Shown in pieces: positions 1 through 64,000 of a stretch of DNA of 64,000 nt; position 1 is the stretch's first letter, and every line of letters starts with the position of its first letter. The notes under the pieces are model-generated. The model was not told the origin of the DNA, ran no database searches, and saw only the letters and a program-made list of their open reading frames with translations. The DNA comes from Myxococcota bacterium (lineage in GTDB: Bacteria > Myxococcota_A > JAVEVO01): positions 4,389 to 68,388 of the forward strand of contig JAVEVO010000002.1 of the NCBI GenBank assembly GCA_034005005.1. The letters are read 5' to 3'. Both the position numbers and the translations under genes were made by a program.

Positions 1-1138
1 CGAGCTGCTGGCCTTGCTCGGCGGCGGCGAGGCCGAGACGGAGAGCAGCTCCGGCGGCACCCCGGTGCTGCCTCCGGACCTGGAGCTGCAGGGCAAGCTG
101 ACGGTCGCGCAGGGGGTCTTCAGCGCGACCCGCTTCCAGGACCTGGTCGCGGACCTGCAGGTCGCCCGGGGCGTCGTCGAGCTGCGCACCCTCGCGGTGA
201 AGGCCTTCGACGGCACGATCTCCGCCTCCGGCACGCGTCTGGACCTCTCCCGGCCGCAGCCGGTCTTCCACGCCCGGGCCCGCATGGAGAAGGTCGACTC
301 CCGGGCCCTGCTCAGCGACCAGACCACCCTGGGCAGCCTGCTCTCCGGGCGCCTCTCCGCGACGGTCGACGTGCAGGGCGAGGGCTTCGAGTTCGCGACC
401 TTCTCCCGCAACCTGGCGGGCACCCTCGAGGGCTCCGTGAGCGACGGCAACATCCACACCGCCAACCTGCTGGGCAGCGTCGTCGGGCCGCTGCTCGACT
501 ATCTGCCCAAGGAGGCCGCGCGGCCGACCGCCTTGCGCCTCGGCGCGGCCCAGGGCACCCCCTTCCGGACCCTTGCGGGCAAGTTCAAGGTCCAGGGGGG
601 CAAGCTGAACCTGATCGACGCCCTGCAGCTCGCGACCCCCGAGGGGCTGGTCGAGCTGGCCGGCGAGATCGGGCTGGACCAGGCCCTGGGGCTGAAGGGG
701 ACCTACCACCTGTCGCCCCCGACCGTCGCGGCGATGACCGCCAACCGCTACACGCCCAAGGAGGCGCTGCCGGTGGCCTTGCTCGTCGGCGGCACCCTGC
801 TGGCGCCCCGGCTGGAGGGCGTCGATCTGGCGACCACCGGGCGGGCCATCGCCCGCGGCTACCTGGAGAACGCCCTGGGCGGCCGGGTCGAGGACCTGCG
901 GGACCAGGCGACCGAGCGCGCGCGGGAGGCGGTGGACGCGGCCCGCCAACAGGCCGAGCAGCGCGCCCGGGAGGCGGCGGACCAGGCCCGCCAGCGGGCC
1001 GAGCAGGAGCGCCGGAAGGCCGAGGAGGCCGCCCGCCAGGCGGCCCAGGACGCCAAGGAGCGCGCCCGCAAGGAAGCCGAGCGCGCCCGCAAGAAGGCCG
1101 AGGAGGAGGCCAAGAAGCGGCTGCACGGCCTCTTCTGA
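1..1138 (+). CDS. AsmA-family C-terminal domain protein, 5'-partial (reading frame open to window edge), ending in a K/E/R/A-rich coiled-coil tail
   Basis: The frame of ORF 14..1138 is open back to position 2. It has AsmA-like C-terminal motifs (…LSGRLSATVDVQGEGF…GNIHTANLLGSVVGPL…). The tail is ARQQAEQRAREAADQARQRAEQERRKAEE…KKRLHGLF. Confidence 0.45.
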   Translation, partial: ELLALLGGGEAETESSSGGTPVLPPDLELQGKLTVAQGVFSATRFQDLVADLQVARGVVELRTLAVKAFDGTISASGTRLDLSRPQPVFHARARMEKVDSRALLSDQTTLGSLLSGRLSATVDVQGEGFEFATFSRNLAGTLEGSVSDGNIHTANLLGSVVGPLLDYLPKEAARPTALRLGAAQGTPFRTLAGKFKVQGGKLNLIDALQLATPEGLVELAGEIGLDQALGLKGTYHLSPPTVAAMTANRYTPKEALPVALLVGGTLLAPRLEGVDLATTGRAIARGYLENALGGRVEDLRDQATERAREAVDAARQQAEQRAREAADQARQRAEQERRKAEEAARQAAQDAKERARKEAERARKKAEEEAKKRLHGLF

Positions 1139-1200
1139 TGCCCAACTTTCTGTTTTTGCTAGCTATTTATTCATCGGGGGCCCACCCCCCGACAACGATC

Positions 1201-1230
1201 TTGCCGAGGCTGGATCAACCCATCTATAGT
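1201..1230 (+). promoter_or_regulatory. Candidate sigma70-type promoter TTGCCG-N18-TATAGT upstream of the ferredoxin gene
   Basis: Read directly: ttgccg (1201-1206), an 18-nt spacer, then tatagt (1225-1230). It sits in an AT-richer intergenic stretch about 65 nt upstream of the ATG at 1295. Confidence 0.4.
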
Positions 1231-1294
1231 GGCTCCACTCTGCACTCAACCCTCTCCGGGTCGGACCGGACGGGAGACGCTAAAGGAGGCCCCG

Positions 1295-1483
1295 ATGAGA
1301 GCGTTTGTTGATGCCGACACCTGCACCGCCTGCGGCCTGTGTGAGGAGACCTGCCCGGAGGTGTTCGCGCTCGGCGACACCGCTGCCGAAGTGATCGCCG
1401 ATCCGGTGCCCGCCGACGCCGAGGACTGCGTCGTCGAGGCTGCCGACGGCTGCCCCTCCGAGTCGATCACCTACGAGGAGTAA
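1295..1483 (+). CDS. Small 4Fe-4S ferredoxin (62 aa)
   Basis: AGGAGG RBS lies 6 nt upstream of the ATG at 1295. The protein MRAFVDADTCTACGLCEETCPEVFALGD…VEAADGCPSESITYEE matches the single-cluster ferredoxin pattern (CxxCxxC…CP plus C-terminal CP). Confidence 0.75.
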   Translation: MRAFVDADTCTACGLCEETCPEVFALGDTAAEVIADPVPADAEDCVVEAADGCPSESITYEE

Positions 1484-1502
1484 GCTCCGACCACCGCATC
1501 CG

Positions 1503-1540
1503 GCACGGGGGCAGCGTCCGCGAGGGTCCTGCCCCCGTGC
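1503..1540. terminator. Bidirectional hairpin between the convergent ferredoxin and lipase genes
   Basis: Perfect 12-bp inverted repeat: gcacgggggcag (1503-1514), a 14-nt loop, then ctgcccccgtgc (1529-1540), followed by tcgttctt. It lies between stop codons at 1483 and 1556. Confidence 0.55.
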
Positions 1541-1555
1541 TCGTTCTTGGCGTCG

Positions 1556-2818
1556 TCAGAACCCCTCGAGGCGGAGGAAGGCGGCCAGCTCCCGGTAGAA
1601 GGCGAGGTGGTCGAACCCGCTGAGCGGATCGGGGAACAAGGCGGCGATCTGCCCGATCTCGTCGAGGTGGTCCGCGGGGATGCAGCCGCGGAAGCGGCCC
1701 CACCGGGCCGACTCCACGGGAATCAGTCCATCGTTGGGGCGGAGCCGGAAGAGGCCCTCCCCCACGAAGCGGCCCGTGGCCTGTAGCCAGGGGGTGCACG
1801 CGTCGACCCCGTCGGGGTTGGGCACCTCCGCCCCGTCGCAGAGCTCCGCGGCCCGGTCCAGGAAGCTCCGCCCCGCCCAGGAGTAGTAGGCCACCGCGGG
1901 ATCGTCGGGATACTCCTGGTTGAAGCGGATCATCGTCCGCTCCGCGACCTGCTCCAGGGAGGCCCGGACGTCGGGGTCATCGCCCAGGTCCGAGATCGCC
2001 CGCCCGAGCAGCAGGGCGAGGGCCTGGGTCAGGAGGTCGCTCCAGCCGGGGACCAGCCCGAGGTAGGCGTCGCCGAGCCGCGTCCCCCGGTGGGGCGTGG
2101 AGATCGTCGTCAGGGACGCGATCCGGCTCCCGTAGCCGAGGCCGGAGATCACCCAGCGGGCGTCGATCCCGCCCTGGGAGTGGGCGATCAGGTTCACCTT
2201 CGCCGCACCCGTCTCCCGGAGGATCTGGTCGAGCTGGTCCGCGAGCTGCTCGCCCCGCACCGCGGAGCTCTGGTAGGGCGCGACCACGGTGACCCGGACC
2301 GTGTGCCCCGCGTCCGCGAGCTCCTCGGCCACGCGGAAGAAGTAGTCCAGCGGTCCGATGGCCTCGAAGCCAGTCCAGCCGTGGTGCAGGACGAGGGGGT
2401 AGGGCGGCCCGGTCCCCGGGGGGATCGTCGCCGCGTCCGGCGAGGCCGCGTCCCCGCCCGCATCCCCGGGCGGGAAGGCGAGGTCGGCCCGGCCGCCGTC
2501 CGCGGTCGCGGGCAGGACGTCGGTGGTCCCGGCGTCGGCCGGGGTCAGGTCGGGAGGGCTGGCGACGTCGGGCCAGGCCAGATCGACGGGGCCAGCCGCA
2601 TCGCGGGGGTCCGGGGCAGGCTGCAGATCGACAGGGACGAAAGTCCCATCCAGCACGTCGAGGTCCGCGGCCGGGTAGGCCGCCGCGTCCGGGGAGAGAT
2701 CCCGACCAGCGCCGGGCAGGGGCGGGCGGGCGCGCTCGGCGCAGCCGCTCGTGAGCACGAGCAGCACGACGCCCAGCGAGCCGCGGCGGCACCGCTTCGA
2801 CCAGGGAGACCACCCCAT
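1556..2818 (-). CDS. Secreted lipase/esterase, alpha/beta-hydrolase (AHSQGG nucleophile elbow), lipoprotein
   Basis: The protein has a signal peptide plus lipobox (LLVLTSGC) and a lipase-class-2-like core (LVLHHGWTG…NLIAHSQGG…). It also has a Pro/Asp-rich linker. Confidence 0.8.
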   Translation of the reverse strand: MGWSPWSKRCRRGSLGVVLLVLTSGCAERARPPLPGAGRDLSPDAAAYPAADLDVLDGTFVPVDLQPAPDPRDAAGPVDLAWPDVASPPDLTPADAGTTDVLPATADGGRADLAFPPGDAGGDAASPDAATIPPGTGPPYPLVLHHGWTGFEAIGPLDYFFRVAEELADAGHTVRVTVVAPYQSSAVRGEQLADQLDQILRETGAAKVNLIAHSQGGIDARWVISGLGYGSRIASLTTISTPHRGTRLGDAYLGLVPGWSDLLTQALALLLGRAISDLGDDPDVRASLEQVAERTMIRFNQEYPDDPAVAYYSWAGRSFLDRAAELCDGAEVPNPDGVDACTPWLQATGRFVGEGLFRLRPNDGLIPVESARWGRFRGCIPADHLDEIGQIAALFPDPLSGFDHLAFYRELAAFLRLEGF

Positions 2819-2856
2819 GGGCCCAGCATAGCAGCTCCGGGGGCGTGGAGGCCAGG

Positions 2857-3900
2857 CTAGCGTCCGACGAACAGCAGCTCCCGGCTCTGCTGGTTGGTGG
2901 ACAGGACGTACCGGTAGCGGCCCAGGTCGACCAGCTCCGCCCGGGGCTTGACCCGCTGCAGGAGGGCCAGCAGCTCGGCGGGCGCGGGCACTCCATCCGA
3001 GCGGTAGGAGAGCACGAGGGTCGAGGTGGAGAAGCGCTCCAGCAGCCGCCGGAGCAAAGACGCCACCTGCGCCCGATCGTTCCAGGGGTTGGGCGGTAGC
3101 CGATAGGGCCGGTGGCGACGCCGCGCGTCGATGCGGGCCGACCAGCCCTGGTAGTCGAGCATCCCCTCGAGGAAGTGATAGAAATCACCGTAGTCCACGC
3201 CCGCGCCGCGCGCCGGGAGGTAGGGCGGATCGAGGTAGACGAGGTCGAAATCCCCTTCGATCTCGCTCACATCGCCGCGACGCACGCTCGCCGGCGGCCA
3301 ACCGGCGAGGGCCGCCCCCTCCACCTGGGCGAGGAAACGAGGGAGCAGCTCGGCGAAGGGGCGCTCCCAGGAGACCGGGTTGCCGAAGCTGCGCGGCACG
3401 GCCGCGGTGCGCAGGGCCAGGTTGGCCCGGTGGAAGAGGCTGAACGGACGCTTGATCAGGCACGCCTGCGAGATGGCGTACCAGGCCCGGGACTTCTCGG
3501 AGGACGCTTCGAGATCGCCGAGGTTCTGGGCGAGGCGATCGAGGATCTGGTCCTCGGCGGCGGTGAAGTAGAGGCCGGCATACTCCCGGGCGATGACTGC
3601 GTCGTAGACCCGCCCTGGCCGCGTCGCCAGCAGCGTGGCCACGAAGTCGGCCGGCAAGGGCGGGCCCGGCGGGGAGAGCAGGGCGGGGGCGAGGAGGGCG
3701 TTGCTCGCCAGCAGGTCGTTGTAGGTCACCTGCCAGCCGAGGAGGCGGAGCAGGTAGCTCACCGCGCCGGTGCCGCCGAAGGCGTCCAGGGCGCGGCCCG
3801 GGGGGAGCGCGGCGAGCAGCTCCCCGAGGACGGGCAGCAGCTTGCGCTTGGAACCTTGGTACCTGGTGGTCGGGAAGCGGGGCAGCAGGGCGCGCCAGGA
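2857..3900 (-). CDS. D12-class N6-adenine DNA methyltransferase (Dam-like); start codon unresolved
   Basis: The DPPY catalytic motif is present (…LVYLDPPYLP…). Translating upstream in the same frame gives motif X (RYQGSKRKLLPVL) and motif I (DAFGGTGAV) beyond the GTG at 3762 that the ORF track uses. The frame is open to the stop at 4012-4014 but contains no ATG, GTG or TTG in that stretch. Confidence 0.65.
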   Translation of the reverse strand, partial: SWRALLPRFPTTRYQGSKRKLLPVLGELLAALPPGRALDAFGGTGAVSYLLRLLGWQVTYNDLLASNALLAPALLSPPGPPLPADFVATLLATRPGRVYDAVIAREYAGLYFTAAEDQILDRLAQNLGDLEASSEKSRAWYAISQACLIKRPFSLFHRANLALRTAAVPRSFGNPVSWERPFAELLPRFLAQVEGAALAGWPPASVRRGDVSEIEGDFDLVYLDPPYLPARGAGVDYGDFYHFLEGMLDYQGWSARIDARRRHRPYRLPPNPWNDRAQVASLLRRLLERFSTSTLVLSYRSDGVPAPAELLALLQRVKPRAELVDLGRYRYVLSTNQQSRELLFVGR

Positions 3901-3976
3901 GGACGCCGCGCCCGGCTCCCGCGGGCGCGCAGGCCCCCGGGCCCGGCGAGGGGAGGATCGGGGAGCGGCGTCCCGC

Positions 3977-4708
3977 TCAGGCAGCCTTCCGCTCCTGGAG
4001 GTTGAGGTAGATCAAGGCCGTCCCGACGGAGATCACCGGGACCGCCGCGACGACGCCGACGCAGCAGGCGACCAGCCCCGCGAGGCCGAGGACGAAGGAG
4101 ACGAGCAGCCAGAGGAAGAGGTCGGTGCGCTCCCCCTCGGTGAGGCGGAAGCTCTCCCGCATCGCCTCGATGGGCCCGAGCCCCCGGTCGACCACCAGGA
4201 CCAGGGTGAACATCAGACAGATCGACAGGATCACCCCGGGGACGAGGCAGAGGGACAGCCCGACCGCGATGGCCAGCCCCGTGAGGAAGTTGGCCAGCAA
4301 GCCGGGGACGAGGCAGGAGAACCCCGAGAAGAGGTCCGCGACCTCGGGTTGCTCTCCCCGCACGGCCTTGAGGGACATCCGGATGAGGCCCAGGGACAGG
4401 AAGGTGGACACGGCGAAGGAGAGCACGTTGACGAGGAAGCTGCTGCCGATGGTGCCGAGCAGGACGAGCCACGAGCCGCAGTAAGGCGCCAGCAGCTCGG
4501 CAGCCCAGGAGGAGGAGTCGACCCGGAAGCCGGGATGGCCGCAGAGCAGGTGCTGCAGCGCCCAGCGGATCCCCTGATCGAGCCCCACGAAGAGGCCCCC
4601 GACGAAGACCAGCAAGGCACCGGCGATCAGGAAAGGCACCGCGTTGACCTTGAACACCTCCCAGGCCTGCGAGACGACCGCGCCGATCTCCCATCTGTCG
4701 GTGTGCAT
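3977..4708 (-). CDS. Polytopic integral membrane protein, function unknown (244 aa)
   Basis: Start taken at MHTDRWEIGAVVSQAWEVFK (ATG 4708). Several long hydrophobic helices (…FLIAGALLVFVGGLFVGL…, …LVLLGTIGSSFLVNVLSFAV…, …LVPGVILSICLMFTLVLVV…). Strong G/C third-position codon bias. Confidence 0.6.
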   Translation of the reverse strand: MHTDRWEIGAVVSQAWEVFKVNAVPFLIAGALLVFVGGLFVGLDQGIRWALQHLLCGHPGFRVDSSSWAAELLAPYCGSWLVLLGTIGSSFLVNVLSFAVSTFLSLGLIRMSLKAVRGEQPEVADLFSGFSCLVPGLLANFLTGLAIAVGLSLCLVPGVILSICLMFTLVLVVDRGLGPIEAMRESFRLTEGERTDLFLWLLVSFVLGLAGLVACCVGVVAAVPVISVGTALIYLNLQERKAA

Positions 4709-4939
4709 CTGCGGCCTCCCTCCGCGGGCCCCTCGCCTGCCACGGCCAGCGGCTCCCATCCAGATCGAGCCTACCCGCTGCGGGACAAATGGGCAACTCC
4801 CGGCGCTCGGGGAGGAGCGTGTCCGATCCGGCGCGCCCACCCCGCTCGCGCGTGAGCTGCTGCTTGCCAGGGTCGCCGGAGAACGCTAAAGTCCTGGACG
4901 GCCGGTGACCGCGCCCCGCCCGGCTGCCCGGAGGATGCC

Positions 4940-5722
4940 ATGCGTGCCCACGCCCTCGCCCTGCTGCTGTCCCTCGCCTTCCTCGCCGGCTGCGCCGAGG
5001 ACGCCACCGGACCCGACGACGCCGAGCTCGCCCGCGAGCCCGGGAGCGGGTACGGCGAGCTGCTCGAGTCCGCCCAGCTCACGTCGAACAAGGCCGATGA
5101 CGCGGTGAGCTGTGGCGAGGAGACCTGCCCCACGAAGCTGTGCGGCTACACCTGCCGGGCCGGCGCCCAGTGCGTCAAGGAGTGTGTCGCCCAGGACACC
5201 CGCGCCGCCACCCGGCTGAAGCTCTCGGTCAGCGGCGCCCTGCTCACCCAGGCCGACTCGACGCGCTACCAGTACCAGCCGGTGCTCTCCCTCAACGACG
5301 TCATCTTCTATGGTTGCCAGCTCTGGGACTTCTCCAACGGAGAGTACGACGGCCTGGCCCTGATGTTCAGCGAGGTCTACAAGGGGGCCTTCCTCGCGGG
5401 CGAGCCCTCCCAGAAGGGGCTCGAGTTCGAGGTCTACACCAAGCCCTTCACCGGTCCCGGCACCTACATCGCCGAGGGCTTCCTCTCCAAGAGCTCCGAG
5501 ACGCGGGCGGCGCGGGACTTCTTCCGGGGCACCGATCAGTGCAGCATCGTCGCGGAGGACGACGGCGCGTTCGGTCTGAAGGGCACCTTCCGCTGCACCG
5601 ACCTCCCCCACTTCTCCAGTGACGCCAAGATCCACGTCCAGGGCGAGTTCGCCTGCGGCCCCACGGGCCTGCGCTTGCCCGAGATCGTCCGCATGAACCC
5701 GGTCACCGAGGACGAGGACTGA
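4940..5722 (+). CDS. Cys-rich secreted lipoprotein, function unknown
   Basis: GGAGGA RBS, then signal peptide and lipobox MRAHALALLLSLAFLAGCAED. The mature protein is Cys-rich with an acidic C-terminus (TEDED). Confidence 0.6.
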   Translation: MRAHALALLLSLAFLAGCAEDATGPDDAELAREPGSGYGELLESAQLTSNKADDAVSCGEETCPTKLCGYTCRAGAQCVKECVAQDTRAATRLKLSVSGALLTQADSTRYQYQPVLSLNDVIFYGCQLWDFSNGEYDGLALMFSEVYKGAFLAGEPSQKGLEFEVYTKPFTGPGTYIAEGFLSKSSETRAARDFFRGTDQCSIVAEDDGAFGLKGTFRCTDLPHFSSDAKIHVQGEFACGPTGLRLPEIVRMNPVTEDED

Positions 5723-5866
5723 GCCGCCGACCCGCTCTCCCGGGAACTCCCGCCGCCTCCACGTGTCCATCTCCTCCGACAGCCCCCGACGAGCCGCGCG
5801 CGAGTCGGTCCGCTGGCTCCGTCCAGTGAGAGACCTGCGGCAGGGTGCGGGGAGGGCCCGGCGACC

Positions 5867-7990
5867 ATGGGCAGACCAGGCAACCCGTCGAATTCGCTCG
5901 CTGTCGATGCCCTGACCCGGGAGACGGGGGCCGCACGCCCGCGGCCCGCGGAACCCCCGCGGCCACCGGCGCCGCGGCCCGCCAGGCCGGCCCCGGGCGA
6001 GATCCTCGTCGAGGAGCCCGACCCGGAGGCCGCGGCCCCGGGGCTGCTGTACGCCCGGCACGCCGACTATGCGCGGCGGCTGGCCCAGGCGCTCGCCGCC
6101 CGCTGGCGGCTCGATCCCTTCACCGGCGAGGAGGCGGAGGACGCCGCGCTCGAGGGGCTGCTCGACGCCGCCCAGCTCTGGCAAGACCGCAGCCACACGG
6201 CCCGCTTCACCACCTACGCCTACTGGCACATCCGTGGCAGCATCCTCGGTCGCCTCGCCGAGGTCCGGCGCCGCGTCTCCCTCGACGCCGGTCCGGGGTC
6301 GCCGCGCGGGCGCGGCTGGGCCACGGGCGCTCCCCTGCCGGCGCCGGGCGAGGTCCCCTTCCCCGGGGATCCAGAGGAGCAGGCCGCGCGCCGCGTCTGG
6401 CCGCACGTCGAGGCGGAGCTGAACCTCCTGCGCAGCCGGCAGCGGGTGGCGAGCCTGGTCGTGGAGCTGCGGGAGGCCGGCCGCCTCTCCCCCGTGGAGG
6501 AGCGGATCGTCGGGCCCCTGTTCCTGGAGCAGCAGGAGCTCCCGGAGGTCGCCGCGGCCACGGGGCTCGACCCGCCACGGATCCGCGCCGCGGCGCTGCG
6601 CCTGCTGCAGCGGCTCCGGACGGCCTTGCGCGACGACTCGCTGCTCCCCGAAGGCTGCTGCCGGCTCCCGCTCGAGGAGCTGCCGACCGGACGAGCGGAG
6701 GGACTGCAGATCGCCCGGGAGACCTTGCAGCTCTTGCGCGCGGAGCGGCGAGCCGGCGGGGCGCCGCCCGTCACCCGCCCCCTGGCGAGCTTCTTGCGCC
6801 TGCTCCCCGACATCGAGGCCGTGGCCCGCCGCACCGGGGTCTCGGCCCAGCTCGGCGCCGGCGACACCCCCTGCGCGCGGGTCGCCTCGTTCTACCGCCG
6901 GATCCTCGGGCTGGGACGCGCCGAGCTGGCCGGCGAGCTGGAGATGAAGGGGCCCGCGCTGGACAAGCTGCTCCGCCAGCTCAACCTCGACGCCCGCCAG
7001 TCGACGAGGCGCATCCTGCGGATGGCCAACGCCCTGGCCATCGACCCCGAGCAGCTCCTCTTCCGGGCGTCGCCCCGGCTCGGCGAGGCCTTCGACCGGG
7101 TGCTCTACGCCGGCGAAGACGTCTACCTCGCCCTGCTCACGGTCCCGCTCCCGCCGGCCGAGCTGCTCCCGATCCTGCGGGCGGGCGCCGATCCCGGCGG
7201 GGGCCCGGACATGGGCTCCCTGATCGCCGGCTACCGGCTGGCCCGCGGCATCCCCTCGGCCGCCAGCCTGGGCCGGTACTACAAGGGTTTCGAGGCCGGC
7301 GAGGCCACCGCCATCGAGGGCTGCCTGGCCATGGCGCGGCAGATCGGGATGCCACCCTTGCTGGCCCTGCTCGGCACTCGCCCGGAGCTGCTGGCGCTGT
7401 TCGACCTGCTCGACGGGGAGGGGACCCTGCTCCACGCGAGCGAGCGTGACTATGGTCGCATCTATCTGGTCCTAGAGTACCAAAAAATGCCCGGATCACG
7501 GGACCTGCCCCCGGCCGAAGCGCCCACGCAGCCGGATCTGGCCGCCTACCTGCGGTACCTCCTGGGGCGTTGCGAGCTGCTCTTGACCCCCGAGCGCCTG
7601 GCTGCGGCCGGGATCAACCCCCTGCTCCTCGCCCACGGCCTCGCCGGCCGCGCCCCCCACCAGCCCGAGGCGCTGCGGCCCCTCGCCGAGCTCCTCGCGC
7701 TGGACCCGATCGCCGAGGCTCGGCTCTGCTGCGAGGCCCTGTACCCACGCACCGGCCCCGAGGAGCAGGCCACGATCCGGGAGCTGTGCCGGCTCGCGCA
7801 CGCGCAGACCACGCTCTGCCAGCACCTGGCGACCCACGGCTGGGAGGATCTGAGCCTCCTGCTGACCGCCGACCCGGACGCGACCCGCCAGCTCACCCAC
7901 GAGTTCTACGGACGCTCCCGCCGGGGCCACCGGGGCTACCTGCGGGAGCTGCTCCTCCTGTGGCGAGGCGCAGCCGCCGAGTGGGGCTGA
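5867..7990 (+). CDS. Sigma-70/ECF-family sigma factor-like protein with a roughly 450-aa C-terminal extension (707 aa)
   Basis: Region-2-like segment (…DAAQLWQDRSHTARFTTYAYWHIRGSILGRL…) and region-4 HTH (…SPVEERIVGPLFLEQQELPEVAAATGLDPPRIRAAALRLLQRLRTAL). A long C-terminal domain follows with no recognisable family. The N-terminus is Pro/Arg-rich. Confidence 0.5.
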   Translation: MGRPGNPSNSLAVDALTRETGAARPRPAEPPRPPAPRPARPAPGEILVEEPDPEAAAPGLLYARHADYARRLAQALAARWRLDPFTGEEAEDAALEGLLDAAQLWQDRSHTARFTTYAYWHIRGSILGRLAEVRRRVSLDAGPGSPRGRGWATGAPLPAPGEVPFPGDPEEQAARRVWPHVEAELNLLRSRQRVASLVVELREAGRLSPVEERIVGPLFLEQQELPEVAAATGLDPPRIRAAALRLLQRLRTALRDDSLLPEGCCRLPLEELPTGRAEGLQIARETLQLLRAERRAGGAPPVTRPLASFLRLLPDIEAVARRTGVSAQLGAGDTPCARVASFYRRILGLGRAELAGELEMKGPALDKLLRQLNLDARQSTRRILRMANALAIDPEQLLFRASPRLGEAFDRVLYAGEDVYLALLTVPLPPAELLPILRAGADPGGGPDMGSLIAGYRLARGIPSAASLGRYYKGFEAGEATAIEGCLAMARQIGMPPLLALLGTRPELLALFDLLDGEGTLLHASERDYGRIYLVLEYQKMPGSRDLPPAEAPTQPDLAAYLRYLLGRCELLLTPERLAAAGINPLLLAHGLAGRAPHQPEALRPLAELLALDPIAEARLCCEALYPRTGPEEQATIRELCRLAHAQTTLCQHLATHGWEDLSLLLTADPDATRQLTHEFYGRSRRGHRGYLRELLLLWRGAAAEWG

Positions 7991-8053
7991 GAGGGGGGGG
8001 CCGACACGAACAGCGGGCGGGAGGCTGCTCCGGCGTCGCCCGGATCCTCCTCC

Positions 8054-10348
8054 TCACCGCTCGTCGTCCTCGTCCTGGTCCTCGTCCTGGTCCTCGTCCT
8101 CCTGGTCCTCCTCTTGATCCTCCTCCTCCACACCATCTGGTTCGTCCACCTGCCAGGAGCGATCGACCAGCTTGCCCATGGCTTCGTACTCGATGACCGC
8201 GGACTGCCAGATCAGCTCCTGGCCGACCTCGCTCGCCCCCGCGGCAGAGGCCATCACCGCGGCGCGCAAGGCGCTGTTCTTGATGTGGCCACCGCTCATC
8301 TCGAAGGCCTCGGCGAGCTCGTCCCAGTCCACATCCCGCGCGAGCGGCGCCTCCGCGGGGAAGGCCAGCGCCCAGAGCCGGCGTCGCTGAGACCGGCTGG
8401 GCGCCCGGAACGAGATGCGGAACTTGATGCGCCGGCGGAAGGCCTCGTCGATCACCTCGCCATGGTTGGTGGTCAAGACGGCGACACCGCCGAACTGCTC
8501 GAACAACTGGAGCAGGTGGTTGACCTCCAGGTTGGCGTAGCGGTCCACGGAGCTCCGGACCTCGGTGCGCTTCGTGAACAGGCTGTCCGCTTCATCGAAC
8601 AGGATCACGGAGGGCACGTCCTGGGCGGCCGCGAAGAGCCGGGAGAGGTTCTTCTCGGTCTCACCGACGTACTTGTCGACGAGGGAGGAGAGGTCCACCC
8701 GGTACAGATCCAGCCCGAGCTCGCGCGCGATGACCGAGGCCACCATGGTCTTCCCCGTCCCGGGCGGCCCCTCGAACAACGCGGTGAGCCCTTTACCATA
8801 GGGGAACTTCCGCCCGAACCCCCATTGTTCGAAGACGCGACGCTGATGACGAGCGAAGTGGACGATCTCCTCGAGGCGAGCGCGGGTCTCGACGGGCAGC
8901 ACGACGTCGGGCCAGCCGAACCCCGTCGCGATGCGCTGGGCGATCTTCCCCAGGCGCTCCCCGAGGCGCTGCTGGCACTCCCGCTCGAGCAGCGCGGGCA
9001 GGCCTTCCGGGGAGCCCTCGGCGAGCCGCTCGACCGCTTGCGCCGCGGCCAGACGGATGTCGCCCCCGGAGAGGGCGTAGCGCGCGCCGAGATCCATCCC
9101 GTCGACGCTCGTGGTCAGCCTGGAGTCGAGGAACCGACTCCAGAGCAGCGCGCGCTCAGGGGCCGACGGCAGCGGCAGGCCGAAGCGGAGCAGCCGCGCC
9201 CCGGCCAGTTCGAGCCCCAACCAGTCCGCCCGTTCGAGGCTACGCACGAAGACGGACGCGTCTGCCCGTTGCACCAGCTCGGTCAAACGAACGGCCAATC
9301 CCGGGGCCAGCCCCTCCCGGTCCGGTGGCGGCGCCGACGGCGCGTCGAGCAGCAGCATCGCCCCGTGCAGCCGAGCTTCGCGCAGCAGGGCCGCGAGCCT
9401 CCCCACGGCCTCCTCCGGCGCGGCGAGCAGCGGCGCCAGGTCGGCCTGCAGGAGCCGCTGGCCCCGGCGCGCGGCCAGCCAGCGCCCAGCGCTGCGACGC
9501 CCCGTCCCGCATGGCCCGTAGAGATTGCACCAGGCTGGTGCGCCAGCCTGACCGAGCTGCCCGCCGAGACGGGCCAGCTCAGCCAGCAGCTCGGCGCCGA
9601 GCACGAGCGGCTCGGATGGGTCGGGCAGCGGCAGCAGGCGGGCCTGCAGCTCGGGGGCAACTCCCACGGAGCCGGTGCCACCGAGCAGGAGCGAGGCGAT
9701 CCGACCGGAGAGGTGGAGCTGACGACCACGCAGGGGCAGGTCGCGGGCCCCCTCGTCCTCGAGGTGGACGAGACCGTGGACCACCAAGGGAGAGCCGGGC
9801 GCGAGCCGCCGGAGCACATCGCGAGCGCCCGGGGGGCTGCCGCCGAGGAGATCGGCCAGGAAACCGGCGGTGGGGAGCTTGCGGCCGAAGTCGTTCCAGG
9901 CGAAGCACCAGGCCCGCTCAAAACGGGAGTCGGAGGCTGGCGCGAGCAGCGCCAGGAGGATCCAGCGATCGAGTGGCTCGAGGGGAAACCGGTCGATCAA
10001 GCGATTGAAGGGTAGCTCCACTCCCTCGACGGCGCTGGAGATCAGCCGACGGTCCAGCTCGAGCCGGGAGGCCTTGAGGCGGTCCTCGAGCTCGGGCTCG
10101 GGCAGGTCGATGACGGGAGGCGCATGGAGCAGCCGCCCCACCTCGCGCCCAGGAACGTAGAGGCCGCGGCTGTCCTCGCCCGGCTGGTGGTGCGCTGCCA
10201 GGTAACGGACCAGCAGCAGCCGGGCCCACCCCAGCTCCGCGTCGAGGTGTGCGGTCGCGTCGCGAAAGGGGGCGTCCGAGGCGACGTCCACGCGCACCAC
10301 GGCTCCGGCAGACTCGTCAAGCTCGGCTCGGTCCTCACGGTTTGACAA
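8054..10348 (-). CDS. AAA+ ATPase with a degenerate N-terminal AAA domain and a canonical C-terminal AAA domain (Afp15/Pvc15-like loader-type ATPase), acidic DE-repeat C-terminal tail
   Basis: Canonical Walker A (GPPGTGKT), Walker B ([11 protein letters not shown]) and sensor/arginine-finger region ([15 protein letters not shown]) near the C-terminus. A degenerate first P-loop ([13 protein letters not shown]) lies upstream. The tail is [24 protein letters not shown]. Proposed TTG start at 10348 with GGAG 5 nt upstream. The 5' part of ORF 8054..14413 (above about 10350) is antisense to the real + gene and is not counted. Confidence 0.8.
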
Positions 10349-10408
10349 CTCGGCTCCGGCTGCTAGGGTGAAATCCCTAATACCATTGCAGAGCCGCAGG
10401 AGTCGACA
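10349..10408. promoter_or_regulatory. 60-bp divergent intergenic region between the AAA ATPase and DUF4157 genes; AT-rich core with a TAGGG-N6-CCCTA palindrome
   Basis: tagggtgaaatcccta (10364-10379) followed by the AT-rich taataccattgcagagc. Both divergent start codons (TTG 10348 on the minus strand, GTG 10409 on the plus strand) flank it. Confidence 0.35.
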
Positions 10409-13400
10409 GTGGCGAACCCGACCCACATGCACCAGGTCAGTCGTGTGGCCAGCGGCCGGACCGTGAGCCGCCAGGTCGACTCCGGGGGGGCGATGCAGGC
10501 ACCGGTCGGCGGCGCCAAGGTCGCGCTGCACCGGGGCGATCCCGGAGTGCAGCGACAGGTGGCCCGCCAGCTCCAGGCGGAGCAAGGAAACGCCGCGGTG
10601 GCCCGGCTGGCCCAGGAGCACGAAGGTGAGCCCGACGGAGGCGCCGAACCGCTGTCCGTGGACGCGGCGTTCGCCCTGGCCACGTCCGGCCGCTCGTCCC
10701 GCCTCCCCTTCGCGGCCGAGCTCGGTCCCAAGCTGGGCCTGGACCTCTCCCGGGTGAAGGCCTACCTCGGGGGCCCCGAGGCCGAAGCCGGGCTGGCGGC
10801 GCTCGGTGCCGAGGCCGCGGCCCACGGCGACCAGGTCGCGTTCCGCATGGCATCCCCCTCCAAGGAGCTCGTCGCGCACGAGGCGACCCACATCGCCCAG
10901 CAGGGAGGCAAGCCGGGCGCGACCTCCGGCTTGACCGTCAGCCAGCCCGGAGACGCCCTCGAACGTCAGGCCGAGAGCACCGGCCGCGACCTGGCCGCGG
11001 GCAAGACCCCCACCGGCGGGAAGGACGACCAGGCAGCCGCCGGCTCCTCGCTGGCCCGCGCGCCGGGCCCCGCGGACCCGATCCCGGTCCAGATCGACAC
11101 GGCCCTCGCGGCCACGCCGCTCAAGGCGGGAGCGGTCTACAAGCTGATCTTCCACAAGGATTTCGCGCTGGCCGATCGCACGATCCTGGGCCAGGACGCG
11201 ACCAAGATGGCCAAGATCGCCGCGGCCTTCGCGGCGGACGGCAGCAACATGGCCAAGGCCGCCATCCGGCTCGCCTGCACGCTGGCCGACGTCATCAAGT
11301 GGTGCATGGCCGCCAACCAGGCGAGCAAGCTCGCGGAGAAGCACTTCCAGAACCGCTTCGCCGGGGCCACCGCCGACGAGATCGTCGGCCTGCTCGCCAA
11401 CACCGAGGCGCTGACCGCCTTGATCAACGGCCAGAAGACCGCCAGCCCCATCAAGGCGGCGAGCATGGTGGCGGCCCCCGACAAAACCAAGGCCCTCCTG
11501 ACCGACCCCACCGGCCGGAGCTGGGCGCTGGGGGTCCACGGTGGGCTGCGCAACGTCTTCAAGGCGATGGTCCAGGCCCAGAAGGACGCGATCAAGGCCG
11601 ACGCGCCCACCCTGGCAGCGCTGCTGGCGACGCCCGAGGCCGCGACCGAAGACCTCGCCCAGATGCTCAAGAACCTGGGCTACAAGCCCCTCGAGGCGAT
11701 CCCCCTGCTGCAGACGGCCAACAGCCTGGTCAAGCTCGGCATGCCGCCCTACCCGGCCTGGTTCTGCAAGGAGGTGACGCGCGCCGACCTCGAGCCCTTC
11801 TTCGCGGCGCCGGAGTTCGAGACGCTCAAGAGCTCGGCCGGGCCCGCGATCAAGCCCCTGGAGATCGAGAGCCTGAAGAAGAGCCCAGGTGACTTTGGTA
11901 CCTTGCTCGGCGCGCAGCCCAAGTTCAAGGAATGGATCCTGCAAGCGGAGGGCTGGCCCCCGCTGCTCGAGGCCGTCGCCAAGCGGCTGGACGCGGCGAT
12001 GTACAGCGGGCTCCTCGCGGGCAGCGAGTGGCCGACCCTGGTGCAGGACCTGTATCTCCAGAAGAAGTCGGGAGACACCAAGGACGCCGAGGAGGTCGTG
12101 GCCAAGCTCAAGAAGGTCATGCCCCCGGAACACCAGGAGAACCTGGCGCTGCTCCTGGGGCTGCACGAGCTGAAAGACAAGATCGACGAGGCCGTCGCCG
12201 AGGCGGCGAAGCCGCCGGGGGGCCCGGAGGCCGGCGCCGATGGCGAGGCCAAGGCGCTGACGCCAGCCGAGGCGCTGGAGGCGCAGCTCGCGAAACCGGC
12301 TCCACCACCCAAGGAGCTGCTGGCTGCGGTGCTGGCGCTGCCCGAGGCCGATCGGACGACCCTGGCGGCCGACGACGCGAAGATGTCCAAGATCGCCGCC
12401 CTGCTCGGTCGCGGTGGCCAGGACGTGGTCAAACTGGCGATCGATCTGAAGGCCGCGCTCGACCAGATCGTCCGGTGGGTGCAGGCCGCGGGCCAGGCGG
12501 CCAAGCTCGGCAACAAGCCCTTCGTCGCCCGCGTCCACGACCAGGCCACCGACGTCGAGGTCACCGCCTTCGTCGACAAGCCCGAGCTGCAGACGCTCAT
12601 CGCCGCAGCGGGCAAGGCGGTCAAGCCGCTGGCGATCAAGGACCTCACCGGGAGCACGGCGAAGATGGGCGCGCTGCTCGGGGCCAAGGCCGCGTTCCGC
12701 ACCTGGGCGGTGACGGTCCAGACCTGGGGCGCGCTGCTCGACTACCTGGCCAAGCAGACCGACGCCACCCTGGCCGCGGCGCTGATCGCGGGAGCCGAGT
12801 GGAACAACCTCGTCCAGGACATCGAGCAGCAACGGACCGCCGGTGACCAGACCAAGGCCCGCAAGGCGCTCGACGCGCTCTTCGCAGCGACCCCGGACGG
12901 CAACCTCAACGAGCTGCAGCAGCTCTTCCAGGCCCGCTTCGGCATCTCCGTGACCTCGGCCCAGGCGGCCAATCCGGCGAACACCAAGGCGATGACCGAA
13001 GGCGATGGCCAGCATGAGCGAGCCTGGGACGCACCCGCCCTCCGGCGAGTCTACGATTCCTACAAGAAGCTGCCGCCAGGCCAGGTGGAATCGGGGAAGA
13101 CCGAGGTCGCGACCAGCTACGTCACCTACGATCCGGTCTGTCCGGCCTGCGGCAACGACAACTCCAAGGACGCTGCCGGAAACAAAGTCGGGCAATGGGG
13201 GCCCAACTGCTCCGGCGGAGCTGCCCCATGCGGCGCGGCCCTCGACGTGACCAACAACTGGAGCGGCTTCGCCTACAACGCCACCCCGCACCTGTCCATC
13301 CAGTACGACGATCAGGACATCGCCAAGGACGAGACCGGGGGGTACACGGACAACGCCAAGGACCTGCGCCGCAACACCAAGCTGCTGGACTACACCGCGC

Positions 13401-14086
13401 TGCACGAGCTGGGCCATCGCGTCGATGAGGGACGAAAGTACACCAACAAGGACCAGACCTTCCTGGACCTGGCCGGGTGGAAGGCCTACCCCGTCGGGAA
13501 CGCGGGGGGAGGGGCGGATCTCGCCAAGAAGCTGCGGGACAAGATGGGTGCCCCCTACGGGGGAGGCGCGCTGACCGACCCCGAGAAGGCGCTCGTGGTG
13601 GACGGTGCAGCCAACGCCCTGGCCGCGGCGACTCGCCCGAAGATCGTGGACGATCTGAAACCTCACCTCCAGGCGGCGTACACCGCCAAGTACGGCGGCC
13701 TGGCCGCGGGGATGGATGGCAGCAAGGCCTACCGCGAGTTCGACAACGTCGCCGGCACGGGGCTGTGGAGCGCGGCCAAGACGTCGAACCTCTACGTGCA
13801 GGTCGCAGCCGGCAACGAGGCCAACTCCCCCTGGTACACGGGGGAGCCCTTCGGGAGATTGAACAAGGGACTCCAGTTCCACGAAGGGTACGGGTACGAG
13901 GGCTGCTGGTGGGCCTACAAGACGACGGCGTGGAGCACGAAGATCAGCCTCTATCAGTTCCGCTGCCCAGCCGACCACTTTGCAGAGCTCTACGCACTCT
14001 GGTGGGTCACTGCGACACCAGGAGATAAAGTCAAAGGCAAGGCCCGGGACTGGTTCAAGTCCAAGAACCTCCACAAGGACGGCTGA
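10409..14086 (+). CDS. DUF4157 (PVC/eCIS-associated zincin, HExxH) domain protein, 1225 aa, with internal duplication and a C-terminal second HExxH putative toxin domain
   Basis: AGGAG RBS, then GTG 10409. The DUF4157 signature is …SGRSSRLPFAAELGPKLGLDLSRVKAYLGG…GDQVAFRMASPSKELVAHEATHIAQQ. Two roughly 330-aa Ala/Lys-rich helical repeats follow (…DATKMAKIAAAFAADG… and …DDAKMSKIAALLGRGG…). The C-terminal Cys-containing domain carries HELGHRVDEG. Confidence 0.8.
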   Translation: MANPTHMHQVSRVASGRTVSRQVDSGGAMQAPVGGAKVALHRGDPGVQRQVARQLQAEQGNAAVARLAQEHEGEPDGGAEPLSVDAAFALATSGRSSRLPFAAELGPKLGLDLSRVKAYLGGPEAEAGLAALGAEAAAHGDQVAFRMASPSKELVAHEATHIAQQGGKPGATSGLTVSQPGDALERQAESTGRDLAAGKTPTGGKDDQAAAGSSLARAPGPADPIPVQIDTALAATPLKAGAVYKLIFHKDFALADRTILGQDATKMAKIAAAFAADGSNMAKAAIRLACTLADVIKWCMAANQASKLAEKHFQNRFAGATADEIVGLLANTEALTALINGQKTASPIKAASMVAAPDKTKALLTDPTGRSWALGVHGGLRNVFKAMVQAQKDAIKADAPTLAALLATPEAATEDLAQMLKNLGYKPLEAIPLLQTANSLVKLGMPPYPAWFCKEVTRADLEPFFAAPEFETLKSSAGPAIKPLEIESLKKSPGDFGTLLGAQPKFKEWILQAEGWPPLLEAVAKRLDAAMYSGLLAGSEWPTLVQDLYLQKKSGDTKDAEEVVAKLKKVMPPEHQENLALLLGLHELKDKIDEAVAEAAKPPGGPEAGADGEAKALTPAEALEAQLAKPAPPPKELLAAVLALPEADRTTLAADDAKMSKIAALLGRGGQDVVKLAIDLKAALDQIVRWVQAAGQAAKLGNKPFVARVHDQATDVEVTAFVDKPELQTLIAAAGKAVKPLAIKDLTGSTAKMGALLGAKAAFRTWAVTVQTWGALLDYLAKQTDATLAAALIAGAEWNNLVQDIEQQRTAGDQTKARKALDALFAATPDGNLNELQQLFQARFGISVTSAQAANPANTKAMTEGDGQHERAWDAPALRRVYDSYKKLPPGQVESGKTEVATSYVTYDPVCPACGNDNSKDAAGNKVGQWGPNCSGGAAPCGAALDVTNNWSGFAYNATPHLSIQYDDQDIAKDETGGYTDNAKDLRRNTKLLDYTALHELGHRVDEGRKYTNKDQTFLDLAGWKAYPVGNAGGGADLAKKLRDKMGAPYGGGALTDPEKALVVDGAANALAAATRPKIVDDLKPHLQAAYTAKYGGLAAGMDGSKAYREFDNVAGTGLWSAAKTSNLYVQVAAGNEANSPWYTGEPFGRLNKGLQFHEGYGYEGCWWAYKTTAWSTKISLYQFRCPADHFAELYALWWVTATPGDKVKGKARDWFKSKNLHKDG

Positions 14087-14087
14087 C

Positions 14088-14774
14088 GTGACGGTGCGCC
14101 GAGCTCGAACCTCGAGCTGGTCCTTGCTGACCGCAGCCTGGGCCTTGCTGGCGAGCGCCTGCAATCCCGAGGGCGTCCGGGCCGAGCCCCCCGCCTCTGG
14201 AACCCCTCCGGCCGCTCCGCGCCCGGCCGACCTGCAACCAACCCCGGAGAAGCCCATGGACCCCCGCGCCGCTCTCGAGCAACAGATCCGCCAGGCCCGC
14301 CCGGGCGCCGCCTTCACCGTGACCGAGGTCCCCTTCGGCGTGGCGGGCTGGTCCTTCTTCGACGTCACCTTCACCCCGACCGCCACGGCCATGGACCGGA
14401 GCGCCGACCGCACGGCCTACACGCTGCGCGCCGACGGCAGCGTGGTCGCGGGAGACCGACGGCCGGAGCTGGGACGGATCCTCGGCCGGGCCGGCGCGCT
14501 GGAGCCGGGAGCCGGAGGGCGCACACCCCGACAGCTCGCCGAGCTCGTCCTTCACGTGCTGGGGCGGCCGGAGAGCCCGCTCGACGGACCGGGAAGGGAT
14601 CCGCAGAGCCCGCAGGGGCACGCCGCGCCCCCCTTGCTCGAGGCGACTGCCCAGGGGGTCCAGCTCCGCTTCTTCACCCTGCAGGCCGGTGCCATGGTAC
14701 CGGAAGTCGTCCGCTACCAGATCGATCTCTCACGGGATCTCACCCTGACCATGGAGCGCCGCGCGCTCCGCTGA
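14088..14774 (+). CDS. Small lipoprotein immediately downstream of the DUF4157 protein (candidate immunity/partner protein)
   Basis: GTG at 14088 lies 2 nt after the upstream TGA. Signal peptide and lipobox (…SWSLLTAAWALLASAC). No recognisable family. The earlier part of ORF 13980..14774 overlaps the upstream gene and is excluded. Confidence 0.5.
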   Translation: MTVRRARTSSWSLLTAAWALLASACNPEGVRAEPPASGTPPAAPRPADLQPTPEKPMDPRAALEQQIRQARPGAAFTVTEVPFGVAGWSFFDVTFTPTATAMDRSADRTAYTLRADGSVVAGDRRPELGRILGRAGALEPGAGGRTPRQLAELVLHVLGRPESPLDGPGRDPQSPQGHAAPPLLEATAQGVQLRFFTLQAGAMVPEVVRYQIDLSRDLTLTMERRALR

Positions 14775-14787
14775 CAAGGGTTCCAAC

Positions 14788-15369
14788 GTGACCACCGAGG
14801 ACCCGGACCTGCCCGAGCGCGCAGACCTGGAACAGGGCCTGAAGTACCTGCACCTCGTCGGCGAATCGCTGCGCAACGAGCTGGTGGCCGAAGGGGGACT
14901 CCTCTACGCCCTGGTGGACCTGCTGATCGCCAAGGGAATGATCCGCACGGTCGAGCTGGAGCAGCCGCGGGCAGAGGCCGCGGCCCGGGTGCAGCAGACC
15001 CTCGCGGCCATCCCGTCCCTGGCCTTCGGGCCGCTGGTCGACAAGTACGCCTTGGTCGTGGCCGGCCCCAGCGACTGCCTGGCGCGGCTGCCCGTGTGCC
15101 GGGGCGCCTGCTGCCGGCTGCCCCGCTGCCTGTCGGTCCAGGACCTGCAGGAGGGCGGGCTGCGGTGGGACTACTTCGCCCCCTACCTCCTCGGTCGCAC
15201 GCCGGACGGTCGCTGTCTGCATCAAGACGCACACCACCGCTGCACGGTCTACGACCGGCGGCCGGCCGCGTGCCGGAGCTACGACTGCCGCACCGACGGC
15301 CGCATCTGGCTGGACTTCGACCGCTGGCTGGTCCACCCGGACGTGGAGCAGCTCGGACGGCCCCGCTGA
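14788..15369 (+). CDS. YkgJ-family Fe-S/zinc-cluster protein (CxxCxxCC domain)
   Basis: …LPVCRGACCRLPRCLSV…CLHQDAHHRCTVYDRRPAACRSYDCR… matches the PF03692/UPF0153 cysteine pattern. Confidence 0.65.
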   Translation: MTTEDPDLPERADLEQGLKYLHLVGESLRNELVAEGGLLYALVDLLIAKGMIRTVELEQPRAEAAARVQQTLAAIPSLAFGPLVDKYALVVAGPSDCLARLPVCRGACCRLPRCLSVQDLQEGGLRWDYFAPYLLGRTPDGRCLHQDAHHRCTVYDRRPAACRSYDCRTDGRIWLDFDRWLVHPDVEQLGRPR

Positions 15370-15619
15370 CGGCAGGGGGACCACACGCGGCGGCCGCTGC
15401 TCGCGGGTTCGGCCGCAATCCGGCCCTGTCCCCCGATGACCGGGCGACGGCCAGAGCAGGCCGGTCGGCAGCAGAGCTGGCCAGGACACCCCCGAGCGCG
15501 CAGACCGGCCTCCGGATCGCGGCACGACCGGACGCTGGCCCCCTCACCTGCAGGAGCCAGCATTCGGTGCCTGCCCCACCGCCCCTTGCCAGGACCACGC
15601 CCGGGGGCTACTCTGCCCC

Positions 15620-15712
15620 CCGTCTGTAGGGGTGTCCCGACTACACGGTCGGGGCTGAGATCACACCCTCGGAACCTGACCCGGGTCATGCCGGCGTAGG
15701 GAACGGACGAGC
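15620..15712 (+). promoter_or_regulatory. TPP (thiamin pyrophosphate, THI-box) riboswitch
   Basis: ctgtaggggtgtccc…ggggctgagatcacaccctcggaacctgacccgggtcatgccggcgtagggaacgg matches the conserved THI-element core (AGGGGUGyCC…GCUGAGA…ACCCU..GAACCUGAyCCGGGUmAUGCCGGCGUAGGGAA). A downstream cctcctcc (15731-15738) can pair with the SD ggagg at 15766-15770. Confidence 0.8.
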
Positions 15713-15769
15713 GCAGCCCTCCCCCCGAGGCCTCCTCCAGGTATCCCCCGCGGCCGGACCCTGCCGGAG

Positions 15770-18373
15770 GTGATCGTGGATTTCGCGCACACGCTCTTTC
15801 CCACCGCACGCGCCCTGGCCCGCACCCGGAGCCGCCGATCGGTCGCCTGGGGCCTCGCCTCACTGCTGTTGCTCGCCGGGAACCCCGCGCCAGCCCGCCC
15901 CCTGGCCGGCGTCGTGCGCTGCGCGCAGACGGGCCAGCCCATCGCGGACGCCACGGTGCAGGTGGAGGGTGGTGACGGCCGGGCCCGGACCGCGGCCGAC
16001 GGGCAGTTCACCCTGGAGGTGCCGGAAAACGAGGCGCTGCGCCTCTCCGCGGCCGCGCCCGGCTTCTTGCCGGCCTGGTCCCCGGCCCTGCCCCCCGACT
16101 TCACCGGCCCCCTGGAGCTCCGGCTCCCGCCGCAGCCCACCGACCCGCTGTTCGCCACCGTCGTCACCGCGACCCGGGCGACCAGCGGGCGCACCCCCGC
16201 GACCTTCACCAACCTCGACGCGGCCGAGCTGCAGCAGCGGAGCTGGGGCCAGGACCTCCCTATCCTCCTCGAGAGCCAGCCGGGCGTCTTCGCGACCTCG
16301 GACGCGGGCAACGGCATCGGCTATACGACCCTGCAGCTCCGGGGCTTCGACGCCCGCCGGGTGGGGGTCCAGATCGACGGGGTGCCCCTGAACGACCCCG
16401 CGGAGCAGCTCGTCTACTGGGTCGACGTCCCGGACCTCGCGTCCTCCCTGCAGGACGTCCAGGTGCAGCGAGGGATCGGCTTTGCCGGCACCAGCCACTT
16501 CGGCGGCACCATCAACCTGGTCACCGACGACGCGGCCCTGACGCGCCGCTTCGAGCTGACCACCGGCCTCGGCAGCTTCGGCACCTTCCGCAACGCCCTG
16601 CGCCTCGGCTCGGGGCTCGTCGACAACAAGTACTCGATCTCCGGGCGCTTCTCCCGCGTGGTCTCCGACGGCTACCGGGAGCGCAGCGGCAGCGAGCTCT
16701 GGGGGTACTTCCTGACCGCCCGCCGCTTCGGCCCGAGCTGGTCTCTGCGGCTCACCACCTTCGGCGGACAGGAGCAGACCCGGCTGGCCTTCAACGGCAC
16801 GCCCGCGTCCCTGCTGGCGGCGGGCGAGCGGCGCCTGAACCTCGACGACTACTACGCCGCACCGGACAGCCCGGCCAACACCTACCCAAAGAGCCTCGAC
16901 CACTTCCAGCAGCCCCACACCCAGCTCAGCGTGGAGTGGCGCCCCTTGCCCGAGCTGGAGCTGCGCACGACCTTGTACGTGATCCAGGGGCGCGGCTGGT
17001 ACCAAGGTTACAAGGCCGACCGGGACCTGGCCGACTTCGGCTTTCCGGACAGCGATGCGGAGTCGGACCTGATCCGCCGCAAGCACGTCGCGAAGCTCGA
17101 GCTCGGCACGGTCGGCCAGGCCGCCTGGCGGCGGGAGGCCCTCGGGCTGACCCTCGGCTGGAGCCTCGACTGGCTGAGCTCGGACCACTGGGGCGAGCTG
17201 CTCTGGATCGCGGCCCCCCCCGCCCAGGACGGCTGGCCCGATGACTACTACCGCTACACCGAGGAGAAGACGACCCTGTCGACCTACCTCGACGCGGAGT
17301 ACCGGCTGCTCTCCAGCCTGCGCCTGCTCGGCGAGCTGCAGCTCCGCCACGGCAGCTTCGCGTTCCGGCACGCGGACGCCGGCAGCTTCGGCCCGGCCGA
17401 GCGCTACGAATTCACGGACGCGCGCACCCTGCTCAACCCCAAGCTCGGCCTCCTGTACGACCTCGTGCCCCGGCCGGCCGCCGCCGGGGGCGGGAGCGCG
17501 CCGGCCGCCGCCACGACCCTCCGGCAGGGCGAGCTGTACCTGCTCGTCGGCAAGAGCGGCCGGGAGCCGGCGGCCGACGACTACTGGGACGCGTGGCAGG
17601 GCCCGGACGATCGCGGGGCCGCGCCCCTCTTCCGGACCTTCACCGCCAACGAGGAGCGGGTCCAGGCCACCGGCTCCCGGCTGAACACGGAGACCTTGCT
17701 CGACGTCGAGCTCGGCAGCCGCTGGTCCCTTCGTCCCGATCTTCCCGGCCTGCGCTCGCTGAGTGCAACCTTGGCCCTGTACTGGATGGACTTCCGCAAC
17801 GAGATCCTCACCGCGGGCGGCGTGGACGACGATGGCAACCCCGTGAAGGGCAACGCCAAGCGCTCGATCCACCGGGGCCTCGAGGGCAGCTTGCGGCTGA
17901 TGCCGTGGCGCGGGCTGGCCCTCACCGGCAACCTGACCCTGGCCGACAACGTCGCGGTGGACCTGATCCAGCGGACCTGGGACGAGGAGGGCCAGGTGGT
18001 GCAGCTCGACCGCGGGGGCAACCCCCTCCCGGGCACACCCGTGACCCTCGCCAACCTCGGGCTCGCCTGGTCCGTCGGCCCCGCCACCCTGGAGCTCACG
18101 GGCAGCCACACCGGGCGACGCTACCTCGACCTGAGCGGCTTGGCCGAGCGCAGCCTCGACCCCTACTTCCTGCTGCACGCCGGGGCCCGGCTCGAGCTGG
18201 AGCGGCGGCTCGGGCTGGAGCGGCTGCAGCTCGCCCTGACCGTGCGCAACCTGCTGGACACCCCCCACGAGACCCACGGCTGGTGGGACGAGTGGTACGG
18301 CGACGGCGGGGAGGCGATCCTCTTCCCCGGCGCGCCCCGGCAGGTGCACCTGAGCCTGACCCTCGGGCTTTAG
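15770..18373 (+). CDS. TonB-dependent outer-membrane receptor with N-terminal carboxypeptidase-regulatory-like domain
   Basis: Signal peptide, then a CarbopepD_reg-like segment (VRCAQTGQPIADATVQVEGGDGRARTAADGQFTLEVP). The plug domain reads …QDLPILLESQPGV…GYTTLQLRGFDARRVGVQIDGVPLND…. A long beta-barrel follows. The GTG at 15776 may be the true start (GGAGG 5 nt upstream). Confidence 0.85.
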   Translation: MIVDFAHTLFPTARALARTRSRRSVAWGLASLLLLAGNPAPARPLAGVVRCAQTGQPIADATVQVEGGDGRARTAADGQFTLEVPENEALRLSAAAPGFLPAWSPALPPDFTGPLELRLPPQPTDPLFATVVTATRATSGRTPATFTNLDAAELQQRSWGQDLPILLESQPGVFATSDAGNGIGYTTLQLRGFDARRVGVQIDGVPLNDPAEQLVYWVDVPDLASSLQDVQVQRGIGFAGTSHFGGTINLVTDDAALTRRFELTTGLGSFGTFRNALRLGSGLVDNKYSISGRFSRVVSDGYRERSGSELWGYFLTARRFGPSWSLRLTTFGGQEQTRLAFNGTPASLLAAGERRLNLDDYYAAPDSPANTYPKSLDHFQQPHTQLSVEWRPLPELELRTTLYVIQGRGWYQGYKADRDLADFGFPDSDAESDLIRRKHVAKLELGTVGQAAWRREALGLTLGWSLDWLSSDHWGELLWIAAPPAQDGWPDDYYRYTEEKTTLSTYLDAEYRLLSSLRLLGELQLRHGSFAFRHADAGSFGPAERYEFTDARTLLNPKLGLLYDLVPRPAAAGGGSAPAAATTLRQGELYLLVGKSGREPAADDYWDAWQGPDDRGAAPLFRTFTANEERVQATGSRLNTETLLDVELGSRWSLRPDLPGLRSLSATLALYWMDFRNEILTAGGVDDDGNPVKGNAKRSIHRGLEGSLRLMPWRGLALTGNLTLADNVAVDLIQRTWDEEGQVVQLDRGGNPLPGTPVTLANLGLAWSVGPATLELTGSHTGRRYLDLSGLAERSLDPYFLLHAGARLELERRLGLERLQLALTVRNLLDTPHETHGWWDEWYGDGGEAILFPGAPRQVHLSLTLGL

Positions 18374-18377
18374 CCGG

Positions 18378-19850
18378 GTGAGCCTCCTCGACCGCCTGGT
18401 GATCCTGGCCTACCTCGGGGCCACCCTGGCCCTCGGGCTGGGGCTGGGCGCGTCCTGGCGCCGGCCCGCCCCGGGAGGCAACGACCGCGAGAGCTACCTG
18501 CTCGCGGGGCGACGCCTCAGCCTGCCCGCGTTCGTCGCCGCGCTGGTCTCGAGCTGGTACGGGGGCGTGCTCGGGGTCGGCGAGTACACCTTCAGCTACG
18601 GCATCTCCAACTGGCTCGTCTTCGGCGTGCCCTACTACCTGGCCGCGTTGATCTTCGCCCTGCTCCTGGCGGGGCGGGCCCAGCGGGCGCGGGTCCTCAG
18701 CCTGCCCGAGCAGCTCCGCCAAGCCTACGGCAGCGGCGCGGGCGCGCTCGCCGCGGGCGTGGTGGTGGCGACGACCCTGCCCGCCGCCTACCTGCTCACC
18801 GTCGGCCTGCTGCTCGGGCTGGCCTTCGACCTCCCCCTCTGGCAGGGGGTGCTCGCCGGCGCCCTCTTCGCGGTCGTCCTCAACTGGGCCGGCGGGCTGC
18901 GCTCGGTGGTGCGCAGCAACCTGCTGCAGTTCGGGCTGATGTACGGCGGCTTCGCGATCCTGCTCGGCTCCCTGATGCTGGAGCACGGCGGGCTCGGCTT
19001 CCTGCGGGCGAACCTCCCCGCGAACCACCTCACCTGGAGCGGCGGCCGGCCCCTGCAGGCCATCCTGGTGTGGTATCTGATCGCGCTGGCCACCCTGGTG
19101 GAGCCGACCTTCTACCTGCACTGCTTCGCGGCGAAGAGCCCCCAGGTGGCCCGGCGCGGGCTGCTGATCTCCATCGTCGCCTGGTGCGGTTTCGACGCCT
19201 TGACCACCTTCAGCGGACTGTACGCGCGGGCCCTGCTCGATCCGACCCTGGGGCTCTCCGCGGAGGCCTATCCCCGCCTTGCGGCCCAGACCCTCCCCCC
19301 CGGCCTGCTCGGCCTGTTCTACGTGGCCCTGTTCTCCACGGTGCTGTCCACCATCGACAGCTACCTCTTCCTCTCCGCCACCTCCCTCGGCCCGGACCTG
19401 CTCGGGCAGCTCGGCGACCGCTGGCGCCGCTGGCGACGGACCGCGGCGGGGCCGACGACCGCCAGCGCGACGGCCCCTCCCTCCCCAGCGAGCGGCGACG
19501 GCCAGCGCCGGCTCACCCGGGTCGGCCTGCTGCTCTCCGCCGGGCTGGCCTCGGGGATCGCGCTGGTCGCCCGCTCCGTGGTCGATATCTGGCATGATTT
19601 CGGGACGATCGGCACCGCGACCCTGCTGGTCCCCGCGGTGGCCTCCTTCTTCCCCCGCCTGCGCCTCTCCCCCCGGGGGGCCTTGCTGGGCATGGCCCTG
19701 ACCCTGCCCGTCGCCCTGGTCTGGACCCTCAGCCGCCGCTTCTCGACCACGGGCGAGCACCTGCTCGGCGTCGAGCCGATCTTCCCCGCCCTGGGGCTCG
19801 GGTTGCTGGTCTGGGGGATCGACCGGCTCCGGGGCCGGCGCACACGCTGA
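18378..19850 (+). CDS. Sodium:solute symporter (SSF) family transporter
   Basis: Start is 4 nt after the TonB receptor stop, so probably same operon. Protein MSLLDRLVILAYLGATLALGL…SYLLAGRRLSLPAFVAALVSSWYGG… has a 12-13 TM SSF pattern. Confidence 0.8.
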   Translation: MSLLDRLVILAYLGATLALGLGLGASWRRPAPGGNDRESYLLAGRRLSLPAFVAALVSSWYGGVLGVGEYTFSYGISNWLVFGVPYYLAALIFALLLAGRAQRARVLSLPEQLRQAYGSGAGALAAGVVVATTLPAAYLLTVGLLLGLAFDLPLWQGVLAGALFAVVLNWAGGLRSVVRSNLLQFGLMYGGFAILLGSLMLEHGGLGFLRANLPANHLTWSGGRPLQAILVWYLIALATLVEPTFYLHCFAAKSPQVARRGLLISIVAWCGFDALTTFSGLYARALLDPTLGLSAEAYPRLAAQTLPPGLLGLFYVALFSTVLSTIDSYLFLSATSLGPDLLGQLGDRWRRWRRTAAGPTTASATAPPSPASGDGQRRLTRVGLLLSAGLASGIALVARSVVDIWHDFGTIGTATLLVPAVASFFPRLRLSPRGALLGMALTLPVALVWTLSRRFSTTGEHLLGVEPIFPALGLGLLVWGIDRLRGRRTR

Positions 19851-19858
19851 GGTCGTCT

Positions 19859-21139
19859 TCAGCCGCAGCCGCCGACGACCTTGGCCCGGGCCTGGATCGT
19901 GACCTTGCGGGGGTAGGTGTGGGTGGGCCAGACCGGGGGGGCATTGACCGGATCGACGCCCGGCATGCCGCAGAAGTAGGGCAGCACTTCCTTGCACGCG
20001 CAGTCGGGATGCGCCGCGTAGGCCCGCTGCCCGACCGCCCGGCGGAAGCGGTAGCCGAACTCTTCGTTCCCGGAGTCTTTTTCGGCAAGACAGGTCGAGG
20101 GCGGGTACTTGGCCAGCCAATTCGCGTAGCCGCCCTCGATGATGTAGAGGTTGCCCACCCCCGCGGCGCTGAGGGTCTTGAACAGCCCGACCGCCGCCGC
20201 CTCGCCCCGGCCGATGAGCAGCACCGCGGTGCTCGCCTCCTGGGCCTTCAGCTTCTGGAGGAGGGCCGGCGCGAGGGGCCGATCGGGATCGACGCGCAGG
20301 GCGCCGTAGAGATGGAAGACGTTGTACTCCCGCTCAGACCGCACATCCAGGACGATGGTACTAACGCCACCCTGCTTGCGGAGGTCGGTCAGCTCGGCCG
20401 GATGGATGAAGACGGAGCGGTCGGCCAGCCTCTGCTCCGTGGCCGCCGCGATCCACTGCCAGCGATCCGCGAGATCGGGCTGCCCGAGCACGGCGACGAG
20501 CAGGGCGACGCCGAACAAGGCGCCGCCACCGATCCGGACGAGACGGGGTACGGGCCCCCGCACGACGCCGAAGCGCCGCTCCGCGAGCTCGGCCAGGGCG
20601 AACGCCCCCACGGCCATGCCCACCAGCCCGAGCAGCACGACGCCGGCGTCGACGCCGAAGAGGTCCATGAGGGTGAAGCGGCCGAGGTGGCTGCTGTGAT
20701 AGAAATCCTCGAAGTTACCGACAGTTTCGCCAAAGAGCAGGGTCCCCAGCCCGACCCCGACGAGGAAGACCATCCCGTCGATCTTCAGGGTGCTGGCCGC
20801 GACGAGGCTGGTCCCCGGGCAGAAGCCGCCGATGATGAAGCCGACGCCCCCGATCAACCCGCCGACGATGCCGGGCCAGAGGTAGGTCGGGTTGACGAAG
20901 ACCCGATCGAAGTCGAGCAGCTCCAGGCTGCAGGCGAGGAAGATCAGGAGGCTGGCGACGACGATACCCGTGAACATGACCTTGAGCACGGTCATCTCGT
21001 GCAGGTAGAACTGCGCGGCCAGCTTCCGGCTGTCGCCGAAGCCCGAGAGCTCCAGCACCACGCCGAAGCCCAGCCCGATCGCGAAGAAGATCAGGAACTG
21101 GGCGAAGCCGCCGAGCACGTGGACGTCGAAGGGAGCCAT
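19859..21139 (-). CDS. YeeE/YedE-family sulfur-compound transporter domain fused to C-terminal rhodanese domain
   Basis: Sulf_transp-like N-terminus (…GGVGFIIGGFCPGTS…) and rhodanese-like C-terminus (…TIVLDVRSEREYNVFHLYGALRV…). AGGAGG RBS upstream of ATG 21139. Confidence 0.8.
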   Translation of the reverse strand: MAPFDVHVLGGFAQFLIFFAIGLGFGVVLELSGFGDSRKLAAQFYLHEMTVLKVMFTGIVVASLLIFLACSLELLDFDRVFVNPTYLWPGIVGGLIGGVGFIIGGFCPGTSLVAASTLKIDGMVFLVGVGLGTLLFGETVGNFEDFYHSSHLGRFTLMDLFGVDAGVVLLGLVGMAVGAFALAELAERRFGVVRGPVPRLVRIGGGALFGVALLVAVLGQPDLADRWQWIAAATEQRLADRSVFIHPAELTDLRKQGGVSTIVLDVRSEREYNVFHLYGALRVDPDRPLAPALLQKLKAQEASTAVLLIGRGEAAAVGLFKTLSAAGVGNLYIIEGGYANWLAKYPPSTCLAEKDSGNEEFGYRFRRAVGQRAYAAHPDCACKEVLPYFCGMPGVDPVNAPPVWPTHTYPRKVTIQARAKVVGGCG

Positions 21140-21149
21140 GGTCTCCTCC

Positions 21150-21677
21150 TCAGGTCCACTGCTTGCGCAGGGAGTAGGCCAGCAGGTACCCGCCGGCGAA
21201 CACCGCGAACATGAACGCGAAGCTACCGACCGAGAGCACCGCGCCGCCGCTGAGAGCCTGGCCCGAGGTGCAGCCCCGGGCGAGCCGGGCGCCGTAGCCC
21301 ATCAGGGCGCCGCCGACCAACGCGAGGAGGAGGCGGGTCCCGGCCTGGACCCGCGGGCCTCGCCGCAGCTCGAGCTTGAAGCGCCGGTTGAAGAGGCCGC
21401 TCAAGGCCCCGCCCAGCATGGTGCCGAAGAGCATGAAGACCGAGCTGTGATCGAAGGGGTTGCGGCTGCCGCCCGCGGTCTCCGCGAGGCCCGCGACCCG
21501 GTCGACGTGGTCCGGCGCGGCCAGGGCGACCAGACCCGACTGCACCCGGCTGATCGCGCCCGAGGCGCCCAGCCCGCCGCCCGTGACGAAGAAGGCTAGA
21601 AAGAGCACGACGCCCAGCAGACAGCCTCCCAGGTAGGGGTTCAGGTAGGGTCGCGGCCCCCTGGCGTCGTCAGACAT
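21150..21677 (-). CDS. YeeE/YedE-family membrane protein (second half-transporter)
   Basis: …YGARLARGCTSGQALSGGAVLS… is the Sulf_transp motif. ATG 21677 (MSDDARGP) with AGGAGG 6 nt upstream is preferred over the GTG at 21692. Confidence 0.75.
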   Translation of the reverse strand: MSDDARGPRPYLNPYLGGCLLGVVLFLAFFVTGGGLGASGAISRVQSGLVALAAPDHVDRVAGLAETAGGSRNPFDHSSVFMLFGTMLGGALSGLFNRRFKLELRRGPRVQAGTRLLLALVGGALMGYGARLARGCTSGQALSGGAVLSVGSFAFMFAVFAGGYLLAYSLRKQWT

Positions 21678-23907
21678 CACCGCCTCCTTCACCGGGCGCG
21701 GGCCCTTCGTCGAGGATGTCGTAGCCCGTGATCATCGCCCGCAGGTTGCTGCCGAGGGTGTGCCCGGTGGTGATCAGGTACAGGTGCGCCACCACGAAGG
21801 CCAGCAAGGCCCAGGAACCGAGGTTGTGCAAGGGTGCGATCAGGTACAGCCCGGGCAGGTCGACGGCCAGCCCCGGCTGGCGGCCGGTCAGCCAGATCAG
21901 GATCCCCGTGACCACCTGGAAGGGGATCAACACGTTGAGCAGCATCAGGTAGGTCACCTGCTGCAAGGGGTTGAGGTGGCGCTGCGGGGTGCGGGGCAGC
22001 GGATGGGGCGCGCCCACGAAGATGCCGTGGAGATAGAAACGGGCCTGGCTCAGGACATCCCGGAACAGGGTCGGCCCCCGCGGGATGAACTGCCGGATGT
22101 CGGTGGTGACGAGGTGGTAGAACAGGCTGAGCACCGCATTGACGATCAGCACCAGGGCGAGGGCGTTGTGCAGCCGCACCGCGTGGGCGAACCCGAGCAA
22201 CGGGAAGCAGTCGACGAAGTGCACCTCGAGGCCCGTGAGGAGCAACAGCACGATGCTCGCCGCCATCAACCAGTGCCACAGCCGCTGGTAGCGGGTGTAC
22301 AGGTAGACCTGCCGGTTGGGCCCGTGAGTTGCCGGACGACGTCGCCGGGTCACGAAGCGCACCAGGCCGTGCACGAAGATGCCGGCGAAGGCGAGGAGGA
22401 ACAGGCCGAAGCCGGTCCGATCGGACCAGCCCTCCCGGCTGTGCCCGAAGATGTAGACCGTCGCCGTGGCCGGCGGCTCGTAGACCAGCTCACGGGCTGG
22501 ACCTGGCAGCAGACGCCCCCCGGCGAGGGGCCCCGTGGAGGGGAGCTCCAAGCGCAGACCCGGAGGGAGGGCCCCGACCAGGGGGATGGGCAGCGCCAGG
22601 CGGCCCTGCTCCCCGTGGCAGCGACCGCAGGCCATGGTCGCGCCGGCCCGCTCCTGGGTGCCATGGTGCAGGCCGTGGGCCTCGACGCTGCCAGTCAGCC
22701 GCGGCTGCGTGACCCCCTGCTGCCGGAGCAAGTCTGCGACCAGCGCGACCTTGGCCTCCGTGTCGAGGTGCTGCTCCGGCGCGGCCAGGCGCCCGTCGTG
22801 ATCGGTGTCGAGCTGGGCCAGGAGTGCAGGCTTGTAGCGCCCGCGCTCCAGCAGGGCCGCGGCGAGGGTCGTCAACGGCACGTCCCCGCCGCTGGCCGCA
22901 TCCTGCCAGCCGAGCAGCGTGACCAGGTTGAAGGGCCGCCAGCGAGGATCCCCGCCATGGGCCGAAGGGACGGGGAGCAAGGCGGGCGAGAAGGGCGAGG
23001 TGAGGCGGACGTTGGGGGAGACGCCCGGGTCCAGGGGCTGGTTGTGATAGGTCACCAGCGCACTGCCGGTCTCCATGACCAAGGTCGCATCGATCACCGC
23101 AACCGTAGGACCAAAGCTCTCGGGGGCATGGCAGGTCGAGCAGGCGACCCGCTCGAAGTGACGCTTGGGGTAGGGCAGCTCGGGGTGGACGGCCAGGGGC
23201 TCGTGGCAGCTCGTGCAGGGGGCGGCGCCGAGCCGGTGGTCGGGCCGCACCAGGTAGCTGCCGAGGCTCACCTGACGGGGATCCCGCTTCAGATGCGGTA
23301 GGCCGGCCCCCGGACGTGAGCGGGCCGGGTGGTTGGCCGACCGGTGGCAGTCGGTGCAGGTGAGCAAGCGGGCCGCGTGGATGTCGAAGGGCCGGTCGAG
23401 GCCATCCTTGCCCACCAGGTTGAGGTGGCTGGCGGCCATCTGCTGGGAGGAATAGACCACGCCGCTGGCCTTGGTCAGCGAGTGGTGGTCCTCGATGAGG
23501 GCCGTCGGCGTCCAGTCGTAGTCCTCGGGGAGTGCGAGGGGCCAGGGATCGGTGTGCACCAGGCCGTGACAGCGACCACAGCGGCTCGTGGTGGGTGCGG
23601 AGAGGTCGATCTCTTCCCGCACGAGCCGCCCTTGCTCGTCGAGCTGCTTTTCGCCGATGTCCCAGGGCTGGTCACGGTGGCAGACGGAGCACTCGAGACC
23701 AGGATGGCTGTTGTGTTGCTCGATGTACGCGACGTCGTGGCACTGGCTGCAGGTCGCGGCCTCCGAGAAGACCCCGCCCTGCTCGAGGAGGGACCCGCCC
23801 TCCTCGTTGCGCGCCACGAAGGTGGGGTGCAGGGGGTTGGGCGCGGCGAGGGCCAACGACGGCAGCAGCCAGAGGAGGAGCAGAGGAAACGGGCCACGCA
23901 CGCTCAT
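21670..23907 (-). CDS. CbcL-like fusion: periplasmic multiheme c-type cytochrome (7+ CxxCH) plus C-terminal diheme cytochrome b (HydC/FdnI-like) membrane domain
   Basis: Signal peptide MSVRGPFPLLLLWLLPSLALA. CxxCH motifs: CSQCH, CSVCH, CGRCH, CTDCH, CTSCH, CSTCH, CGRCH. C-terminal cytochrome b (PF01292-like) helices with conserved His (…YTRYQRLWHWLMAASIVLLLLTGLEVHF…APLHNLGSWALLAFVVAHLYLI…). Confidence 0.8.
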   Translation of the reverse strand: MSVRGPFPLLLLWLLPSLALAAPNPLHPTFVARNEEGGSLLEQGGVFSEAATCSQCHDVAYIEQHNSHPGLECSVCHRDQPWDIGEKQLDEQGRLVREEIDLSAPTTSRCGRCHGLVHTDPWPLALPEDYDWTPTALIEDHHSLTKASGVVYSSQQMAASHLNLVGKDGLDRPFDIHAARLLTCTDCHRSANHPARSRPGAGLPHLKRDPRQVSLGSYLVRPDHRLGAAPCTSCHEPLAVHPELPYPKRHFERVACSTCHAPESFGPTVAVIDATLVMETGSALVTYHNQPLDPGVSPNVRLTSPFSPALLPVPSAHGGDPRWRPFNLVTLLGWQDAASGGDVPLTTLAAALLERGRYKPALLAQLDTDHDGRLAAPEQHLDTEAKVALVADLLRQQGVTQPRLTGSVEAHGLHHGTQERAGATMACGRCHGEQGRLALPIPLVGALPPGLRLELPSTGPLAGGRLLPGPARELVYEPPATATVYIFGHSREGWSDRTGFGLFLLAFAGIFVHGLVRFVTRRRRPATHGPNRQVYLYTRYQRLWHWLMAASIVLLLLTGLEVHFVDCFPLLGFAHAVRLHNALALVLIVNAVLSLFYHLVTTDIRQFIPRGPTLFRDVLSQARFYLHGIFVGAPHPLPRTPQRHLNPLQQVTYLMLLNVLIPFQVVTGILIWLTGRQPGLAVDLPGLYLIAPLHNLGSWALLAFVVAHLYLITTGHTLGSNLRAMITGYDILDEGPAPGEGGGDV

Positions 23908-25322
23908 CGTCTGCCTCCGACCCCGGCCGGGTCCGCGTCGTAGCCGAGGGCCGCCCAGTCCAGCCGGCCGCCAGCACCATGGCAATCGGCGCAGGCGAGG
24001 GCCTGCCCGGCCTGGCGCACCAGGTGGTTGAGGGGCCAGTACATCGCGGTGGCGACGAAGCCGTACTGCCCGCTGTACGCGAGGCCGGCCTGCTGGGCCC
24101 CCTGGCGGAGCGCGCCGTCCCAGTCGAAGGTCGTCCAGTACCCGGTCGGCCCGGTGGTCTGCGGGGTGAGCAGGTGCTCGTGCTGGAGGTCGTAGGGCTG
24201 CTTGCCGCGGTGCACCTTGAAGGGATAGATCTTCGATTTCTTGTCGCCTTTGGCGCCGAGGGGCGGATTCAGCTCAGTCGTCCTCGCGGGATCGACGGGG
24301 TCACCAGCGAGGTATCGCCCCGTGCGACCATCCCACCAGCGGTACTCGGGGACCAGGCTCTGGCCGTAAACGAACGCGCCCTTCTTCTTCTGGTACTGGT
24401 GTTCGTCCTGGGGACGCGTGCCGTCGCCGGCCTGGCTCCAGTCCCAGGCGAGCTTGGTCGGGGCGAGGTGCGCGTGGGTGGGGATGTGGCAGGTCGGGCA
24501 GGCCACCGCGGCGAGGTGGGTGTCGAGCCGGGCGTCCTGGTGCCGGTGACGCTGGTGGCAATCCTCGCACGCGAGGCTGTGGGCACGGTCGACGCTCACC
24601 GCGATGGAGCGGCCCCGGAGCGCGTGCTCCCGGCCGCCGTGGCAGTCGATGCAGAGCATCCCCTGCAGCCCCATGTGCACATCGTCCTTGGCCTGGGGAG
24701 TGGTCAGCCCCGTGTTCAGGTCACCGTGCTTCACGCCCATGCCCCCGCCGCCGAAGAAGTGGCAGACACCGCAGTTGTCGAGGCGGGGGTAGCCGACCGA
24801 GCGGGCCACAGCCCGCAGATCGGTCCCGGGGACGGGCAGCCCGGCGTCACCCTTGAGGTAGCTGCCGGACCAGTCGTGGCAGACCAGGCAGTCGACGTTC
24901 TCCTCCCTGGTGAAATCATAGCGACCGTCCCGCCAGCCGTAGCCCGCGTGGCACTTGGTGCACATCGTCTCGTTGCTGGTGATGCCGATGCAGAAGTTGT
25001 TGATCAGGTTGCGCTTGCCCACGGCGTGGATGCCGGTGCGGCCCGGGATCTCTGCTGGCGGGGCCAGCCAGGTGAAGTGGGTGCTCCCCAGCAGTTGCCG
25101 GCCGGCGTTCGGGTGGCAGCGCAGGCAGGCCCGGGTCACCTCGGGCCCCTCCTGAAACGGCTGGTCGAAGAAGGAGGAATGGTCGAGGTGGGCGCGATGC
25201 CCGGGGGTCGGGGGACGGGAGGAGGCCGTTGGCCGCCAGAGCCCCCATCCGGCCAGCAAGAGGCCCCCGGCCGCGACGAGCGCGAGCAGGGAGAGCAAGA
25301 GTCGCTTTTTCGTCAACGCCAC
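23904..25322 (-). CDS. Octaheme c-type cytochrome, tetrathionate-reductase (OTR) family-like
   Basis: Signal peptide and eight CxxCH motifs (CLRCH, CTKCH, CLVCH, CGVCH, CIDCH, CEDCH, CPTCH, CADCH). GTG start at 25322. ATGA overlap with the downstream CbcL-like gene. Confidence 0.7.
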   Translation of the reverse strand: MALTKKRLLLSLLALVAAGGLLLAGWGLWRPTASSRPPTPGHRAHLDHSSFFDQPFQEGPEVTRACLRCHPNAGRQLLGSTHFTWLAPPAEIPGRTGIHAVGKRNLINNFCIGITSNETMCTKCHAGYGWRDGRYDFTREENVDCLVCHDWSGSYLKGDAGLPVPGTDLRAVARSVGYPRLDNCGVCHFFGGGGMGVKHGDLNTGLTTPQAKDDVHMGLQGMLCIDCHGGREHALRGRSIAVSVDRAHSLACEDCHQRHRHQDARLDTHLAAVACPTCHIPTHAHLAPTKLAWDWSQAGDGTRPQDEHQYQKKKGAFVYGQSLVPEYRWWDGRTGRYLAGDPVDPARTTELNPPLGAKGDKKSKIYPFKVHRGKQPYDLQHEHLLTPQTTGPTGYWTTFDWDGALRQGAQQAGLAYSGQYGFVATAMYWPLNHLVRQAGQALACADCHGAGGRLDWAALGYDADPAGVGGRR

Positions 25323-25381
25323 CTCCGGGGGGCGAATTGTCGTCTACGCTCGACCCGGAAGGCGATAGCAGACCGCACAGC

Positions 25382-26278
25382 TCACCGCCAGGGCAAATGA
25401 GCGGTCGAGGAGGCCCCGGAGGGGGGTGCGCTCCAGGAGCAGACCAGGGCGTGAGTCCCCACGGGCAGCCCGACGTGCTCGGCGATCACCGGGCACTTCG
25501 CCTTGAGCAGGAAGACCAGCCGACCAGAGACGCCGGAGAGGGTCTCGAAGTTGCCCTGGCCCTTGGCGAGGATCAGGTCCGCACGGCGGAAGCGTTCCTG
25601 GAAGTCCGGGCTGCAGTCGTCGAGGATCGTGCCAGGGGCGTCGGAGCCGTTGGCGATGACCGCCACACGTCCGTCGAACCCCGCGTCCGCCACGTCCGCG
25701 AGGGTCGCGTCGTTGAGCACCGGACGACCACGCACCGCGACCGTCACACGCGCCGGCCCGAGCTGCTCGACGAGCAGGCGGTCCACGACGATCTCCCCGG
25801 CGTTGTCCGCCAGGCAAAGGATGTCGGTGGCCGAGTGGACGGCTTGGCGGAACTGCTCCAGATCACCGTGCAAGGTCACCGGAGCCGCTGCGAGGGCCTC
25901 CCGGACCTGGGCGTCGGACAGCTCGCCCGCGACACCGAGGTCGATGGCGTTGGCCGCGACCGCCAGGCCGGCAGCGGTGAGCAGGGGATCGGCCGCCTGG
26001 TCCACCCGGGCGGCGAGCGCGGGTAGCGCCTCCCGGGCCAGCCGGTTGAAGCGCTGCTTCGCCGCCAGGTACGGATCGGCCACGCCGGTCAGCTCCCGGA
26101 GGCGCCGATGGATCCGCTGCCCCACCCAGGGCGGCGGCCGCTGCAGGTCGAGCTCCAGGGTCAGGCGCAACACATCCCGCAGGATCTGCTCGTGGATCTG
26201 CGGATCGGGGGAGAAGCGCCGGGCCGACTCGAGGCTCTGCCGCAGCAGGCAGGGGATGCAATCGAGATAGGTGTGCAT
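25382..26278 (-). CDS. DUF89 (ARMT1-like damage-control phosphatase/methyltransferase fold) protein
   Basis: MHTYLDCIPCLLRQ…ILCLADNAGEIVVD… matches the DUF89 N-terminal and core motifs. Confidence 0.7.
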   Translation of the reverse strand: MHTYLDCIPCLLRQSLESARRFSPDPQIHEQILRDVLRLTLELDLQRPPPWVGQRIHRRLRELTGVADPYLAAKQRFNRLAREALPALAARVDQAADPLLTAAGLAVAANAIDLGVAGELSDAQVREALAAAPVTLHGDLEQFRQAVHSATDILCLADNAGEIVVDRLLVEQLGPARVTVAVRGRPVLNDATLADVADAGFDGRVAVIANGSDAPGTILDDCSPDFQERFRRADLILAKGQGNFETLSGVSGRLVFLLKAKCPVIAEHVGLPVGTHALVCSWSAPPSGASSTAHLPWR

Positions 26279-26604
26279 CGGAGCGATCAGACCTCCCCTC
26301 CCGGGCAGTGGTCAGGCCCGGGAGACCGAGAAGCTGGACGACCGGCCAACCGCCGCGCGTCGCTGACGCCTGGGCCAGGCCGGAGCGAGGCCCTGGCGAG
26401 GCGGCAAGGTAGCACTGCCAGGAGGGTCGGCACCAGTCCGGGGAGCGGACATGGGTGAGGAGCGAGTACCGAGGCGACGGCCATCCCCCGTGAAGGCCTC
26501 CCGACGAGGTGGCGACGATCTCGCGAGCAGGTGCCCGACCGCAGCGTAACCCTGCGAAAGGACGTGCGCGGGCCGTCTTTTTGGGGGGCGCATGCCTCTT
26601 TGCC

Positions 26605-26634
26605 TTGCAATCGGTGGGACCCTCTCGGTATATC
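26605..26634 (+). promoter_or_regulatory. Candidate promoter TTGCAA-N18-TATATC upstream of the ATP-grasp gene
   Basis: Read directly: ttgcaa (26605-26610) then tatatc (26629-26634), about 95 nt upstream of ATG 26731. Confidence 0.3.
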
Positions 26635-26730
26635 CCGAAAGGATTGAGAAATCGACGCAGCCGGCGTGTCGAGGGGTCCTGTTCCGACGGGCGGGGTCAT
26701 CGCCGAGACGTCGGGAGAGGAGGACCCAGC

Positions 26731-27855
26731 ATGCCGGCCACACTCCCCGCACCCGATATCCCCGTGATCCTGCTGTATTCCCTCGATCCGCAGTGGGAGC
26801 CGGAGGAGCGGACGGGCTGTCGCGCCGAGGCGGCCGAGCTGGTCGCCGCGATGGCCCGGGAGGGGCGCCAGGTTCGCCCCGTCGAGGTCGCCAGCCTCGA
26901 TCCGCTCCGCCCGCTGCGCGGGCTCGATCCCAGCTCCTGCGTGATCTTCAACTGGTGCGAGTCGCTGCCCGGCATCCCGCGCAGCGACGCCCTGATCGCG
27001 CAGGCCCTGGAAGAGGCCGGCTTCACCTTCACCGGCTCCACCGCCGCGGTGCTCGCGCAGAGCTGGGAGAAGCTCCAGGTGAAGCTGCTGCTCGACCAGG
27101 AGGGCATCCCGACGCCCCGCTGGATGCTCTGCCAGCGACCGGGGCTCGCCGGCTGGAACCGCTACCCGGCCATCGTCAAGCCCTGCCGCGAGCACTGCAG
27201 CGTCGGCCTCGACGAGGAGTCGGTGGCCCTCGGGCCGGTCCAGTTGCGGCATCAGATCGCCCGGATCCTGCTCCAGCACCGGCAGCCGGTCCTGGTCGAG
27301 GAGTTCCTCGACGGCCGGGAGGTCCACATCACGGTCTGGGGGGATGGCCGGCTCGAGCTGCTGCCGGCGGCCGAGATGGACTTCTCGGCGTTCGGACGCA
27401 TCCAGGACCGGCTGTGCAACTTCGACTCGAAGTACGTCCCCGGCTCCAGCCACTACGAGCAGATCACCCTGCGGCTGCCGGCACCGCTCACCGCCCGGGA
27501 GCAGCAGCAGCTCACGGCCGTCTGCCTCGCCACCTACCGGGCCCTGGGCTGTCGCGACTACGCCCGGATCGACCTGCGCCAGGCCCCGGACGGGACCTTC
27601 CTCGTCCTCGACGTCAACCCCAACGCCGACCTGTGCCGCGAGACGAGCATGGCCCAGAGCGCAGAGCTGCTGGGCCTGAGCTGGGGGGCGATGGCCGTGC
27701 GGCTCGTGGACCTCGCCCTGCAGCGGCACCCGGCCGTGCGGCGGCGCGGACCGGCTCCGGCGGCGCGTCCCCCCGCCGCGCTCGGGCCCCCCCGGCCGCA
27801 ACCGGCCAGCACCGCCCTCCCGACCGCCGCACGCTGGGCGACGGCCGCGGGCTGA
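26731..27855 (+). CDS. ATP-grasp enzyme, D-alanine--D-alanine ligase family-like
   Basis: GGAGAGGAGG RBS then ATG 26731. The ATP-grasp core is …AIVKPCREHCSVGL…VLVEEFLDGREVHITVWGDG…YARIDLRQAPDGTFLVLDVNPN…. Confidence 0.7.
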   Translation: MPATLPAPDIPVILLYSLDPQWEPEERTGCRAEAAELVAAMAREGRQVRPVEVASLDPLRPLRGLDPSSCVIFNWCESLPGIPRSDALIAQALEEAGFTFTGSTAAVLAQSWEKLQVKLLLDQEGIPTPRWMLCQRPGLAGWNRYPAIVKPCREHCSVGLDEESVALGPVQLRHQIARILLQHRQPVLVEEFLDGREVHITVWGDGRLELLPAAEMDFSAFGRIQDRLCNFDSKYVPGSSHYEQITLRLPAPLTAREQQQLTAVCLATYRALGCRDYARIDLRQAPDGTFLVLDVNPNADLCRETSMAQSAELLGLSWGAMAVRLVDLALQRHPAVRRRGPAPAARPPAALGPPRPQPASTALPTAARWATAAG

Positions 27856-27968
27856 GCCCTCCTCGAGCCGCCCGGCCGACGCGCCCCCCTTCCCCCGCCT
27901 TGCCCACTCTCTTCGCCGCGTGTAGAAGGCACGCCCGCAGCAGGGGGCCATCGCCCCCCGGGAGGTCG

Positions 27969-29633
27969 ATCATCTTCGCGCAGCTCGCCAGCGTCTTGCC
28001 CCAGACGGCCCACGCCATCCTGGTGCTGAGCCTGGTGGCCGCGCTCGGCCTCGGCCTGGGGCGGATCCGGGTGCTCGGGGTCAGCCTCGGGGTCGGCGGC
28101 GTGCTCTTCGTCGGGCTGCTCTTCGGTCACCTCGGGGTGACCATCGACGCCCACGTCATGGAATTCCTCCGGGAGTTCGGGCTGATCCTCTTCGTCTACG
28201 CCATCGGCGTGCAGGTCGGCCCAGGCTTCGTCGCCTCTCTGCGGCGGCACGGGCTGGTGCTCAACGCGCTCGCGGCGGCCATCGTGCTCGGCGGCGCGGC
28301 CATCGCCTGGGGGATCGGTCGACTGGGCGACATCCCGGCCGGCGTCACCGTGGGGCTGTTCTCGGGTGCGACCACCAACACGCCGAGCCTCGCGGCCGCG
28401 CAGCAGGCCCTGCTCGATCTCGGCCAGCGGGGCCGCGCGCTGGTGCAGCAGCCCGGGCTGGGCTACGCGGTCGCCTACCCCTTCGGCGTGCTGGGCGTCA
28501 TCCTGGTCATCGCCTTGCTGCGCAAGGTCCTGCGCATCGATCCCCTGCAAGAGGCGATCGCCCTGCGGCAGTCCGAAGCGCTGCCCGCACCGCAGTCCCT
28601 GAGCGTGCTCGTCGAGAACCGCAACCTCGCCGGGCTCGCGCCGGGCGCGATCCCCGGCCTGAGCGAGGCGCGGGTGGTGATCTCCCGGCTGCTGCAGGAC
28701 GGCGTCCAGCGGGCGGTCCGCCCGGAGCTGCGGGTCCAGGTCGGCGACGTGCTGCACCTCGTGGGCCCGCCGGACGGGCTCGAGAAGATGCGGCTGATCA
28801 TCGGTCGCCAGGCCGACGTCGACCTGCAGAACGTGCCCAGCCCGGTGCTCGCCCGCTCCCTCGTCGTGACCCGCGCCGCAGCCCTCGGCCGCACCCTCGC
28901 CGAGCTGCAGTTGCCCCAGCGCTACGCGGTGACCGTGACCCGGGTCTTCCGGGCCGGCGTCGAGTTCACCCCCACGGGCTCCCTACCCTTGCAGTTCGGG
29001 GACCGCCTGCTCTGCGTCGGCGAGGAGCAGGCCCTCGACGTGGTGGCCCGGCAGGAGCTCGGCAACGCCGTCGAGCTGCTGCAGCAGCCCCAGCTCGCGC
29101 CGGTCTTCATCGGGCTGGCCCTCGGCGTGCTGCTCGGCAGCGTCCCGGTCGCCTTGCCGGGGGTGCCGGTGCCCGTGAAGCTGGGCCTGGCCGGCGGCCC
29201 CCTGGTCGTCGCCATCGTCCTCTCGCGGCTCGGCCACCTCGGCCGCCTGGTCTGGTACATGCCCCTCGGGGCCAACCTGATGATGCGCGAGCTGGGCATC
29301 GCCCTGTTCCTGGCCTGCGTCGGGCTGCGCGCCGGCGATCAGTTCGTGGCGACCCTCACCCACGGCGACGGCCTGAGCTGGATGGCCTGGGCCACCGCGG
29401 TCACCCTGGTGCCCGTGCTCGTCGTCGCCCTCTTCGCCCGGCTGAAGCTGCGCCTCCCCTTCCCGACCCTCTGCGGCCTGCTCTCGGCCAGCATGACCAA
29501 CGTACCAGCGCTGGCCTACTCGGCCTCGCTGCACGAGAGCGACGCCCCCCACGTCTCCTATGCCACGGTCTACCCCCTGGTGATGATCCTGCGGGTGGTC
29601 ACCGCGCAGCTCCTGGTGATGCTCCTGGCCTGA
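27969..29633 (+). CDS. AAE (aspartate:alanine exchanger, YidE/YbjL) family transporter with central TrkA-C/RCK_C domains; start codon ambiguous
   Basis: …IIFAQLASVLPQTAHAILVLSLVAALGLGLGRIRVLGVSLGVGGVLFVGLLFGHLGV…EFGLILFVYAIGVQVGPGF… matches the YidE N-terminus, followed by two RCK_C-like segments and a second transporter half. There is no ATG, GTG or TTG at the expected position. The nearest in-frame candidate is TTG 27900. Confidence 0.7.
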   Translation: MIFAQLASVLPQTAHAILVLSLVAALGLGLGRIRVLGVSLGVGGVLFVGLLFGHLGVTIDAHVMEFLREFGLILFVYAIGVQVGPGFVASLRRHGLVLNALAAAIVLGGAAIAWGIGRLGDIPAGVTVGLFSGATTNTPSLAAAQQALLDLGQRGRALVQQPGLGYAVAYPFGVLGVILVIALLRKVLRIDPLQEAIALRQSEALPAPQSLSVLVENRNLAGLAPGAIPGLSEARVVISRLLQDGVQRAVRPELRVQVGDVLHLVGPPDGLEKMRLIIGRQADVDLQNVPSPVLARSLVVTRAAALGRTLAELQLPQRYAVTVTRVFRAGVEFTPTGSLPLQFGDRLLCVGEEQALDVVARQELGNAVELLQQPQLAPVFIGLALGVLLGSVPVALPGVPVPVKLGLAGGPLVVAIVLSRLGHLGRLVWYMPLGANLMMRELGIALFLACVGLRAGDQFVATLTHGDGLSWMAWATAVTLVPVLVVALFARLKLRLPFPTLCGLLSASMTNVPALAYSASLHESDAPHVSYATVYPLVMILRVVTAQLLVMLLA

Positions 29634-29841
29634 GCCGATCACCTCCGCGCCCCCCGGGGGGGCTCTGCTTTAATTTGAGACAAATAGAATCTCAATTGTA
29701 GATAAACACCGTTCCAGTCATCCACCTGACCAGGGACCGGTTTGAGGATTGACTCTCGCTGCAGTTGTCGATTAGGCTCGTTCCGTTCCAGAAGTCTATT
29801 CTGCAGAGAGCGAAGGCAGCAACCAGCAGCGAGGTAATCTC
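29634..29841 (+). promoter_or_regulatory. AT-rich (about 45% GC) promoter/regulatory island upstream of the giant lipoprotein gene, containing GTTCCAG direct repeats
   Basis: tttaatttgagacaaatagaatctcaattgtagataaac in a roughly 72% GC background. gttccag occurs at 29711 and 29785. GAGGT RBS before ATG 29842. Confidence 0.45.
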
Positions 29842-32800
29842 ATGAGAATCCGCACGCTTTTCCATCCGCTGGTCCGGATCCTGTTGGTCCTGGCCCTGAG
29901 CTTGTCCGCCCTGCCCGGGTGCGGCGGTGAGGCCGACCCAGGCGAGGGCGAGGGCGAGGGCGAGGGCGAGGGCGAGGGCGAGGGCGAGGGTGAGGGCGAA
30001 GGGGAGGGCGAGGGAGAAGGCGAGGGAGAGGGTGAAGGAGAGGGTGCTCCGCCCTGCGTGCCCTGCCCGCCGGGAGCCTCGTATCCTTGCCCCGAGCCCT
30101 GTCCCGGCGGCGCGGGCGGGGTGATGCGCTGCGAGCAGCAGCCGAGCGGCCAATACTGCTGGGCCGCGGCCTGTGACTGCGCCGGGTGCACCGTCGGTCA
30201 GACCATGGCCTGCACCTGCGGCGCCGACCCCGGCGTGCAGAACTGCACCAAGTCGGGCACCTGGGGCTCCTGCATGAAGGACTGCGCCTTGCCCAACCCC
30301 GATGGCGGGCTCGACCTGCCGGGCAAGGCCTTCTGCACCCCGCTCGGCACCTGGAGCGAGTGCACCAGCGGCTGCCCCGAGACCGAGTGCTCCGCGGGAC
30401 AGGTCGCCGACCCGGACTTCGGTTGCGGGTGCTTCGACGCGTATCGCGAGAACATCGACTGCACCAACACGGGCCTGGCGCCCGGTGCAGCCCAGGCCTT
30501 CGGCATCCGCGTCTACCAGAACGGCGCCTGGCGCTGGCAGAACTGCCAGCCACGTTCGTGCCTCAGCGGCTACACCCTCCAGGGGGCGGAGTGCGTCCAG
30601 TGCCAGACCGCGGACCAGTGCGGCCCCGGTGAGGATCTCATCGGTTGCCTCTGCCAGGCCGTGGATTGCCCCCCCGACGAGCTGATCTGCCAGTGCGAGG
30701 CCGACGTCTGCATCAGCGCCAGTTGCGGCCCCGAGTTCTGCCTGCCGGCCAACGGCTGCGAGGCGAAGAACCCCGCCGAGTTCGAGGCGAGCTGCTCGGG
30801 GGGGCCGGTCGAGGAAGAGAAGTGCACGATCTGCCACACCGGCCTCGAGAAGGCCCACGTGCCCTTCCTGAGCTGCGTGGAGTGCCACGGCGGTGACGCG
30901 AGCACGGTCAACGTGCTCCAGGCCCACGTCGCCAAGCCGGCCGCCATGGCCAGCACCTGGAACTCCACCGACCCGGTCACCGGGACATACTTCAACTACC
31001 TGACCCACGTCGGCCTCGAGGACGAGCGGTTCGACGACCCGGCGACGCCCTCGATCCACGAGGGTCTGGCCTGGTTGAAGTTCTCCAACCCGGCCGACCT
31101 GCGGGTGGGCGGCCAGACCTGCGGCAAGGAAGGCTGCCACACGACGATCCTCGGCGCGGTGACCAAGAGCGTCATGGGGACCTCGGCCGGCGTGATCGGC
31201 GGCGCCCACTACGCGCTGGGCCTCGGCCGCCGGGTGAACGGGCTGCCCATCGACACCGAGGCCGCCCGGCTCGCCAGCGTCGCCGCCCGGACCACCCCCC
31301 TGCTCGACGAGGGGATGGTCTCCGAGCCCAACTTCCCCACGGGCACCGCCCGCGAGCTGGCCCCCTACCCCACCGCCGAGCTGCGTGACATCGGCGACAG
31401 CTCCGACGAGGGCCTGGCCGCGATGCTCGAGGACACCATCGACAAGGCCTGCGCCTCCTGCCACGTCGGCAGCAAGGGCGCCAACCGCCGGGCCGGCGAC
31501 TTCCGCTCCGCAGGCTGCTCGGCCTGCCACGTCCTGTACGAGGACGACGGCGTCAGCCGCTCCGCGGACGCCAGCATCCTCAAGACCGAGCCGTACTACG
31601 ACCCCTCCAACCCCGGGGTCGCGGACGCCTACACCGACATCATGCTCAAGCCCGGGCAGCGGCCCCACCCCTACCAGCACCGGCTGACCCGCAAGCTGCC
31701 GTCGCGCCACTGCGCGCACTGCCACAACGAGTCCAACTGGACGGTGATGCAGTTCAAGGGGCAGCGGCCCGATCCCAACGGCGACCTGCAGGCCACCTTC
31801 GGCTGCCAGGAAGGCGGCAACGAGGACAAGTGCCGCTACGACAACTCCCTCGTCGGGGAGAAGCGCCGCCACGGCCTGAAGTACCACCAGATCATCGACT
31901 ACGAGGACCTCAACGGGGACGGGGTCGACGACACCCCCGCGGACGTCCACTTCCTCGCGGGGCTCGACTGCATCGACTGCCACACCCCCACCGAGATGCA
32001 CGGCGACGGCCGCATCCACAGCCGGATGGACCAGGCCACCGAGATCCGCTGCGCCTCCTGCCACGGCACCATCGACAGCTACATCGACCCGGCCCAGTCG
32101 CCGATCCCCAACCTCGTGCGCCAGGGCACCGAGGCCCGCCCCTCCTTCTACCTCAAGTCGAAGATCACCGGGCGGCTGCACTACATCTACCAGGTCAAGG
32201 ACTCGGCCATGGACGTCTCCCCCGGCGCCCGTGACCCCCGCACCGGCGAGCGCGTCTACGCCCGCAACGCCAGCCTCGCACACGGCCGCTGGAACGGTGC
32301 GGAGAACGTCGACGACGGCATCGGGATCAAGTCCCTCGACGCCAGCGCGCCCGACGGGGAGACCACCCGCGACGGCTTCAGCCACGCGGACACCCTGGAG
32401 TGCAACACCTGCCACGCGACCTGGGGCAACATGTGCTACGGCTGCCACCTGACCCTGTCGGACTACGATCCCACGGGCAACGAGCCCCTGTCCGACTTCT
32501 CCAACGTCAGCGGGCTGCTCTCCCCCGGCAAGGTGGTCCAGAAGGACGTGACCTTCGTCTCGATGCTCGACATCCAGCTCGGCGTGAACAGCCGCGGCAA
32601 GGTGTCCCAGTTCACCCCGGGCGGCAAGGTCTTCTTCCGCCACATCACCCACCCCCAGGGTGCCGACGATTTCCAGGGCTCCACGGGCGCGTCCTACCGC
32701 ACCTTCAACGACCGACTGGGCTTCGGCAACCGTGTCGGCGCGGGCCTCGCCTCTCGCGACCCCGACCTCGGCGGGCTGTACAACAGCGACGTGCGGGCGG

Positions 32801-35800
32801 ACCAGAACGGCGCCCTGTCGTTCAACCCGGTGGTCTCCCACACGGTGCAGCGCAAGCCCCGCAACTGCACCCAGTGCCACATCCCGGTCGGCCACACCGC
32901 GACCCCGGCGACGGACCCCTACGCCCGCCAGGCCATGGTGACCTGGGGCGTGGTCCCCGGCGGCGCCTCGCCCGAGACCTCGGCCTTCCTCGCCGAGGTG
33001 CCCCTGACCACCCAGCGGGACTCGGGCAGCACCTTCTCCACCAGCGCCGGCTTCCTGATCCCGGACATGGTGGGTAGCGACGTCGAGGGCAACCCGGCCA
33101 ACACCTTCACCTCCTCGCCGAGCGCGCTCCCCGGCACCACCGCCGGCGACACGGCTGCGCACCGCCTGGACTGGGTCGTGCTCGAGGACGGCTTCCCCCT
33201 GTCCAGCACCTCCCGGCCGCGCCACGAGCCCCCCGGCCCCCTGGCCCGCTTCGGCGCGCCGGGCGGCGGGGCCGGGCCCCTGGCCGCGGAGACCCTGGCC
33301 AAGCTGAAGGACAAGGTGCGGGTCTACGACTTCGCGGAGTTCACCCGGACCGGCAACCTGCTGGCGCCGATCTTCTATCAGGCCGACGTCGACGACAAGG
33401 ACGGCGACGGTTACTGCCCCGCGGGGATCGACGGCAACGGCGACGGCGACTGCTCCGACACGGGAGAGGCAGGCGGCACCGGCCCCTTCGACTGCGACGA
33501 CACCTCGGCCGACGTCAACCCCGACGCGGACGAGGACTGCGCCGACACCATCGACAACAACTGCAACGGGCTCGTCGACGCGCAGGACGGCTCCTGCGAG
33601 GGCGGGCTCGACGGCGACGGGGACGGCTGGTGCCCCGCGGGCCAGGACACCAACGGCGACGGGGACTGCATCGATCCGGGCGAGTCCGACGCCTCCGGTC
33701 CCTTCGACTGCAACGACGAGGACCCGACCCTGAACCCGGCCAAGAGCGAGGACTGCTTCAACGGCAAGGACGACAACTGCAACGCCCGCATCGACGCGGC
33801 CGACCCCGAGTGCTCGAACTACGCGGACAAGGACAAGGACGGGTACTGCCCCGCGGGCAAGGACAACAACGGCGACGGTGACTGCACCGACGAAGGCGAG
33901 CGGCCCGAGGGCGGCCCGGTGGACTGCGACGATGCGACCAAGACCACCGCGCCGGGCGCGACCGAGATCTGCGACAACGGCATCGACGACAACTGCGACC
34001 TGCGCAAGGACTGCGGCTCGGGCTGCGCCGGCTGCCCGGACAGCTCCACCTGCGGGGTGGCCGCGGACTGCCAGAGCGGCGTGTGCAAGGAGGGCCGCTG
34101 CGAGGTGCCCGCCTGCAACGACACCGTGCGCAACGGCAAGGAGACCGACGTCGACTGCGGCGGCGGCATCTGCCCCGCGTGTGCGGACACCAAGGCCTGC
34201 ACCCTGGCCAGCGATTGCACCAGCCTCGTCTGCACCGGCAACATCTGCCGGGCGCCGGCCTGCAACGACACGGTGAAGAACGGCACCGAGAGCGACATCG
34301 ACTGCGGCCCGGGCTGCAGCAAGTGCGCGGACTTCCTCCGCTGCACCGCGGCGGCGGACTGCGTCTCCGGCGTCTGCACCGCGAACCAGTGCAAGGCCCC
34401 CTCCTGCACCGACCGGGTGCTCAACGGCGAGGAGACGGCCATCGACTGCGGCGGCACCTGCACCAAGTGCCGCGACAACCAGGCCTGCGCCTCCGACCTC
34501 GACTGCGTCTCCGGGGTCTGCATCGGCGCGGTGTGTCAGGCCGCGACCTGCACCGACGGCGTGCACAACGGCACCGAGACCGACGAGGACTGCGGCGGGA
34601 GCTGCCGCAACACCGCGAAGTGCGAGGACTACCTGAAGTGCACGGTCCACGCGGACTGCGTCAGCGGCGTCTGCACCCAGAACCTCTGCCAGGCGCCGAG
34701 CTGCACCGACCGGGTGAAGAACGGCGACGAGACCGCCTTGGACTGCGGCGGCTCGTGCGATCCCTGCGCAGACCGGGCGACCTGCTCCATCGGCTTCGAC
34801 TGCGAGAGCGGCGTCTGCTCCGGCGGGACCTGCCAGGTGCCGACCTGCGAGGACGGCGTGAAGAACGGGGACGAGGCCGACCGCGACTGCGGCGCGGTCT
34901 GCCCCAACCAGTGCGCCACGCAGAAGACTTGCGTCATCGGCGACGACTGCGTCAGCGGCGTCTGCGAGAACAAGCGCTGCCAGCCGGCCGCCTGCGACGA
35001 TGGGGAGCAGAACGGCAACGAGACCGACACCGACTGCGGCGGCGACTGCCGCCCCTGCGACACCAACGGGAGCTGCAAGCTCGCCCGGGATTGCGCCAGC
35101 GGCGTCTGCAAGCAGCTCGTCTGCAAGGCCGCGGCCTGCAACGACGAGGTCCAGAACGGCCTGGAGACCGACGTCGACTGCGGCGGGCTCTGCGATCGCT
35201 GCGCCGACAACAAGACCTGCGCGGTCGGCACCGACTGCGCGAGCGGCGTGTGCGCGGGCAGCATCTGCCGCAAGGCGACCTGCGAGGACCGCGTGAAGAA
35301 CGGCGACGAGACCGACGTCGACTGCGGCGGCGGTTGCCCCCTGGATTGTGCGGTCGACAAGGGCTGCCTGAGCGGCGACGACTGCCTCAGCAAGGTCTGC
35401 ACCGGGCTGAAGTGCGTCGCGGCGACCTGCGCGGACGGCACCAAGAACGGCACCGAGACCGACAAGGACTGCGGCGGCGGCTGCCAGGCCAAGTGTGCGC
35501 CGGAGCAGGGCTGCACGGTCGGCGGGGACTGCACCACCGGCGTCTGCCTCGCGGGGGTGTGCCAGATCGCCAAGTGCGACGACCTCGTGAAGAACGGCCA
35601 GGAGACCGACATCGACTGCGGCGGCGGCTGCGCGGCGAAGTGCGCGGACGGCAAGGGCTGCGGCCTCGGCAGCGACTGCTACAACAAGGTCTGCACCGAC
35701 AAGATCTGCCGCGAGCCGGCCTGCAACGACTTCGTGCAGAACGGCAACGAGGCGGCCGTGGACTGCGGCGGCTCCTGCCCCACCCGCTGCGCGGACCTCT

Positions 35801-38800
35801 CCACCTGCCGGGCCGCGGGCGACTGCGCGAGCGGCGTCTGCACCGGCGGGACCTGCGCCGTGCCCACCTGCAGCGACAAGGTGAAGAACGGCAACGAGAC
35901 CGACGTCGACTGCGGCGGCCCCTGCGGACCCTGTGCGGACGGGCGGAGCTGCGCCTTCGCCGCCGACTGCCTCAACAAGATCTGCCAGGGCAGCATCTGC
36001 CGGGCCGCCCAGTGCGGTGACGGTCAGCTCAACGGCGACGAGACCGGCCTGGACTGCGGCGGCTCCTGCGTCGCCGACTGCGCGGACGGGCTGGGCTGCA
36101 AGGCCCCGGGCGACTGCCAGAGCGGCGTCTGCACGAACTCGCTGTGCGTCGCGGCCAACTGCGACGACAAGGTGAAGAACGGCCTCGAGACCGACGTCGA
36201 CTGCGGCGGCCCCTGCGCCCCCTGTGCGGACGGCAAGCGCTGCACCCTCGGGACCCACTGCACCAGCAAGGTCTGCACCGGCGGCTTCTGCCAGGTGCCG
36301 TCCTGCGAAGACAGCGTCAAGAACGGCAGCGAGACCGACATCAACTGCGGCGGCTCCTGCCCCAAGTGCCCGGACACCAAGACCTGCCTGCTGGGCACCG
36401 ACTGCGTCAGCAAGGTCTGCGATGGCACCTGCCAGGCGCCGACTTGCAGCGACAACCAGACCAACGGCACCGAGACCGATCTCAACTGCGGTGGGTCCTG
36501 CCCCGACTGCCCGGACGGTAAGGCCTGCAAGCTGGGCAGCGACTGCGTCAGCACCGTCTGCTCGGGCGGGGTCTGCGCGCAGGGGAGCTGCGCCGACGGC
36601 TCCAAGAACCCCGGCGAGACCGACATCGACTGCGGCGGCGGCACCTGCGGGCCCTGCGCGGACACCAAGAGCTGCCTGGTGGCCACGGACTGCCTCAGCG
36701 GGGTGTGCGACGGCGTCACCAAGAAGTGCCTGGCGCCGGCCTGCAACGACGGGGTCAAGAACGGCGCCGAGACTGACATCGACTGCGGCAGCAACTGCAA
36801 CGACTGCCTCGACGGCAAGCTCTGCTCCCTGGCCGGCGACTGCGCAAGCGGCGTCTGCGCCGGCGGCAAGTGCCAGGTCCCGACCTGCATCGACGGCGTC
36901 AAGAACGGCCTCGAGACGGACCGCGACTGCGGCGGCACCTGCGGCAAGTGCGACGACACCAAGGTCTGCAGCGTCCCGGCCGACTGCGCCAGCGGCGTCT
37001 GCACCAACAAGGTCTGCGTCGCGCCGAGCTGCACCGACGGCGTGAAGAACGGCCTCGAGACCGACCTCAACTGCGGCGGCGGGGTCTGCGGCAAGTGCGC
37101 CAACGACCTGAGCTGCCTCGCAGCCAGCGACTGCCTCAGCGGCGTCTGCGCCGGCGGCAAGTGCCAGGCGCCGGCCTGCACCGACGGCATCAAGAACGGC
37201 AGCGAGACCGACGTCGACTGCGGCGGCCCCTGCAGCAAGTGTGCGGACACGAAGACCTGCGAGATCCCTGCGGACTGCACGAGCGGCGTCTGCACCACCA
37301 AGGTCTGCCGCGCCCCGGTCTGCAACGACTCGGTGCTCAACGGCAACGAGTCCGACGTCGACTGCGGCGGCTCCTGCCCGAACAAGTGCGGCAACACCCT
37401 CACCTGCCGCGCCGCGGCCGACTGCGTCAGCGGCGTGTGCACGGGCGGCAAGTGCCAGGCGCCGCTCTGCACCGACAACGTCAAGAACGGGACCGAGACC
37501 GACGTCGACTGCGGCAGCAACTGCAGCGACTGCAGCGACGGCAAGGCCTGCTCCCTGGCCAGCGACTGCCTCAGCAACGTCTGCGTCAACAACATCTGCC
37601 AGTCCAGCGGCTGCAACGACAACGCCAAGAACGGCAACGAGACCGACGTCGACTGCGGCGGCTCCTGCTCCCCCTGCCTGCCGCCCAAGCACTGCCTGAT
37701 CCCCGCGGACTGCTCGAGCAAGGTCTGCCTCGACACGGTCTGCCAGGCTCCGGCCTGCAACGACGGGGTCAAGAACGGCACCGAGACCGACCGGGACTGC
37801 GGCGGTAACTGTGGGCCCTGTGGCGATCAGAAGACCTGCAACGTCCCGGCAGACTGCACCAGCAAGGTCTGCACCAACAACGTCTGCCAGGCGCCGGCCT
37901 GCGACGACACCGTGAAGAACGGCAGCGAGACCGACACCGACTGCGGCGGCTCGTGCAAGGCCTGTGCGGACACCAAGGCCTGCTCCGTGGCCGCGGACTG
38001 CCTCAGCAAGGTCTGCACGACCAACGTCTGCCGCGCGCCGGCCTGCAACGACACGGTGCTCAACGGCAGCGAGTCCGACGTCGACTGCGGCGGCACCTGC
38101 AACGACTGCGTGGTAGGCAACCGCTGCAACACCGGGGCCGACTGCGTCACCGGCGCGTGCGTCGATGGCCGCTGCCAGTCCGCAGGCTGCACCGACGGCG
38201 TGAAGAACGGCAGCGAGACCGACATCGACTGCGGCGGCGGCTGCGAGCCCTGCGTCAACGGCAAGGTCTGCACCCTCCCCACCGACTGCGCGAGCCTCGT
38301 CTGCACCGCGAACACCTGCCGGGCCGCGACCTGCAGCGACACGGTGCGCAACAGCGACGAGACCGACGTCGACTGCGGCGGGTCCTGCCTCGCGGACTGC
38401 GCGGACGGCAAGGCCTGCAAGACGGGCGGCGACTGCACCAGCGGCGTCTGCAACAACCTGCGCTGCGCGGCCCCGTCGTGCTCCGACGGGCTGAAGAACG
38501 GCAACGAGACCGACGTCGACTGCGGCGGCCCGTGCAACAAGTGTGCGGACACCCTGTCCTGCAGCTCGGCCACGGACTGCCAGAGCGGCGTCTGCGCCAG
38601 CGGCAAGTGCCAGGCCCCGACCTGCAGCGACAAGGTCAAGAACGGCCTGGAGACCGACGTCGACTGCGGCGGCGGCACCTGCAACAAGTGCATCACGGAC
38701 AAGGCCTGCACCAAGGCCCTGGACTGCGTCAGCGGCGTCTGCAACAGCAACATCTGCCGGGCCCCGACCTGCAGCGACGGTGTGCAGAACGCGGCCGAGA

Positions 38801-39831
38801 CCGACATCGACTGCGGCGGCGGCACCTGCAACAAGTGCGCGGACAACAAGAAGTGCAGCATCCCCACGGACTGCCAGAGCAGCGTCTGCACCAACGCGCT
38901 CTGCAAGCCTGCGCTCTGCACCGATTCCGTACTGAACGGCGCCGAGACCGACGTCGACTGCGGCGGTGGAACCTGCACGGCCTGCGCTGCCAACAAGAAA
39001 TGCAAGGTAGACAGCGACTGCCTGCAGGGTGTGTGCAACAACGGGATCTGCCTGCCGACACGAACCATCAAAGCCACAAACGGTATCCGGTGGTGGTCTG
39101 ACAACACCTATGCAACCACTTGCCTTGGCTATCGTCGGCCTCTGGACAGCAACTACACTTATGTTGGCGATACGGGCAACGGTGTCTACAGGTTGCGCAC
39201 ATCCAGCAACCCGATTGACGTCTACTGCGACATGACCACCGACGGCGGCGGCTGGACCTTCATCGGCTACTACAAGGACGGCGCTTCCGACTCACCGCCG
39301 GGATGGCACAACGACGAGTACATCTACTTCATGAACGCCCGGGACAACAAGTTCTACGGGCGTGACACCAACCTGGCCAACCCGAACTCGCCAGGAGCCT
39401 GGATGGATTGGCGGGTGCTCGAGATGATCACCTGGCCAATCGAGTATGCAATCATCCTCGACCAGAACAGCTACTCGGCTGGCTGGGAGAATCATCAGGC
39501 AAAGGTCATCTACCGAGTCAAGAACCGGAACATCATGCCGGATTACGGTCAGTCTCAGGACCTGAACAGCGGAGACAACCTGTGGTACAAGTTCCGCCCC
39601 TGGGACAACTGGACCGACGTCGGCAGCTCTTCAGCTTCGGGCTGGTATTATTGGTATCCTTACTCGGCCGGAAATGCCTACCTGATCCTCTTCCACTGCG
39701 ACAACTACCCACTGTGTGGGCATGGCGGTGGTAGCAACTACAATTATTGGAACTACTACGGAACTGGCGTGCCTGGCGGCAACAACTCGTGGTACCACAC
39801 GAGTCGCCAGCTCGTCCGCGAGATCCGCTAG
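29842..39831 (+). CDS. Giant (3329-aa) mosaic lipoprotein: (GE)17 linker, Cys-rich region, multiheme cytochrome c domain (10 CxxCH plus one CX4CH), 3 MopE-like Cys/Asp motifs, about 34 tandem 48-aa 8-Cys repeats, C-terminal fibrinogen-related domain
   Basis: Signal peptide and lipobox MRIRTLFHPLVRILLVLALSLSALPGCGG. Heme motifs CTICH, CVECH, CASCH, CSACH, CAHCH, CIDCH, CASCH, CNTCH, CYGCH, CTQCH, plus TCGKEGCH. MopE-like DGDGYCPAG…DCDD…PGA.E.CDNGIDDNC motifs. Repeats have the form C.D.V.NG.ETD.DCGG.C..C.....C....DC.SGVC....C. The C-terminus reads …IDVYCDMTTDGGGWTFIGYY…, the fibrinogen beta/gamma globular-domain signature. Confidence 0.85.
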   Translation: MRIRTLFHPLVRILLVLALSLSALPGCGGEADPGEGEGEGEGEGEGEGEGEGEGEGEGEGEGEGEGEGAPPCVPCPPGASYPCPEPCPGGAGGVMRCEQQPSGQYCWAAACDCAGCTVGQTMACTCGADPGVQNCTKSGTWGSCMKDCALPNPDGGLDLPGKAFCTPLGTWSECTSGCPETECSAGQVADPDFGCGCFDAYRENIDCTNTGLAPGAAQAFGIRVYQNGAWRWQNCQPRSCLSGYTLQGAECVQCQTADQCGPGEDLIGCLCQAVDCPPDELICQCEADVCISASCGPEFCLPANGCEAKNPAEFEASCSGGPVEEEKCTICHTGLEKAHVPFLSCVECHGGDASTVNVLQAHVAKPAAMASTWNSTDPVTGTYFNYLTHVGLEDERFDDPATPSIHEGLAWLKFSNPADLRVGGQTCGKEGCHTTILGAVTKSVMGTSAGVIGGAHYALGLGRRVNGLPIDTEAARLASVAARTTPLLDEGMVSEPNFPTGTARELAPYPTAELRDIGDSSDEGLAAMLEDTIDKACASCHVGSKGANRRAGDFRSAGCSACHVLYEDDGVSRSADASILKTEPYYDPSNPGVADAYTDIMLKPGQRPHPYQHRLTRKLPSRHCAHCHNESNWTVMQFKGQRPDPNGDLQATFGCQEGGNEDKCRYDNSLVGEKRRHGLKYHQIIDYEDLNGDGVDDTPADVHFLAGLDCIDCHTPTEMHGDGRIHSRMDQATEIRCASCHGTIDSYIDPAQSPIPNLVRQGTEARPSFYLKSKITGRLHYIYQVKDSAMDVSPGARDPRTGERVYARNASLAHGRWNGAENVDDGIGIKSLDASAPDGETTRDGFSHADTLECNTCHATWGNMCYGCHLTLSDYDPTGNEPLSDFSNVSGLLSPGKVVQKDVTFVSMLDIQLGVNSRGKVSQFTPGGKVFFRHITHPQGADDFQGSTGASYRTFNDRLGFGNRVGAGLASRDPDLGGLYNSDVRADQNGALSFNPVVSHTVQRKPRNCTQCHIPVGHTATPATDPYARQAMVTWGVVPGGASPETSAFLAEVPLTTQRDSGSTFSTSAGFLIPDMVGSDVEGNPANTFTSSPSALPGTTAGDTAAHRLDWVVLEDGFPLSSTSRPRHEPPGPLARFGAPGGGAGPLAAETLAKLKDKVRVYDFAEFTRTGNLLAPIFYQADVDDKDGDGYCPAGIDGNGDGDCSDTGEAGGTGPFDCDDTSADVNPDADEDCADTIDNNCNGLVDAQDGSCEGGLDGDGDGWCPAGQDTNGDGDCIDPGESDASGPFDCNDEDPTLNPAKSEDCFNGKDDNCNARIDAADPECSNYADKDKDGYCPAGKDNNGDGDCTDEGERPEGGPVDCDDATKTTAPGATEICDNGIDDNCDLRKDCGSGCAGCPDSSTCGVAADCQSGVCKEGRCEVPACNDTVRNGKETDVDCGGGICPACADTKACTLASDCTSLVCTGNICRAPACNDTVKNGTESDIDCGPGCSKCADFLRCTAAADCVSGVCTANQCKAPSCTDRVLNGEETAIDCGGTCTKCRDNQACASDLDCVSGVCIGAVCQAATCTDGVHNGTETDEDCGGSCRNTAKCEDYLKCTVHADCVSGVCTQNLCQAPSCTDRVKNGDETALDCGGSCDPCADRATCSIGFDCESGVCSGGTCQVPTCEDGVKNGDEADRDCGAVCPNQCATQKTCVIGDDCVSGVCENKRCQPAACDDGEQNGNETDTDCGGDCRPCDTNGSCKLARDCASGVCKQLVCKAAACNDEVQNGLETDVDCGGLCDRCADNKTCAVGTDCASGVCAGSICRKATCEDRVKNGDETDVDCGGGCPLDCAVDKGCLSGDDCLSKVCTGLKCVAATCADGTKNGTETDKDCGGGCQAKCAPEQGCTVGGDCTTGVCLAGVCQIAKCDDLVKNGQETDIDCGGGCAAKCADGKGCGLGSDCYNKVCTDKICREPACNDFVQNGNEAAVDCGGSCPTRCADLSTCRAAGDCASGVCTGGTCAVPTCSDKVKNGNETDVDCGGPCGPCADGRSCAFAADCLNKICQGSICRAAQCGDGQLNGDETGLDCGGSCVADCADGLGCKAPGDCQSGVCTNSLCVAANCDDKVKNGLETDVDCGGPCAPCADGKRCTLGTHCTSKVCTGGFCQVPSCEDSVKNGSETDINCGGSCPKCPDTKTCLLGTDCVSKVCDGTCQAPTCSDNQTNGTETDLNCGGSCPDCPDGKACKLGSDCVSTVCSGGVCAQGSCADGSKNPGETDIDCGGGTCGPCADTKSCLVATDCLSGVCDGVTKKCLAPACNDGVKNGAETDIDCGSNCNDCLDGKLCSLAGDCASGVCAGGKCQVPTCIDGVKNGLETDRDCGGTCGKCDDTKVCSVPADCASGVCTNKVCVAPSCTDGVKNGLETDLNCGGGVCGKCANDLSCLAASDCLSGVCAGGKCQAPACTDGIKNGSETDVDCGGPCSKCADTKTCEIPADCTSGVCTTKVCRAPVCNDSVLNGNESDVDCGGSCPNKCGNTLTCRAAADCVSGVCTGGKCQAPLCTDNVKNGTETDVDCGSNCSDCSDGKACSLASDCLSNVCVNNICQSSGCNDNAKNGNETDVDCGGSCSPCLPPKHCLIPADCSSKVCLDTVCQAPACNDGVKNGTETDRDCGGNCGPCGDQKTCNVPADCTSKVCTNNVCQAPACDDTVKNGSETDTDCGGSCKACADTKACSVAADCLSKVCTTNVCRAPACNDTVLNGSESDVDCGGTCNDCVVGNRCNTGADCVTGACVDGRCQSAGCTDGVKNGSETDIDCGGGCEPCVNGKVCTLPTDCASLVCTANTCRAATCSDTVRNSDETDVDCGGSCLADCADGKACKTGGDCTSGVCNNLRCAAPSCSDGLKNGNETDVDCGGPCNKCADTLSCSSATDCQSGVCASGKCQAPTCSDKVKNGLETDVDCGGGTCNKCITDKACTKALDCVSGVCNSNICRAPTCSDGVQNAAETDIDCGGGTCNKCADNKKCSIPTDCQSSVCTNALCKPALCTDSVLNGAETDVDCGGGTCTACAANKKCKVDSDCLQGVCNNGICLPTRTIKATNGIRWWSDNTYATTCLGYRRPLDSNYTYVGDTGNGVYRLRTSSNPIDVYCDMTTDGGGWTFIGYYKDGASDSPPGWHNDEYIYFMNARDNKFYGRDTNLANPNSPGAWMDWRVLEMITWPIEYAIILDQNSYSAGWENHQAKVIYRVKNRNIMPDYGQSQDLNSGDNLWYKFRPWDNWTDVGSSSASGWYYWYPYSAGNAYLILFHCDNYPLCGHGGGSNYNYWNYYGTGVPGGNNSWYHTSRQLVREIR
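29941..30042 (+). repeat. In-frame (GGCGAG)n-type hexanucleotide microsatellite encoding (Gly-Glu)17
   Basis: Eight perfect ggcgag units followed by degenerate ggtgag/ggcgaa/ggggag/ggagaa units. It encodes GEGEGE…. Confidence 0.9.
34015..39054 (+). repeat. About 34 tandem copies of a roughly 147-bp coding repeat (48-aa 8-Cys module)
   Basis: Periodic NG.ETD.DCGG and DC.SGVC codon blocks recur every 140-150 bp. This periodicity generates the long spurious out-of-frame and antisense ORFs in the track. Confidence 0.85.
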
Positions 39832-39838
39832 CCTTCCT

Positions 39839-39869
39839 CCCCCGGGGCGGCCCCCTGCCACCCCGGGGG
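39839..39869 (+). terminator. GC hairpin just downstream of the giant gene stop (candidate terminator, no T-tract)
   Basis: cccccgggg (39839-39847), a 13-nt loop, then ccccggggg (39861-39869). It sits between convergent genes (giant gene end 39831, dppF-like end 40036). Confidence 0.3.
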
Positions 39870-40035
39870 GGCCTTCCCCGCTCAGCCCTCATCCCCCCTG
39901 CTGACCAGCCCCCGACCACCCTCCAGCGCAGCCGTGCGCGCGGCGAGGCCGACCACGCCCACCAGGAGCTACGGCGCTGGGGCGGGACGGGACACCGTGT
40001 CGATCAGGAGGGGATCCGCGCCGGGTGGCGGGGGC

Positions 40036-41037
40036 TCAACCTCGCCGGTGGCACCAGACGCGCCGCCCGCTGGTCACGACCGGGGGGGGCGGCGTCTCCC
40101 GGCAGCGGGGCAGCCGCTCCGGGCAGCGCGCCGCGAAGGGACAGCCGGCCGCGTCGGCGACCGTGCGGGGCGCCGACGACGGGAGCGCGCCCGCGAGGAC
40201 GCCCGGGCCGTCGGTGGGCCCGGCCGGCTCCCGCCCCGGCCCCCGCAGCCCGGGCACCGCGGCCACCAGCAGGCGGGTGTAGGGGTGCTCCGGTGAGCAG
40301 ATCAGCTCGTCGAGCGGCCCCTCCTCCATGGGCCGGCCGCCGAGCAGCACCAGCCCGCGCCGGGCGAGCCGGCGCACCACCCGCAGATCGTGGGAGATCC
40401 AGAGCAGGGCCAGCCCCCGCTCCCTCTGCAGCTCCCGGAGCAGCTCCAGGATCCGCCGCTGGGTCGAGACGTCCAGGGCCGAGGTGGGCTCGTCCGCGAC
40501 GATCAGCTCGGGCTGCGTGGCGAGGGCGCGGGCGATGCCGACCCGCTGCCGCTGCCCTCCCGAGAGCTCGTGGGGGTAGCGCTGGCCGAGCTCCGGCGGC
40601 AGGCCGACCTCCCGGAGCAGCCGGTCCGTCTCCCCGGTCAGCTCGGCCCGGGCGACGAGGGCGTGCAGCCGCAAGACCGCGGCGAGGTGTTGCTGGACCG
40701 TCCAGCCCGGCGTCAGGGAGCCGAGGGGATCCTGGAAGACCGCCTGGAAGCGGGGCCGCACCCGCCGCAAGGCCCGTCCCCGGAGCCGCAGCAGGTCGAG
40801 CCCGGCGAAGCGCAGCTCCCCCGCGTCCGGCTCCTCGAGGCGCAGGATCAGGCGACCAAGGGTACTTTTGCCACTCCCCGATTCGCCCACTAGAGCGAAC
40901 GTCTCACCCGCAGCGATCTCCAGATCGACCCCCCGCAGGGCTCGCACCCGGGCCCCGTCCCCCCACAGGCTCCCCCCGCGCCCATAGCTCTTGTGCAGCC
41001 CCTGCGCGACGAGCAGCGGCGGTATGGACGGGCTCAC
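40036..41037 (-). CDS. ABC transporter ATP-binding protein, DppF/OppF-type
   Basis: Walker A GESGSGKST, LSGGQRQR signature, Walker B LIVADEPTSALD, and the oligopeptide-type C-terminal PEHPYTR motif. GTG start overlaps the upstream gene stop (GTGA). The upper part of ORF 40036..41952 is an out-of-frame read-through of the DppD-like gene (41034..41909). Confidence 0.85.
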   Translation of the reverse strand: MSPSIPPLLVAQGLHKSYGRGGSLWGDGARVRALRGVDLEIAAGETFALVGESGSGKSTLGRLILRLEEPDAGELRFAGLDLLRLRGRALRRVRPRFQAVFQDPLGSLTPGWTVQQHLAAVLRLHALVARAELTGETDRLLREVGLPPELGQRYPHELSGGQRQRVGIARALATQPELIVADEPTSALDVSTQRRILELLRELQRERGLALLWISHDLRVVRRLARRGLVLLGGRPMEEGPLDELICSPEHPYTRLLVAAVPGLRGPGREPAGPTDGPGVLAGALPSSAPRTVADAAGCPFAARCPERLPRCRETPPPPVVTSGRRVWCHRRG

Positions 41038-41909
41038 GATGAGCCTCCCGGGCCAGGCGCGACCGGCCCGGCCAGGTCCAGCGCGTCCGCGACCAGCGAG
41101 CGGGTATAGGGATGCTCGGGCTCTCCGAGCACGGCCGCGGTCGGCCCCTCCTCGACGAGGCGCCCCTGCTGCAGCACCAGCAACCGGTCGGCTCGCGTCG
41201 CGAGCAGCCCGAGGTCGTGGGAGATCAGCAGCAGGCCCAGCCCCTGCTCCCGACGCCAGGTGTCGAGGAGATCGAGCACCTCCTGCTGCCGGGTGGCGTC
41301 GAGCGCCGAGGTCGGCTCGTCCGCGACGAGCACCTGGGGTTCGCAAGCCAGGACCAGCGCCAGCAGGACCCGCTGCTGCAACCCCCCGGAGAGCTGGTGC
41401 GGGTACGCCCGCCCCTGGTCGGGCAGGTCCGCCAACCCGACCCGCTGCCAGAGGCGCTCGGCCGCGGCCGCGGCCGCCGCCCGCGTCACCCCCCCCCGCC
41501 CGATCAGCACCTCCTGGAGCTGCGCGCCCACCCGCTGCAGGGGGTCGAGGCTGGCGGCCGGGTCCTGGGGCAAGGTGGCGATGCCCCGGCCCCGCACCTC
41601 GCGCAGCGCCCGGGGATCGAGGCTCGAGAGGTCGCGCCCCGCGAAGCGGACCTCCCCCCGGACCCGGGTGGGCGGCGAGGGCAGCAGCCGCGTGAGGGCC
41701 AGGGCCAGGGTGCTCTTGCCGCTGCCCGACTCCCCCACCAGCCCGACGGTCTCGCCCCGGTACAAGGAGAAGGAGACCCCGGTGAGGATCGGCCGGGGCG
41801 GGCCCTGCTCGAGCAGGAAATCCACTTCCAGATCGACCACCTGCAGGATCGGCTCCTCGGAGGCGGGCGGCTGCGGCCCCCCGGGAGCACACCGGGACCC
41901 GACGGTCAT
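41034..41909 (-). CDS. ABC transporter ATP-binding protein, DppD/OppD-type
   Basis: GESGSGKST, LSGGLQQR, LVADEPTSALD, and PEHPYTRSL. Confidence 0.85.
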   Translation of the reverse strand: MTVGSRCAPGGPQPPASEEPILQVVDLEVDFLLEQGPPRPILTGVSFSLYRGETVGLVGESGSGKSTLALALTRLLPSPPTRVRGEVRFAGRDLSSLDPRALREVRGRGIATLPQDPAASLDPLQRVGAQLQEVLIGRGGVTRAAAAAAAERLWQRVGLADLPDQGRAYPHQLSGGLQQRVLLALVLACEPQVLVADEPTSALDATRQQEVLDLLDTWRREQGLGLLLISHDLGLLATRADRLLVLQQGRLVEEGPTAAVLGEPEHPYTRSLVADALDLAGPVAPGPGGSS

Positions 41910-43033
41910 CCGCGGACCCCCTGCAGATCGAGTGCGTCCCGCAACCCCTCACCGAGCAGGTTGCAGGCAGCCACCGCGAGGAACAGGAACCCGCCAGGCG
42001 CGAGGAGCCAGGGAAAATCTACGAGGAAACGCACCGACTGGGCGTCGCGCAGCAACAGACCCCAGCTCGCCTGGGGCTCCTGCACGCCCAGCCCCAAAAA
42101 GGAGAGCGCGGCCTCGTTGAGCACGAAGGCCGGCAGGGACAGGGAGAGGTTGGGGATCACGTAGGAGGAGGTCCCCGGGAGGATCTGGCGGACGAGCAGG
42201 GAGGCGGGCCCGAAGCCCTGGACCCGGGCTGCGCGGACGTGCTCCCGGTCCCGCAGGGCCAGCACCAGCCCCCGGATCACCCGGGCGTGGGGCGCCCACT
42301 CCACGAGGGCGAGCACCAGGGCCAGCACCCCCAGCAAGGCCCACGGAGACAGCTCCCGTCCGAAGGAGTCCCGCAGGGCGAGCAGCAGGTACAGCCCGGG
42401 CAAGGCCAGGACCAGCTCCGTCCCCCGCATCAGCAGGAAATCGAGCCAGCCACCGGCGTAGCCGGCCAGCCCACCGAGCAGCAGCCCGAGGGCCAGGGAG
42501 AGGAAGACCGCGAGCAGGGCCACCCCCAGGCTCACCCGGGTGGCGTGCAGCAGCCTGGACAGGAGGTCCCGACCGAACTGATCGCTCCCGAGCACGAAGA
42601 GCACCCCTCCCGGATCGACGCCGAAGAGATGGCGCTCGCAGGGCAGCAGGCCCCAGAGGCGGTAGGGCTCGCCGCGCACGAACAGGCGGATCGGCCAGCG
42701 CTCTGGTCCGGCGGCGTACTGCTTGCGCTGGGGATCGACCACCTGCACCCCCGCGACCGCGAGCCGCGGCAGGACCGCGCCCTCGGCGAACCCGAGCTGC
42801 CGGAGCATGGGCGGGTGGAACGCGAGGTCCCGGCGCTGGGTGTCCTGGCGGTAGGGGGCGATGAACTCGGCGCCGAGGGCGACGAGGAGCAGGACCACGA
42901 GCACGGTGCCGCCGCAGAGGGCGCCGCGGTCCCGCCGCAGCCGCTGCCAGACCAGGCGCCGAGGCGGGCCACCACCCGCGGCCGGCGCGCGCGCCGCCGC
43001 CGGCGAGCGACCGCCCGAGACCGACGGGCTCAT
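41906..43033 (-). CDS. ABC transporter permease, DppC/OppC-type
   Basis: BPD_transp_1 core (…SLGVALLAVFLSLALGLLLGGLAGYAGGWLD…). Stop/start overlap with neighbouring genes. Confidence 0.8.
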   Translation of the reverse strand: MSPSVSGGRSPAAARAPAAGGGPPRRLVWQRLRRDRGALCGGTVLVVLLLVALGAEFIAPYRQDTQRRDLAFHPPMLRQLGFAEGAVLPRLAVAGVQVVDPQRKQYAAGPERWPIRLFVRGEPYRLWGLLPCERHLFGVDPGGVLFVLGSDQFGRDLLSRLLHATRVSLGVALLAVFLSLALGLLLGGLAGYAGGWLDFLLMRGTELVLALPGLYLLLALRDSFGRELSPWALLGVLALVLALVEWAPHARVIRGLVLALRDREHVRAARVQGFGPASLLVRQILPGTSSYVIPNLSLSLPAFVLNEAALSFLGLGVQEPQASWGLLLRDAQSVRFLVDFPWLLAPGGFLFLAVAACNLLGEGLRDALDLQGVRG

Positions 43034-44004
43034 CCTGCATGCCTCGTCCGGGGGTCGAGGCCGAGCAAAGCCAGGTCGGCCAGCAGGTTGCCGAGCACCA
43101 GCAGCACCGCGGCGGCGAGCAGGGAGGCCAGCAGCAAGGGGGCGTCACGCTGGAGCACCGCCTCGTAGGTGAGGGAGGCGAGCCCAGGCCACGCGAAGAC
43201 GATCTCGACGAGGAAGGAGCCGCCGAGCAGCCCGCCGAGGCTGCCGCCGAGCTGGGTCAGCAGAGGGTTGCGGAGCTGCCGGCCCGCGTGGCGCAGCACC
43301 AGGCCCTCGGGCAGGCCGAGGAGGCGGGCGTTGCGGACGTGGGGCAGGCCCAGGGCCTCGATCATCAGCCCCCGCACCTGACGCAACAACCCGCCGACGC
43401 CGGTGAGGACCAGCACCGCCACGGGCAACACCAGGTGCCAGACCAGGTCGCGCAGCCGGGCGCCGGGCCCCCACCCGTCCCAGCCGAGCTGATCGTGCAG
43501 CCCGCCGACGGGGAAGAGCCCGGTGGACGCGGCGAACAGCAGCAAGAGCAAGGCGAGGAGCACGGGAGGGGTGGAGAGCCCGAGGTAGGCCAGCAGGCCG
43601 AGCAACCGGTCGAGCAGGCCCCGCGGCCGCAAGGCGGCCAGCACCCCGAGCCCCACCCCGAGCACCCAGATCAGGACCAGGCTGGTGCCCGTGAGCAGCA
43701 GGGTGTTGCCGGTGCGCTCCCGGATCAACTGGCTCACGGGGAGCTGGTAGCGGAGGGAGAGCCCCAGGTCTCCTTGCAGCAGGCGGCTCAGCCAGCGCAG
43801 GTAGCGGGTCGGCAGGGGGTCGTCCAGACCGTACAGGGCACGCAGCCCCGCCACCTGCTCCTGGCTGATCTGGGGGTCCGCGAGCAACCGGCTGAAGGCG
43901 TCGCCGCCGGCGCGGGACAGCAGCCAGAAGGACAGGAAGCTGACCGCCAGCAGCAGGGGCAGCAGCCCCAACACGCGCCGCAGGATCAGCCCCCGGGCGT
44001 TCAT
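43030..44004 (-). CDS. ABC transporter permease, DppB/OppB-type
   Basis: MNARGLILRRVLGLLPLLLAVSFLSFWLL… is typical of the DppB N-terminus, with an EAA-loop region. Confidence 0.8.
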   Translation of the reverse strand: MNARGLILRRVLGLLPLLLAVSFLSFWLLSRAGGDAFSRLLADPQISQEQVAGLRALYGLDDPLPTRYLRWLSRLLQGDLGLSLRYQLPVSQLIRERTGNTLLLTGTSLVLIWVLGVGLGVLAALRPRGLLDRLLGLLAYLGLSTPPVLLALLLLLFAASTGLFPVGGLHDQLGWDGWGPGARLRDLVWHLVLPVAVLVLTGVGGLLRQVRGLMIEALGLPHVRNARLLGLPEGLVLRHAGRQLRNPLLTQLGGSLGGLLGGSFLVEIVFAWPGLASLTYEAVLQRDAPLLLASLLAAAVLLVLGNLLADLALLGLDPRTRHAG

Positions 44005-45887
44005 CGCTCCCGGTACAGCAGGTGCGCGTTCCAGTAGGAGTGGGGCCGGAAGACGGTGGGCTGGAGGTTGCCGATCCCCCGCCGCGCGGCCACGTACTGG
44101 TTGCTGTTGTAGGTGAAGATCTGGGCCTGCTGGGAGGCGAAGATCTCGCTGAGCTCCCGGTACAGGGCTTGCCGCGCGGCGAGCTCGAGGGTGCTGGAGA
44201 GCTGACCGACCAGCTCGTCCAGCCGCCGCTCCCAGTCGCTGGCCGGCTGGGTCTGGCCCGGGTGCCAGAGGTGGAGCTGGCCGGAGCTGAGGAAGACGTT
44301 CTTGCTCAGCACCGGGTCGGGGGGCACCGCGGCGCCCCAGGCGCCCAGCAGGGCCTCCCAGTCGTGGGTCTCCCGCAAGGCGGTGACGTAGCCGTTGAAC
44401 GGCAGCACGCGCAGATCGACCTGCACGCCGATCCGGAGGAGGTCGGCCTTGATCGCGGTCGCCACCGCGACCCGCTCCCGGTTCTCGGCGTTGGTGGTGA
44501 TCGCGAAGCGCACGGGGTGGCCCCGGCCGTCGTCCCGGATGCCGTCCGCGTCGGTGTCGCGCAGCCCGAGCTCATCGAGGAGCTGCCCGGCTCGCCCGGG
44601 ATCGTGGGGGAAGCGGGGACAGTCCGAGGCCCAGCGCCGGTTGCTCGGGGAGTCGAAGCAGTACAGGGGGCGCCCCCGGCCGAGCAGCACCGTGGCGACG
44701 ATCCCCTCCCGATCGAGGCCGTGGCTCACGGCCTGGCGAAAGCGGGGATCCGCGAACCAGGCCCGGCGGACCGGATCGACGAGGGGCCGGCCGTCGGCCG
44801 TCGTTCCTGGATTCCAGTTGAAGGACAGGTAGTTGGCGGTGAGCGCGGGCCCGAGATCCCGGAGCTCGTAGCCCCCCGCAGCCTGCTGCCGCTCCAGGAG
44901 ATCGAGCTGATCGGCCGGCACCTCCTCGTACAGGTCGATCTCGCCCCGCTGGAAGCGGAGCAGGGCCGCGTTGAAATCGGGGACCATCACCCAGAGGACC
45001 CGGTCGAGGTAGGGCAGCCGCTGACCGGCTGGATCCAGCTTCCAGTAATAGGGATTTCGTTCCAGAACGAGGCGCTGACCTGGCACGAAGGTCTTGATCC
45101 GGAACGGCCCCGACGCGACCAGCTCGCGAGGCGGCGTGAGGACGTTGTAGGCCTGGTGCAGCCGGCCTGCGCGGTAGTGCCGCTCGAGCCGGGCCCGGGG
45201 CGCGAGGTAGACGGAGCCGATCGCCGCGAGGAAGAGGACGTTGGGCTCGCGCAGGGTGAAGCGGACGTGGCCCGCGTCGACCTTCGTGACCTCCGGCAGG
45301 TGGCCCCGGGAGTCCTTGAAGAGATCGGCCAGGGAGTTGGGGACGGACGGGTCGAAGAGGACCTGCAGGCTGAAGACCACGTCGTCCGCGTCGAAGGGGG
45401 TGCCATCGGACCAGCGGACGCCTCGCCGCAAGGTCAGCAGCCAGGTCCGGCCGTCCGCCGAGCTCTCCCAGCCCGTCGCCAGCTCCGGCTCCTCGCGCTG
45501 GGAGAGCGGGTCCCAGCGGACCAGGGTGGTGTAGACCAGGGGGAAGAGCACGTCGGTGGTCGACTGCTCGTCCGCGAGCAGCGGGTTGAAGGTCTTGGGA
45601 TCGGACGGCGTGGGCAGCACGAGCTCACCACCGTGGCGACCGATGCTCAGCCCCTCCCGGGCCGGCTCGCGCAGGGGCTCGTCCGCGAGGGGGAGCAGGA
45701 AGGGAGGCTCGGGGAGGCGGGGGGCCGGGCTCGGCGAGGTCTCGGCCGTCGGCTCCGGCCGGGCCGGACAGCCGGCCAGGAGCGTGGCGAGCGCGCCGAG
45801 CACCAGCAAGGTGGGCAGACTGGCCGCCACGGGGCCGGCGACGCGGCCGCGCCCGCCCGGGATCGGTGATCGGTCGTCGCCGCGCAT
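44001..45887 (-). CDS. ABC transporter substrate-binding lipoprotein, family 5 (DppA/OppA/NikA-like)
   Basis: ATG 45887 (MRGDDRS…), lipobox LLAGC, and SBP_bac_5 features (…LVLPTPSDPKTFNPLL…RWSDGTPFDADDVVFS…). Confidence 0.8.
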   Translation of the reverse strand: MRGDDRSPIPGGRGRVAGPVAASLPTLLVLGALATLLAGCPARPEPTAETSPSPAPRLPEPPFLLPLADEPLREPAREGLSIGRHGGELVLPTPSDPKTFNPLLADEQSTTDVLFPLVYTTLVRWDPLSQREEPELATGWESSADGRTWLLTLRRGVRWSDGTPFDADDVVFSLQVLFDPSVPNSLADLFKDSRGHLPEVTKVDAGHVRFTLREPNVLFLAAIGSVYLAPRARLERHYRAGRLHQAYNVLTPPRELVASGPFRIKTFVPGQRLVLERNPYYWKLDPAGQRLPYLDRVLWVMVPDFNAALLRFQRGEIDLYEEVPADQLDLLERQQAAGGYELRDLGPALTANYLSFNWNPGTTADGRPLVDPVRRAWFADPRFRQAVSHGLDREGIVATVLLGRGRPLYCFDSPSNRRWASDCPRFPHDPGRAGQLLDELGLRDTDADGIRDDGRGHPVRFAITTNAENRERVAVATAIKADLLRIGVQVDLRVLPFNGYVTALRETHDWEALLGAWGAAVPPDPVLSKNVFLSSGQLHLWHPGQTQPASDWERRLDELVGQLSSTLELAARQALYRELSEIFASQQAQIFTYNSNQYVAARRGIGNLQPTVFRPHSYWNAHLLYRER

Positions 45888-46204
45888 CCTCCCTCCACCA
45901 GCCACTCGCTCTCTAGGATGCCCGTCTCGCGGGCGGGCCACAAGTTCGCGCGGCCGAACCGCCACCCCCGGTCTCCCCTGCTCGGCCCGGGCCGGGGCCT
46001 GCCGCGGCAGCACCCCCGGCCGGACCGATGAATACGCCGTCGCCGGCCGACGTCCATCCCCTGGATCGGCGCCGGCCCATGGCCGCTCGCCGGTCCGGGC
46101 GAGTGGCGGGCCGCGACGGGCCCGGGGAGGATTGCCCGAGCGGCCGCCCTTGGTTATGCTCGGATCGACGGTTCGACCACTTGCCCCGAGGAGATGGAGG
46201 GACG

Positions 46205-46933
46205 ATGCCGGTTTCGCGAACTTTCCAGCGCTGGCTCCTGGTTGTCGTGGGGGTCTCGACCCTGCTGCTCGCTACGCCCGACCCCCTCGCCGACGCCAAG
46301 GGGAAAGCCAAGGGCAAGGCCCCCAAGGCGCCTCTCGCCGAGGGCGACGTCGTCGAGACCATGGCGCAACTGCGCGACCTCAACGGCAAGGTCCTCGACC
46401 TCGGCCTGCTCTGCGGGCCTGCGGCCCGGATGTACAACCCCGCCCGCCCCAAGGCCTTGCTGCTGGACATCTACATGACGACCTGCGTCCCCTGCAACGC
46501 CGCCTTGCCCCTGCTCGGCGAGCTCGCCGCCAAGCTGGAGCCGCGGGGGCTGCGGACGCTGCTCATCAGCCTCGACGGGACCGAGCACGCCGGCCCCGAC
46601 GGGGTGAGCAACGCGACCCTGCGTGAGAAGGTCGCCGCGGCGCACCTCGCCGACAGCAACATCGTCCGCGACCCGGGCCAGGTGCTCGCGGAAGACCTCG
46701 ACGTGGTGACCAACGATCCGGCCAAGGGCCGCACGGTCAGCGTGCCGCGTACCTTCCTCCTGGACGAGGACTGCCGGATCCGGGGGCTGTACACCTCCCT
46801 CGAGGAGAGCCGCCAGCTCCTCGAGGAGAGCTTCGAGAAGATCCTCACCGCGCCTCCCCCCGACGCGACACCGGGGAAGGGGAAGGGCAAGGGGAAGGGC
46901 AAGGGGAAGGGGAAGGCAAAGGGCGGCAAGTAG
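46205..46933 (+). CDS. TlpA/ResA-like thiol-disulfide oxidoreductase (CxxC) with Lys-Gly repeat N- and C-terminal tails
   Basis: Signal-anchor MPVSRTFQRWLLVVVGVSTLLLA, then KGKAKGKAPKAP. Redox motif TTCVPC. C-terminal GKGKGKGKGKGKGKAKGGK encoded by a (gggaag)n-like repeat at about 46878-46930. Confidence 0.65.
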   Translation: MPVSRTFQRWLLVVVGVSTLLLATPDPLADAKGKAKGKAPKAPLAEGDVVETMAQLRDLNGKVLDLGLLCGPAARMYNPARPKALLLDIYMTTCVPCNAALPLLGELAAKLEPRGLRTLLISLDGTEHAGPDGVSNATLREKVAAAHLADSNIVRDPGQVLAEDLDVVTNDPAKGRTVSVPRTFLLDEDCRIRGLYTSLEESRQLLEESFEKILTAPPPDATPGKGKGKGKGKGKGKAKGGK

Positions 46934-47047
46934 CCCCGCCCGGCCGCCGAGGGCTCCACCCTCCCGACCACGCCGGCCAGCTCCCCCCGGACACGGTTGC
47001 TCCCCACCGCCGGCTCGTCGGCCGCAGGGTGGGTGCTCAGGAGAACG

Positions 47048-50000
47048 ATGACGCCCACCTGCCGACGCGCACCGGGCAACCACCGCGGCTCCCGGATCCC
47101 CCCCGGCTCAGCAGGCCTCTGCTGGCTGCTGCTGTCCTTCGCCGGCGCCGCCCCGGTCCTGGCCGAGGAGGCCCCCCGGCCGCTGCTGCTGGCCCCCTGC
47201 GACAGCCGGGAGACTGCGCTGCAGGGACAGGCCCAGCCGTACTCGCAGCAGCTCGAGGCCGCGCTCCACGCGACGGGCCGCTTCGCAGCCGCGACGGGCG
47301 GCTCTCCGACGGCCGCGGCCGGGCCGGCCCCGGCGTGCCCCGCGGCCCGGCTCGACCGGGCCTGCTGGGTCCGGCAGGGCACCCTGGCCGGCGCGCAGCG
47401 GCTGGTGACCAGCGAGCTCTGGGGCGAGCCGCCCGCGTGCATGGTCACCGTGCACCTGCTGGAGCTGCCGGGGGGCCGGGTGCTGCGCAAGGTGCAGGAC
47501 ACCTACAACTGCCGCATCGAGGATCTGCTGGCGCGGGTGGAGCACCACGGCCGGCAGCTCGCCGATCTCCCCCCCCTGCCCGGCGCCACGACGCACCGCG
47601 GGGTGACCCTCGCCCGCTCGCCCGCCACGCCGGCGGCCGGGCCCACCCTGCAGCTCAGCACCGAGCCGGCGGGCGCCGACGTCTACCTGGACGGCGAGCT
47701 GCGCGGCAAGGCGCCCCTGACGCTCTCCGGGCTGGCCCCGGGTGAGCACAGCCTGGTGTTGGTCCGGGAGGGGTACGCCGACCTGGTCAAGGGGCTGCTG
47801 CTGCCGGCCACGGGGACGGTCACGGTCCAGGAGCGCCTGGTCGCGGCCACCGGCGGGGTGAAGGTGACCTCCGTCCCCGTCGGGGCGCAGGTCGAGATCG
47901 GGGGCCAGGCACGCGGCGTCACCCCCCTGACCGTCCGGGGGCTCGCGGCCGGGACCCAGGTGGTGCGGCTGCTGCTGGCGGGCCACCCACCGTGGGAGAG
48001 CCGGGTCGAGGTGAAGGCGGGGGCCCTGATCGAGGTCGTCGGCCGGCTCGGCGGCAAGGACGGCAAGGTGATCTTCTCCTCCGTGCCCGCCAAGGCCAAG
48101 GTCTTCGTCGACGAGCGCGAGCGGGGGACCACCCCCCTGACCCTCGCCCTCCCTCCGGGGAGCCACCGGGTCCGGTTCGAGAAGGACGGTCATGGCCCGC
48201 AGGAGCGCGAGCTGCTCCTGCAGCCCGGCGAGGCCCGCAGCCTGAGCGTGACCCTGGCCCGTCAGGCCACGCCGGCGGCCGGCGTCGTCGCCGGGCACGA
48301 GCTCACCCTCTTCACCCCGGAGGCGCGCGCCTTCGATGCCCGGGACGAGCGCTTCCTCCGGGAGGCGGAGGCCCTCGGCTTCAAGCTCGATCGCCGTCAC
48401 TACCCCTCCAACCCCGAGGGCAACATCAAGGTGGCCCGCGGCAACCGAGCCCTGGCCGAGCGCGTCCAGGCCCTGGTCCGAAAGCACCATGGCAAGGAGC
48501 TGGAGATCCGCGAGACCTTCTCCGAGGGTGACCGGGACGTCTTCGTGAACCTGGGGAGCGACACGCCGACCGAGGACCTGCTCTCGGCCGTCACCGGTCC
48601 CGTCGTGCCAAAAGCCGCGCCCAACGGCTTCGAGGTCACCCTGTTCACCCCCGACAAGCGCCCCCGGAGCCCGGCCGACGACCGGCTGCTCAGCGAGCTG
48701 GAGGCCGCGGGCTTCCGCATCGACCGGGGGAGCTACGCCTCCAACCCCGACGCCAACGTGAAGGTGCCCCAGGGGAAGCGCACCCTCGGTGAGCAGGTGC
48801 TGCAGGTGGTCCGCCGCTACTACCAGGGGGATTTCCCCATCCTCGAGGTGTTCGGCGAGACGGAGACCGACGTCTTCATCAACCTCGGCCAGGCGGTCCC
48901 CGTGCTGGACGACGCCGCGGTCGAGGACGAGGCCGCGACCGACGAGGACGACCGGCAGCCCAACGTCGTGGTCTTCACGCCGGGCGCACGGCCGTTCAAC
49001 GATGCGGACCGGCGGCTGCTGGAGACCTTGCGGGGGCTCGGCCTGAGCGTCCAGGAGACGCCCGGCGGCGGGGGCTCCAACCCCGAGTCGAGCATCAAGG
49101 TGGCGACCGGCCGGGCCTTCGTCGGCGAGCGGATCCGGCCGCTGCTGCAGCGCTGCTACGACCAGCCCTTCCCCGTGAAGGAGCTGTTCGAGCCGGGCAG
49201 CGACGACGTCTTCGTGAACCTCGGCGAGCAGGCCGCCCCCCTGCCGGGCTGCACCATGCCGGCGCTGGCCGCCGAGGCGACGCAGCCCCCCGCCTCCCGA
49301 CACCGGGTCGTGGTCTTCACCCCCGGGGCGCGCCCCTTCACCGAGGCCGATCGCACCTTGCTCACGGAGCTGCGCACCGGGGGCTTCGAGGTCCAGGAGC
49401 GTCCCGGCGGCGGCGGCAGCAACGAGGACCCCAACATCAAGGTCGGCAAGGGCAAGCTGGCCCTGGGCATCCGGGTGCAGGAGGTCGCCCGCGGCTGCTA
49501 CGACCAGCCCTTCCAGGTCAAGGAGCTCTTCGACGAGGACGACACCGACATCTACCTCAACCTCGGTGCCCGGGCCGACGAGCGGGTCCGGTGCGGCTCG
49601 CCCCCGGGCCCGGGCGAGCAGACCGTCGTGGATCCCCGCGACGGGCCGCGCGGGGCGCCGCCGCGCGCCATCGATCCCACCCGCTACCGCATCCGGTTCT
49701 TCACCCCCGACAGCCGGCCCCTGGGCGATGGCGAGCTGGAGCTGCAGGAGCGGCTCCGGCGGATGGGCTTCCGGGTCGAGCAGGAGCCCCTCGCCGCGAG
49801 CGACCGCCCCAACATCAAGGTCGGCTCGGACCAGATCGCGGCCGGCGAGCGGGTGCAGCGCACCATCACCGAGCTCCTCGGGCGGGAGCTCGAGCTGAAG
49901 CCGGCGTTCAACGCGGGCGACGGGGACATCTTCGTGACCTTCGGCGGAGAGGGCGAGGAGGAGCTGGAGCCGGACCGCGGGGCGCTCCCCGAGGAGGTCG

Positions 50001-50359
50001 GGACCGGCGCGGCCGCCCTGCTCGGCCGCGAGCTGTACTCCCAGTTCACGGTGCTGCTGTTCACCCCGGGGAGCCGGCCCCTGAACGCCTCCGACGACAA
50101 GATCCTCAGGGATCTCAAGGCATTGGGATTCCAGGTGGTCGACGATCGCTCGGGCGGCGGCGGCTCCAACGAGGAGTCCAACGTCAAGGTCGGGCGCGGG
50201 TTCGGCCAGGTGGGCAACATCGTCCGCCGGGTGGCCCAGCGCTGCTACGACCAGCCCTTCCCCCTGCTCGAGGCCTTCGAGCCCGGCGACACCGACATCT
50301 ACATCAACCTGGGTGCGGACGCGGACCGCAAGACGCGCTGCGGCAAGACCCGGCTGTAG
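47048..50359 (+). CDS. Secreted PEGA-domain protein (3 PEGA domains) followed by six roughly 90-aa repeats of unknown function
   Basis: RBS then ATG 47048, with a signal peptide. PEGA motifs (LSTEPAGADVYLDGELRGKAPL; VTSVPVGAQVEIGGQARGVTPL; FSSVPAKAKVFVDERERGTTPL). Repeats have consensus …FTP..RP….D..LL..L…GF………GGGSN….NIKVG.G……RCYDQPFP…LFE.GD.DI..NLG. Confidence 0.7.
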   Translation: MTPTCRRAPGNHRGSRIPPGSAGLCWLLLSFAGAAPVLAEEAPRPLLLAPCDSRETALQGQAQPYSQQLEAALHATGRFAAATGGSPTAAAGPAPACPAARLDRACWVRQGTLAGAQRLVTSELWGEPPACMVTVHLLELPGGRVLRKVQDTYNCRIEDLLARVEHHGRQLADLPPLPGATTHRGVTLARSPATPAAGPTLQLSTEPAGADVYLDGELRGKAPLTLSGLAPGEHSLVLVREGYADLVKGLLLPATGTVTVQERLVAATGGVKVTSVPVGAQVEIGGQARGVTPLTVRGLAAGTQVVRLLLAGHPPWESRVEVKAGALIEVVGRLGGKDGKVIFSSVPAKAKVFVDERERGTTPLTLALPPGSHRVRFEKDGHGPQERELLLQPGEARSLSVTLARQATPAAGVVAGHELTLFTPEARAFDARDERFLREAEALGFKLDRRHYPSNPEGNIKVARGNRALAERVQALVRKHHGKELEIRETFSEGDRDVFVNLGSDTPTEDLLSAVTGPVVPKAAPNGFEVTLFTPDKRPRSPADDRLLSELEAAGFRIDRGSYASNPDANVKVPQGKRTLGEQVLQVVRRYYQGDFPILEVFGETETDVFINLGQAVPVLDDAAVEDEAATDEDDRQPNVVVFTPGARPFNDADRRLLETLRGLGLSVQETPGGGGSNPESSIKVATGRAFVGERIRPLLQRCYDQPFPVKELFEPGSDDVFVNLGEQAAPLPGCTMPALAAEATQPPASRHRVVVFTPGARPFTEADRTLLTELRTGGFEVQERPGGGGSNEDPNIKVGKGKLALGIRVQEVARGCYDQPFQVKELFDEDDTDIYLNLGARADERVRCGSPPGPGEQTVVDPRDGPRGAPPRAIDPTRYRIRFFTPDSRPLGDGELELQERLRRMGFRVEQEPLAASDRPNIKVGSDQIAAGERVQRTITELLGRELELKPAFNAGDGDIFVTFGGEGEEELEPDRGALPEEVGTGAAALLGRELYSQFTVLLFTPGSRPLNASDDKILRDLKALGFQVVDDRSGGGGSNEESNVKVGRGFGQVGNIVRRVAQRCYDQPFPLLEAFEPGDTDIYINLGADADRKTRCGKTRL

Positions 50360-50380
50360 TACCTCGTCACCGCACGGCTA

Positions 50381-50407
50381 GCCGGTCACGCGCTCGTGGC
50401 GACCGGC
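50381..50407. terminator. Weak hairpin between the convergent PEGA and OMP genes
   Basis: gccggtc (50381-50387), a 13-nt loop, then gaccggc (50401-50407). Confidence 0.2.
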
Positions 50408-50421
50408 CGGCACGCCGGTCG

Positions 50422-51870
50422 TCAGAACTCCACGGCCACCCCCAGCTCCGAGGAGATGAGCCGCGTCCAGGAGGTGCTGCCCGCGAAGTCGTAGACCAGG
50501 TGCAGGGTCGTCGTCGAGGTGAGGCTCCAGGTGGCGAGGCCGCCCCGCCCCACCAGCGGGAAGGTGAACCCGGCCGGGAAGGCGAAGCCGGAGCGGAGGC
50601 GCACCTCGCTGCTGCCCTGGGCCCGCAGCAGGTAGCCCTGGTAGAACCCGGCCTGCAGCCCCACGAAGCCCGAGAGCCGGTCGCGCCAGAGGAGGCCGTC
50701 GATGCGGGGCCCGAGCATCACCCGCAACAGCACGAGGTCGTCCCCGGAGTCGACCTGGGGGATCCACAGGGTGCCGAAATCGAGCTGGGCGAAGGTCCAG
50801 TGGTCGCTCCAGCGGCGGCCGAAGCTGAGGTGACCGAGGGGGAAGAGGCTCGCGCGGTCCGTGACGTGCTCGCTCAACCCCTGCAGGAAGTTGTCGCCGG
50901 CCGCGCCGGCGCCCCCCGAGAGGGTGATGCGGAAGCGCTGTGGCTCGGGCTGCTTGTGGATGACGTCGGTGGCCAGGAGGCTGGACGCGAGCCGCAGCCC
51001 CTCGTCGAGGGAGACCGCCAGCGCGGGGAAGCTGACCGGGTCCTTGCCGAACAGGTCGAAGTACCAGACGAAGTTCAGCAAGCGATGGATCCGCAGCCCG
51101 GGCCCGAGGGCCGGCGCGGTCTTGCTCTCCAGCCCCGAGGGGAGCCCCTGGAAGGTGATCACCGCCAGGCCGAGCACCAGATCGACGCGGTCCGCGAACT
51201 CGGACCAGGCGGTGGCGCGAGACACGGTGTTCCACCCGAAGGAGACCTGCAGGGCGAGCGGGAAGGTCGCCCGGGCGACGTCACCCCGGACGCGGGCCTG
51301 TTCGGGGTCCAGGGAGCGCGCGCCCTCGGGGATCGGCAGCACCCCCACCGCGACGTCGACGTCGACCCGGTCGGGGAGGCCGTCGCCGCGGACCGGACGC
51401 AGCTCGAAGTAGTACCTCTCGACCTCATTAGAGCCTTCATCATGGATCGAAAGCTCTATGAGATCCCCCTTCCCTAGACCATAAAGCCTGGCCACTCCCA
51501 CCAGATCGATGACGAGGTCCCGGGTGTGGCCGCGCCCGTCGTCGAGGCGACGCCGGCTGCCGTCCCGGTACGCCTCGTGGGTGAGGGGGGTGAGGCCCTG
51601 GGCCGGCTCCCGGACGCGCAGGTAGGCCAGCTCGACCCAGGTCGCAGGCCGCCGGGCCCCGAGTAGCACCTCCCCCTCCCCGACGATGGTGCAAGGTGGC
51701 GAGGAGCAGTAGGCGAGCCCCCGCACCCCGGCGACGAGGGGACCGTCCTCGGGGTTGATCTCCCGGGTGGTGAACTCGACCCGGGCCATGGCCTGGCGCC
51801 CCTCGGCGCGGATCTCGGGGAAGCAGGGGGCCTTGGTGTACAGGCAGCCCGACAGCGCCAGCCCGCCGAG
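50422..51870 (-). CDS. Outer-membrane beta-barrel protein; 5' end unresolved (lipoprotein-type signal peptide lies upstream of the first ATG)
   Basis: C-terminal …SELGVAVEF (terminal Phe) and alternating beta-strand patterns. Translating upstream of ATG 51789 in frame gives …[22 protein letters not shown]|[24 protein letters not shown]…, i.e. a lipobox, but no canonical start codon before the topoisomerase B-subunit (gyrB/parE-type) stop at 51956. Confidence 0.55.
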
Positions 51871-51955
51871 CGCGAGCAGACCGGGAAGGCCGCACCGGAC
51901 CAGACGGCGGGCGCCGTGCAGAGGCCGAGCCTCGCGTGGTCGTCGGGAAGCGGGC

Positions 51956-53867
51956 CTAGACGTCGATCTCCTCCACCTCGCCCGCGCCCTCGGAGATCAG
52001 CCGGAAGCGGGGGGCGGGATCCTTGCCCATGAGCTCCTCGATGACCCGCTTCGTCTCCGCACGCTGATCCTCGGGGATGGTCACCCGCAGCAGCCGACGG
52101 CGCGAGGGGCACAGGGTCGTCTCGAACAGGACCTTGGGCATCATCTCGCCGAGGCCCTTGAAGCGCCCGATCTCGACCTTCTTGCTGCGGCCGCTCTCGC
52201 GCTGGAGGATCCGGTCCTTCTCCGCATCGTCGAGGGCCCAGAAGGTCTTCTCGCCGATGTCGATGCGGTACAAGGGCGGCTGCCCCAGGTAGACGTGGCC
52301 GGCGTCGATCAGCGGGCGGAGGTGCCGGTAGAAGAAGGTCAGCAGCAAGGTGGCGATGTGGCTGCCGTCGCTGTCCGCATCCATCAGCAAGATGATCTTG
52401 CCGTAGCGCAGCTTCTGCAGGTCGAGCCGGTCCCCCATGCCGCAGCCGAGGGCCTGCACGAGGTCATTCAACTCTTTGTTATTCTTGACTTTTTCCAGGG
52501 AGGCCTGCTCGACGTTGAGCACCTTGCCGCGCAGCGGCAGCACCGCCTGGGTCTCCCGGTGGCGGCCCTGCTTGGCGGAGCCGCCCGCGCTCTCCCCCTC
52601 GACCAGGAAGAGCTCGCGCCGCATGGGCTCCGGGGAGGAGCAGTCTGCGAGCTTGCCGGGGAGCTGCACCCGCCGGGTGATGCCGGTGCTCTTGCCCCGC
52701 ACCTTGCTCACGGCGTTGCGGGCCGCGGCCCGCGCCCGGGCGGCCTCGACCACCCGGGCCGTGACGGCCTCGCCGACGGAGGGGCGGGTGTGGAACCAGG
52801 TCTCCAGCGCGGCGCGCAGCACGCCGTCGATGGCCGGCTTGACGTCCGGGTTGTTGAGCCGGTCCTTGGTCTGGCCCTGGAACTGCGGATCCGCGAGGAA
52901 GACGCTGACCAGGGCGACCAGCCCCTCCCGGATCTCCTCGGCGGAGACGGCCAGGCCGCGGGGGATCTTGTCGTGGGCCTCGAGGTAGCTGCGCGTCGCC
53001 TTGGCGACCGCGTCCTTCAGCCCCTGCTCGTGCGCGCCGCCGTCCCGGGTGCGGATCCCGTTGACGAAGGAGAGGATCTTCTCGCGGGGCGCGGCGGTCC
53101 AGCAGAGCGCGACCTCCAACCGCGGGTCCTCGCTGCGCTGCAGCACGAAGGGCTCGAGGTGGACCCGCTCCTCGCCCCCCGCGAGCACGAGCTGGTCGAG
53201 GTACTCCACCAGCCCGCCTTCGTGCTTGAACTCGTGGGAGGCGCCGCGCAGGCGATCGCGGAACAGGATCCGCAGCCCCCGGTGGAGATAGGAGCGGGTC
53301 TCCAGGTGCGTGACGATGCGCTCGGGGTCGAAGCGCAAGGTCTCGCCGAAGATCCGGGGGTCGGGGCGGAAGGTGATCGTGGTGCCGCTGCCCCGGGCCG
53401 GGCCGACCTGCTTCAGCTCCGTCGTCGGCTTGCCCCGCCGGTAGCGCTGCTCCCAGAGGGTGTCGTCGCGCTTCACCTGGGCCACCAGGCTCTCGGAGAG
53501 CGCGTTGACGACCGAAGCGCCGACGCCGTGGAGGCCGCCGGCCGTCCGGTAGCTCTTGTGGTCGAACTTGCCGCCCGCGTGCAAGGTCGTCAGCACCAGC
53601 TCGAGGGCGCTCTTGCCGTGCTGGGGGTGCAGGTCGATGGGGATGCCCCGCCCGTTGTCCGCGACCGAGGCGGTCAGCCCGTCATCCTCGAGGGTCACGG
53701 TGATCGTCGTCGCGTGGCCGTTCATGACCTCGTCGACCGCGTTGTCGACCACCTCCCAGAGCAGATGGTGCAGCCCGTCCGCATCGGTGCCGCCGATGTA
53801 CATCCCCGGCCGCTTGCGGACCGGGTCGAGGCCTTCGAGGACGACGATGTCCCGCGCCAGATACGTG

Positions 53868-53875
<8 letters not shown>
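51956..53875 (-). CDS. Type IIA topoisomerase subunit B (GyrB/ParE family, 639 aa)
   Basis: …[19 protein letters not shown]…[12 protein letters not shown]… (GHKL ATPase) and the Toprim region (…[13 protein letters not shown]…[12 protein letters not shown]…). Confidence 0.85.
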
Positions 53876-56972
<3,097 letters not shown>

Positions 56973-57079
56973 GGCCGGCGATCTATAGATGAGGCAGAGG
57001 ATCCTGGCAAGGAGAGGCCTCGGGTGGCCCGCTGCCGATCCCGCCGCGGCCGCCCCTTGCGGGAGGACCAGGAGGTGCT

Positions 57080-57099
57080 AAGTTAGTAGGGCCTAACTT
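57080..57099. promoter_or_regulatory. Inverted repeat AAGTTAG-N6-CTAACTT directly upstream of the dtxR-family gene (candidate metalloregulator operator)
   Basis: Read directly at 57080-57099. The RBS GGGGAGG and ATG 57110 follow about 10 nt later. It resembles the GTTAG/CTAAC half-sites of DtxR/IdeR boxes but with different spacing. Confidence 0.35.
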
Positions 57100-57109
57100 C
57101 GGGGAGGCC

Positions 57110-57562
57110 ATGGAGCTGAGCGCACCGCAAGAGGATTACCTCGAGACCATCGGCCACCTCTGCCGGGAGAACGGGGCCGCCCGGGTCTCGGAGATCGCCG
57201 CGCGCCACGGCGTGTCCACGGCGACCGTGGTCGGCGCGCTCCGATCGCTGAAGCAGCGTAACCTGCTCTGCCAGCCTCCCTATGGCCAGATCACCCTCAC
57301 CCGCGAGGGGCAGGCGGCCGCGGAGTCCGTCATGGCGCGTCACGCGGCCTTGCACGCCTTCCTCGTCGGCGTGCTCGGCGTCGACGGCCCCACGGCCGAG
57401 CGCGACGCCTGCCGGATCGAGCACGACGTCTCGCCGGCGACCCTCCGACGCCTGATCGCGCTGGAGCGCTTCCTCGCCCGCGGACCCTGGGCCGACCTGG
57501 ACTGGCGAGGCGAGTTCGAGCGCTTCCTCGCGACCGAGGAGCAGCAAGGAGCCACGGGGTGA
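57110..57562 (+). CDS. DtxR/MntR-family metal-dependent transcriptional repressor
   Basis: MELSAPQEDYLETIGHLCRENGAARVSEIAARHGVSTATVVGALRSLKQRNLL… (DtxR N-terminal HTH plus metal-binding/dimerisation domain). Confidence 0.85.
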   Translation: MELSAPQEDYLETIGHLCRENGAARVSEIAARHGVSTATVVGALRSLKQRNLLCQPPYGQITLTREGQAAAESVMARHAALHAFLVGVLGVDGPTAERDACRIEHDVSPATLRRLIALERFLARGPWADLDWRGEFERFLATEEQQGATG

Positions 57563-57828
57563 TGTTCGACGACGCCCCCTCGCCGCAGACCTGCTCGCTG
57601 GACCGGTTGCCCCGGGGCGTGGTCGCCCGCATCCGCCACGTGCACGGCGGGCTGAACGTCCGCCAGCGCCTGAGCAACCTGGGCCTCCACCCCGGCGACC
57701 GGATCCGCGTGCTGCGCTGCTCCTGCTTCGGCGGGCCGGTGCTGGTGGCGATCCACGACCTGGAGGTCGCCATCGGGCGGGGCATGGCCGAGAAGGTGGA
57801 GGTCGACCTCGAGCTCGGACTGAGCTGA
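57562..57828 (+). CDS. feoA: FeoA-domain protein
   Basis: …RLPRGVVARIRHVHGGLNVRQRLSNLGLHPGDRIRVLRCSCFGGPVLVAIHDLEVAIGRGMA… is the FeoA SH3-like fold pattern. The ATG overlaps the dtxR stop (TGATG). Confidence 0.7.
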   Translation: MFDDAPSPQTCSLDRLPRGVVARIRHVHGGLNVRQRLSNLGLHPGDRIRVLRCSCFGGPVLVAIHDLEVAIGRGMAEKVEVDLELGLS

Positions 57829-59744
57829 TGCGCATCGCCCTCGTCGGCCAGCCGAACAGCGGCAAGAGCACCCTCTTCAACAGCGTCGCCGGCTACAAGT
57901 CGGTCGTCGCCAACTACCCCGGGACGACCAGCGAGCCCGCCCGCAGCCTCGTGCACGGCCAGGGCGAACCCTTCGAGCTCGTGGACCTGCCCGGCCTGTA
58001 CTCCCTGTCGTCCATCGAGAAAGACGAGCTGCGCGCCCGGGAGCTGCTCCTTTCCCTCGCGCCCGAGCTGATCATCCACGTCATCGACGCGTCCGCGCTC
58101 GGACGCAGCCTCGAGCTGACCTTCGAGCTCGCGGAGCTCGAGCTCCCCCTGATCGTCTGCCTGAACATGATGGACGAGGCGGCGCGCAAGGGGATCGACA
58201 TCGACCTCCCGCGGCTCGCGGCCGCGCTCGGCGTCCCGGTGGTACCCACGGTCGCGGCCACGGGCGAAGGCGTCGCCAGGCTGTTCCAGGTCGGGCTGCA
58301 GGCCGCCCGGGAGCGGCCCGTGCCCCGCCGCTTCCTGTTGAGCGACGACGTGGAGCGCGTGATCGGTCTCTTGGTCACGAAGCTCCGCCAGGAGCTGGTC
58401 CGAAAGACGGGTCTCCCCACCCGCCTCCTCGCGCTGAAGCTGCTCGAGCGGGACACCCTCCTGGCCGCCACGGTCGCCGAGACCGACCCCGAACTCGCCC
58501 AGGAGGTCCTCCGGCTCCAGCAAGAGCTGGCCACGTCCCACGGCCGGCCGGCCGACGTGGTCCTCGGCTCGGAGCGGCACGCCCTGTGCCTCAACCTCTT
58601 CGAGGAGGTGGCCACCGTCCGGCGCCCTCTCCGGCGCTCCCTGCGCGACCGGCTCGACGCCTACGTCATGCACCCCCTCTGGGGCTACCTGATCCTCGGG
58701 GCGGTCCTGTTCGGCTTCTTCTCCGTCGTCTTCGGGGTCGGCCGCCTGATCGAGGCGCCGATCATGGCCGGCTTCGAGCAGCTCGGGCTCTTGCTCACGA
58801 CGGCCTTCCCGGACCGCAACCTGGCCTACACCGTGCTCCACGGCCTCATCCAGGGGCTCTCCGGGGGGATCGGCCTGGTCCTCCCCTACCTCCTGCCGTT
58901 CCTCGTCGTGCTGACCCTGCTCGAGGACGTCGGCTACATCCCGCGCGCCGCCTTCTTGATGGACTCGCTGATGCACAAGATCGGCCTCCACGGCAAGGCG
59001 ATCATCCCCTTCGTCCTGGGGTATGGCTGCACCGTCCCGGCGATCATGAGCGTCCGGTTGCTGGAGAGCTCCCGGGATCGCCTGGTGACGTCCCTGCTGG
59101 TCAACTTCATCCCCTGCGCGGCGCGCACCACGGTGATCTTCGCCCTGGTCGGCTTCTACCTCGGCCCGGGCCACGCGCTGCTCCTGTACGTGCTGAACCT
59201 GGTCATCATCGCGCTCGCCGGGCGGCTGCTGCTCCACTTCCTGCCCGAGGCGACGCCGGGCATGATCCTCGAGGTGCCCAGCTACCGGCTGCCCCAGCTC
59301 CGGGCCCTGCTGGCCAAGGTCTGGTACCGGATGCGCGAGTTCGTCGTCATCGCCTGGCCGATCCTCATCGCCGGCAGCGTCGTCCTCAGCCTGCTCGAGG
59401 CCTTCGAGCTGGCCCAGCCCATCAACGCCCTGCTCGCGCCTTTCACCAGCACCCTGCTCGGGCTGCCCGCGGCGGTGGGGATCACCCTGATCTTCGGTGT
59501 GCTGCGCAAGGAGCTGGCGATCGTCATGCTGGTACAGGCCCTAGGTACCAGCGATTTCTCGTCTGTTATGACCAACGGACAGCTCCTGACCTTCACCGTC
59601 TTCACCATCTTCTACGTGCCCTGCCTCGGCACCCTCGCGATGCTGCGCAGCGTCAGCGGCGTCCGGGGGATGCTCGCGGCCCTGGGGCTGACGACCCTGG
59701 TGGCGACGCTGGGAGCCCTCGTCTTCCGGCTGCTGACGGCATGA
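57828..59744 (+). CDS. feoB: Ferrous iron transport protein B
   Basis: [18 protein letters not shown]…DLPGLYSL… (G-domain) followed by a polytopic membrane domain with Gate motifs. The start overlaps the feoA stop. Confidence 0.9.
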   Translation: MRIALVGQPNSGKSTLFNSVAGYKSVVANYPGTTSEPARSLVHGQGEPFELVDLPGLYSLSSIEKDELRARELLLSLAPELIIHVIDASALGRSLELTFELAELELPLIVCLNMMDEAARKGIDIDLPRLAAALGVPVVPTVAATGEGVARLFQVGLQAARERPVPRRFLLSDDVERVIGLLVTKLRQELVRKTGLPTRLLALKLLERDTLLAATVAETDPELAQEVLRLQQELATSHGRPADVVLGSERHALCLNLFEEVATVRRPLRRSLRDRLDAYVMHPLWGYLILGAVLFGFFSVVFGVGRLIEAPIMAGFEQLGLLLTTAFPDRNLAYTVLHGLIQGLSGGIGLVLPYLLPFLVVLTLLEDVGYIPRAAFLMDSLMHKIGLHGKAIIPFVLGYGCTVPAIMSVRLLESSRDRLVTSLLVNFIPCAARTTVIFALVGFYLGPGHALLLYVLNLVIIALAGRLLLHFLPEATPGMILEVPSYRLPQLRALLAKVWYRMREFVVIAWPILIAGSVVLSLLEAFELAQPINALLAPFTSTLLGLPAAVGITLIFGVLRKELAIVMLVQALGTSDFSSVMTNGQLLTFTVFTIFYVPCLGTLAMLRSVSGVRGMLAALGLTTLVATLGALVFRLLTA

Positions 59745-59788
59745 GCGGCGGGCTGGGAGCGGGGGGCGACCTCGATTACACTGCACCG

Positions 59789-61534
59789 ATGGACAAGCCC
59801 TGCCCGCATCGTCCCCGCTGTCCCGGCTGCCGCTGGTGGGAGCGCCCCTACGCCCAGCAGCTCGCCGGGAAGCGAGCGCGGCTCGCCCAGGCGCTCCAGC
59901 CCTACCCGGAGCTGGCCGACATCGAGATCGCTCCCTGCCTGGGGGTGAGCCCTCACCAGGGGTACCGGACGCGGGTGAAGTGGGCCGTCCAGGGGCGACG
60001 GATCGGGCTGTACGGCGAGGAGCACCAGGTCATCGACACGCCCTGCTGCCTGGTGGTCCCCCCGGTCGCGCTGGAGGTGGCGGCCCTGCTGCGCCGGCGC
60101 CCGCCGGATGGGCGCGGCGCCCGGCTCGCCGGGCTCGACCTGCGGGTGACCGGTGACGGCCGCTGGCTGGCCAACCTGGTGATCGAGGCGCCCGTCGAGC
60201 CCGCGGCCGCCCGGCTGGCGCGGACCCTGGCCCCCCTGCTGGTGTCCGGAGGGGGCGCGGGCCAGCGCGGCGTCGCCTACAGTTGGCGGGCGCCCGGCTC
60301 CCCGACCCTGCTCGGCGGTGCGCCGACCCTCCTCACCGGTGAGCCCGAGCTGGTCGACCGCATCGGCCGGGTGGAGCTCCCCTACCCTCCCGGCGCCTTC
60401 TCCCAGGCCCACGCGGGGGGCGCGACCCTGCTCCACGATCTGCTCCGGCAGGCGATCGCCGAGCTCCCGGCCGATGCGCGCCACCACCTCGTCGATCTCT
60501 ACGCCGGCACCGGGAGCCTCGGCCTCGTCCTCGCGGACCTGGTCGACGCCGTCACCCTGGTGGAGGCCTACCGGCCTGCAGCCGAGGCCGCCCGCCGGGG
60601 GGCCGCCCGCCTCGGGCAGCAGGTCGAGGTGCGGGGGGTCGCGGCCGAGCGGGCGCTCGACGAGCTGACGGCCCGGCCGGCCGCCGCCGGGGTCATCGTG
60701 CTCGATCCGCCCCGAGCGGGGGTCGCGCCCGCGGTGCTGGCCGCGGTCTGCCAGGCCCGGCCGCACCTCGTCGCCCTGGTGAGCTGCCAGGCGACGACCC
60801 TCGCCCGGGACCTCGCCTTGCTCGCCACCGCGGGCTATCGCACCGACGAGGTGCAGCCCCTGGACATGATGCCGGGCACTCCCCACGTCGAGGCCCTGGC
60901 CTTGCTGCACCCCGACCAGCCGACCGCGGCGCCCGTCGTCGCCCTGGGCCATGGCTGGCGGCTGGTGGCGCGCCCCCCCTTGCTGCCGTGCCCCGCGTCA
61001 CTCCCCCCGGGAGAGCCGTCGGCAGACCAGCTCACCCCGGCCGGCGACCTGCCCCGTGAGCTGTCGGGGCTCTGCCTGCTGGCCGACAACGCCGCGGCCC
61101 CGCCGCCCGAGCCGGCCGCCCGCCAGACCGTCTGGATGGCCCTGGTGCAGGGCGAGTGGCCCGCCGAGGAGGAGATCGGGCGCCCCGGACGCGCGCCCGG
61201 CCGCGACGGGGCCGTCCGCTGCCGCGTGACCCCGGTGGCCCGGGCGGGATCGCACACGGTGGTCCAGTTGCAGGTGCTCGCCGGCGAGCTCACCGCGACC
61301 CGACGCCTCCTCGCCCTGCGCGGCCACCCGGTCCTCGGCGACGACCGGTTCGGCGATCCGGCCGCCAACCGCCACCTCCAGGCCCGGCACGGCCTGACGC
61401 GCCCCTTCCTCCACGGGAGCTGCGCCTACAGCCCCCAGGGGACCCTCTGGAGCACCGCGCTGGCGCCCGACCTGGCCGCGACCCTCGCCTCCCTGCGCGC
61501 CCGGGAGCCGGACGACGAGGCGCTGCTGGACTGA
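59789..61534 (+). CDS. RNA (uracil-5-)-methyltransferase, RlmD/RumA-like, fused to a C-terminal RluA-type pseudouridine-synthase fragment
   Basis: N-terminal Cys cluster (CPHRPRCPGCRWWE), SAM motif (VDLYAGTGSLG), DPPRAG, and catalytic C in VSCQ. The C-terminal …ALRGHPVLGDDRFGD…RHGLTRPFLHGSCAY resembles the end of RluA-family synthases. Only this downstream part of ORF 58586..61534 is real. Confidence 0.6.
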   Translation: MDKPCPHRPRCPGCRWWERPYAQQLAGKRARLAQALQPYPELADIEIAPCLGVSPHQGYRTRVKWAVQGRRIGLYGEEHQVIDTPCCLVVPPVALEVAALLRRRPPDGRGARLAGLDLRVTGDGRWLANLVIEAPVEPAAARLARTLAPLLVSGGGAGQRGVAYSWRAPGSPTLLGGAPTLLTGEPELVDRIGRVELPYPPGAFSQAHAGGATLLHDLLRQAIAELPADARHHLVDLYAGTGSLGLVLADLVDAVTLVEAYRPAAEAARRGAARLGQQVEVRGVAAERALDELTARPAAAGVIVLDPPRAGVAPAVLAAVCQARPHLVALVSCQATTLARDLALLATAGYRTDEVQPLDMMPGTPHVEALALLHPDQPTAAPVVALGHGWRLVARPPLLPCPASLPPGEPSADQLTPAGDLPRELSGLCLLADNAAAPPPEPAARQTVWMALVQGEWPAEEEIGRPGRAPGRDGAVRCRVTPVARAGSHTVVQLQVLAGELTATRRLLALRGHPVLGDDRFGDPAANRHLQARHGLTRPFLHGSCAYSPQGTLWSTALAPDLAATLASLRAREPDDEALLD

Positions 61535-61547
61535 GGAGGGAGCCGGG

Positions 61548-62794
<1,247 letters not shown>

Positions 62795-62798
<4 letters not shown>

Positions 62799-63967
62799 GG
62801 GTCGGCGGCGGGTGCGGCCAGCCGCGTGGCGAGCAAGAGGAGCAGCTCGGCGATGCCCTCGCCGGTCACCGCGGAGATCGGCACGAGGGTGAGCCCCCGC
62901 CCGGCGAGCTCCTGCTGCAGCGGGACGATCTGCTCCCGGACCTCGGGCAGGTCGACCTTGTTCAGCGCGACGATCCGCGGCCGGCTCGCGAGCTCGGGGC
63001 TGTACCGCCGGAGCTCGTCCTCCAGGAGCGACAGGCTCTGCCGCGGGTCGGGGCGGACGCAGTCGGTGTCGAGGAGGAAGAGGAAGAGCGCGCAGCGCTC
63101 GACGTGCCGCAAGAAGCGCACGCCGAGCCCGGCGCCCTCCGCCGCGCCCTCGATCAGCCCGGGGATGTCGGCGACCACGATGTCCCGGTCGTGGTACCGG
63201 ACCACGCCGAGGTTGGGCACCAAGGTGGTGAAGGGATAGTCGGCGATCTTCGGTCGAGCATTGGAGATCTTCGAGATCAGGGTAGATTTCCCGCTATTGG
63301 GGAACCCGACGATCCCGACGTCGGCCAGCAGCTTGAGGGTCAGCCGCAGATCGCGCGCCTCCCCCGGCTCGCCCGGCTCGGCGAAATCCGGAGCCCGGCG
63401 GGTGGAGGAGGTGAAGGAGTGGTTGCCCCGGCCGCCCCGGCCGCCCCGCACCGCGACATGGCGCTGCTCGCTGACCGTGAGGTCCGCGAGGAGCTCCCCA
63501 CTCGCCCGATCGGCGATCAGCGTCCCCACCGGGACCCGCACCAGCAGGTCCTCTCCCGCGGCGCCGGTGCGGTTGTTGGGACCGCCACTACGGCCCCGGG
63601 GCGCACGCAGCAGGCGCCGGTGCTTGAGATCGAGGAGGGTGGACAGCCCCTCGTCCGCGACGAAGACGACGCTGCCGCCGTTGCCGCCGTTGCCGCCGGC
63701 AGGCCCGCCCAGCCGCTGCCGCTTGGAGCGCAGCCAGGCGACGAGCCCGTTGCCGCCGGCGCCGCTCTCGACGGTCAGGGTGACCTCGTCGACGAAGCGC
63801 GCGTCACGCTCCGTCGGGGTCGGCTGCGCCGGAGCCCCGGCCGAGGCGCTGGATGGCGACGAGTTCGGCGTCTCACCGGCGGACGCACCCGAGAGGCCCG
63901 GCGCGAGTGGCGACCGCGCGCTCGCGAGCGGGTCGCGTGGCGGAGGGGGAGAGGGTGGGCTAGTCAT
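62795..63967 (-). CDS. obg: GTPase Obg/CgtA with Pro/Ser-rich N-terminal extension
   Basis: Obg fold (…[41 protein letters not shown]…) and G domain (…[15 protein letters not shown]…DIPGLIEGA…NKVD…). Confidence 0.85.
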
Positions 63968-64000
63968 CAGGGTGCCTCCCAGGGCAGCGCCCCGGAAGCG

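Follow-up and report, generated by a model that had tools for sequence, protein, structure and literature searches.

What kind of protein carries the multihaem segment at this locus, and does it act as an enzyme or as a conduit for electrons? The window, i.e. the whole 64,000-nucleotide stretch of Myxococcota DNA that was analysed, holds a giant ORF composed of the following parts.

29842..39831, +, complete ORF of 3,329 aa (sequence reading)
29842..29922, +, putative signal peptide with a lipobox-like ...LSALPG-C27-GGE (sequence reading)
29941..30044, +, acidic (Gly-Glu)n linker, 6-nt repeat in 17.3 copies
30043..30801, +, N-terminal Cys-rich region, aa 68-320, 36 Cys
30802..33387, +, predicted undecahaem cytochrome c module, aa 321-1182, divergent, ExtM-like family
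33388..34140, +, Asp/Cys-rich region with three MopE-like putative metal-binding motifs (PF11617, E 1.8e-18)
34099..39051, +, 34 tandem repeats of 48-49 aa with six Cys each (aa ~1420-3070)
39052..39828, +, C-terminal fibrinogen-related domain (PF00147, E 7.5e-7)

We favour, with a probability of roughly 0.6, that 30802-33387 encodes an ExtM-like eleven-haem module of a giant lipoprotein, working as an electron relay tied to the cell surface. The first-pass annotation had counted ten CxxCH motifs and one CGKEGCH, and all eleven were indeed located in one frame of a single ORF, at 30823-32880 (+).

30823..30837, +, haem 1 site, CTICH, aa 328-332
30874..30888, +, haem 2 site, CVECH, aa 345-349
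31120..31140, +, haem 3 site, CGKEGCH (CX4CH), aa 427-433, in ...GGQTCGKEGCHTTILG...
31450..31464, +, haem 4 site, CASCH, aa 537-541
31516..31530, +, haem 5 site, CSACH, aa 559-563
31711..31725, +, haem 6 site, CAHCH, aa 624-628
31969..31983, +, haem 7 site, CIDCH, aa 710-714
32050..32064, +, haem 8 site, CASCH, aa 737-741
32401..32415, +, haem 9 site, CNTCH, aa 854-858
32434..32448, +, haem 10 site, CYGCH, aa 865-869
32866..32880, +, haem 11 site, CTQCH, aa 1009-1013

The ten CxxCH are no chance effect, since 20,000 residue shuffles of aa 320-1180 yielded a mean of 0.024 and a maximum of 2. Within the same segment, 22 of the 24 Cys fall inside the eleven motifs, and the remaining two (C655 and C664) lie within or adjoin a clade-specific insertion. 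A motif search of the 3,329-aa protein retrieved no CxxCK, CX3CH or CX15CH, and a β-sheet domain (aa ~864-935) after the haem 10 site matched ExtN profile positions 220-310.

Judged by its sequence, the module belongs, as a divergent member, to a large family of c-type cytochromes with 10-12 haems. This family is uncharacterised in function, and the one member with a name, the 12-haem Geobacter ExtM, is no exception. Full-length homology was found to the NCBIfam model NF040943 (E 2.2e-39, 6 stretches), and all 11 sites aligned colinearly with 11 of the 12 sites in 25 compact 12-haem members; these 12-haem relatives scored 277-334 bits against NF040943, the match of one of them (P0092) spanning profile positions 15-585 of 599. 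The window protein had 113 homologues with E down to 3e-294, the profile search gathered 753 clusters at E<=1e-30 and 2,324 at E<=1e-10, and at least 545 loci were counted in GTDB species representatives. With ExtM (GSU2935 of Geobacter sulfurreducens) and its family the module shares homology over its whole length, the paired-motif spacing pattern, the consensus F-x-N-P-x-D-L-R-V before haem 3 and an ExtN-like C-terminal part with a β domain. It differs from ExtM in that the more C-terminal 12th haem site is gone, with zero Cys between aa 1013 and 1191, that haem 3 is CX4CH instead of CxxCH and that ~239 aa of insertions are present, while the window protein has, in addition, a Cys-rich domain at the N-terminus and a tail of 2,150 aa. 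Assignment to ExtM proper was rejected: the window protein reached 135 bits against a curated cut-off of 800 for the equivalog NF040943, twelve CxxCH are required where ten plus one CX4CH were found, and the gene lies outside any extHIJKLMNOPQS-type cluster (porin, ExtKL/MccSep, ExtN, Rieske, cytochrome b). It stands alone in the window, as it does in Shewanella, and is flanked upstream by an Asp-Al_Ex transporter gene and downstream by an operon for an Opp-type ABC transporter. No function has been demonstrated for ExtM (PMC5877670).

The long distances between motifs, put at 40-150 aa, had been taken as a hint of an HAO- or OTR-like enzyme fold. From haem 1 to haem 11 the spacings are 17, 82, 110, 22, 65, 86, 27, 117, 11 and 144 aa; thus six are long as described, but four are only 11-27 aa and reflect paired motifs. 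Compared with the compact ~600-aa relatives, which have the same scaffold and much shorter spacers, ~239 aa are lineage-specific insertions, which account for the long spacers, so the spacing does not speak for such a fold. Nor does it lie far above MtrA/OmcA-type cytochromes as supposed: OmcA and MtrC have about 65-70 aa per haem as a matter of general knowledge, and the window module has 78.

The families put forward for comparison, OTR, HAO, MccA and OmcA/MtrC, did not take the module in, and all that emerged was local two-haem similarity to NrfA and MccA. None of the Pfam or NCBIfam models for HAO, OTR, NrfA and MtrC matched at threshold. Searching PDB sequences with the family profile gave similarity that was local, confined to two haems and in part non-colinear, to NrfA (E 3e-8 and 1e-8) and to MccA (E 5.6e-5 and 7e-7), with no HAO, HDH, OTR, OcwA or OmhA entry among the matches listed, and hhalign against E. 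coli NrfA covered 49 columns only, over NrfA haems 4-5, at 89% probability. Two confident structure models (pLDDT 77.8, pTM 0.83; pLDDT 87.5, pTM 0.84) returned no Foldseek match at E<1 and hence no solved analogue. The HAO/HDH octahaem oxidoreductases were rejected on an unmatched PF13447 and on the lack of PDB matches among those listed and of Foldseek matches; OTR because TIGR04315 did not match the window protein and 1SP3 was absent from both the PDB matches listed and the Foldseek results, one relative (P0031) giving a local 26 bits to TIGR04315 against a cut-off of 375. NrfA was rejected since CxxCK occurs neither in the window protein nor in 85 relatives and the similarity is local in hhalign and HMM stretches alike; MccA since the window protein has no C-x15-CH and the matches to MccA comprise three local stretches in a different order; and MtrC/OmcA/UndA on PF22113 at E 0.34, OmcA 4lmh at E 0.18 and no Foldseek match.

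The resemblances can be placed on the module. That to NrfA is an H-x(4-6)-C-x-x-C-H ... C-x-x-C-H stretch in which window haems 7-8 correspond to NrfA haems 4-5, and that to MccA lies at window haem 3, as haem motif plus helix, where M445 stands opposite the His in the CGECH...SRHAT motif of MccA. From the NrfA/ONR/MccA/HAO group as a whole (PMC9250108) the module is set apart by the lack of a global colinear alignment, of a CxxCK or CX15CH signature and of any family-model or Foldseek match. With MtrC, OmcA, UndA and OmhA it has in common a lipoprotein-type export signal, 10-11 haems and β-sheet domain(s) between haem domains. The ratio of residues per haem is similar in these proteins and the window module as well.

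The axial ligands bear most directly on function. In the close clade, conserved non-motif His/Met were identified at H339, H362, M445, H609, H613, H677, H703, H720, H814, H848 and H1000, the H720 column being His or Met in every sequence; a further conserved His column, a gap in the shortened query, was placed at H1128 by comparing the consensus with the full sequence. At least 12 such residues are therefore available for 11 haems, enough for all sixth ligands, which makes electron relay the most likely job. In this relay reading, electrons would pass along a chain of six-coordinate haems rather than serve HAO/OTR-type catalysis. The haem sites keep the family's fixed order of close pairs with longer loops between; in the window lineage the loops have gained about 240 residues, the twelfth haem has been lost, and the loop between the thioether Cys of haem 3 has grown from two to four residues, as at known CX4CH sites.

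Alternatively, the module could be a catalytic multihaem oxidoreductase. One haem (e.g. haem 4 or one located in the ExtN-like C-terminal part) would then be five-coordinate and act on a small N, S or Se compound by reduction or oxidation, with electrons supplied by the remaining haems as in NrfA, OTR or MccA. The profile and hhalign similarities to NrfA and MccA point this way, and so does the homology of the module's C-terminal part to ExtN, since the ExtN-like cytochrome of cable bacteria has been placed among the potentially catalytic ones, with OTR as a Foldseek match (PMC11976967). Of the non-motif His/Met columns in the compact 12-haem group, only eight are kept in at least 80% of sequences (six of them in all sequences) for 12 haems, so some family haems could lack a protein sixth ligand, and some of the conserved His could be catalytic residues instead of ligands. 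Polar residues are strongly conserved next to haem 3 (N416, P417 and D419) and at Y566, D576 and D701; in both Shewanella and the window the gene is an orphan, as is common for autonomous enzymes; and a sulfur-transport/rhodanese/cytochrome operon, not ext-like, lies 4.5 kb upstream on the other strand. However, no CxxCK, CX15CH or other special motif exists, the HAO, OTR and NrfA family models and all enzyme structures in Foldseek remained unmatched, the enzyme similarity does not extend beyond one two-haem stretch and, for MccA, lacks colinearity, and the ligand supply in the window clade suffices. A catalytic role is thus unlikely, albeit one to be taken seriously.

For the electron relay, the architecture around the module suggests a setting. 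The putative lipobox, whose CGGE is common to the two closest relatives (P0001 and P0002), would anchor the protein by a lipid at Cys27 after export, and the acidic Gly-Glu tether would keep the cytochrome module close to the membrane. The N-terminal Cys-rich region (aa 68-320) had no Pfam or NCBIfam match and is conserved in P0001. Further on, the repeats follow the consensus C-x-D-x-x-x-N-G-x-E-T-D-[VI]-D-C-G-G-x-C-x-x-C-...-D-C-x-S-x-V-C-x-x-x-x-C, with no match in Pfam, NCBIfam or PDB sequences, and the C-terminal domain also matched NCBIfam GGGWT_bact (E 1.3e-11) and the tenascin/angiopoietin FReD (E about 1e-6). The 34 repeats might form a disulfide-rich stalk that reaches outward, tipped by a fibrinogen-like binding head. 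Such an architecture suggests a redox protein of the cell envelope or surface that is linked to a matrix or particle outside the cell. More than 5,500 database proteins matched a query of three repeats plus the C-terminal head, the named ones being mostly from Myxococcota. Elsewhere this repeat type is joined to formylglycine-generating-enzyme/sulfatase-modifying, CBM_3, plastocyanin-annotated and fibrinogen-like domains.

Among the matches examined, the fusion of the cytochrome module to MopE-like motifs, 34 Cys-rich repeats and a fibrinogen-like head is so far unique. In another reading, the cytochrome gene would really end near nt 33387, and the 3,329-aa ORF would stem from a chimaeric assembly or from a fusion that is very recent and without function. 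P0001 and P0002 (about 1,150 aa) stop exactly at the junction, the family members examined are otherwise all no longer than about 1,700 aa, and the repeats, carried by thousands of proteins, are a mobile module. But the frame runs unbroken from the ATG at 29842, preceded by a GAGG ribosome-binding site and a less G+C-rich 208-bp spacer, to the stop codon at 39829-39831, with GC3 at 0.94 throughout, a uniform G+C profile and neither stop nor frame shift at the junction, so that this reading is quite improbable. An independent JGI contig covers 30007-32747 only, short of the junction at about nt 33388.

The CX4CH had been flagged as a candidate site, and it proved to be genuine and conserved, with C427, C432 and H433 invariant in 86 of 86 aligned homologues. 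As read from the alignment, it is the third haem site conserved across the family, lengthened in its loop, and no sign of a hydroxylamine- or tetrathionate-type enzyme: in most relatives, including the 12-haem ~600-aa proteins and a ~920-aa 11-haem clade, the position is a canonical CGxCH. It is preceded by the conserved F-x-N-P-x-D-L-R-V motif and followed by M445, whose column holds Met or His in most family members. Haem binding by CX4CH motifs is accepted (PMC11492766; HDH haem 3, PMC6469936), and a haem is probably attached at CGKEGCH too; the homology to a genuine haem site makes the module an undecahaem one. That the two Cys instead pair in a disulfide or ligate a metal, the module then having ten haems, is suggested by the non-canonical motif and is hardly credible given the invariant Cys, Cys and His, the canonical CxxCH in most relatives, the proven haem binding of CX4CH elsewhere and model pLDDT of 91-95 in this region.

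HDH likewise has a four-residue loop between the haem Cys at its haem 3, which there is the solvent-exposed electron exit (PMC6469936), but homology to HDH/HAO was undetectable among the PDB matches listed for the family profile. In the window family the loop varies from 2 to 6 residues, and its length is not diagnostic. For class III cytochrome c3, another protein with a known CX4CH site, PF02085 stayed sub-threshold (E 0.0017). The C-G-x-x-G-C-H of the window site resembles the CGTAGCH of Desulfovibrio cytochrome c3.

CX4CH is found in the closest relatives and CX5CH in three others (P0006, P0008 and P0028). Genome-derived loci had CxxCH at haem 3 in 54 cases and CX4CH in 6, and the 50%-identity representatives with a matchable anchor motif, to which the counts apply, were canonical in 44 cases, CX4CH in 28, and CX3CH, CX5CH and CX6CH in one each. 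About 40% of the representative clusters have a loop of 3-6 residues, spread over at least three distinct clades. The CX4CH proteins of Sandaracinaceae score ~900 bits to the otherwise canonical 11-haem clade versus ~280 to the window protein; as they sit in that canonical clade, the loop expansion arose more than once.

A single ORF of 3,329 aa (window 29842-39831, + strand), the ATG of which is preceded by a GAGG ribosome-binding site and the GC3 of which is 0.94 over its entire length, encloses all eleven haem motifs, numbered here from the N-terminus. On translation, exactly the ten CxxCH motifs listed in the first-pass annotation were recovered, at aa 328, 345, 537, 559, 624, 710, 737, 854, 865 and 1009, together with one CX4CH motif, while a motif scan of the translation found no CxxCK, CX3CH or CX15CH. 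Shuffling the residues of aa 320-1180 20,000 times yielded a mean of 0.024 and a maximum of 2 CxxCH by chance versus the 10 observed, and 22 of the 24 Cys of the module fall within the eleven motifs. The motifs are spaced by 17, 82, 110, 22, 65, 86, 27, 117, 11 and 144 aa, so that the 40-150-aa spacing noted earlier holds for the long spacers only and not for the four short ones of paired type. An exact look-up of the 3,329-aa protein returned no record. The protein is laid out as follows.

N-terminus: signal peptide ending ...LSALPG-C-GGE, read as a lipobox, with CGGE kept in the two closest homologues, P0001 and P0002
After the signal peptide: (Gly-Glu)n linker
Window 30043-30801 (aa 68-320), + strand: N-terminal Cys-rich region with 36 Cys, separating the Gly-Glu linker from the first haem
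Window 31120-31140 (aa 427-433), + strand: CGKEGCH, the CX4CH motif (site 3), from the translation
After the module: three putative MopE-like metal-binding motifs (PF11617, E 1.8e-18)
Window 34099-39051, + strand: 34 tandem repeats of 48-49 aa with six Cys each
C-terminus: fibrinogen-related domain

For the module (aa 321-1182, window 30802-33387), a database search retrieved 113 homologues, of which P0001 and P0002 are 56% identical and the remaining ones, of 450-1,400 aa, 21-36%. The best curated match was the NCBIfam ExtM model (E 2.2e-39, 135 bits where the equivalog cut-off is 800), to which the compact relatives of ~600 aa with 12 CxxCH scored 277-334 bits, and the homologue P0092 matched profile positions 15-585 of 599. 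ExtM (GSU2935), encoded in the Geobacter extHIJKLMNOPQS cluster, is predicted to be a cytochrome of 68 kDa with 12 haems and has had no function assigned to it (PMC5877670); its neighbour ExtKL has recently been described as the polysulfide reductase MccSep (bioRxiv 10.1101/2025.11.18.688581). In alignment with the compact relatives, each of the window protein's eleven sites pairs with one of their 12, the C-terminal twelfth being absent from the window protein, and about 239 aa are inserted at twelve places, which explains the long spacers. By these alignments, the module is assigned to the ExtM-like family as a variant that has 11 haems, a CX4CH third site and large insertions and is fused, unusually, to adhesin-like parts.

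At E<=1e-30 the family comprises 753 clusters, a number that rises to 2,324 at E<=1e-10, and it was found at at least 545 loci in Planctomycetota, Myxococcota (Sandaracinaceae), Gammaproteobacteria including two Shewanella species, Desulfobulbales, Methylomirabilota and others. In the species-representative genomes, the best match to the window protein was only 34% identical, placing the source species outside those representatives. The ExtM-like family is known by annotation only: hundreds of 50%-identity clusters, spread over Planctomycetota, Myxococcota, Proteobacteria, Methylomirabilota and others, have ExtM as their sole named member and lack a solved structure or a tested function. In the family, the C-terminal third, made up of haems 9-12 and a beta-sheet domain (window aa 847-942, nt ~32380-32667; relatives P0030-P0042), is homologous to the C-terminal half of ExtN, matching NF040967 positions 217-390; the NCBIfam 'ExtO' model NF040968 hits the same stretch at nearly identical coordinates, and the model of the compact relative P0034 displays a long hairpin in the beta-sheet domain.

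The CX4CH site proposed from the sequence proved to be conserved, as its Cys, Cys and His are invariant in the 86-sequence alignment of homologues, mostly in the canonical spacing and as CX4CH in the closest relatives. Site 3 is CGxCH in the compact proteins and in a ~920-aa clade, CX4CH in P0001, P0002, P0004, P0005, P0007 and P0009, and CX5CH in P0006, P0008 and P0028. Loci taken from species-representative genomes show the canonical form in 54 cases and CX4CH in 6; of the best 148 representatives of 50%-identity clusters, 75 had a match to the anchor motif, yielding 44 canonical, 28 CX4CH and one each of CX3CH, CX5CH and CX6CH. Thus about 40% of the representative clusters carry a loop of 3, 4, 5 or 6 instead of 2 residues. 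The CX4CH proteins of Sandaracinaceae are members of an otherwise canonical 11-haem clade, scoring about 900 bits against their own clade and about 280 bits against the window protein, and this nesting by score indicates that the site 3 lengthening arose more than once. Wherever the motif is kept, all other sites are CxxCH, save in three relatives at site 1. A 52-aa peptide spanning the CX4CH gave no match when used as a query.

CX4CH is an accepted haem-binding motif (PMC11492766), exemplified by haem 3 of hydrazine dehydrogenase (PMC6469936). The invariant Cys/Cys/His and the canonical form in relatives argue that site 3 is a true haem site with a length-variable loop, which makes the module undecahaem; CGKEGCH is thus real and conserved, and is read as an ordinary haem site with a stretched loop. 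This provides a corrected haem count of 11 for annotation pipelines that tally CxxCH alone, and the site 3 variants offer a natural series for the effects of loop length on haem attachment and properties. As for the other sites, the loop of site 1 (column of window aa 328-332) is longer in the three relatives, being CX3CH in P0008 and CX4CH in P0028 and P0046; at site 10 (aa 865-869, nt 32434-32448), both Cys are replaced, mostly by Phe, in 18 of the 86 aligned sequences, despite which the His is kept in 85.

Beyond the haem motifs, eleven His/Met residues are conserved in the window's clade (H339, H362, M445, H609, H613, H677, H703, H720, H814, H848 and H1000), and one further conserved His column, which fell in a gap of the query ending at aa 1100, was assigned to H1128 by comparing the consensus with the full sequence, giving at least 12 candidate sixth ligands for eleven haems. 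Every sequence has either His or Met in the H720 column, and M445 aligned with the ligand His in the CxxCH...S-x-H motif of MccA. Such a number favours, rather than proves, a relay with all haems six-coordinate, and the counting of His/Met is no more than indicative as a test for five-coordinate haems, since ligands shift alignment columns between clades. We therefore read the module as a probable electron relay, with a probability of roughly 0.6. A catalytic role appears less likely. In its favour, the C-terminal part is homologous to ExtN, the ExtN-like homologue of cable bacteria having been placed among cytochromes that resemble OTR and are potentially catalytic (PMC11976967), and in the 12-haem group just eight non-motif His/Met columns occur in >=80% of sequences, six of them in all; against it stand the at least 12 candidate ligands of the window's clade. 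ExtM coordination data were sought in PMC11976967, which describes ExtN alone.

The HAO/OTR-like enzyme fold at which, according to the first-pass annotation, the long spacers hinted (they are now attributed to insertions) found no support in family models, global alignments or structure searches. Only the generic multihaem models PF14537 and PF14522 of Pfam matched the cytochrome module, which had no match to the Pfam HAO, NrfA and MtrC-type models or to the OTR family model. Searched against all PDB sequences, the family profiles matched NrfA (E 3e-8 and 1e-8) and MccA (E 5.6e-5 and 7e-7), and more weakly MccSep, photosynthetic reaction-centre cytochromes, NrfB, cytochrome c554 and ONR, with alignments that were local and centred on haems 7-8 (D-V-H-x-x-A-G-x-x-C-I-D-C-H ... 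C-x-x-C-H); relative to MccA, the matched stretches are out of order. By phmmer against PDB sequences, the module matched NrfA alone (E 0.24), and hhalign of the family against E. coli NrfA covered 49 columns at NrfA haems 4-5 with 89% probability. AlphaFold2 models of the window module (pLDDT 77.8, pTM 0.83) and of P0034 (pLDDT 87.5, pTM 0.84) had no Foldseek match in the PDB at E<1, suggesting that no solved analogue is detectable, which is not proof of a new fold. Taken together, the module does not belong to the HAO, OTR, MccA or OmcA/MtrC families, and what it shares with the enzymes is, judging from the alignments, a two-haem building block. An octahaem ONR/HAO layout of 3 + 5 haems was considered and dropped for want of a colinear alignment.

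As regards the remainder of the protein, P0001 (1,147 aa) aligns to window aa 14-1182 and ends at the module end; the 36-Cys region, alignable with P0001, had no family match. No Pfam, NCBIfam or PDB sequence matched the 34-repeat unit, and a query that combined the final three repeats with the fibrinogen-like head matched >5,500 proteins, the named ones mostly from Myxococcota, in which the repeats are partnered by formylglycine-generating-enzyme, CBM_3, plastocyanin-annotated and fibrinogen-like domains. The repeat looks like a common, undescribed extracellular stalk module; some of the named matches bear the mistaken name 'tryptophan synthase alpha chain'. A cytochrome domain was absent from all of the best 120 matches to this query (0/120), and no other cytochrome-family member above about 1,700 aa was seen among the hits examined, so the cytochrome-stalk-head fusion looks unique so far.

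Within the fusion ORF the frame is unbroken and the composition uniform. The sole independent contig, of JGI 3300026178 (L087), covers window 30007-32747 and not the fusion junction, and is 99.5% identical; two single-base differences giving TAG stops and an NN/9-nt gap cutting into haem site 10 split its gene call into fragments (P0003), and are most simply sequencing errors. Read-through or selenocysteine at the TAGs was rejected, these being single-base differences in a 99.5%-identical copy. The fusion and the site 3 loop polymorphism are new details that do not overturn current understanding.

Since several clades have independently acquired a longer loop at site 3, with nine of the ten remaining sites strictly CxxCH, and by analogy with hydrazine dehydrogenase, whose CX4CH haem 3 is exposed, we put forward as a long shot that the loop may be an evolutionary tuning point and haem 3 a solvent-exposed entry/exit haem of a new multihaem fold, relaying electrons in a surface 'redox adhesin'. 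The latter would consist of the lipid-anchored undecahaem module, a ~1,650-aa disulfide-rich stalk and a lectin-like fibrinogen head, an architecture absent from every other family member examined. The fusion to a stalk of Myxococcota type with a fibrinogen-like head hints, conjecturally, at extracellular display of such cytochromes, in a phylum not usually tied to extracellular electron transfer.

A spacer of its own, lower in G+C, precedes the gene, which lies between an Asp-Al_Ex transporter and an Opp-type ABC transporter operon, the latter downstream on the opposite strand. About 4.5 kb upstream lies an operon-like run of four genes (window 19859-25343, - strand):

Gene 1, - strand: octahaem cytochrome with a Cytochrome_cB domain (PF11783)
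Gene 2, - strand: heptahaem protein with a C-terminal cytochrome b561 membrane domain (PF01292)
Genes 3-4, - strand: both Sulf_transp (YeeE/YedE) proteins, gene 4 also bearing a rhodanese domain

The heptahaem-b561 gene has a CbcL-like architecture, and this sulfur/selenium-linked electron-transfer run recalls the rhodanese-plus-cytochrome ext cluster of Geobacter. The homologues share no neighbourhood, ranging from orphan genes to molybdopterin-oxidoreductase or cytochrome clusters. In the Myxococcota MAG JAKLJY010000059.1, P0007, a close CX4CH relative, has as neighbours a DHOR di-haem oxidoreductase, two cytochrome c proteins of ~950-995 aa, of which one has a middle domain resembling hydrazine synthase alpha, and a protein of 988 aa labelled PF28386 BfoA_C; a literature search for 'BfoA' returned nothing relevant. 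Elsewhere in the window, and unrelated to the cytochrome, are two proteins, one of 1,225 aa that carries an eCIS_core domain (PF13699; 10409-14083, + strand) and one of 1,120 aa that carries three PEGA domains (46997-50356, + strand).

Follow-up and report, generated by a model that had tools for sequence, protein, structure and literature searches.

The C-terminal domain of a giant protein encoded in the window (the whole 64 kb stretch of DNA that was analysed) is, as judged from sequence comparisons and a predicted model, a divergent bacterial branch of the fibrinogen-related domain (FReD)/intelectin superfamily, and not a canonical FReD. This domain, referred to here as the head, forms together with the last repeat of its stalk a cassette that has been exchanged between two near-identical strains, which is a new observation.

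Layout of the giant protein

The reading frame at 29842–39831 has a GC3 of 0.95 and a codon-position GC pattern that indicates a real gene, while the long antisense ORFs opposite it are same-phase artefacts arising from the high G+C content. The stop codon is at 39829–39831. The features of the protein are as follows.

29842–39831, + strand: giant protein, one uninterrupted ORF of 3329 aa (ORF translation)
29842–29922, + strand: putative lipoprotein-type signal peptide, ending in a lipobox-like LPG-C27 (LSALPG-C27; read by eye from the sequence)
29941–30044, + strand: low-complexity linker, (Gly-Glu)x17 (TRF: period 6, 17.3 copies)
30823–32880, + strand: multihaem c-type cytochrome module, in which CxxCH occurs 10 times and CxxxxCH once (motif positions, Pfam)
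33319–33957, + strand: three MopE-type Cys motifs (DGDGYCPAG...), putatively metal-binding (PF11617, 1e-14, 3 stretches matched)
33958–39051, + strand: stalk built from 35 tandem copies of a repeat that is about 48 aa long and contains 8 Cys
39055–39828, + strand: FReD-like head of 258 aa, at the C-terminus

The original prediction placed the head at the distal end of the protein. This is reasonable, because the N-terminus bears a lipoprotein-type signal. An exact-sequence database look-up of the 3329-aa protein returned no record; the proteins encoded beside it point to a Myxococcota MAG as the source. The linker gave a Pfam match to TrAA12, which falls on the repeat and is spurious.

The cytochrome module matches Pfam Cytochrom_c3_2 (2.5e-11) and an ExtM-like NCBIfam model, the latter at 3e-39 and yet under the equivalog cut-off. 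Its nearest homologues occur on their own, as proteins some 1150 aa long with no fused head. Further multihaem and b-type cytochromes are encoded at 21670–25322. The gene neighbourhood (a D-Ala-D-Ala-ligase-like gene, a permease, an opp/dpp ABC transporter, gyrase and FeoB) gave no functional link.

The stalk repeat has the consensus CxDxVKNGxETDxDCGGxCxxCADxKxCxxxxDCxSGVCxxxxCxAPx, and no relative of the repeat profile was found in PDB, Pfam or NCBIfam. As a rough estimate, the stalk in the window would be some 100 nm long.

Comparison of the head with FReDs and intelectins

The translation of 39055–39831 (+ strand) is exactly the peptide quoted in the original prediction, with YRLRTSSNPIDVYCDMTTDGGGWTFIGYY and WYYWYPYSAGNAYLILFHCDNYPLCGHGGGSNYNYWNYYG. 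The head itself can be divided as follows.

39112–39270, + strand: demonstrably FReD-like part, consisting of the A subdomain (Cys23...Cys58) and the YCDMTTDGGGWT strand (PF00147, NF040941, hhalign)
39271–39828, + strand: Trp/Tyr/Asn-rich, family-specific lobe, domain residues 73–258
39697–39750, + strand: most variable loop, indel-rich and of low pLDDT, with the lineage-specific Cys215 and Cys221 (family alignment, model)

The YCDMTTDGGGWT motif had been proposed to reproduce the FReD hallmark, and the two are homologous. The head matches PF00147 significantly (E 4.4e-7, 30.4 bits against a curated cut-off of 22), which was the check proposed for it, and it matches NF040941 with E 8.3e-12 (44.9 bits, cut-off 30) over residues 39–70. 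The NF040941 match is seen with the isolated head, and is lost on a scan of the whole 3329-aa protein. A six-frame translation of the 64-kb window contains only one motif of this type. A sequence search of PDB with the head gave 38 FReD, intelectin and related chains at E<=1, of which tenascin-R was the best (4e-7). Cys23 and Cys58 are conserved throughout the family (KNCKEI...CYCDM), as is GGGW almost without exception, and by analogy with FReDs the two cysteines are expected to form the A-subdomain disulfide.

The similarity does not extend over the whole domain. The PF00147 alignment covers positions 11–62 of the 221 in the profile, which is the first quarter, and stops at the GGGWT strand. 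With default settings, hhalign against ficolins has a probability of 95.6 over 46 columns, ending just past GGGWT. The family profile matches XEEL (8e-12), lamprey serum lectin (2e-10), hIntL-1 (3e-9) and TL5A (9e-9) in PDB, and these profile matches (XEEL, TL5A) are restricted to the A subdomain and GGGWT part. The phmmer alignments to PDB stop at query residues 85–140. Similarity to the FReD B subdomain is weak and fades by about residue 110–140, with nothing detectable further on. The search with ficolin-2 returned mammalian ficolins only, so that the FReD profile used was shallow.

The last 200 residues of the head were described as rich in Trp, Tyr and Asn, which agrees with their composition (6.5%, 10.5% and 10%, respectively). 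The head family has 19 invariant columns, in which Trp, Asp, Arg and Asn are frequent. Cys215 and Cys221 are confined to this lineage, and no conserved Cys was found family-wide after Cys58, so the equivalent of the P-subdomain disulfide is missing.

The AlphaFold model of the head is confident (pLDDT 84.6, pTM 0.87). When the full model was submitted to Foldseek, the top 50 PDB matches were all FReD/intelectin-like with probabilities of 0.99–1.0, but their TM-scores are only 0.27–0.48, with rmsd of 8–12 Å. When the A subdomain was removed, the remaining confident model (residues 60–258) matched no PDB structure at E<=0.001. Its best TM-scores were to intelectin-like lectins and MFAP4 (0.30–0.38, non-significant), all other matches being at or below 0.24.

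The head would be a canonical FReD of the ficolin/TL5A type if it had A, B and P subdomains, the calcium site and the acetyl pocket, and bound N-acetylated sugars. The PF00147 score is beyond the gathering threshold, the sequence and fold matches include TL5A, ficolins and FIBCD1, and relaxed and global hhalign runs give a collinear alignment, which in the relaxed run against ficolin-2 is full-length, albeit at low confidence, pairing GDNL with GDSL, YYWYP with AWWYKNC and LVREI with MKVRP. However, PF00147 is aligned at no more than 52 of its 221 positions, the default hhalign alignment stops at 46 columns, the TM-scores do not exceed 0.48, the truncated model has no significant match, and no Cys pair that would correspond to the P disulfide is conserved in the family. 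The P subdomain and the DxD calcium site were both looked for in the head and not found. The DxD calcium ligands are Asp224 and Asp226 in ficolin-2 (L-ficolin numbering), and Asp318 and Asp320 in fibrinogen gamma. In the low-confidence relaxed alignment the near-invariant Trp186 stands opposite Asp224, and of the two ligands Asp226 alone is paired with an Asp (Asp188). We consider a canonical FReD very unlikely. The PF00147 match is to the A subdomain and GGGWT strand (profile positions 11–62 of 221), and does not span the A, B and P subdomains.

Animal FReDs (ficolins, TL5A, FIBCD1, tenascin, angiopoietins and fibrinogen beta/gamma) are like the head in some features and unlike it in others. 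The A-subdomain Cys pair and the GGGWT strand are common to both, and there are shared traces of the next B-subdomain elements (W..Y..F, and FYG aligned with FWLG) and of the closing C-terminal strand. Animal FReDs, like the head, are found C-terminally on a stalk, which is of collagen, EGF-like or FN3 type. In contrast, the head lacks the animal P signature NCA...GGWW...C..SNLNG.Y, the second disulfide and the DxD calcium site. It is also longer, at 258 aa compared to about 215 aa, and has as extras an N-terminal hairpin (VNGxRxWSDxT) and the Trp/Tyr/Asn-rich lobe.

A second alternative is that the head is an intelectin-like (X-type) lectin, with a calcium-dependent site for exocyclic diols of microbial glycans. 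Intelectins provide both the best profile-to-PDB sequence matches and the best residual fold scores: XEEL, lamprey serum lectin and intelectin-1 outrank the true FReDs, the CDMTTxGGGWTLV motif is nearest to the intelectin version, and the highest TM-scores after removal of the A subdomain are to 7e1e (0.38), 6usc (0.34) and 4wmq (0.33). Intelectins also have the same layout, and set a precedent for it: in them a short FReD-like segment precedes a sugar-binding region that is specific to the family (PMC9682848). However, those TM-scores have a probability of at most 0.13 and E>1, and the sequence alignment stops about 10 residues past GGGWT. The specific regions have no detectable sequence similarity; the intelectin domain is some 60 residues longer, and none of its calcium- and diol-binding residues can be aligned with or identified in the head. 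Intelectins are disulfide-linked trimers, whereas valency in the head would come from tandem copies or from a single stalked head. We rate an intelectin-like lectin as improbable.

Two further families share the N-terminal module. NF040941, GGGWT_bact (‘fibrinogen-like YCDxxxxGGGW domain-containing protein’), describes bacterial secreted or surface proteins with a YCDM..GGGW core like that of the head. The model has 46 positions and takes in bacterial proteins with unrelated downstream parts (for example P0026–P0030); it is silent on the conserved 190-aa lobe that defines the head subfamily, and has no function attached. The C-propeptide of fibrillar collagen (COLFI/NC1, PF01410) has the same module of about 50 residues, and PF01410 is precomputed for homologues of the head. 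The collagen structures 4ae2 and 5k31 match the head profile at about 5e-3, over the N-terminal module only.

It is because the FReD match is partial, the P features are missing, the TM-scores are at most 0.48 and the truncated model has no significant match that a divergent branch is preferred here to a canonical FReD.

Exchange of the tip between sister strains

Comparison with the sister strain (L018) identified the following feature.

38898–39813, + strand: exchanged cassette, comprising the last Cys repeat and the head minus its last 6 codons

Within the cassette the DNA is 67–78% identical to the sister strain, compared to 95–100% in the flanks, and the boundaries are sharp. The value of dS is about 1 (1.0–1.3) in the cassette and 0.07 upstream of it, while dN/dS in the cassette is about 0.2 (0.17–0.23). 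The cassette has a GC3 of about 0.75–0.8 as against 0.96–0.99 elsewhere (binomial p 2e-30), and foreign codon usage is limited to the cassette. The 200 nt downstream are intergenic and 100% identical to L018, and beyond them lies a convergent gene for an ABC ATPase. At 38.2–40.1 kb there is also an apparent 2-nt deletion; the source samples are JGI 3300010351 and Ga0302240. When metagenome contigs were scanned for an exact 21-mer taken at the conserved 3′ junction, only contig L019, which is identical to the window, contained it.

A sharply bounded, divergent C-terminus on a giant surface protein is typical of polymorphic toxins, where it would be a toxin cassette in the style of CdiA-CT or Rhs-CT, and of regions diversified by a diversity-generating retroelement (DGR). 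Here, however, both alleles belong to one conserved family, with 75% amino acid identity and the low dN/dS given above. No toxin family was matched in Pfam or NCBIfam, and there is no immunity-like small ORF downstream, where the intergenic region leads directly to the ATPase gene. The divergent tract is about 915 bp long with substitutions that have no adenine bias, which argues against a DGR. A toxin or DGR origin is thus extremely unlikely.

The exchange of the tip as a cassette instead suggests that the head binds a target, as opposed to being a standard lectin of the ficolin type. Occurring as it does between near-identical strains, it provides direct population-level evidence that the unit replaced is the tip and not the stalk, a pattern that is typical of receptor-binding proteins.

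Head family and proposed role

The 258-aa head has 25 full-length relatives at E<=1e-49. A profile search gave 104 representative clusters at E<=1e-30, which share the whole domain, and 12,434 at E<=1e-3, which mostly match through the GGGWT module of about 50 aa. The statement that FReDs are uncommon in bacteria therefore needs qualifying by these numbers, and by the fact that NCBI curates a bacterial model. Where it is seen, the head lies C-terminally on scaffolds of collagen, FN3, PKD, Ig, MopE/Cys-repeat or RCC1/TSP3/beta-helix type. It also occurs in tandem arrays of 2–6 (one Bradymonadia MAG has collagen with six heads, a ficolin-like form) and by itself, as a small protein bearing a signal peptide. 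The nearest heads identified so far have 59–61% identity, and belong to MAGs of Bradymonadia and Myxococcota whose G+C content is 54–56%.

Among viral proteins, the best fold matches are from cyanophages (TMq 0.42–0.47), and are annotated as having a fibrinogen or collagen-NC1 domain or, in one case, as tail-fiber-like. A tblastn search with the head against 50,697 phage genomes gave no match, and matches to PHROGs were to the motif alone. No relevant paper on FReD or GGGWT heads of bacteria turned up in the literature that was available for searching.

The head might instead bind a protein or a non-glycan surface, such as a receptor borne by other cells, the matrix of the organism itself or a mineral, and could then dock the cytochrome onto an electron acceptor or partner. 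Many animal FReDs bind proteins, among them those of angiopoietin, tenascin and fibrinogen, and the angiopoietin-Tie2 and tenascin-PTPRZ structures are among the fold matches; the head is moreover fused to a multihaem cytochrome, with more cytochromes encoded in the window. On the other hand, many scaffolds bear the same head without a cytochrome, and the cytochrome homologues are normally headless, so that the ligand may have nothing to do with electron transfer. We therefore regard such a ligand as doubtful.

The explanation we favour, and consider rather likely, is that the protein ends in a binding head from a prokaryotic FReD/intelectin branch, for which NCBI has the name ‘fibrinogen-like YCDxxxxGGGW domain’, with a bacterial lobe in place of the P subdomain and an exchangeable tip cassette. 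In its first 70 or so residues the head retains the FReD A subdomain and the GGGWT core strand, and it may also have preserved the central sheet and the closing C-terminal strand, to judge from the order of its secondary-structure elements and a weak trace in the sequence. The Trp/Tyr/Asn-rich lobe of the bacterial family would stand in for the calcium-stabilised P subdomain of animal FReDs and would provide the ligand-binding surface, the ligand being most likely a glycan or other surface polymer. The protein would be lipid-anchored with the multihaem cytochrome close to the membrane, and the 35 disulfide-rich repeats would hold the head away from the cell. An anciently diverged allele in the sister strain, between near-identical flanks, is as expected if the tip determines specificity. 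The comparisons establish that the N-terminal part of the head is homologous to FReDs, that the head family exists with the architectures described, that canonical P-subdomain features are lacking and that the cassette was exchanged, while we infer the binding function of the head, its ligand class, the surface exposure of the protein and the fate of the electrons.

Myxococcota and Bradymonadia are lineages known for predation. A bolder and unlikely suggestion is that the head represents a third, bacterial branch of the FReD/intelectin superfamily, with an A/B core and a new aromatic ligand lobe, and that Myxococcota and Bradymonadia use it as a recognition tip that can be swapped. The protein in the window, with its cytochrome and long stalk, would then be a tethered redox protein guided by a lectin, and recombination of the cassette would alter its target specificity.

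FReDs and intelectins are usually treated as lectins of animal innate immunity. A conserved prokaryotic subfamily that keeps the FReD/intelectin core and has its ligand-binding subdomain replaced would bear on the origin of the fold, and would provide a new class of binding modules. The presence of a homologue in a cultured organism, Marinilabilia salmonicolor JCM 21150 (L009), makes the family open to experiment. The nearest homologues of the cytochrome do not have this fusion to a head which, if functional, would tie target recognition to extracellular electron transfer.

Anatomy of the giant protein

The peptide originally predicted for 39055-39831 (+) is an exact match to the translation, with a stop codon at its end. 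It forms the C-terminal 258 aa (the head) of a single ORF of 3329 aa (29842-39831), whose GC content by codon position is that expected of a genuine gene (GC3 0.95); the window is approximately 72% G+C. Long antisense ORFs over this gene, including one of 2666 aa (29692-37692, - strand), are artefacts; being in phase with its codons, they have a high GC3 as well. The protein is composed as follows.

N-terminus, up to LPG-Cys27 (+): lipoprotein-type signal
29941-30044 (+): (Gly-Glu)17 linker, encoded by a (GGCGAG)17 repeat, directly after the lipobox
Between linker and cytochrome module (+): Cys-rich segment
30823-32880 (+): multihaem cytochrome module, 10 CxxCH and 1 CxxxxCH, giving 11 haem motifs
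After the cytochrome module (+): three MopE-type motifs (PF11617, 1e-14)
33958-39051 (+): stalk of 35 tandem repeats, each of approximately 48 aa with 8 invariant Cys
39055-39831 (+): head

A Pfam TrAA12 match is spurious, being caused by the (GGCGAG)17 repeat. The cytochrome module matches Pfam Cytochrom_c3_2 (2.5e-11) and NCBIfam ExtM-like (3e-39), the latter far under its equivalog cut-off. Its nearest homologues (proteins P0330 and P0331, 56% identity) are stand-alone, of approximately 1150 aa, and lack stalk and head; the fusion of cytochrome, stalk and head therefore looks lineage-specific. The stalk repeats have the consensus CxDxVKNGxETDxDCGGxCxxC...DCxSGVCxxxxC, for which no relatives were found in Pfam, NCBIfam or PDB. 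This type of repeat also precedes the head in the homologous proteins P0013, P0002 and P0045.

At 21670-25322 (-) lie two more multihaem cytochrome genes, in one of which a membrane domain of the cytochrome b561 type is fused on, pointing to a cluster for respiration or extracellular electron transfer approximately 5 kb upstream of the 3329-aa ORF. A 1225-aa ORF with an eCIS core domain (10409-14086, +; PF13699, 1.3e-10) appears unrelated to the head.

Relationship of the head to fibrinogen-related domains

The head had been predicted to be a fibrinogen-related domain, or FReD, and the HMMER match to PF00147 is indeed significant (30.4 bits, cut-off 22, E 4.4e-7). The best match among PDB sequences is the FReD of tenascin-R (4e-7), and the head passes a bacterial model of the motif that already exists in NCBIfam (NF040941, 'fibrinogen-like YCDxxxxGGGW domain'; 44.9 bits, cut-off 30). 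Of the 221 positions in the PF00147 profile, only 11-62 are aligned; pairwise PDB alignments die out between query residues 85 and 140; and when a 26-member family profile is compared with PDB, its matches are confined to the first ~60-110 positions, intelectins (XEEL, 8e-12) ranking above TL5A, tenascin and fibrinogen beta. Homology of the motif stands, but the head, in our reading, is not a canonical FReD.

Alignment of the head family to ficolins with hhalign at default settings gave 46 columns (probability 95.6). Relaxed settings gave a full-length collinear alignment to ficolin-2 at low confidence, pairing GDNL with GDSL, YYWYP with AWWYKNC and LVREI with MKVRP. This low-confidence alignment places the near-invariant Trp186 opposite Asp224, and Asp188 opposite Asp226, these two Asp being the calcium ligands of L-ficolin (ficolin-2). 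A conserved Ca2+ site, proposed as a check with the original prediction, is not supported by this alignment, only one ligand position being matched by Asp. The same alignment shows no counterpart of the P-subdomain disulfide, and there is no conserved Cys after the A-subdomain pair across the head family.

The structure of the head was predicted with AlphaFold2 on the family alignment (pLDDT 84.6, pTM 0.87, with one of five models confident). The top 50 Foldseek matches in PDB are exclusively FReDs and intelectin-like lectins, with a best E of 2e-5, probability 0.99-1.0 and TM 0.27-0.48, and rmsd of 8-12 Å over ~270 columns or 5.2 Å over 155 columns. Residues 60-258 were also modelled alone to gauge the contribution of the A subdomain. 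This model (pLDDT 83.7, pTM 0.85, five of five models >=68) matched nothing in PDB at E<=0.001; its highest TM values, non-significant, were to intelectin-like lectins and MFAP4 (0.30-0.38), all others being <=0.24.

We place the head within the FReD/intelectin superfamily as a divergent member from prokaryotes. In our view it retains the A subdomain and probably the central sheet, and carries a putative ligand-binding lobe (the Trp/Tyr/Asn-rich residues 73-258) unlike that of FReDs. The original observation is confirmed and its interpretation partly supported. Intelectins provide a precedent for this layout, because only their residues 37-82 are FReD-like, the region after these being specific to intelectins (PMC9682848).

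Divergence of the terminal cassette

Up to ~38,840 the giant gene has a synonymous GC3 of 0.97-1.0, which falls to 0.62-0.90 from there to the stop. Of 238 codons in the head, 179 have G or C in third position, where approximately 229 would be expected (p 2e-30). A metagenome contig from a sister strain (L018, JGI, 4763 bp) is collinear with 38232-42990. Identity is 95-98% in the upstream Cys repeats and 96-100% from 39814 on (the last six codons, stop, intergenic region and ABC transporter genes). Between them 38898-39813, aligned to L018 668-1587, has 67-78% DNA identity with sharp edges, and this segment coincides with the fall in GC3 from ~0.98 to ~0.8. This cassette has dS 1.0-1.3 and dN/dS 0.17-0.23, compared to dS 0.07 in the upstream repeats. 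GC3 is ~0.8 in both alleles. The window allele recurs unchanged in another metagenome contig, L019.

The simplest explanation is that the last stalk repeat and head were homologously replaced by an allele of ancient divergence, derived from a gene pool of lower G+C. Among genomes, the nearest heads are those of Bradymonadia and Myxococcota MAGs with 54-56% G+C. A DGR or toxin cassette is unlikely, since the substitutions show no adenine bias and no immunity-like ORF follows the cassette. Residue differences are spread along the head, and are densest at 131-150 and 211-228. The second of these stretches is a loop rich in indels and low in pLDDT, bracketed by Cys215 and Cys221, which are specific to the lineage. 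In the L018 allele, 2 nt are deleted from a run of C (L018 ~975-985, equivalent to window 39208) just before IDVYCDM, because of which the gene caller split the gene, with protein P0001 starting at the Met of CDMTT. Either an error in the assembly or a true frameshift (a pseudogene) would account for the deletion.

Distribution and proposed function

The head has 25 full-length relatives at E<=1e-49. In an exhaustive profile search, 104 representative clusters passed E<=1e-30; at E<=1e-3 the number was 12,434, most of these being matched via the ~50-aa GGGWT module (named for its core-strand motif) alone. Reuse of this module ahead of other downstream sequences is widespread. Several proteins of 2-8 thousand aa (P0034, P0036, P0037, P0063 and others) have up to 15 copies of the module only, and ten smaller two-module proteins scanned (334-588 aa) match PF00147 positions ~2-54 and COLFI positions ~21-89. 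Among viral proteins, the best matches by fold come from cyanophages and are 'fibrinogen/collagen NC1 domain' proteins, one annotated as tail-fiber-like; tblastn of the head against 50,697 phage genomes gave no match.

The head subfamily occurs at 17 loci among 185,579 species genomes (Myxococcota and Bradymonadia MAGs, Bacteroidota, Cloacimonadota and Spirochaetia). It is C-terminal wherever seen, single or in tandem. Bacteroidota versions are small proteins with a signal peptide; elsewhere the head comes after scaffolds of FN3, PKD or Ig, of MopE with a single Cys repeat, or of RCC1/TSP3/beta-helix type. C-terminal placement on such varied scaffolds is the pattern expected of a distal binding module. 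A 2086-aa Bradymonadia MAG protein (L001, 4924-11184) has an N-terminal domain, a collagen triple helix (PF01391), DADxLDGxDS repeats and six tandem heads, resembling, in a bacterium, the collagen-then-heads layout of ficolins. ORFs of similar size occur at loci L002 and L003, and two heads at L012. A homologue that is small, secreted and single-headed (L009, 9725-10594; lobe identity 49%) is encoded by the cultured Bacteroidota isolate Marinilabilia salmonicolor JCM 21150, and provides a practical experimental handle.

In sum, the head is a bacterial GGGWT/FReD-like domain whose lobe is uncharacterised; the fusion it belongs to is unusual, and the cassette that carries it is exchangeable. We propose that the lipid-anchored protein would extend a long disulfide-rich stalk, whose terminal head would bind its target via the lobe, as suggested by composition, conservation, architecture and analogy; the likeliest target would be a glycan or another polymer of a surface. 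The exchange seen between strains would then alter specificity. For the attached multihaem cytochrome, a possible though hypothetical role is docking for extracellular electron transfer.
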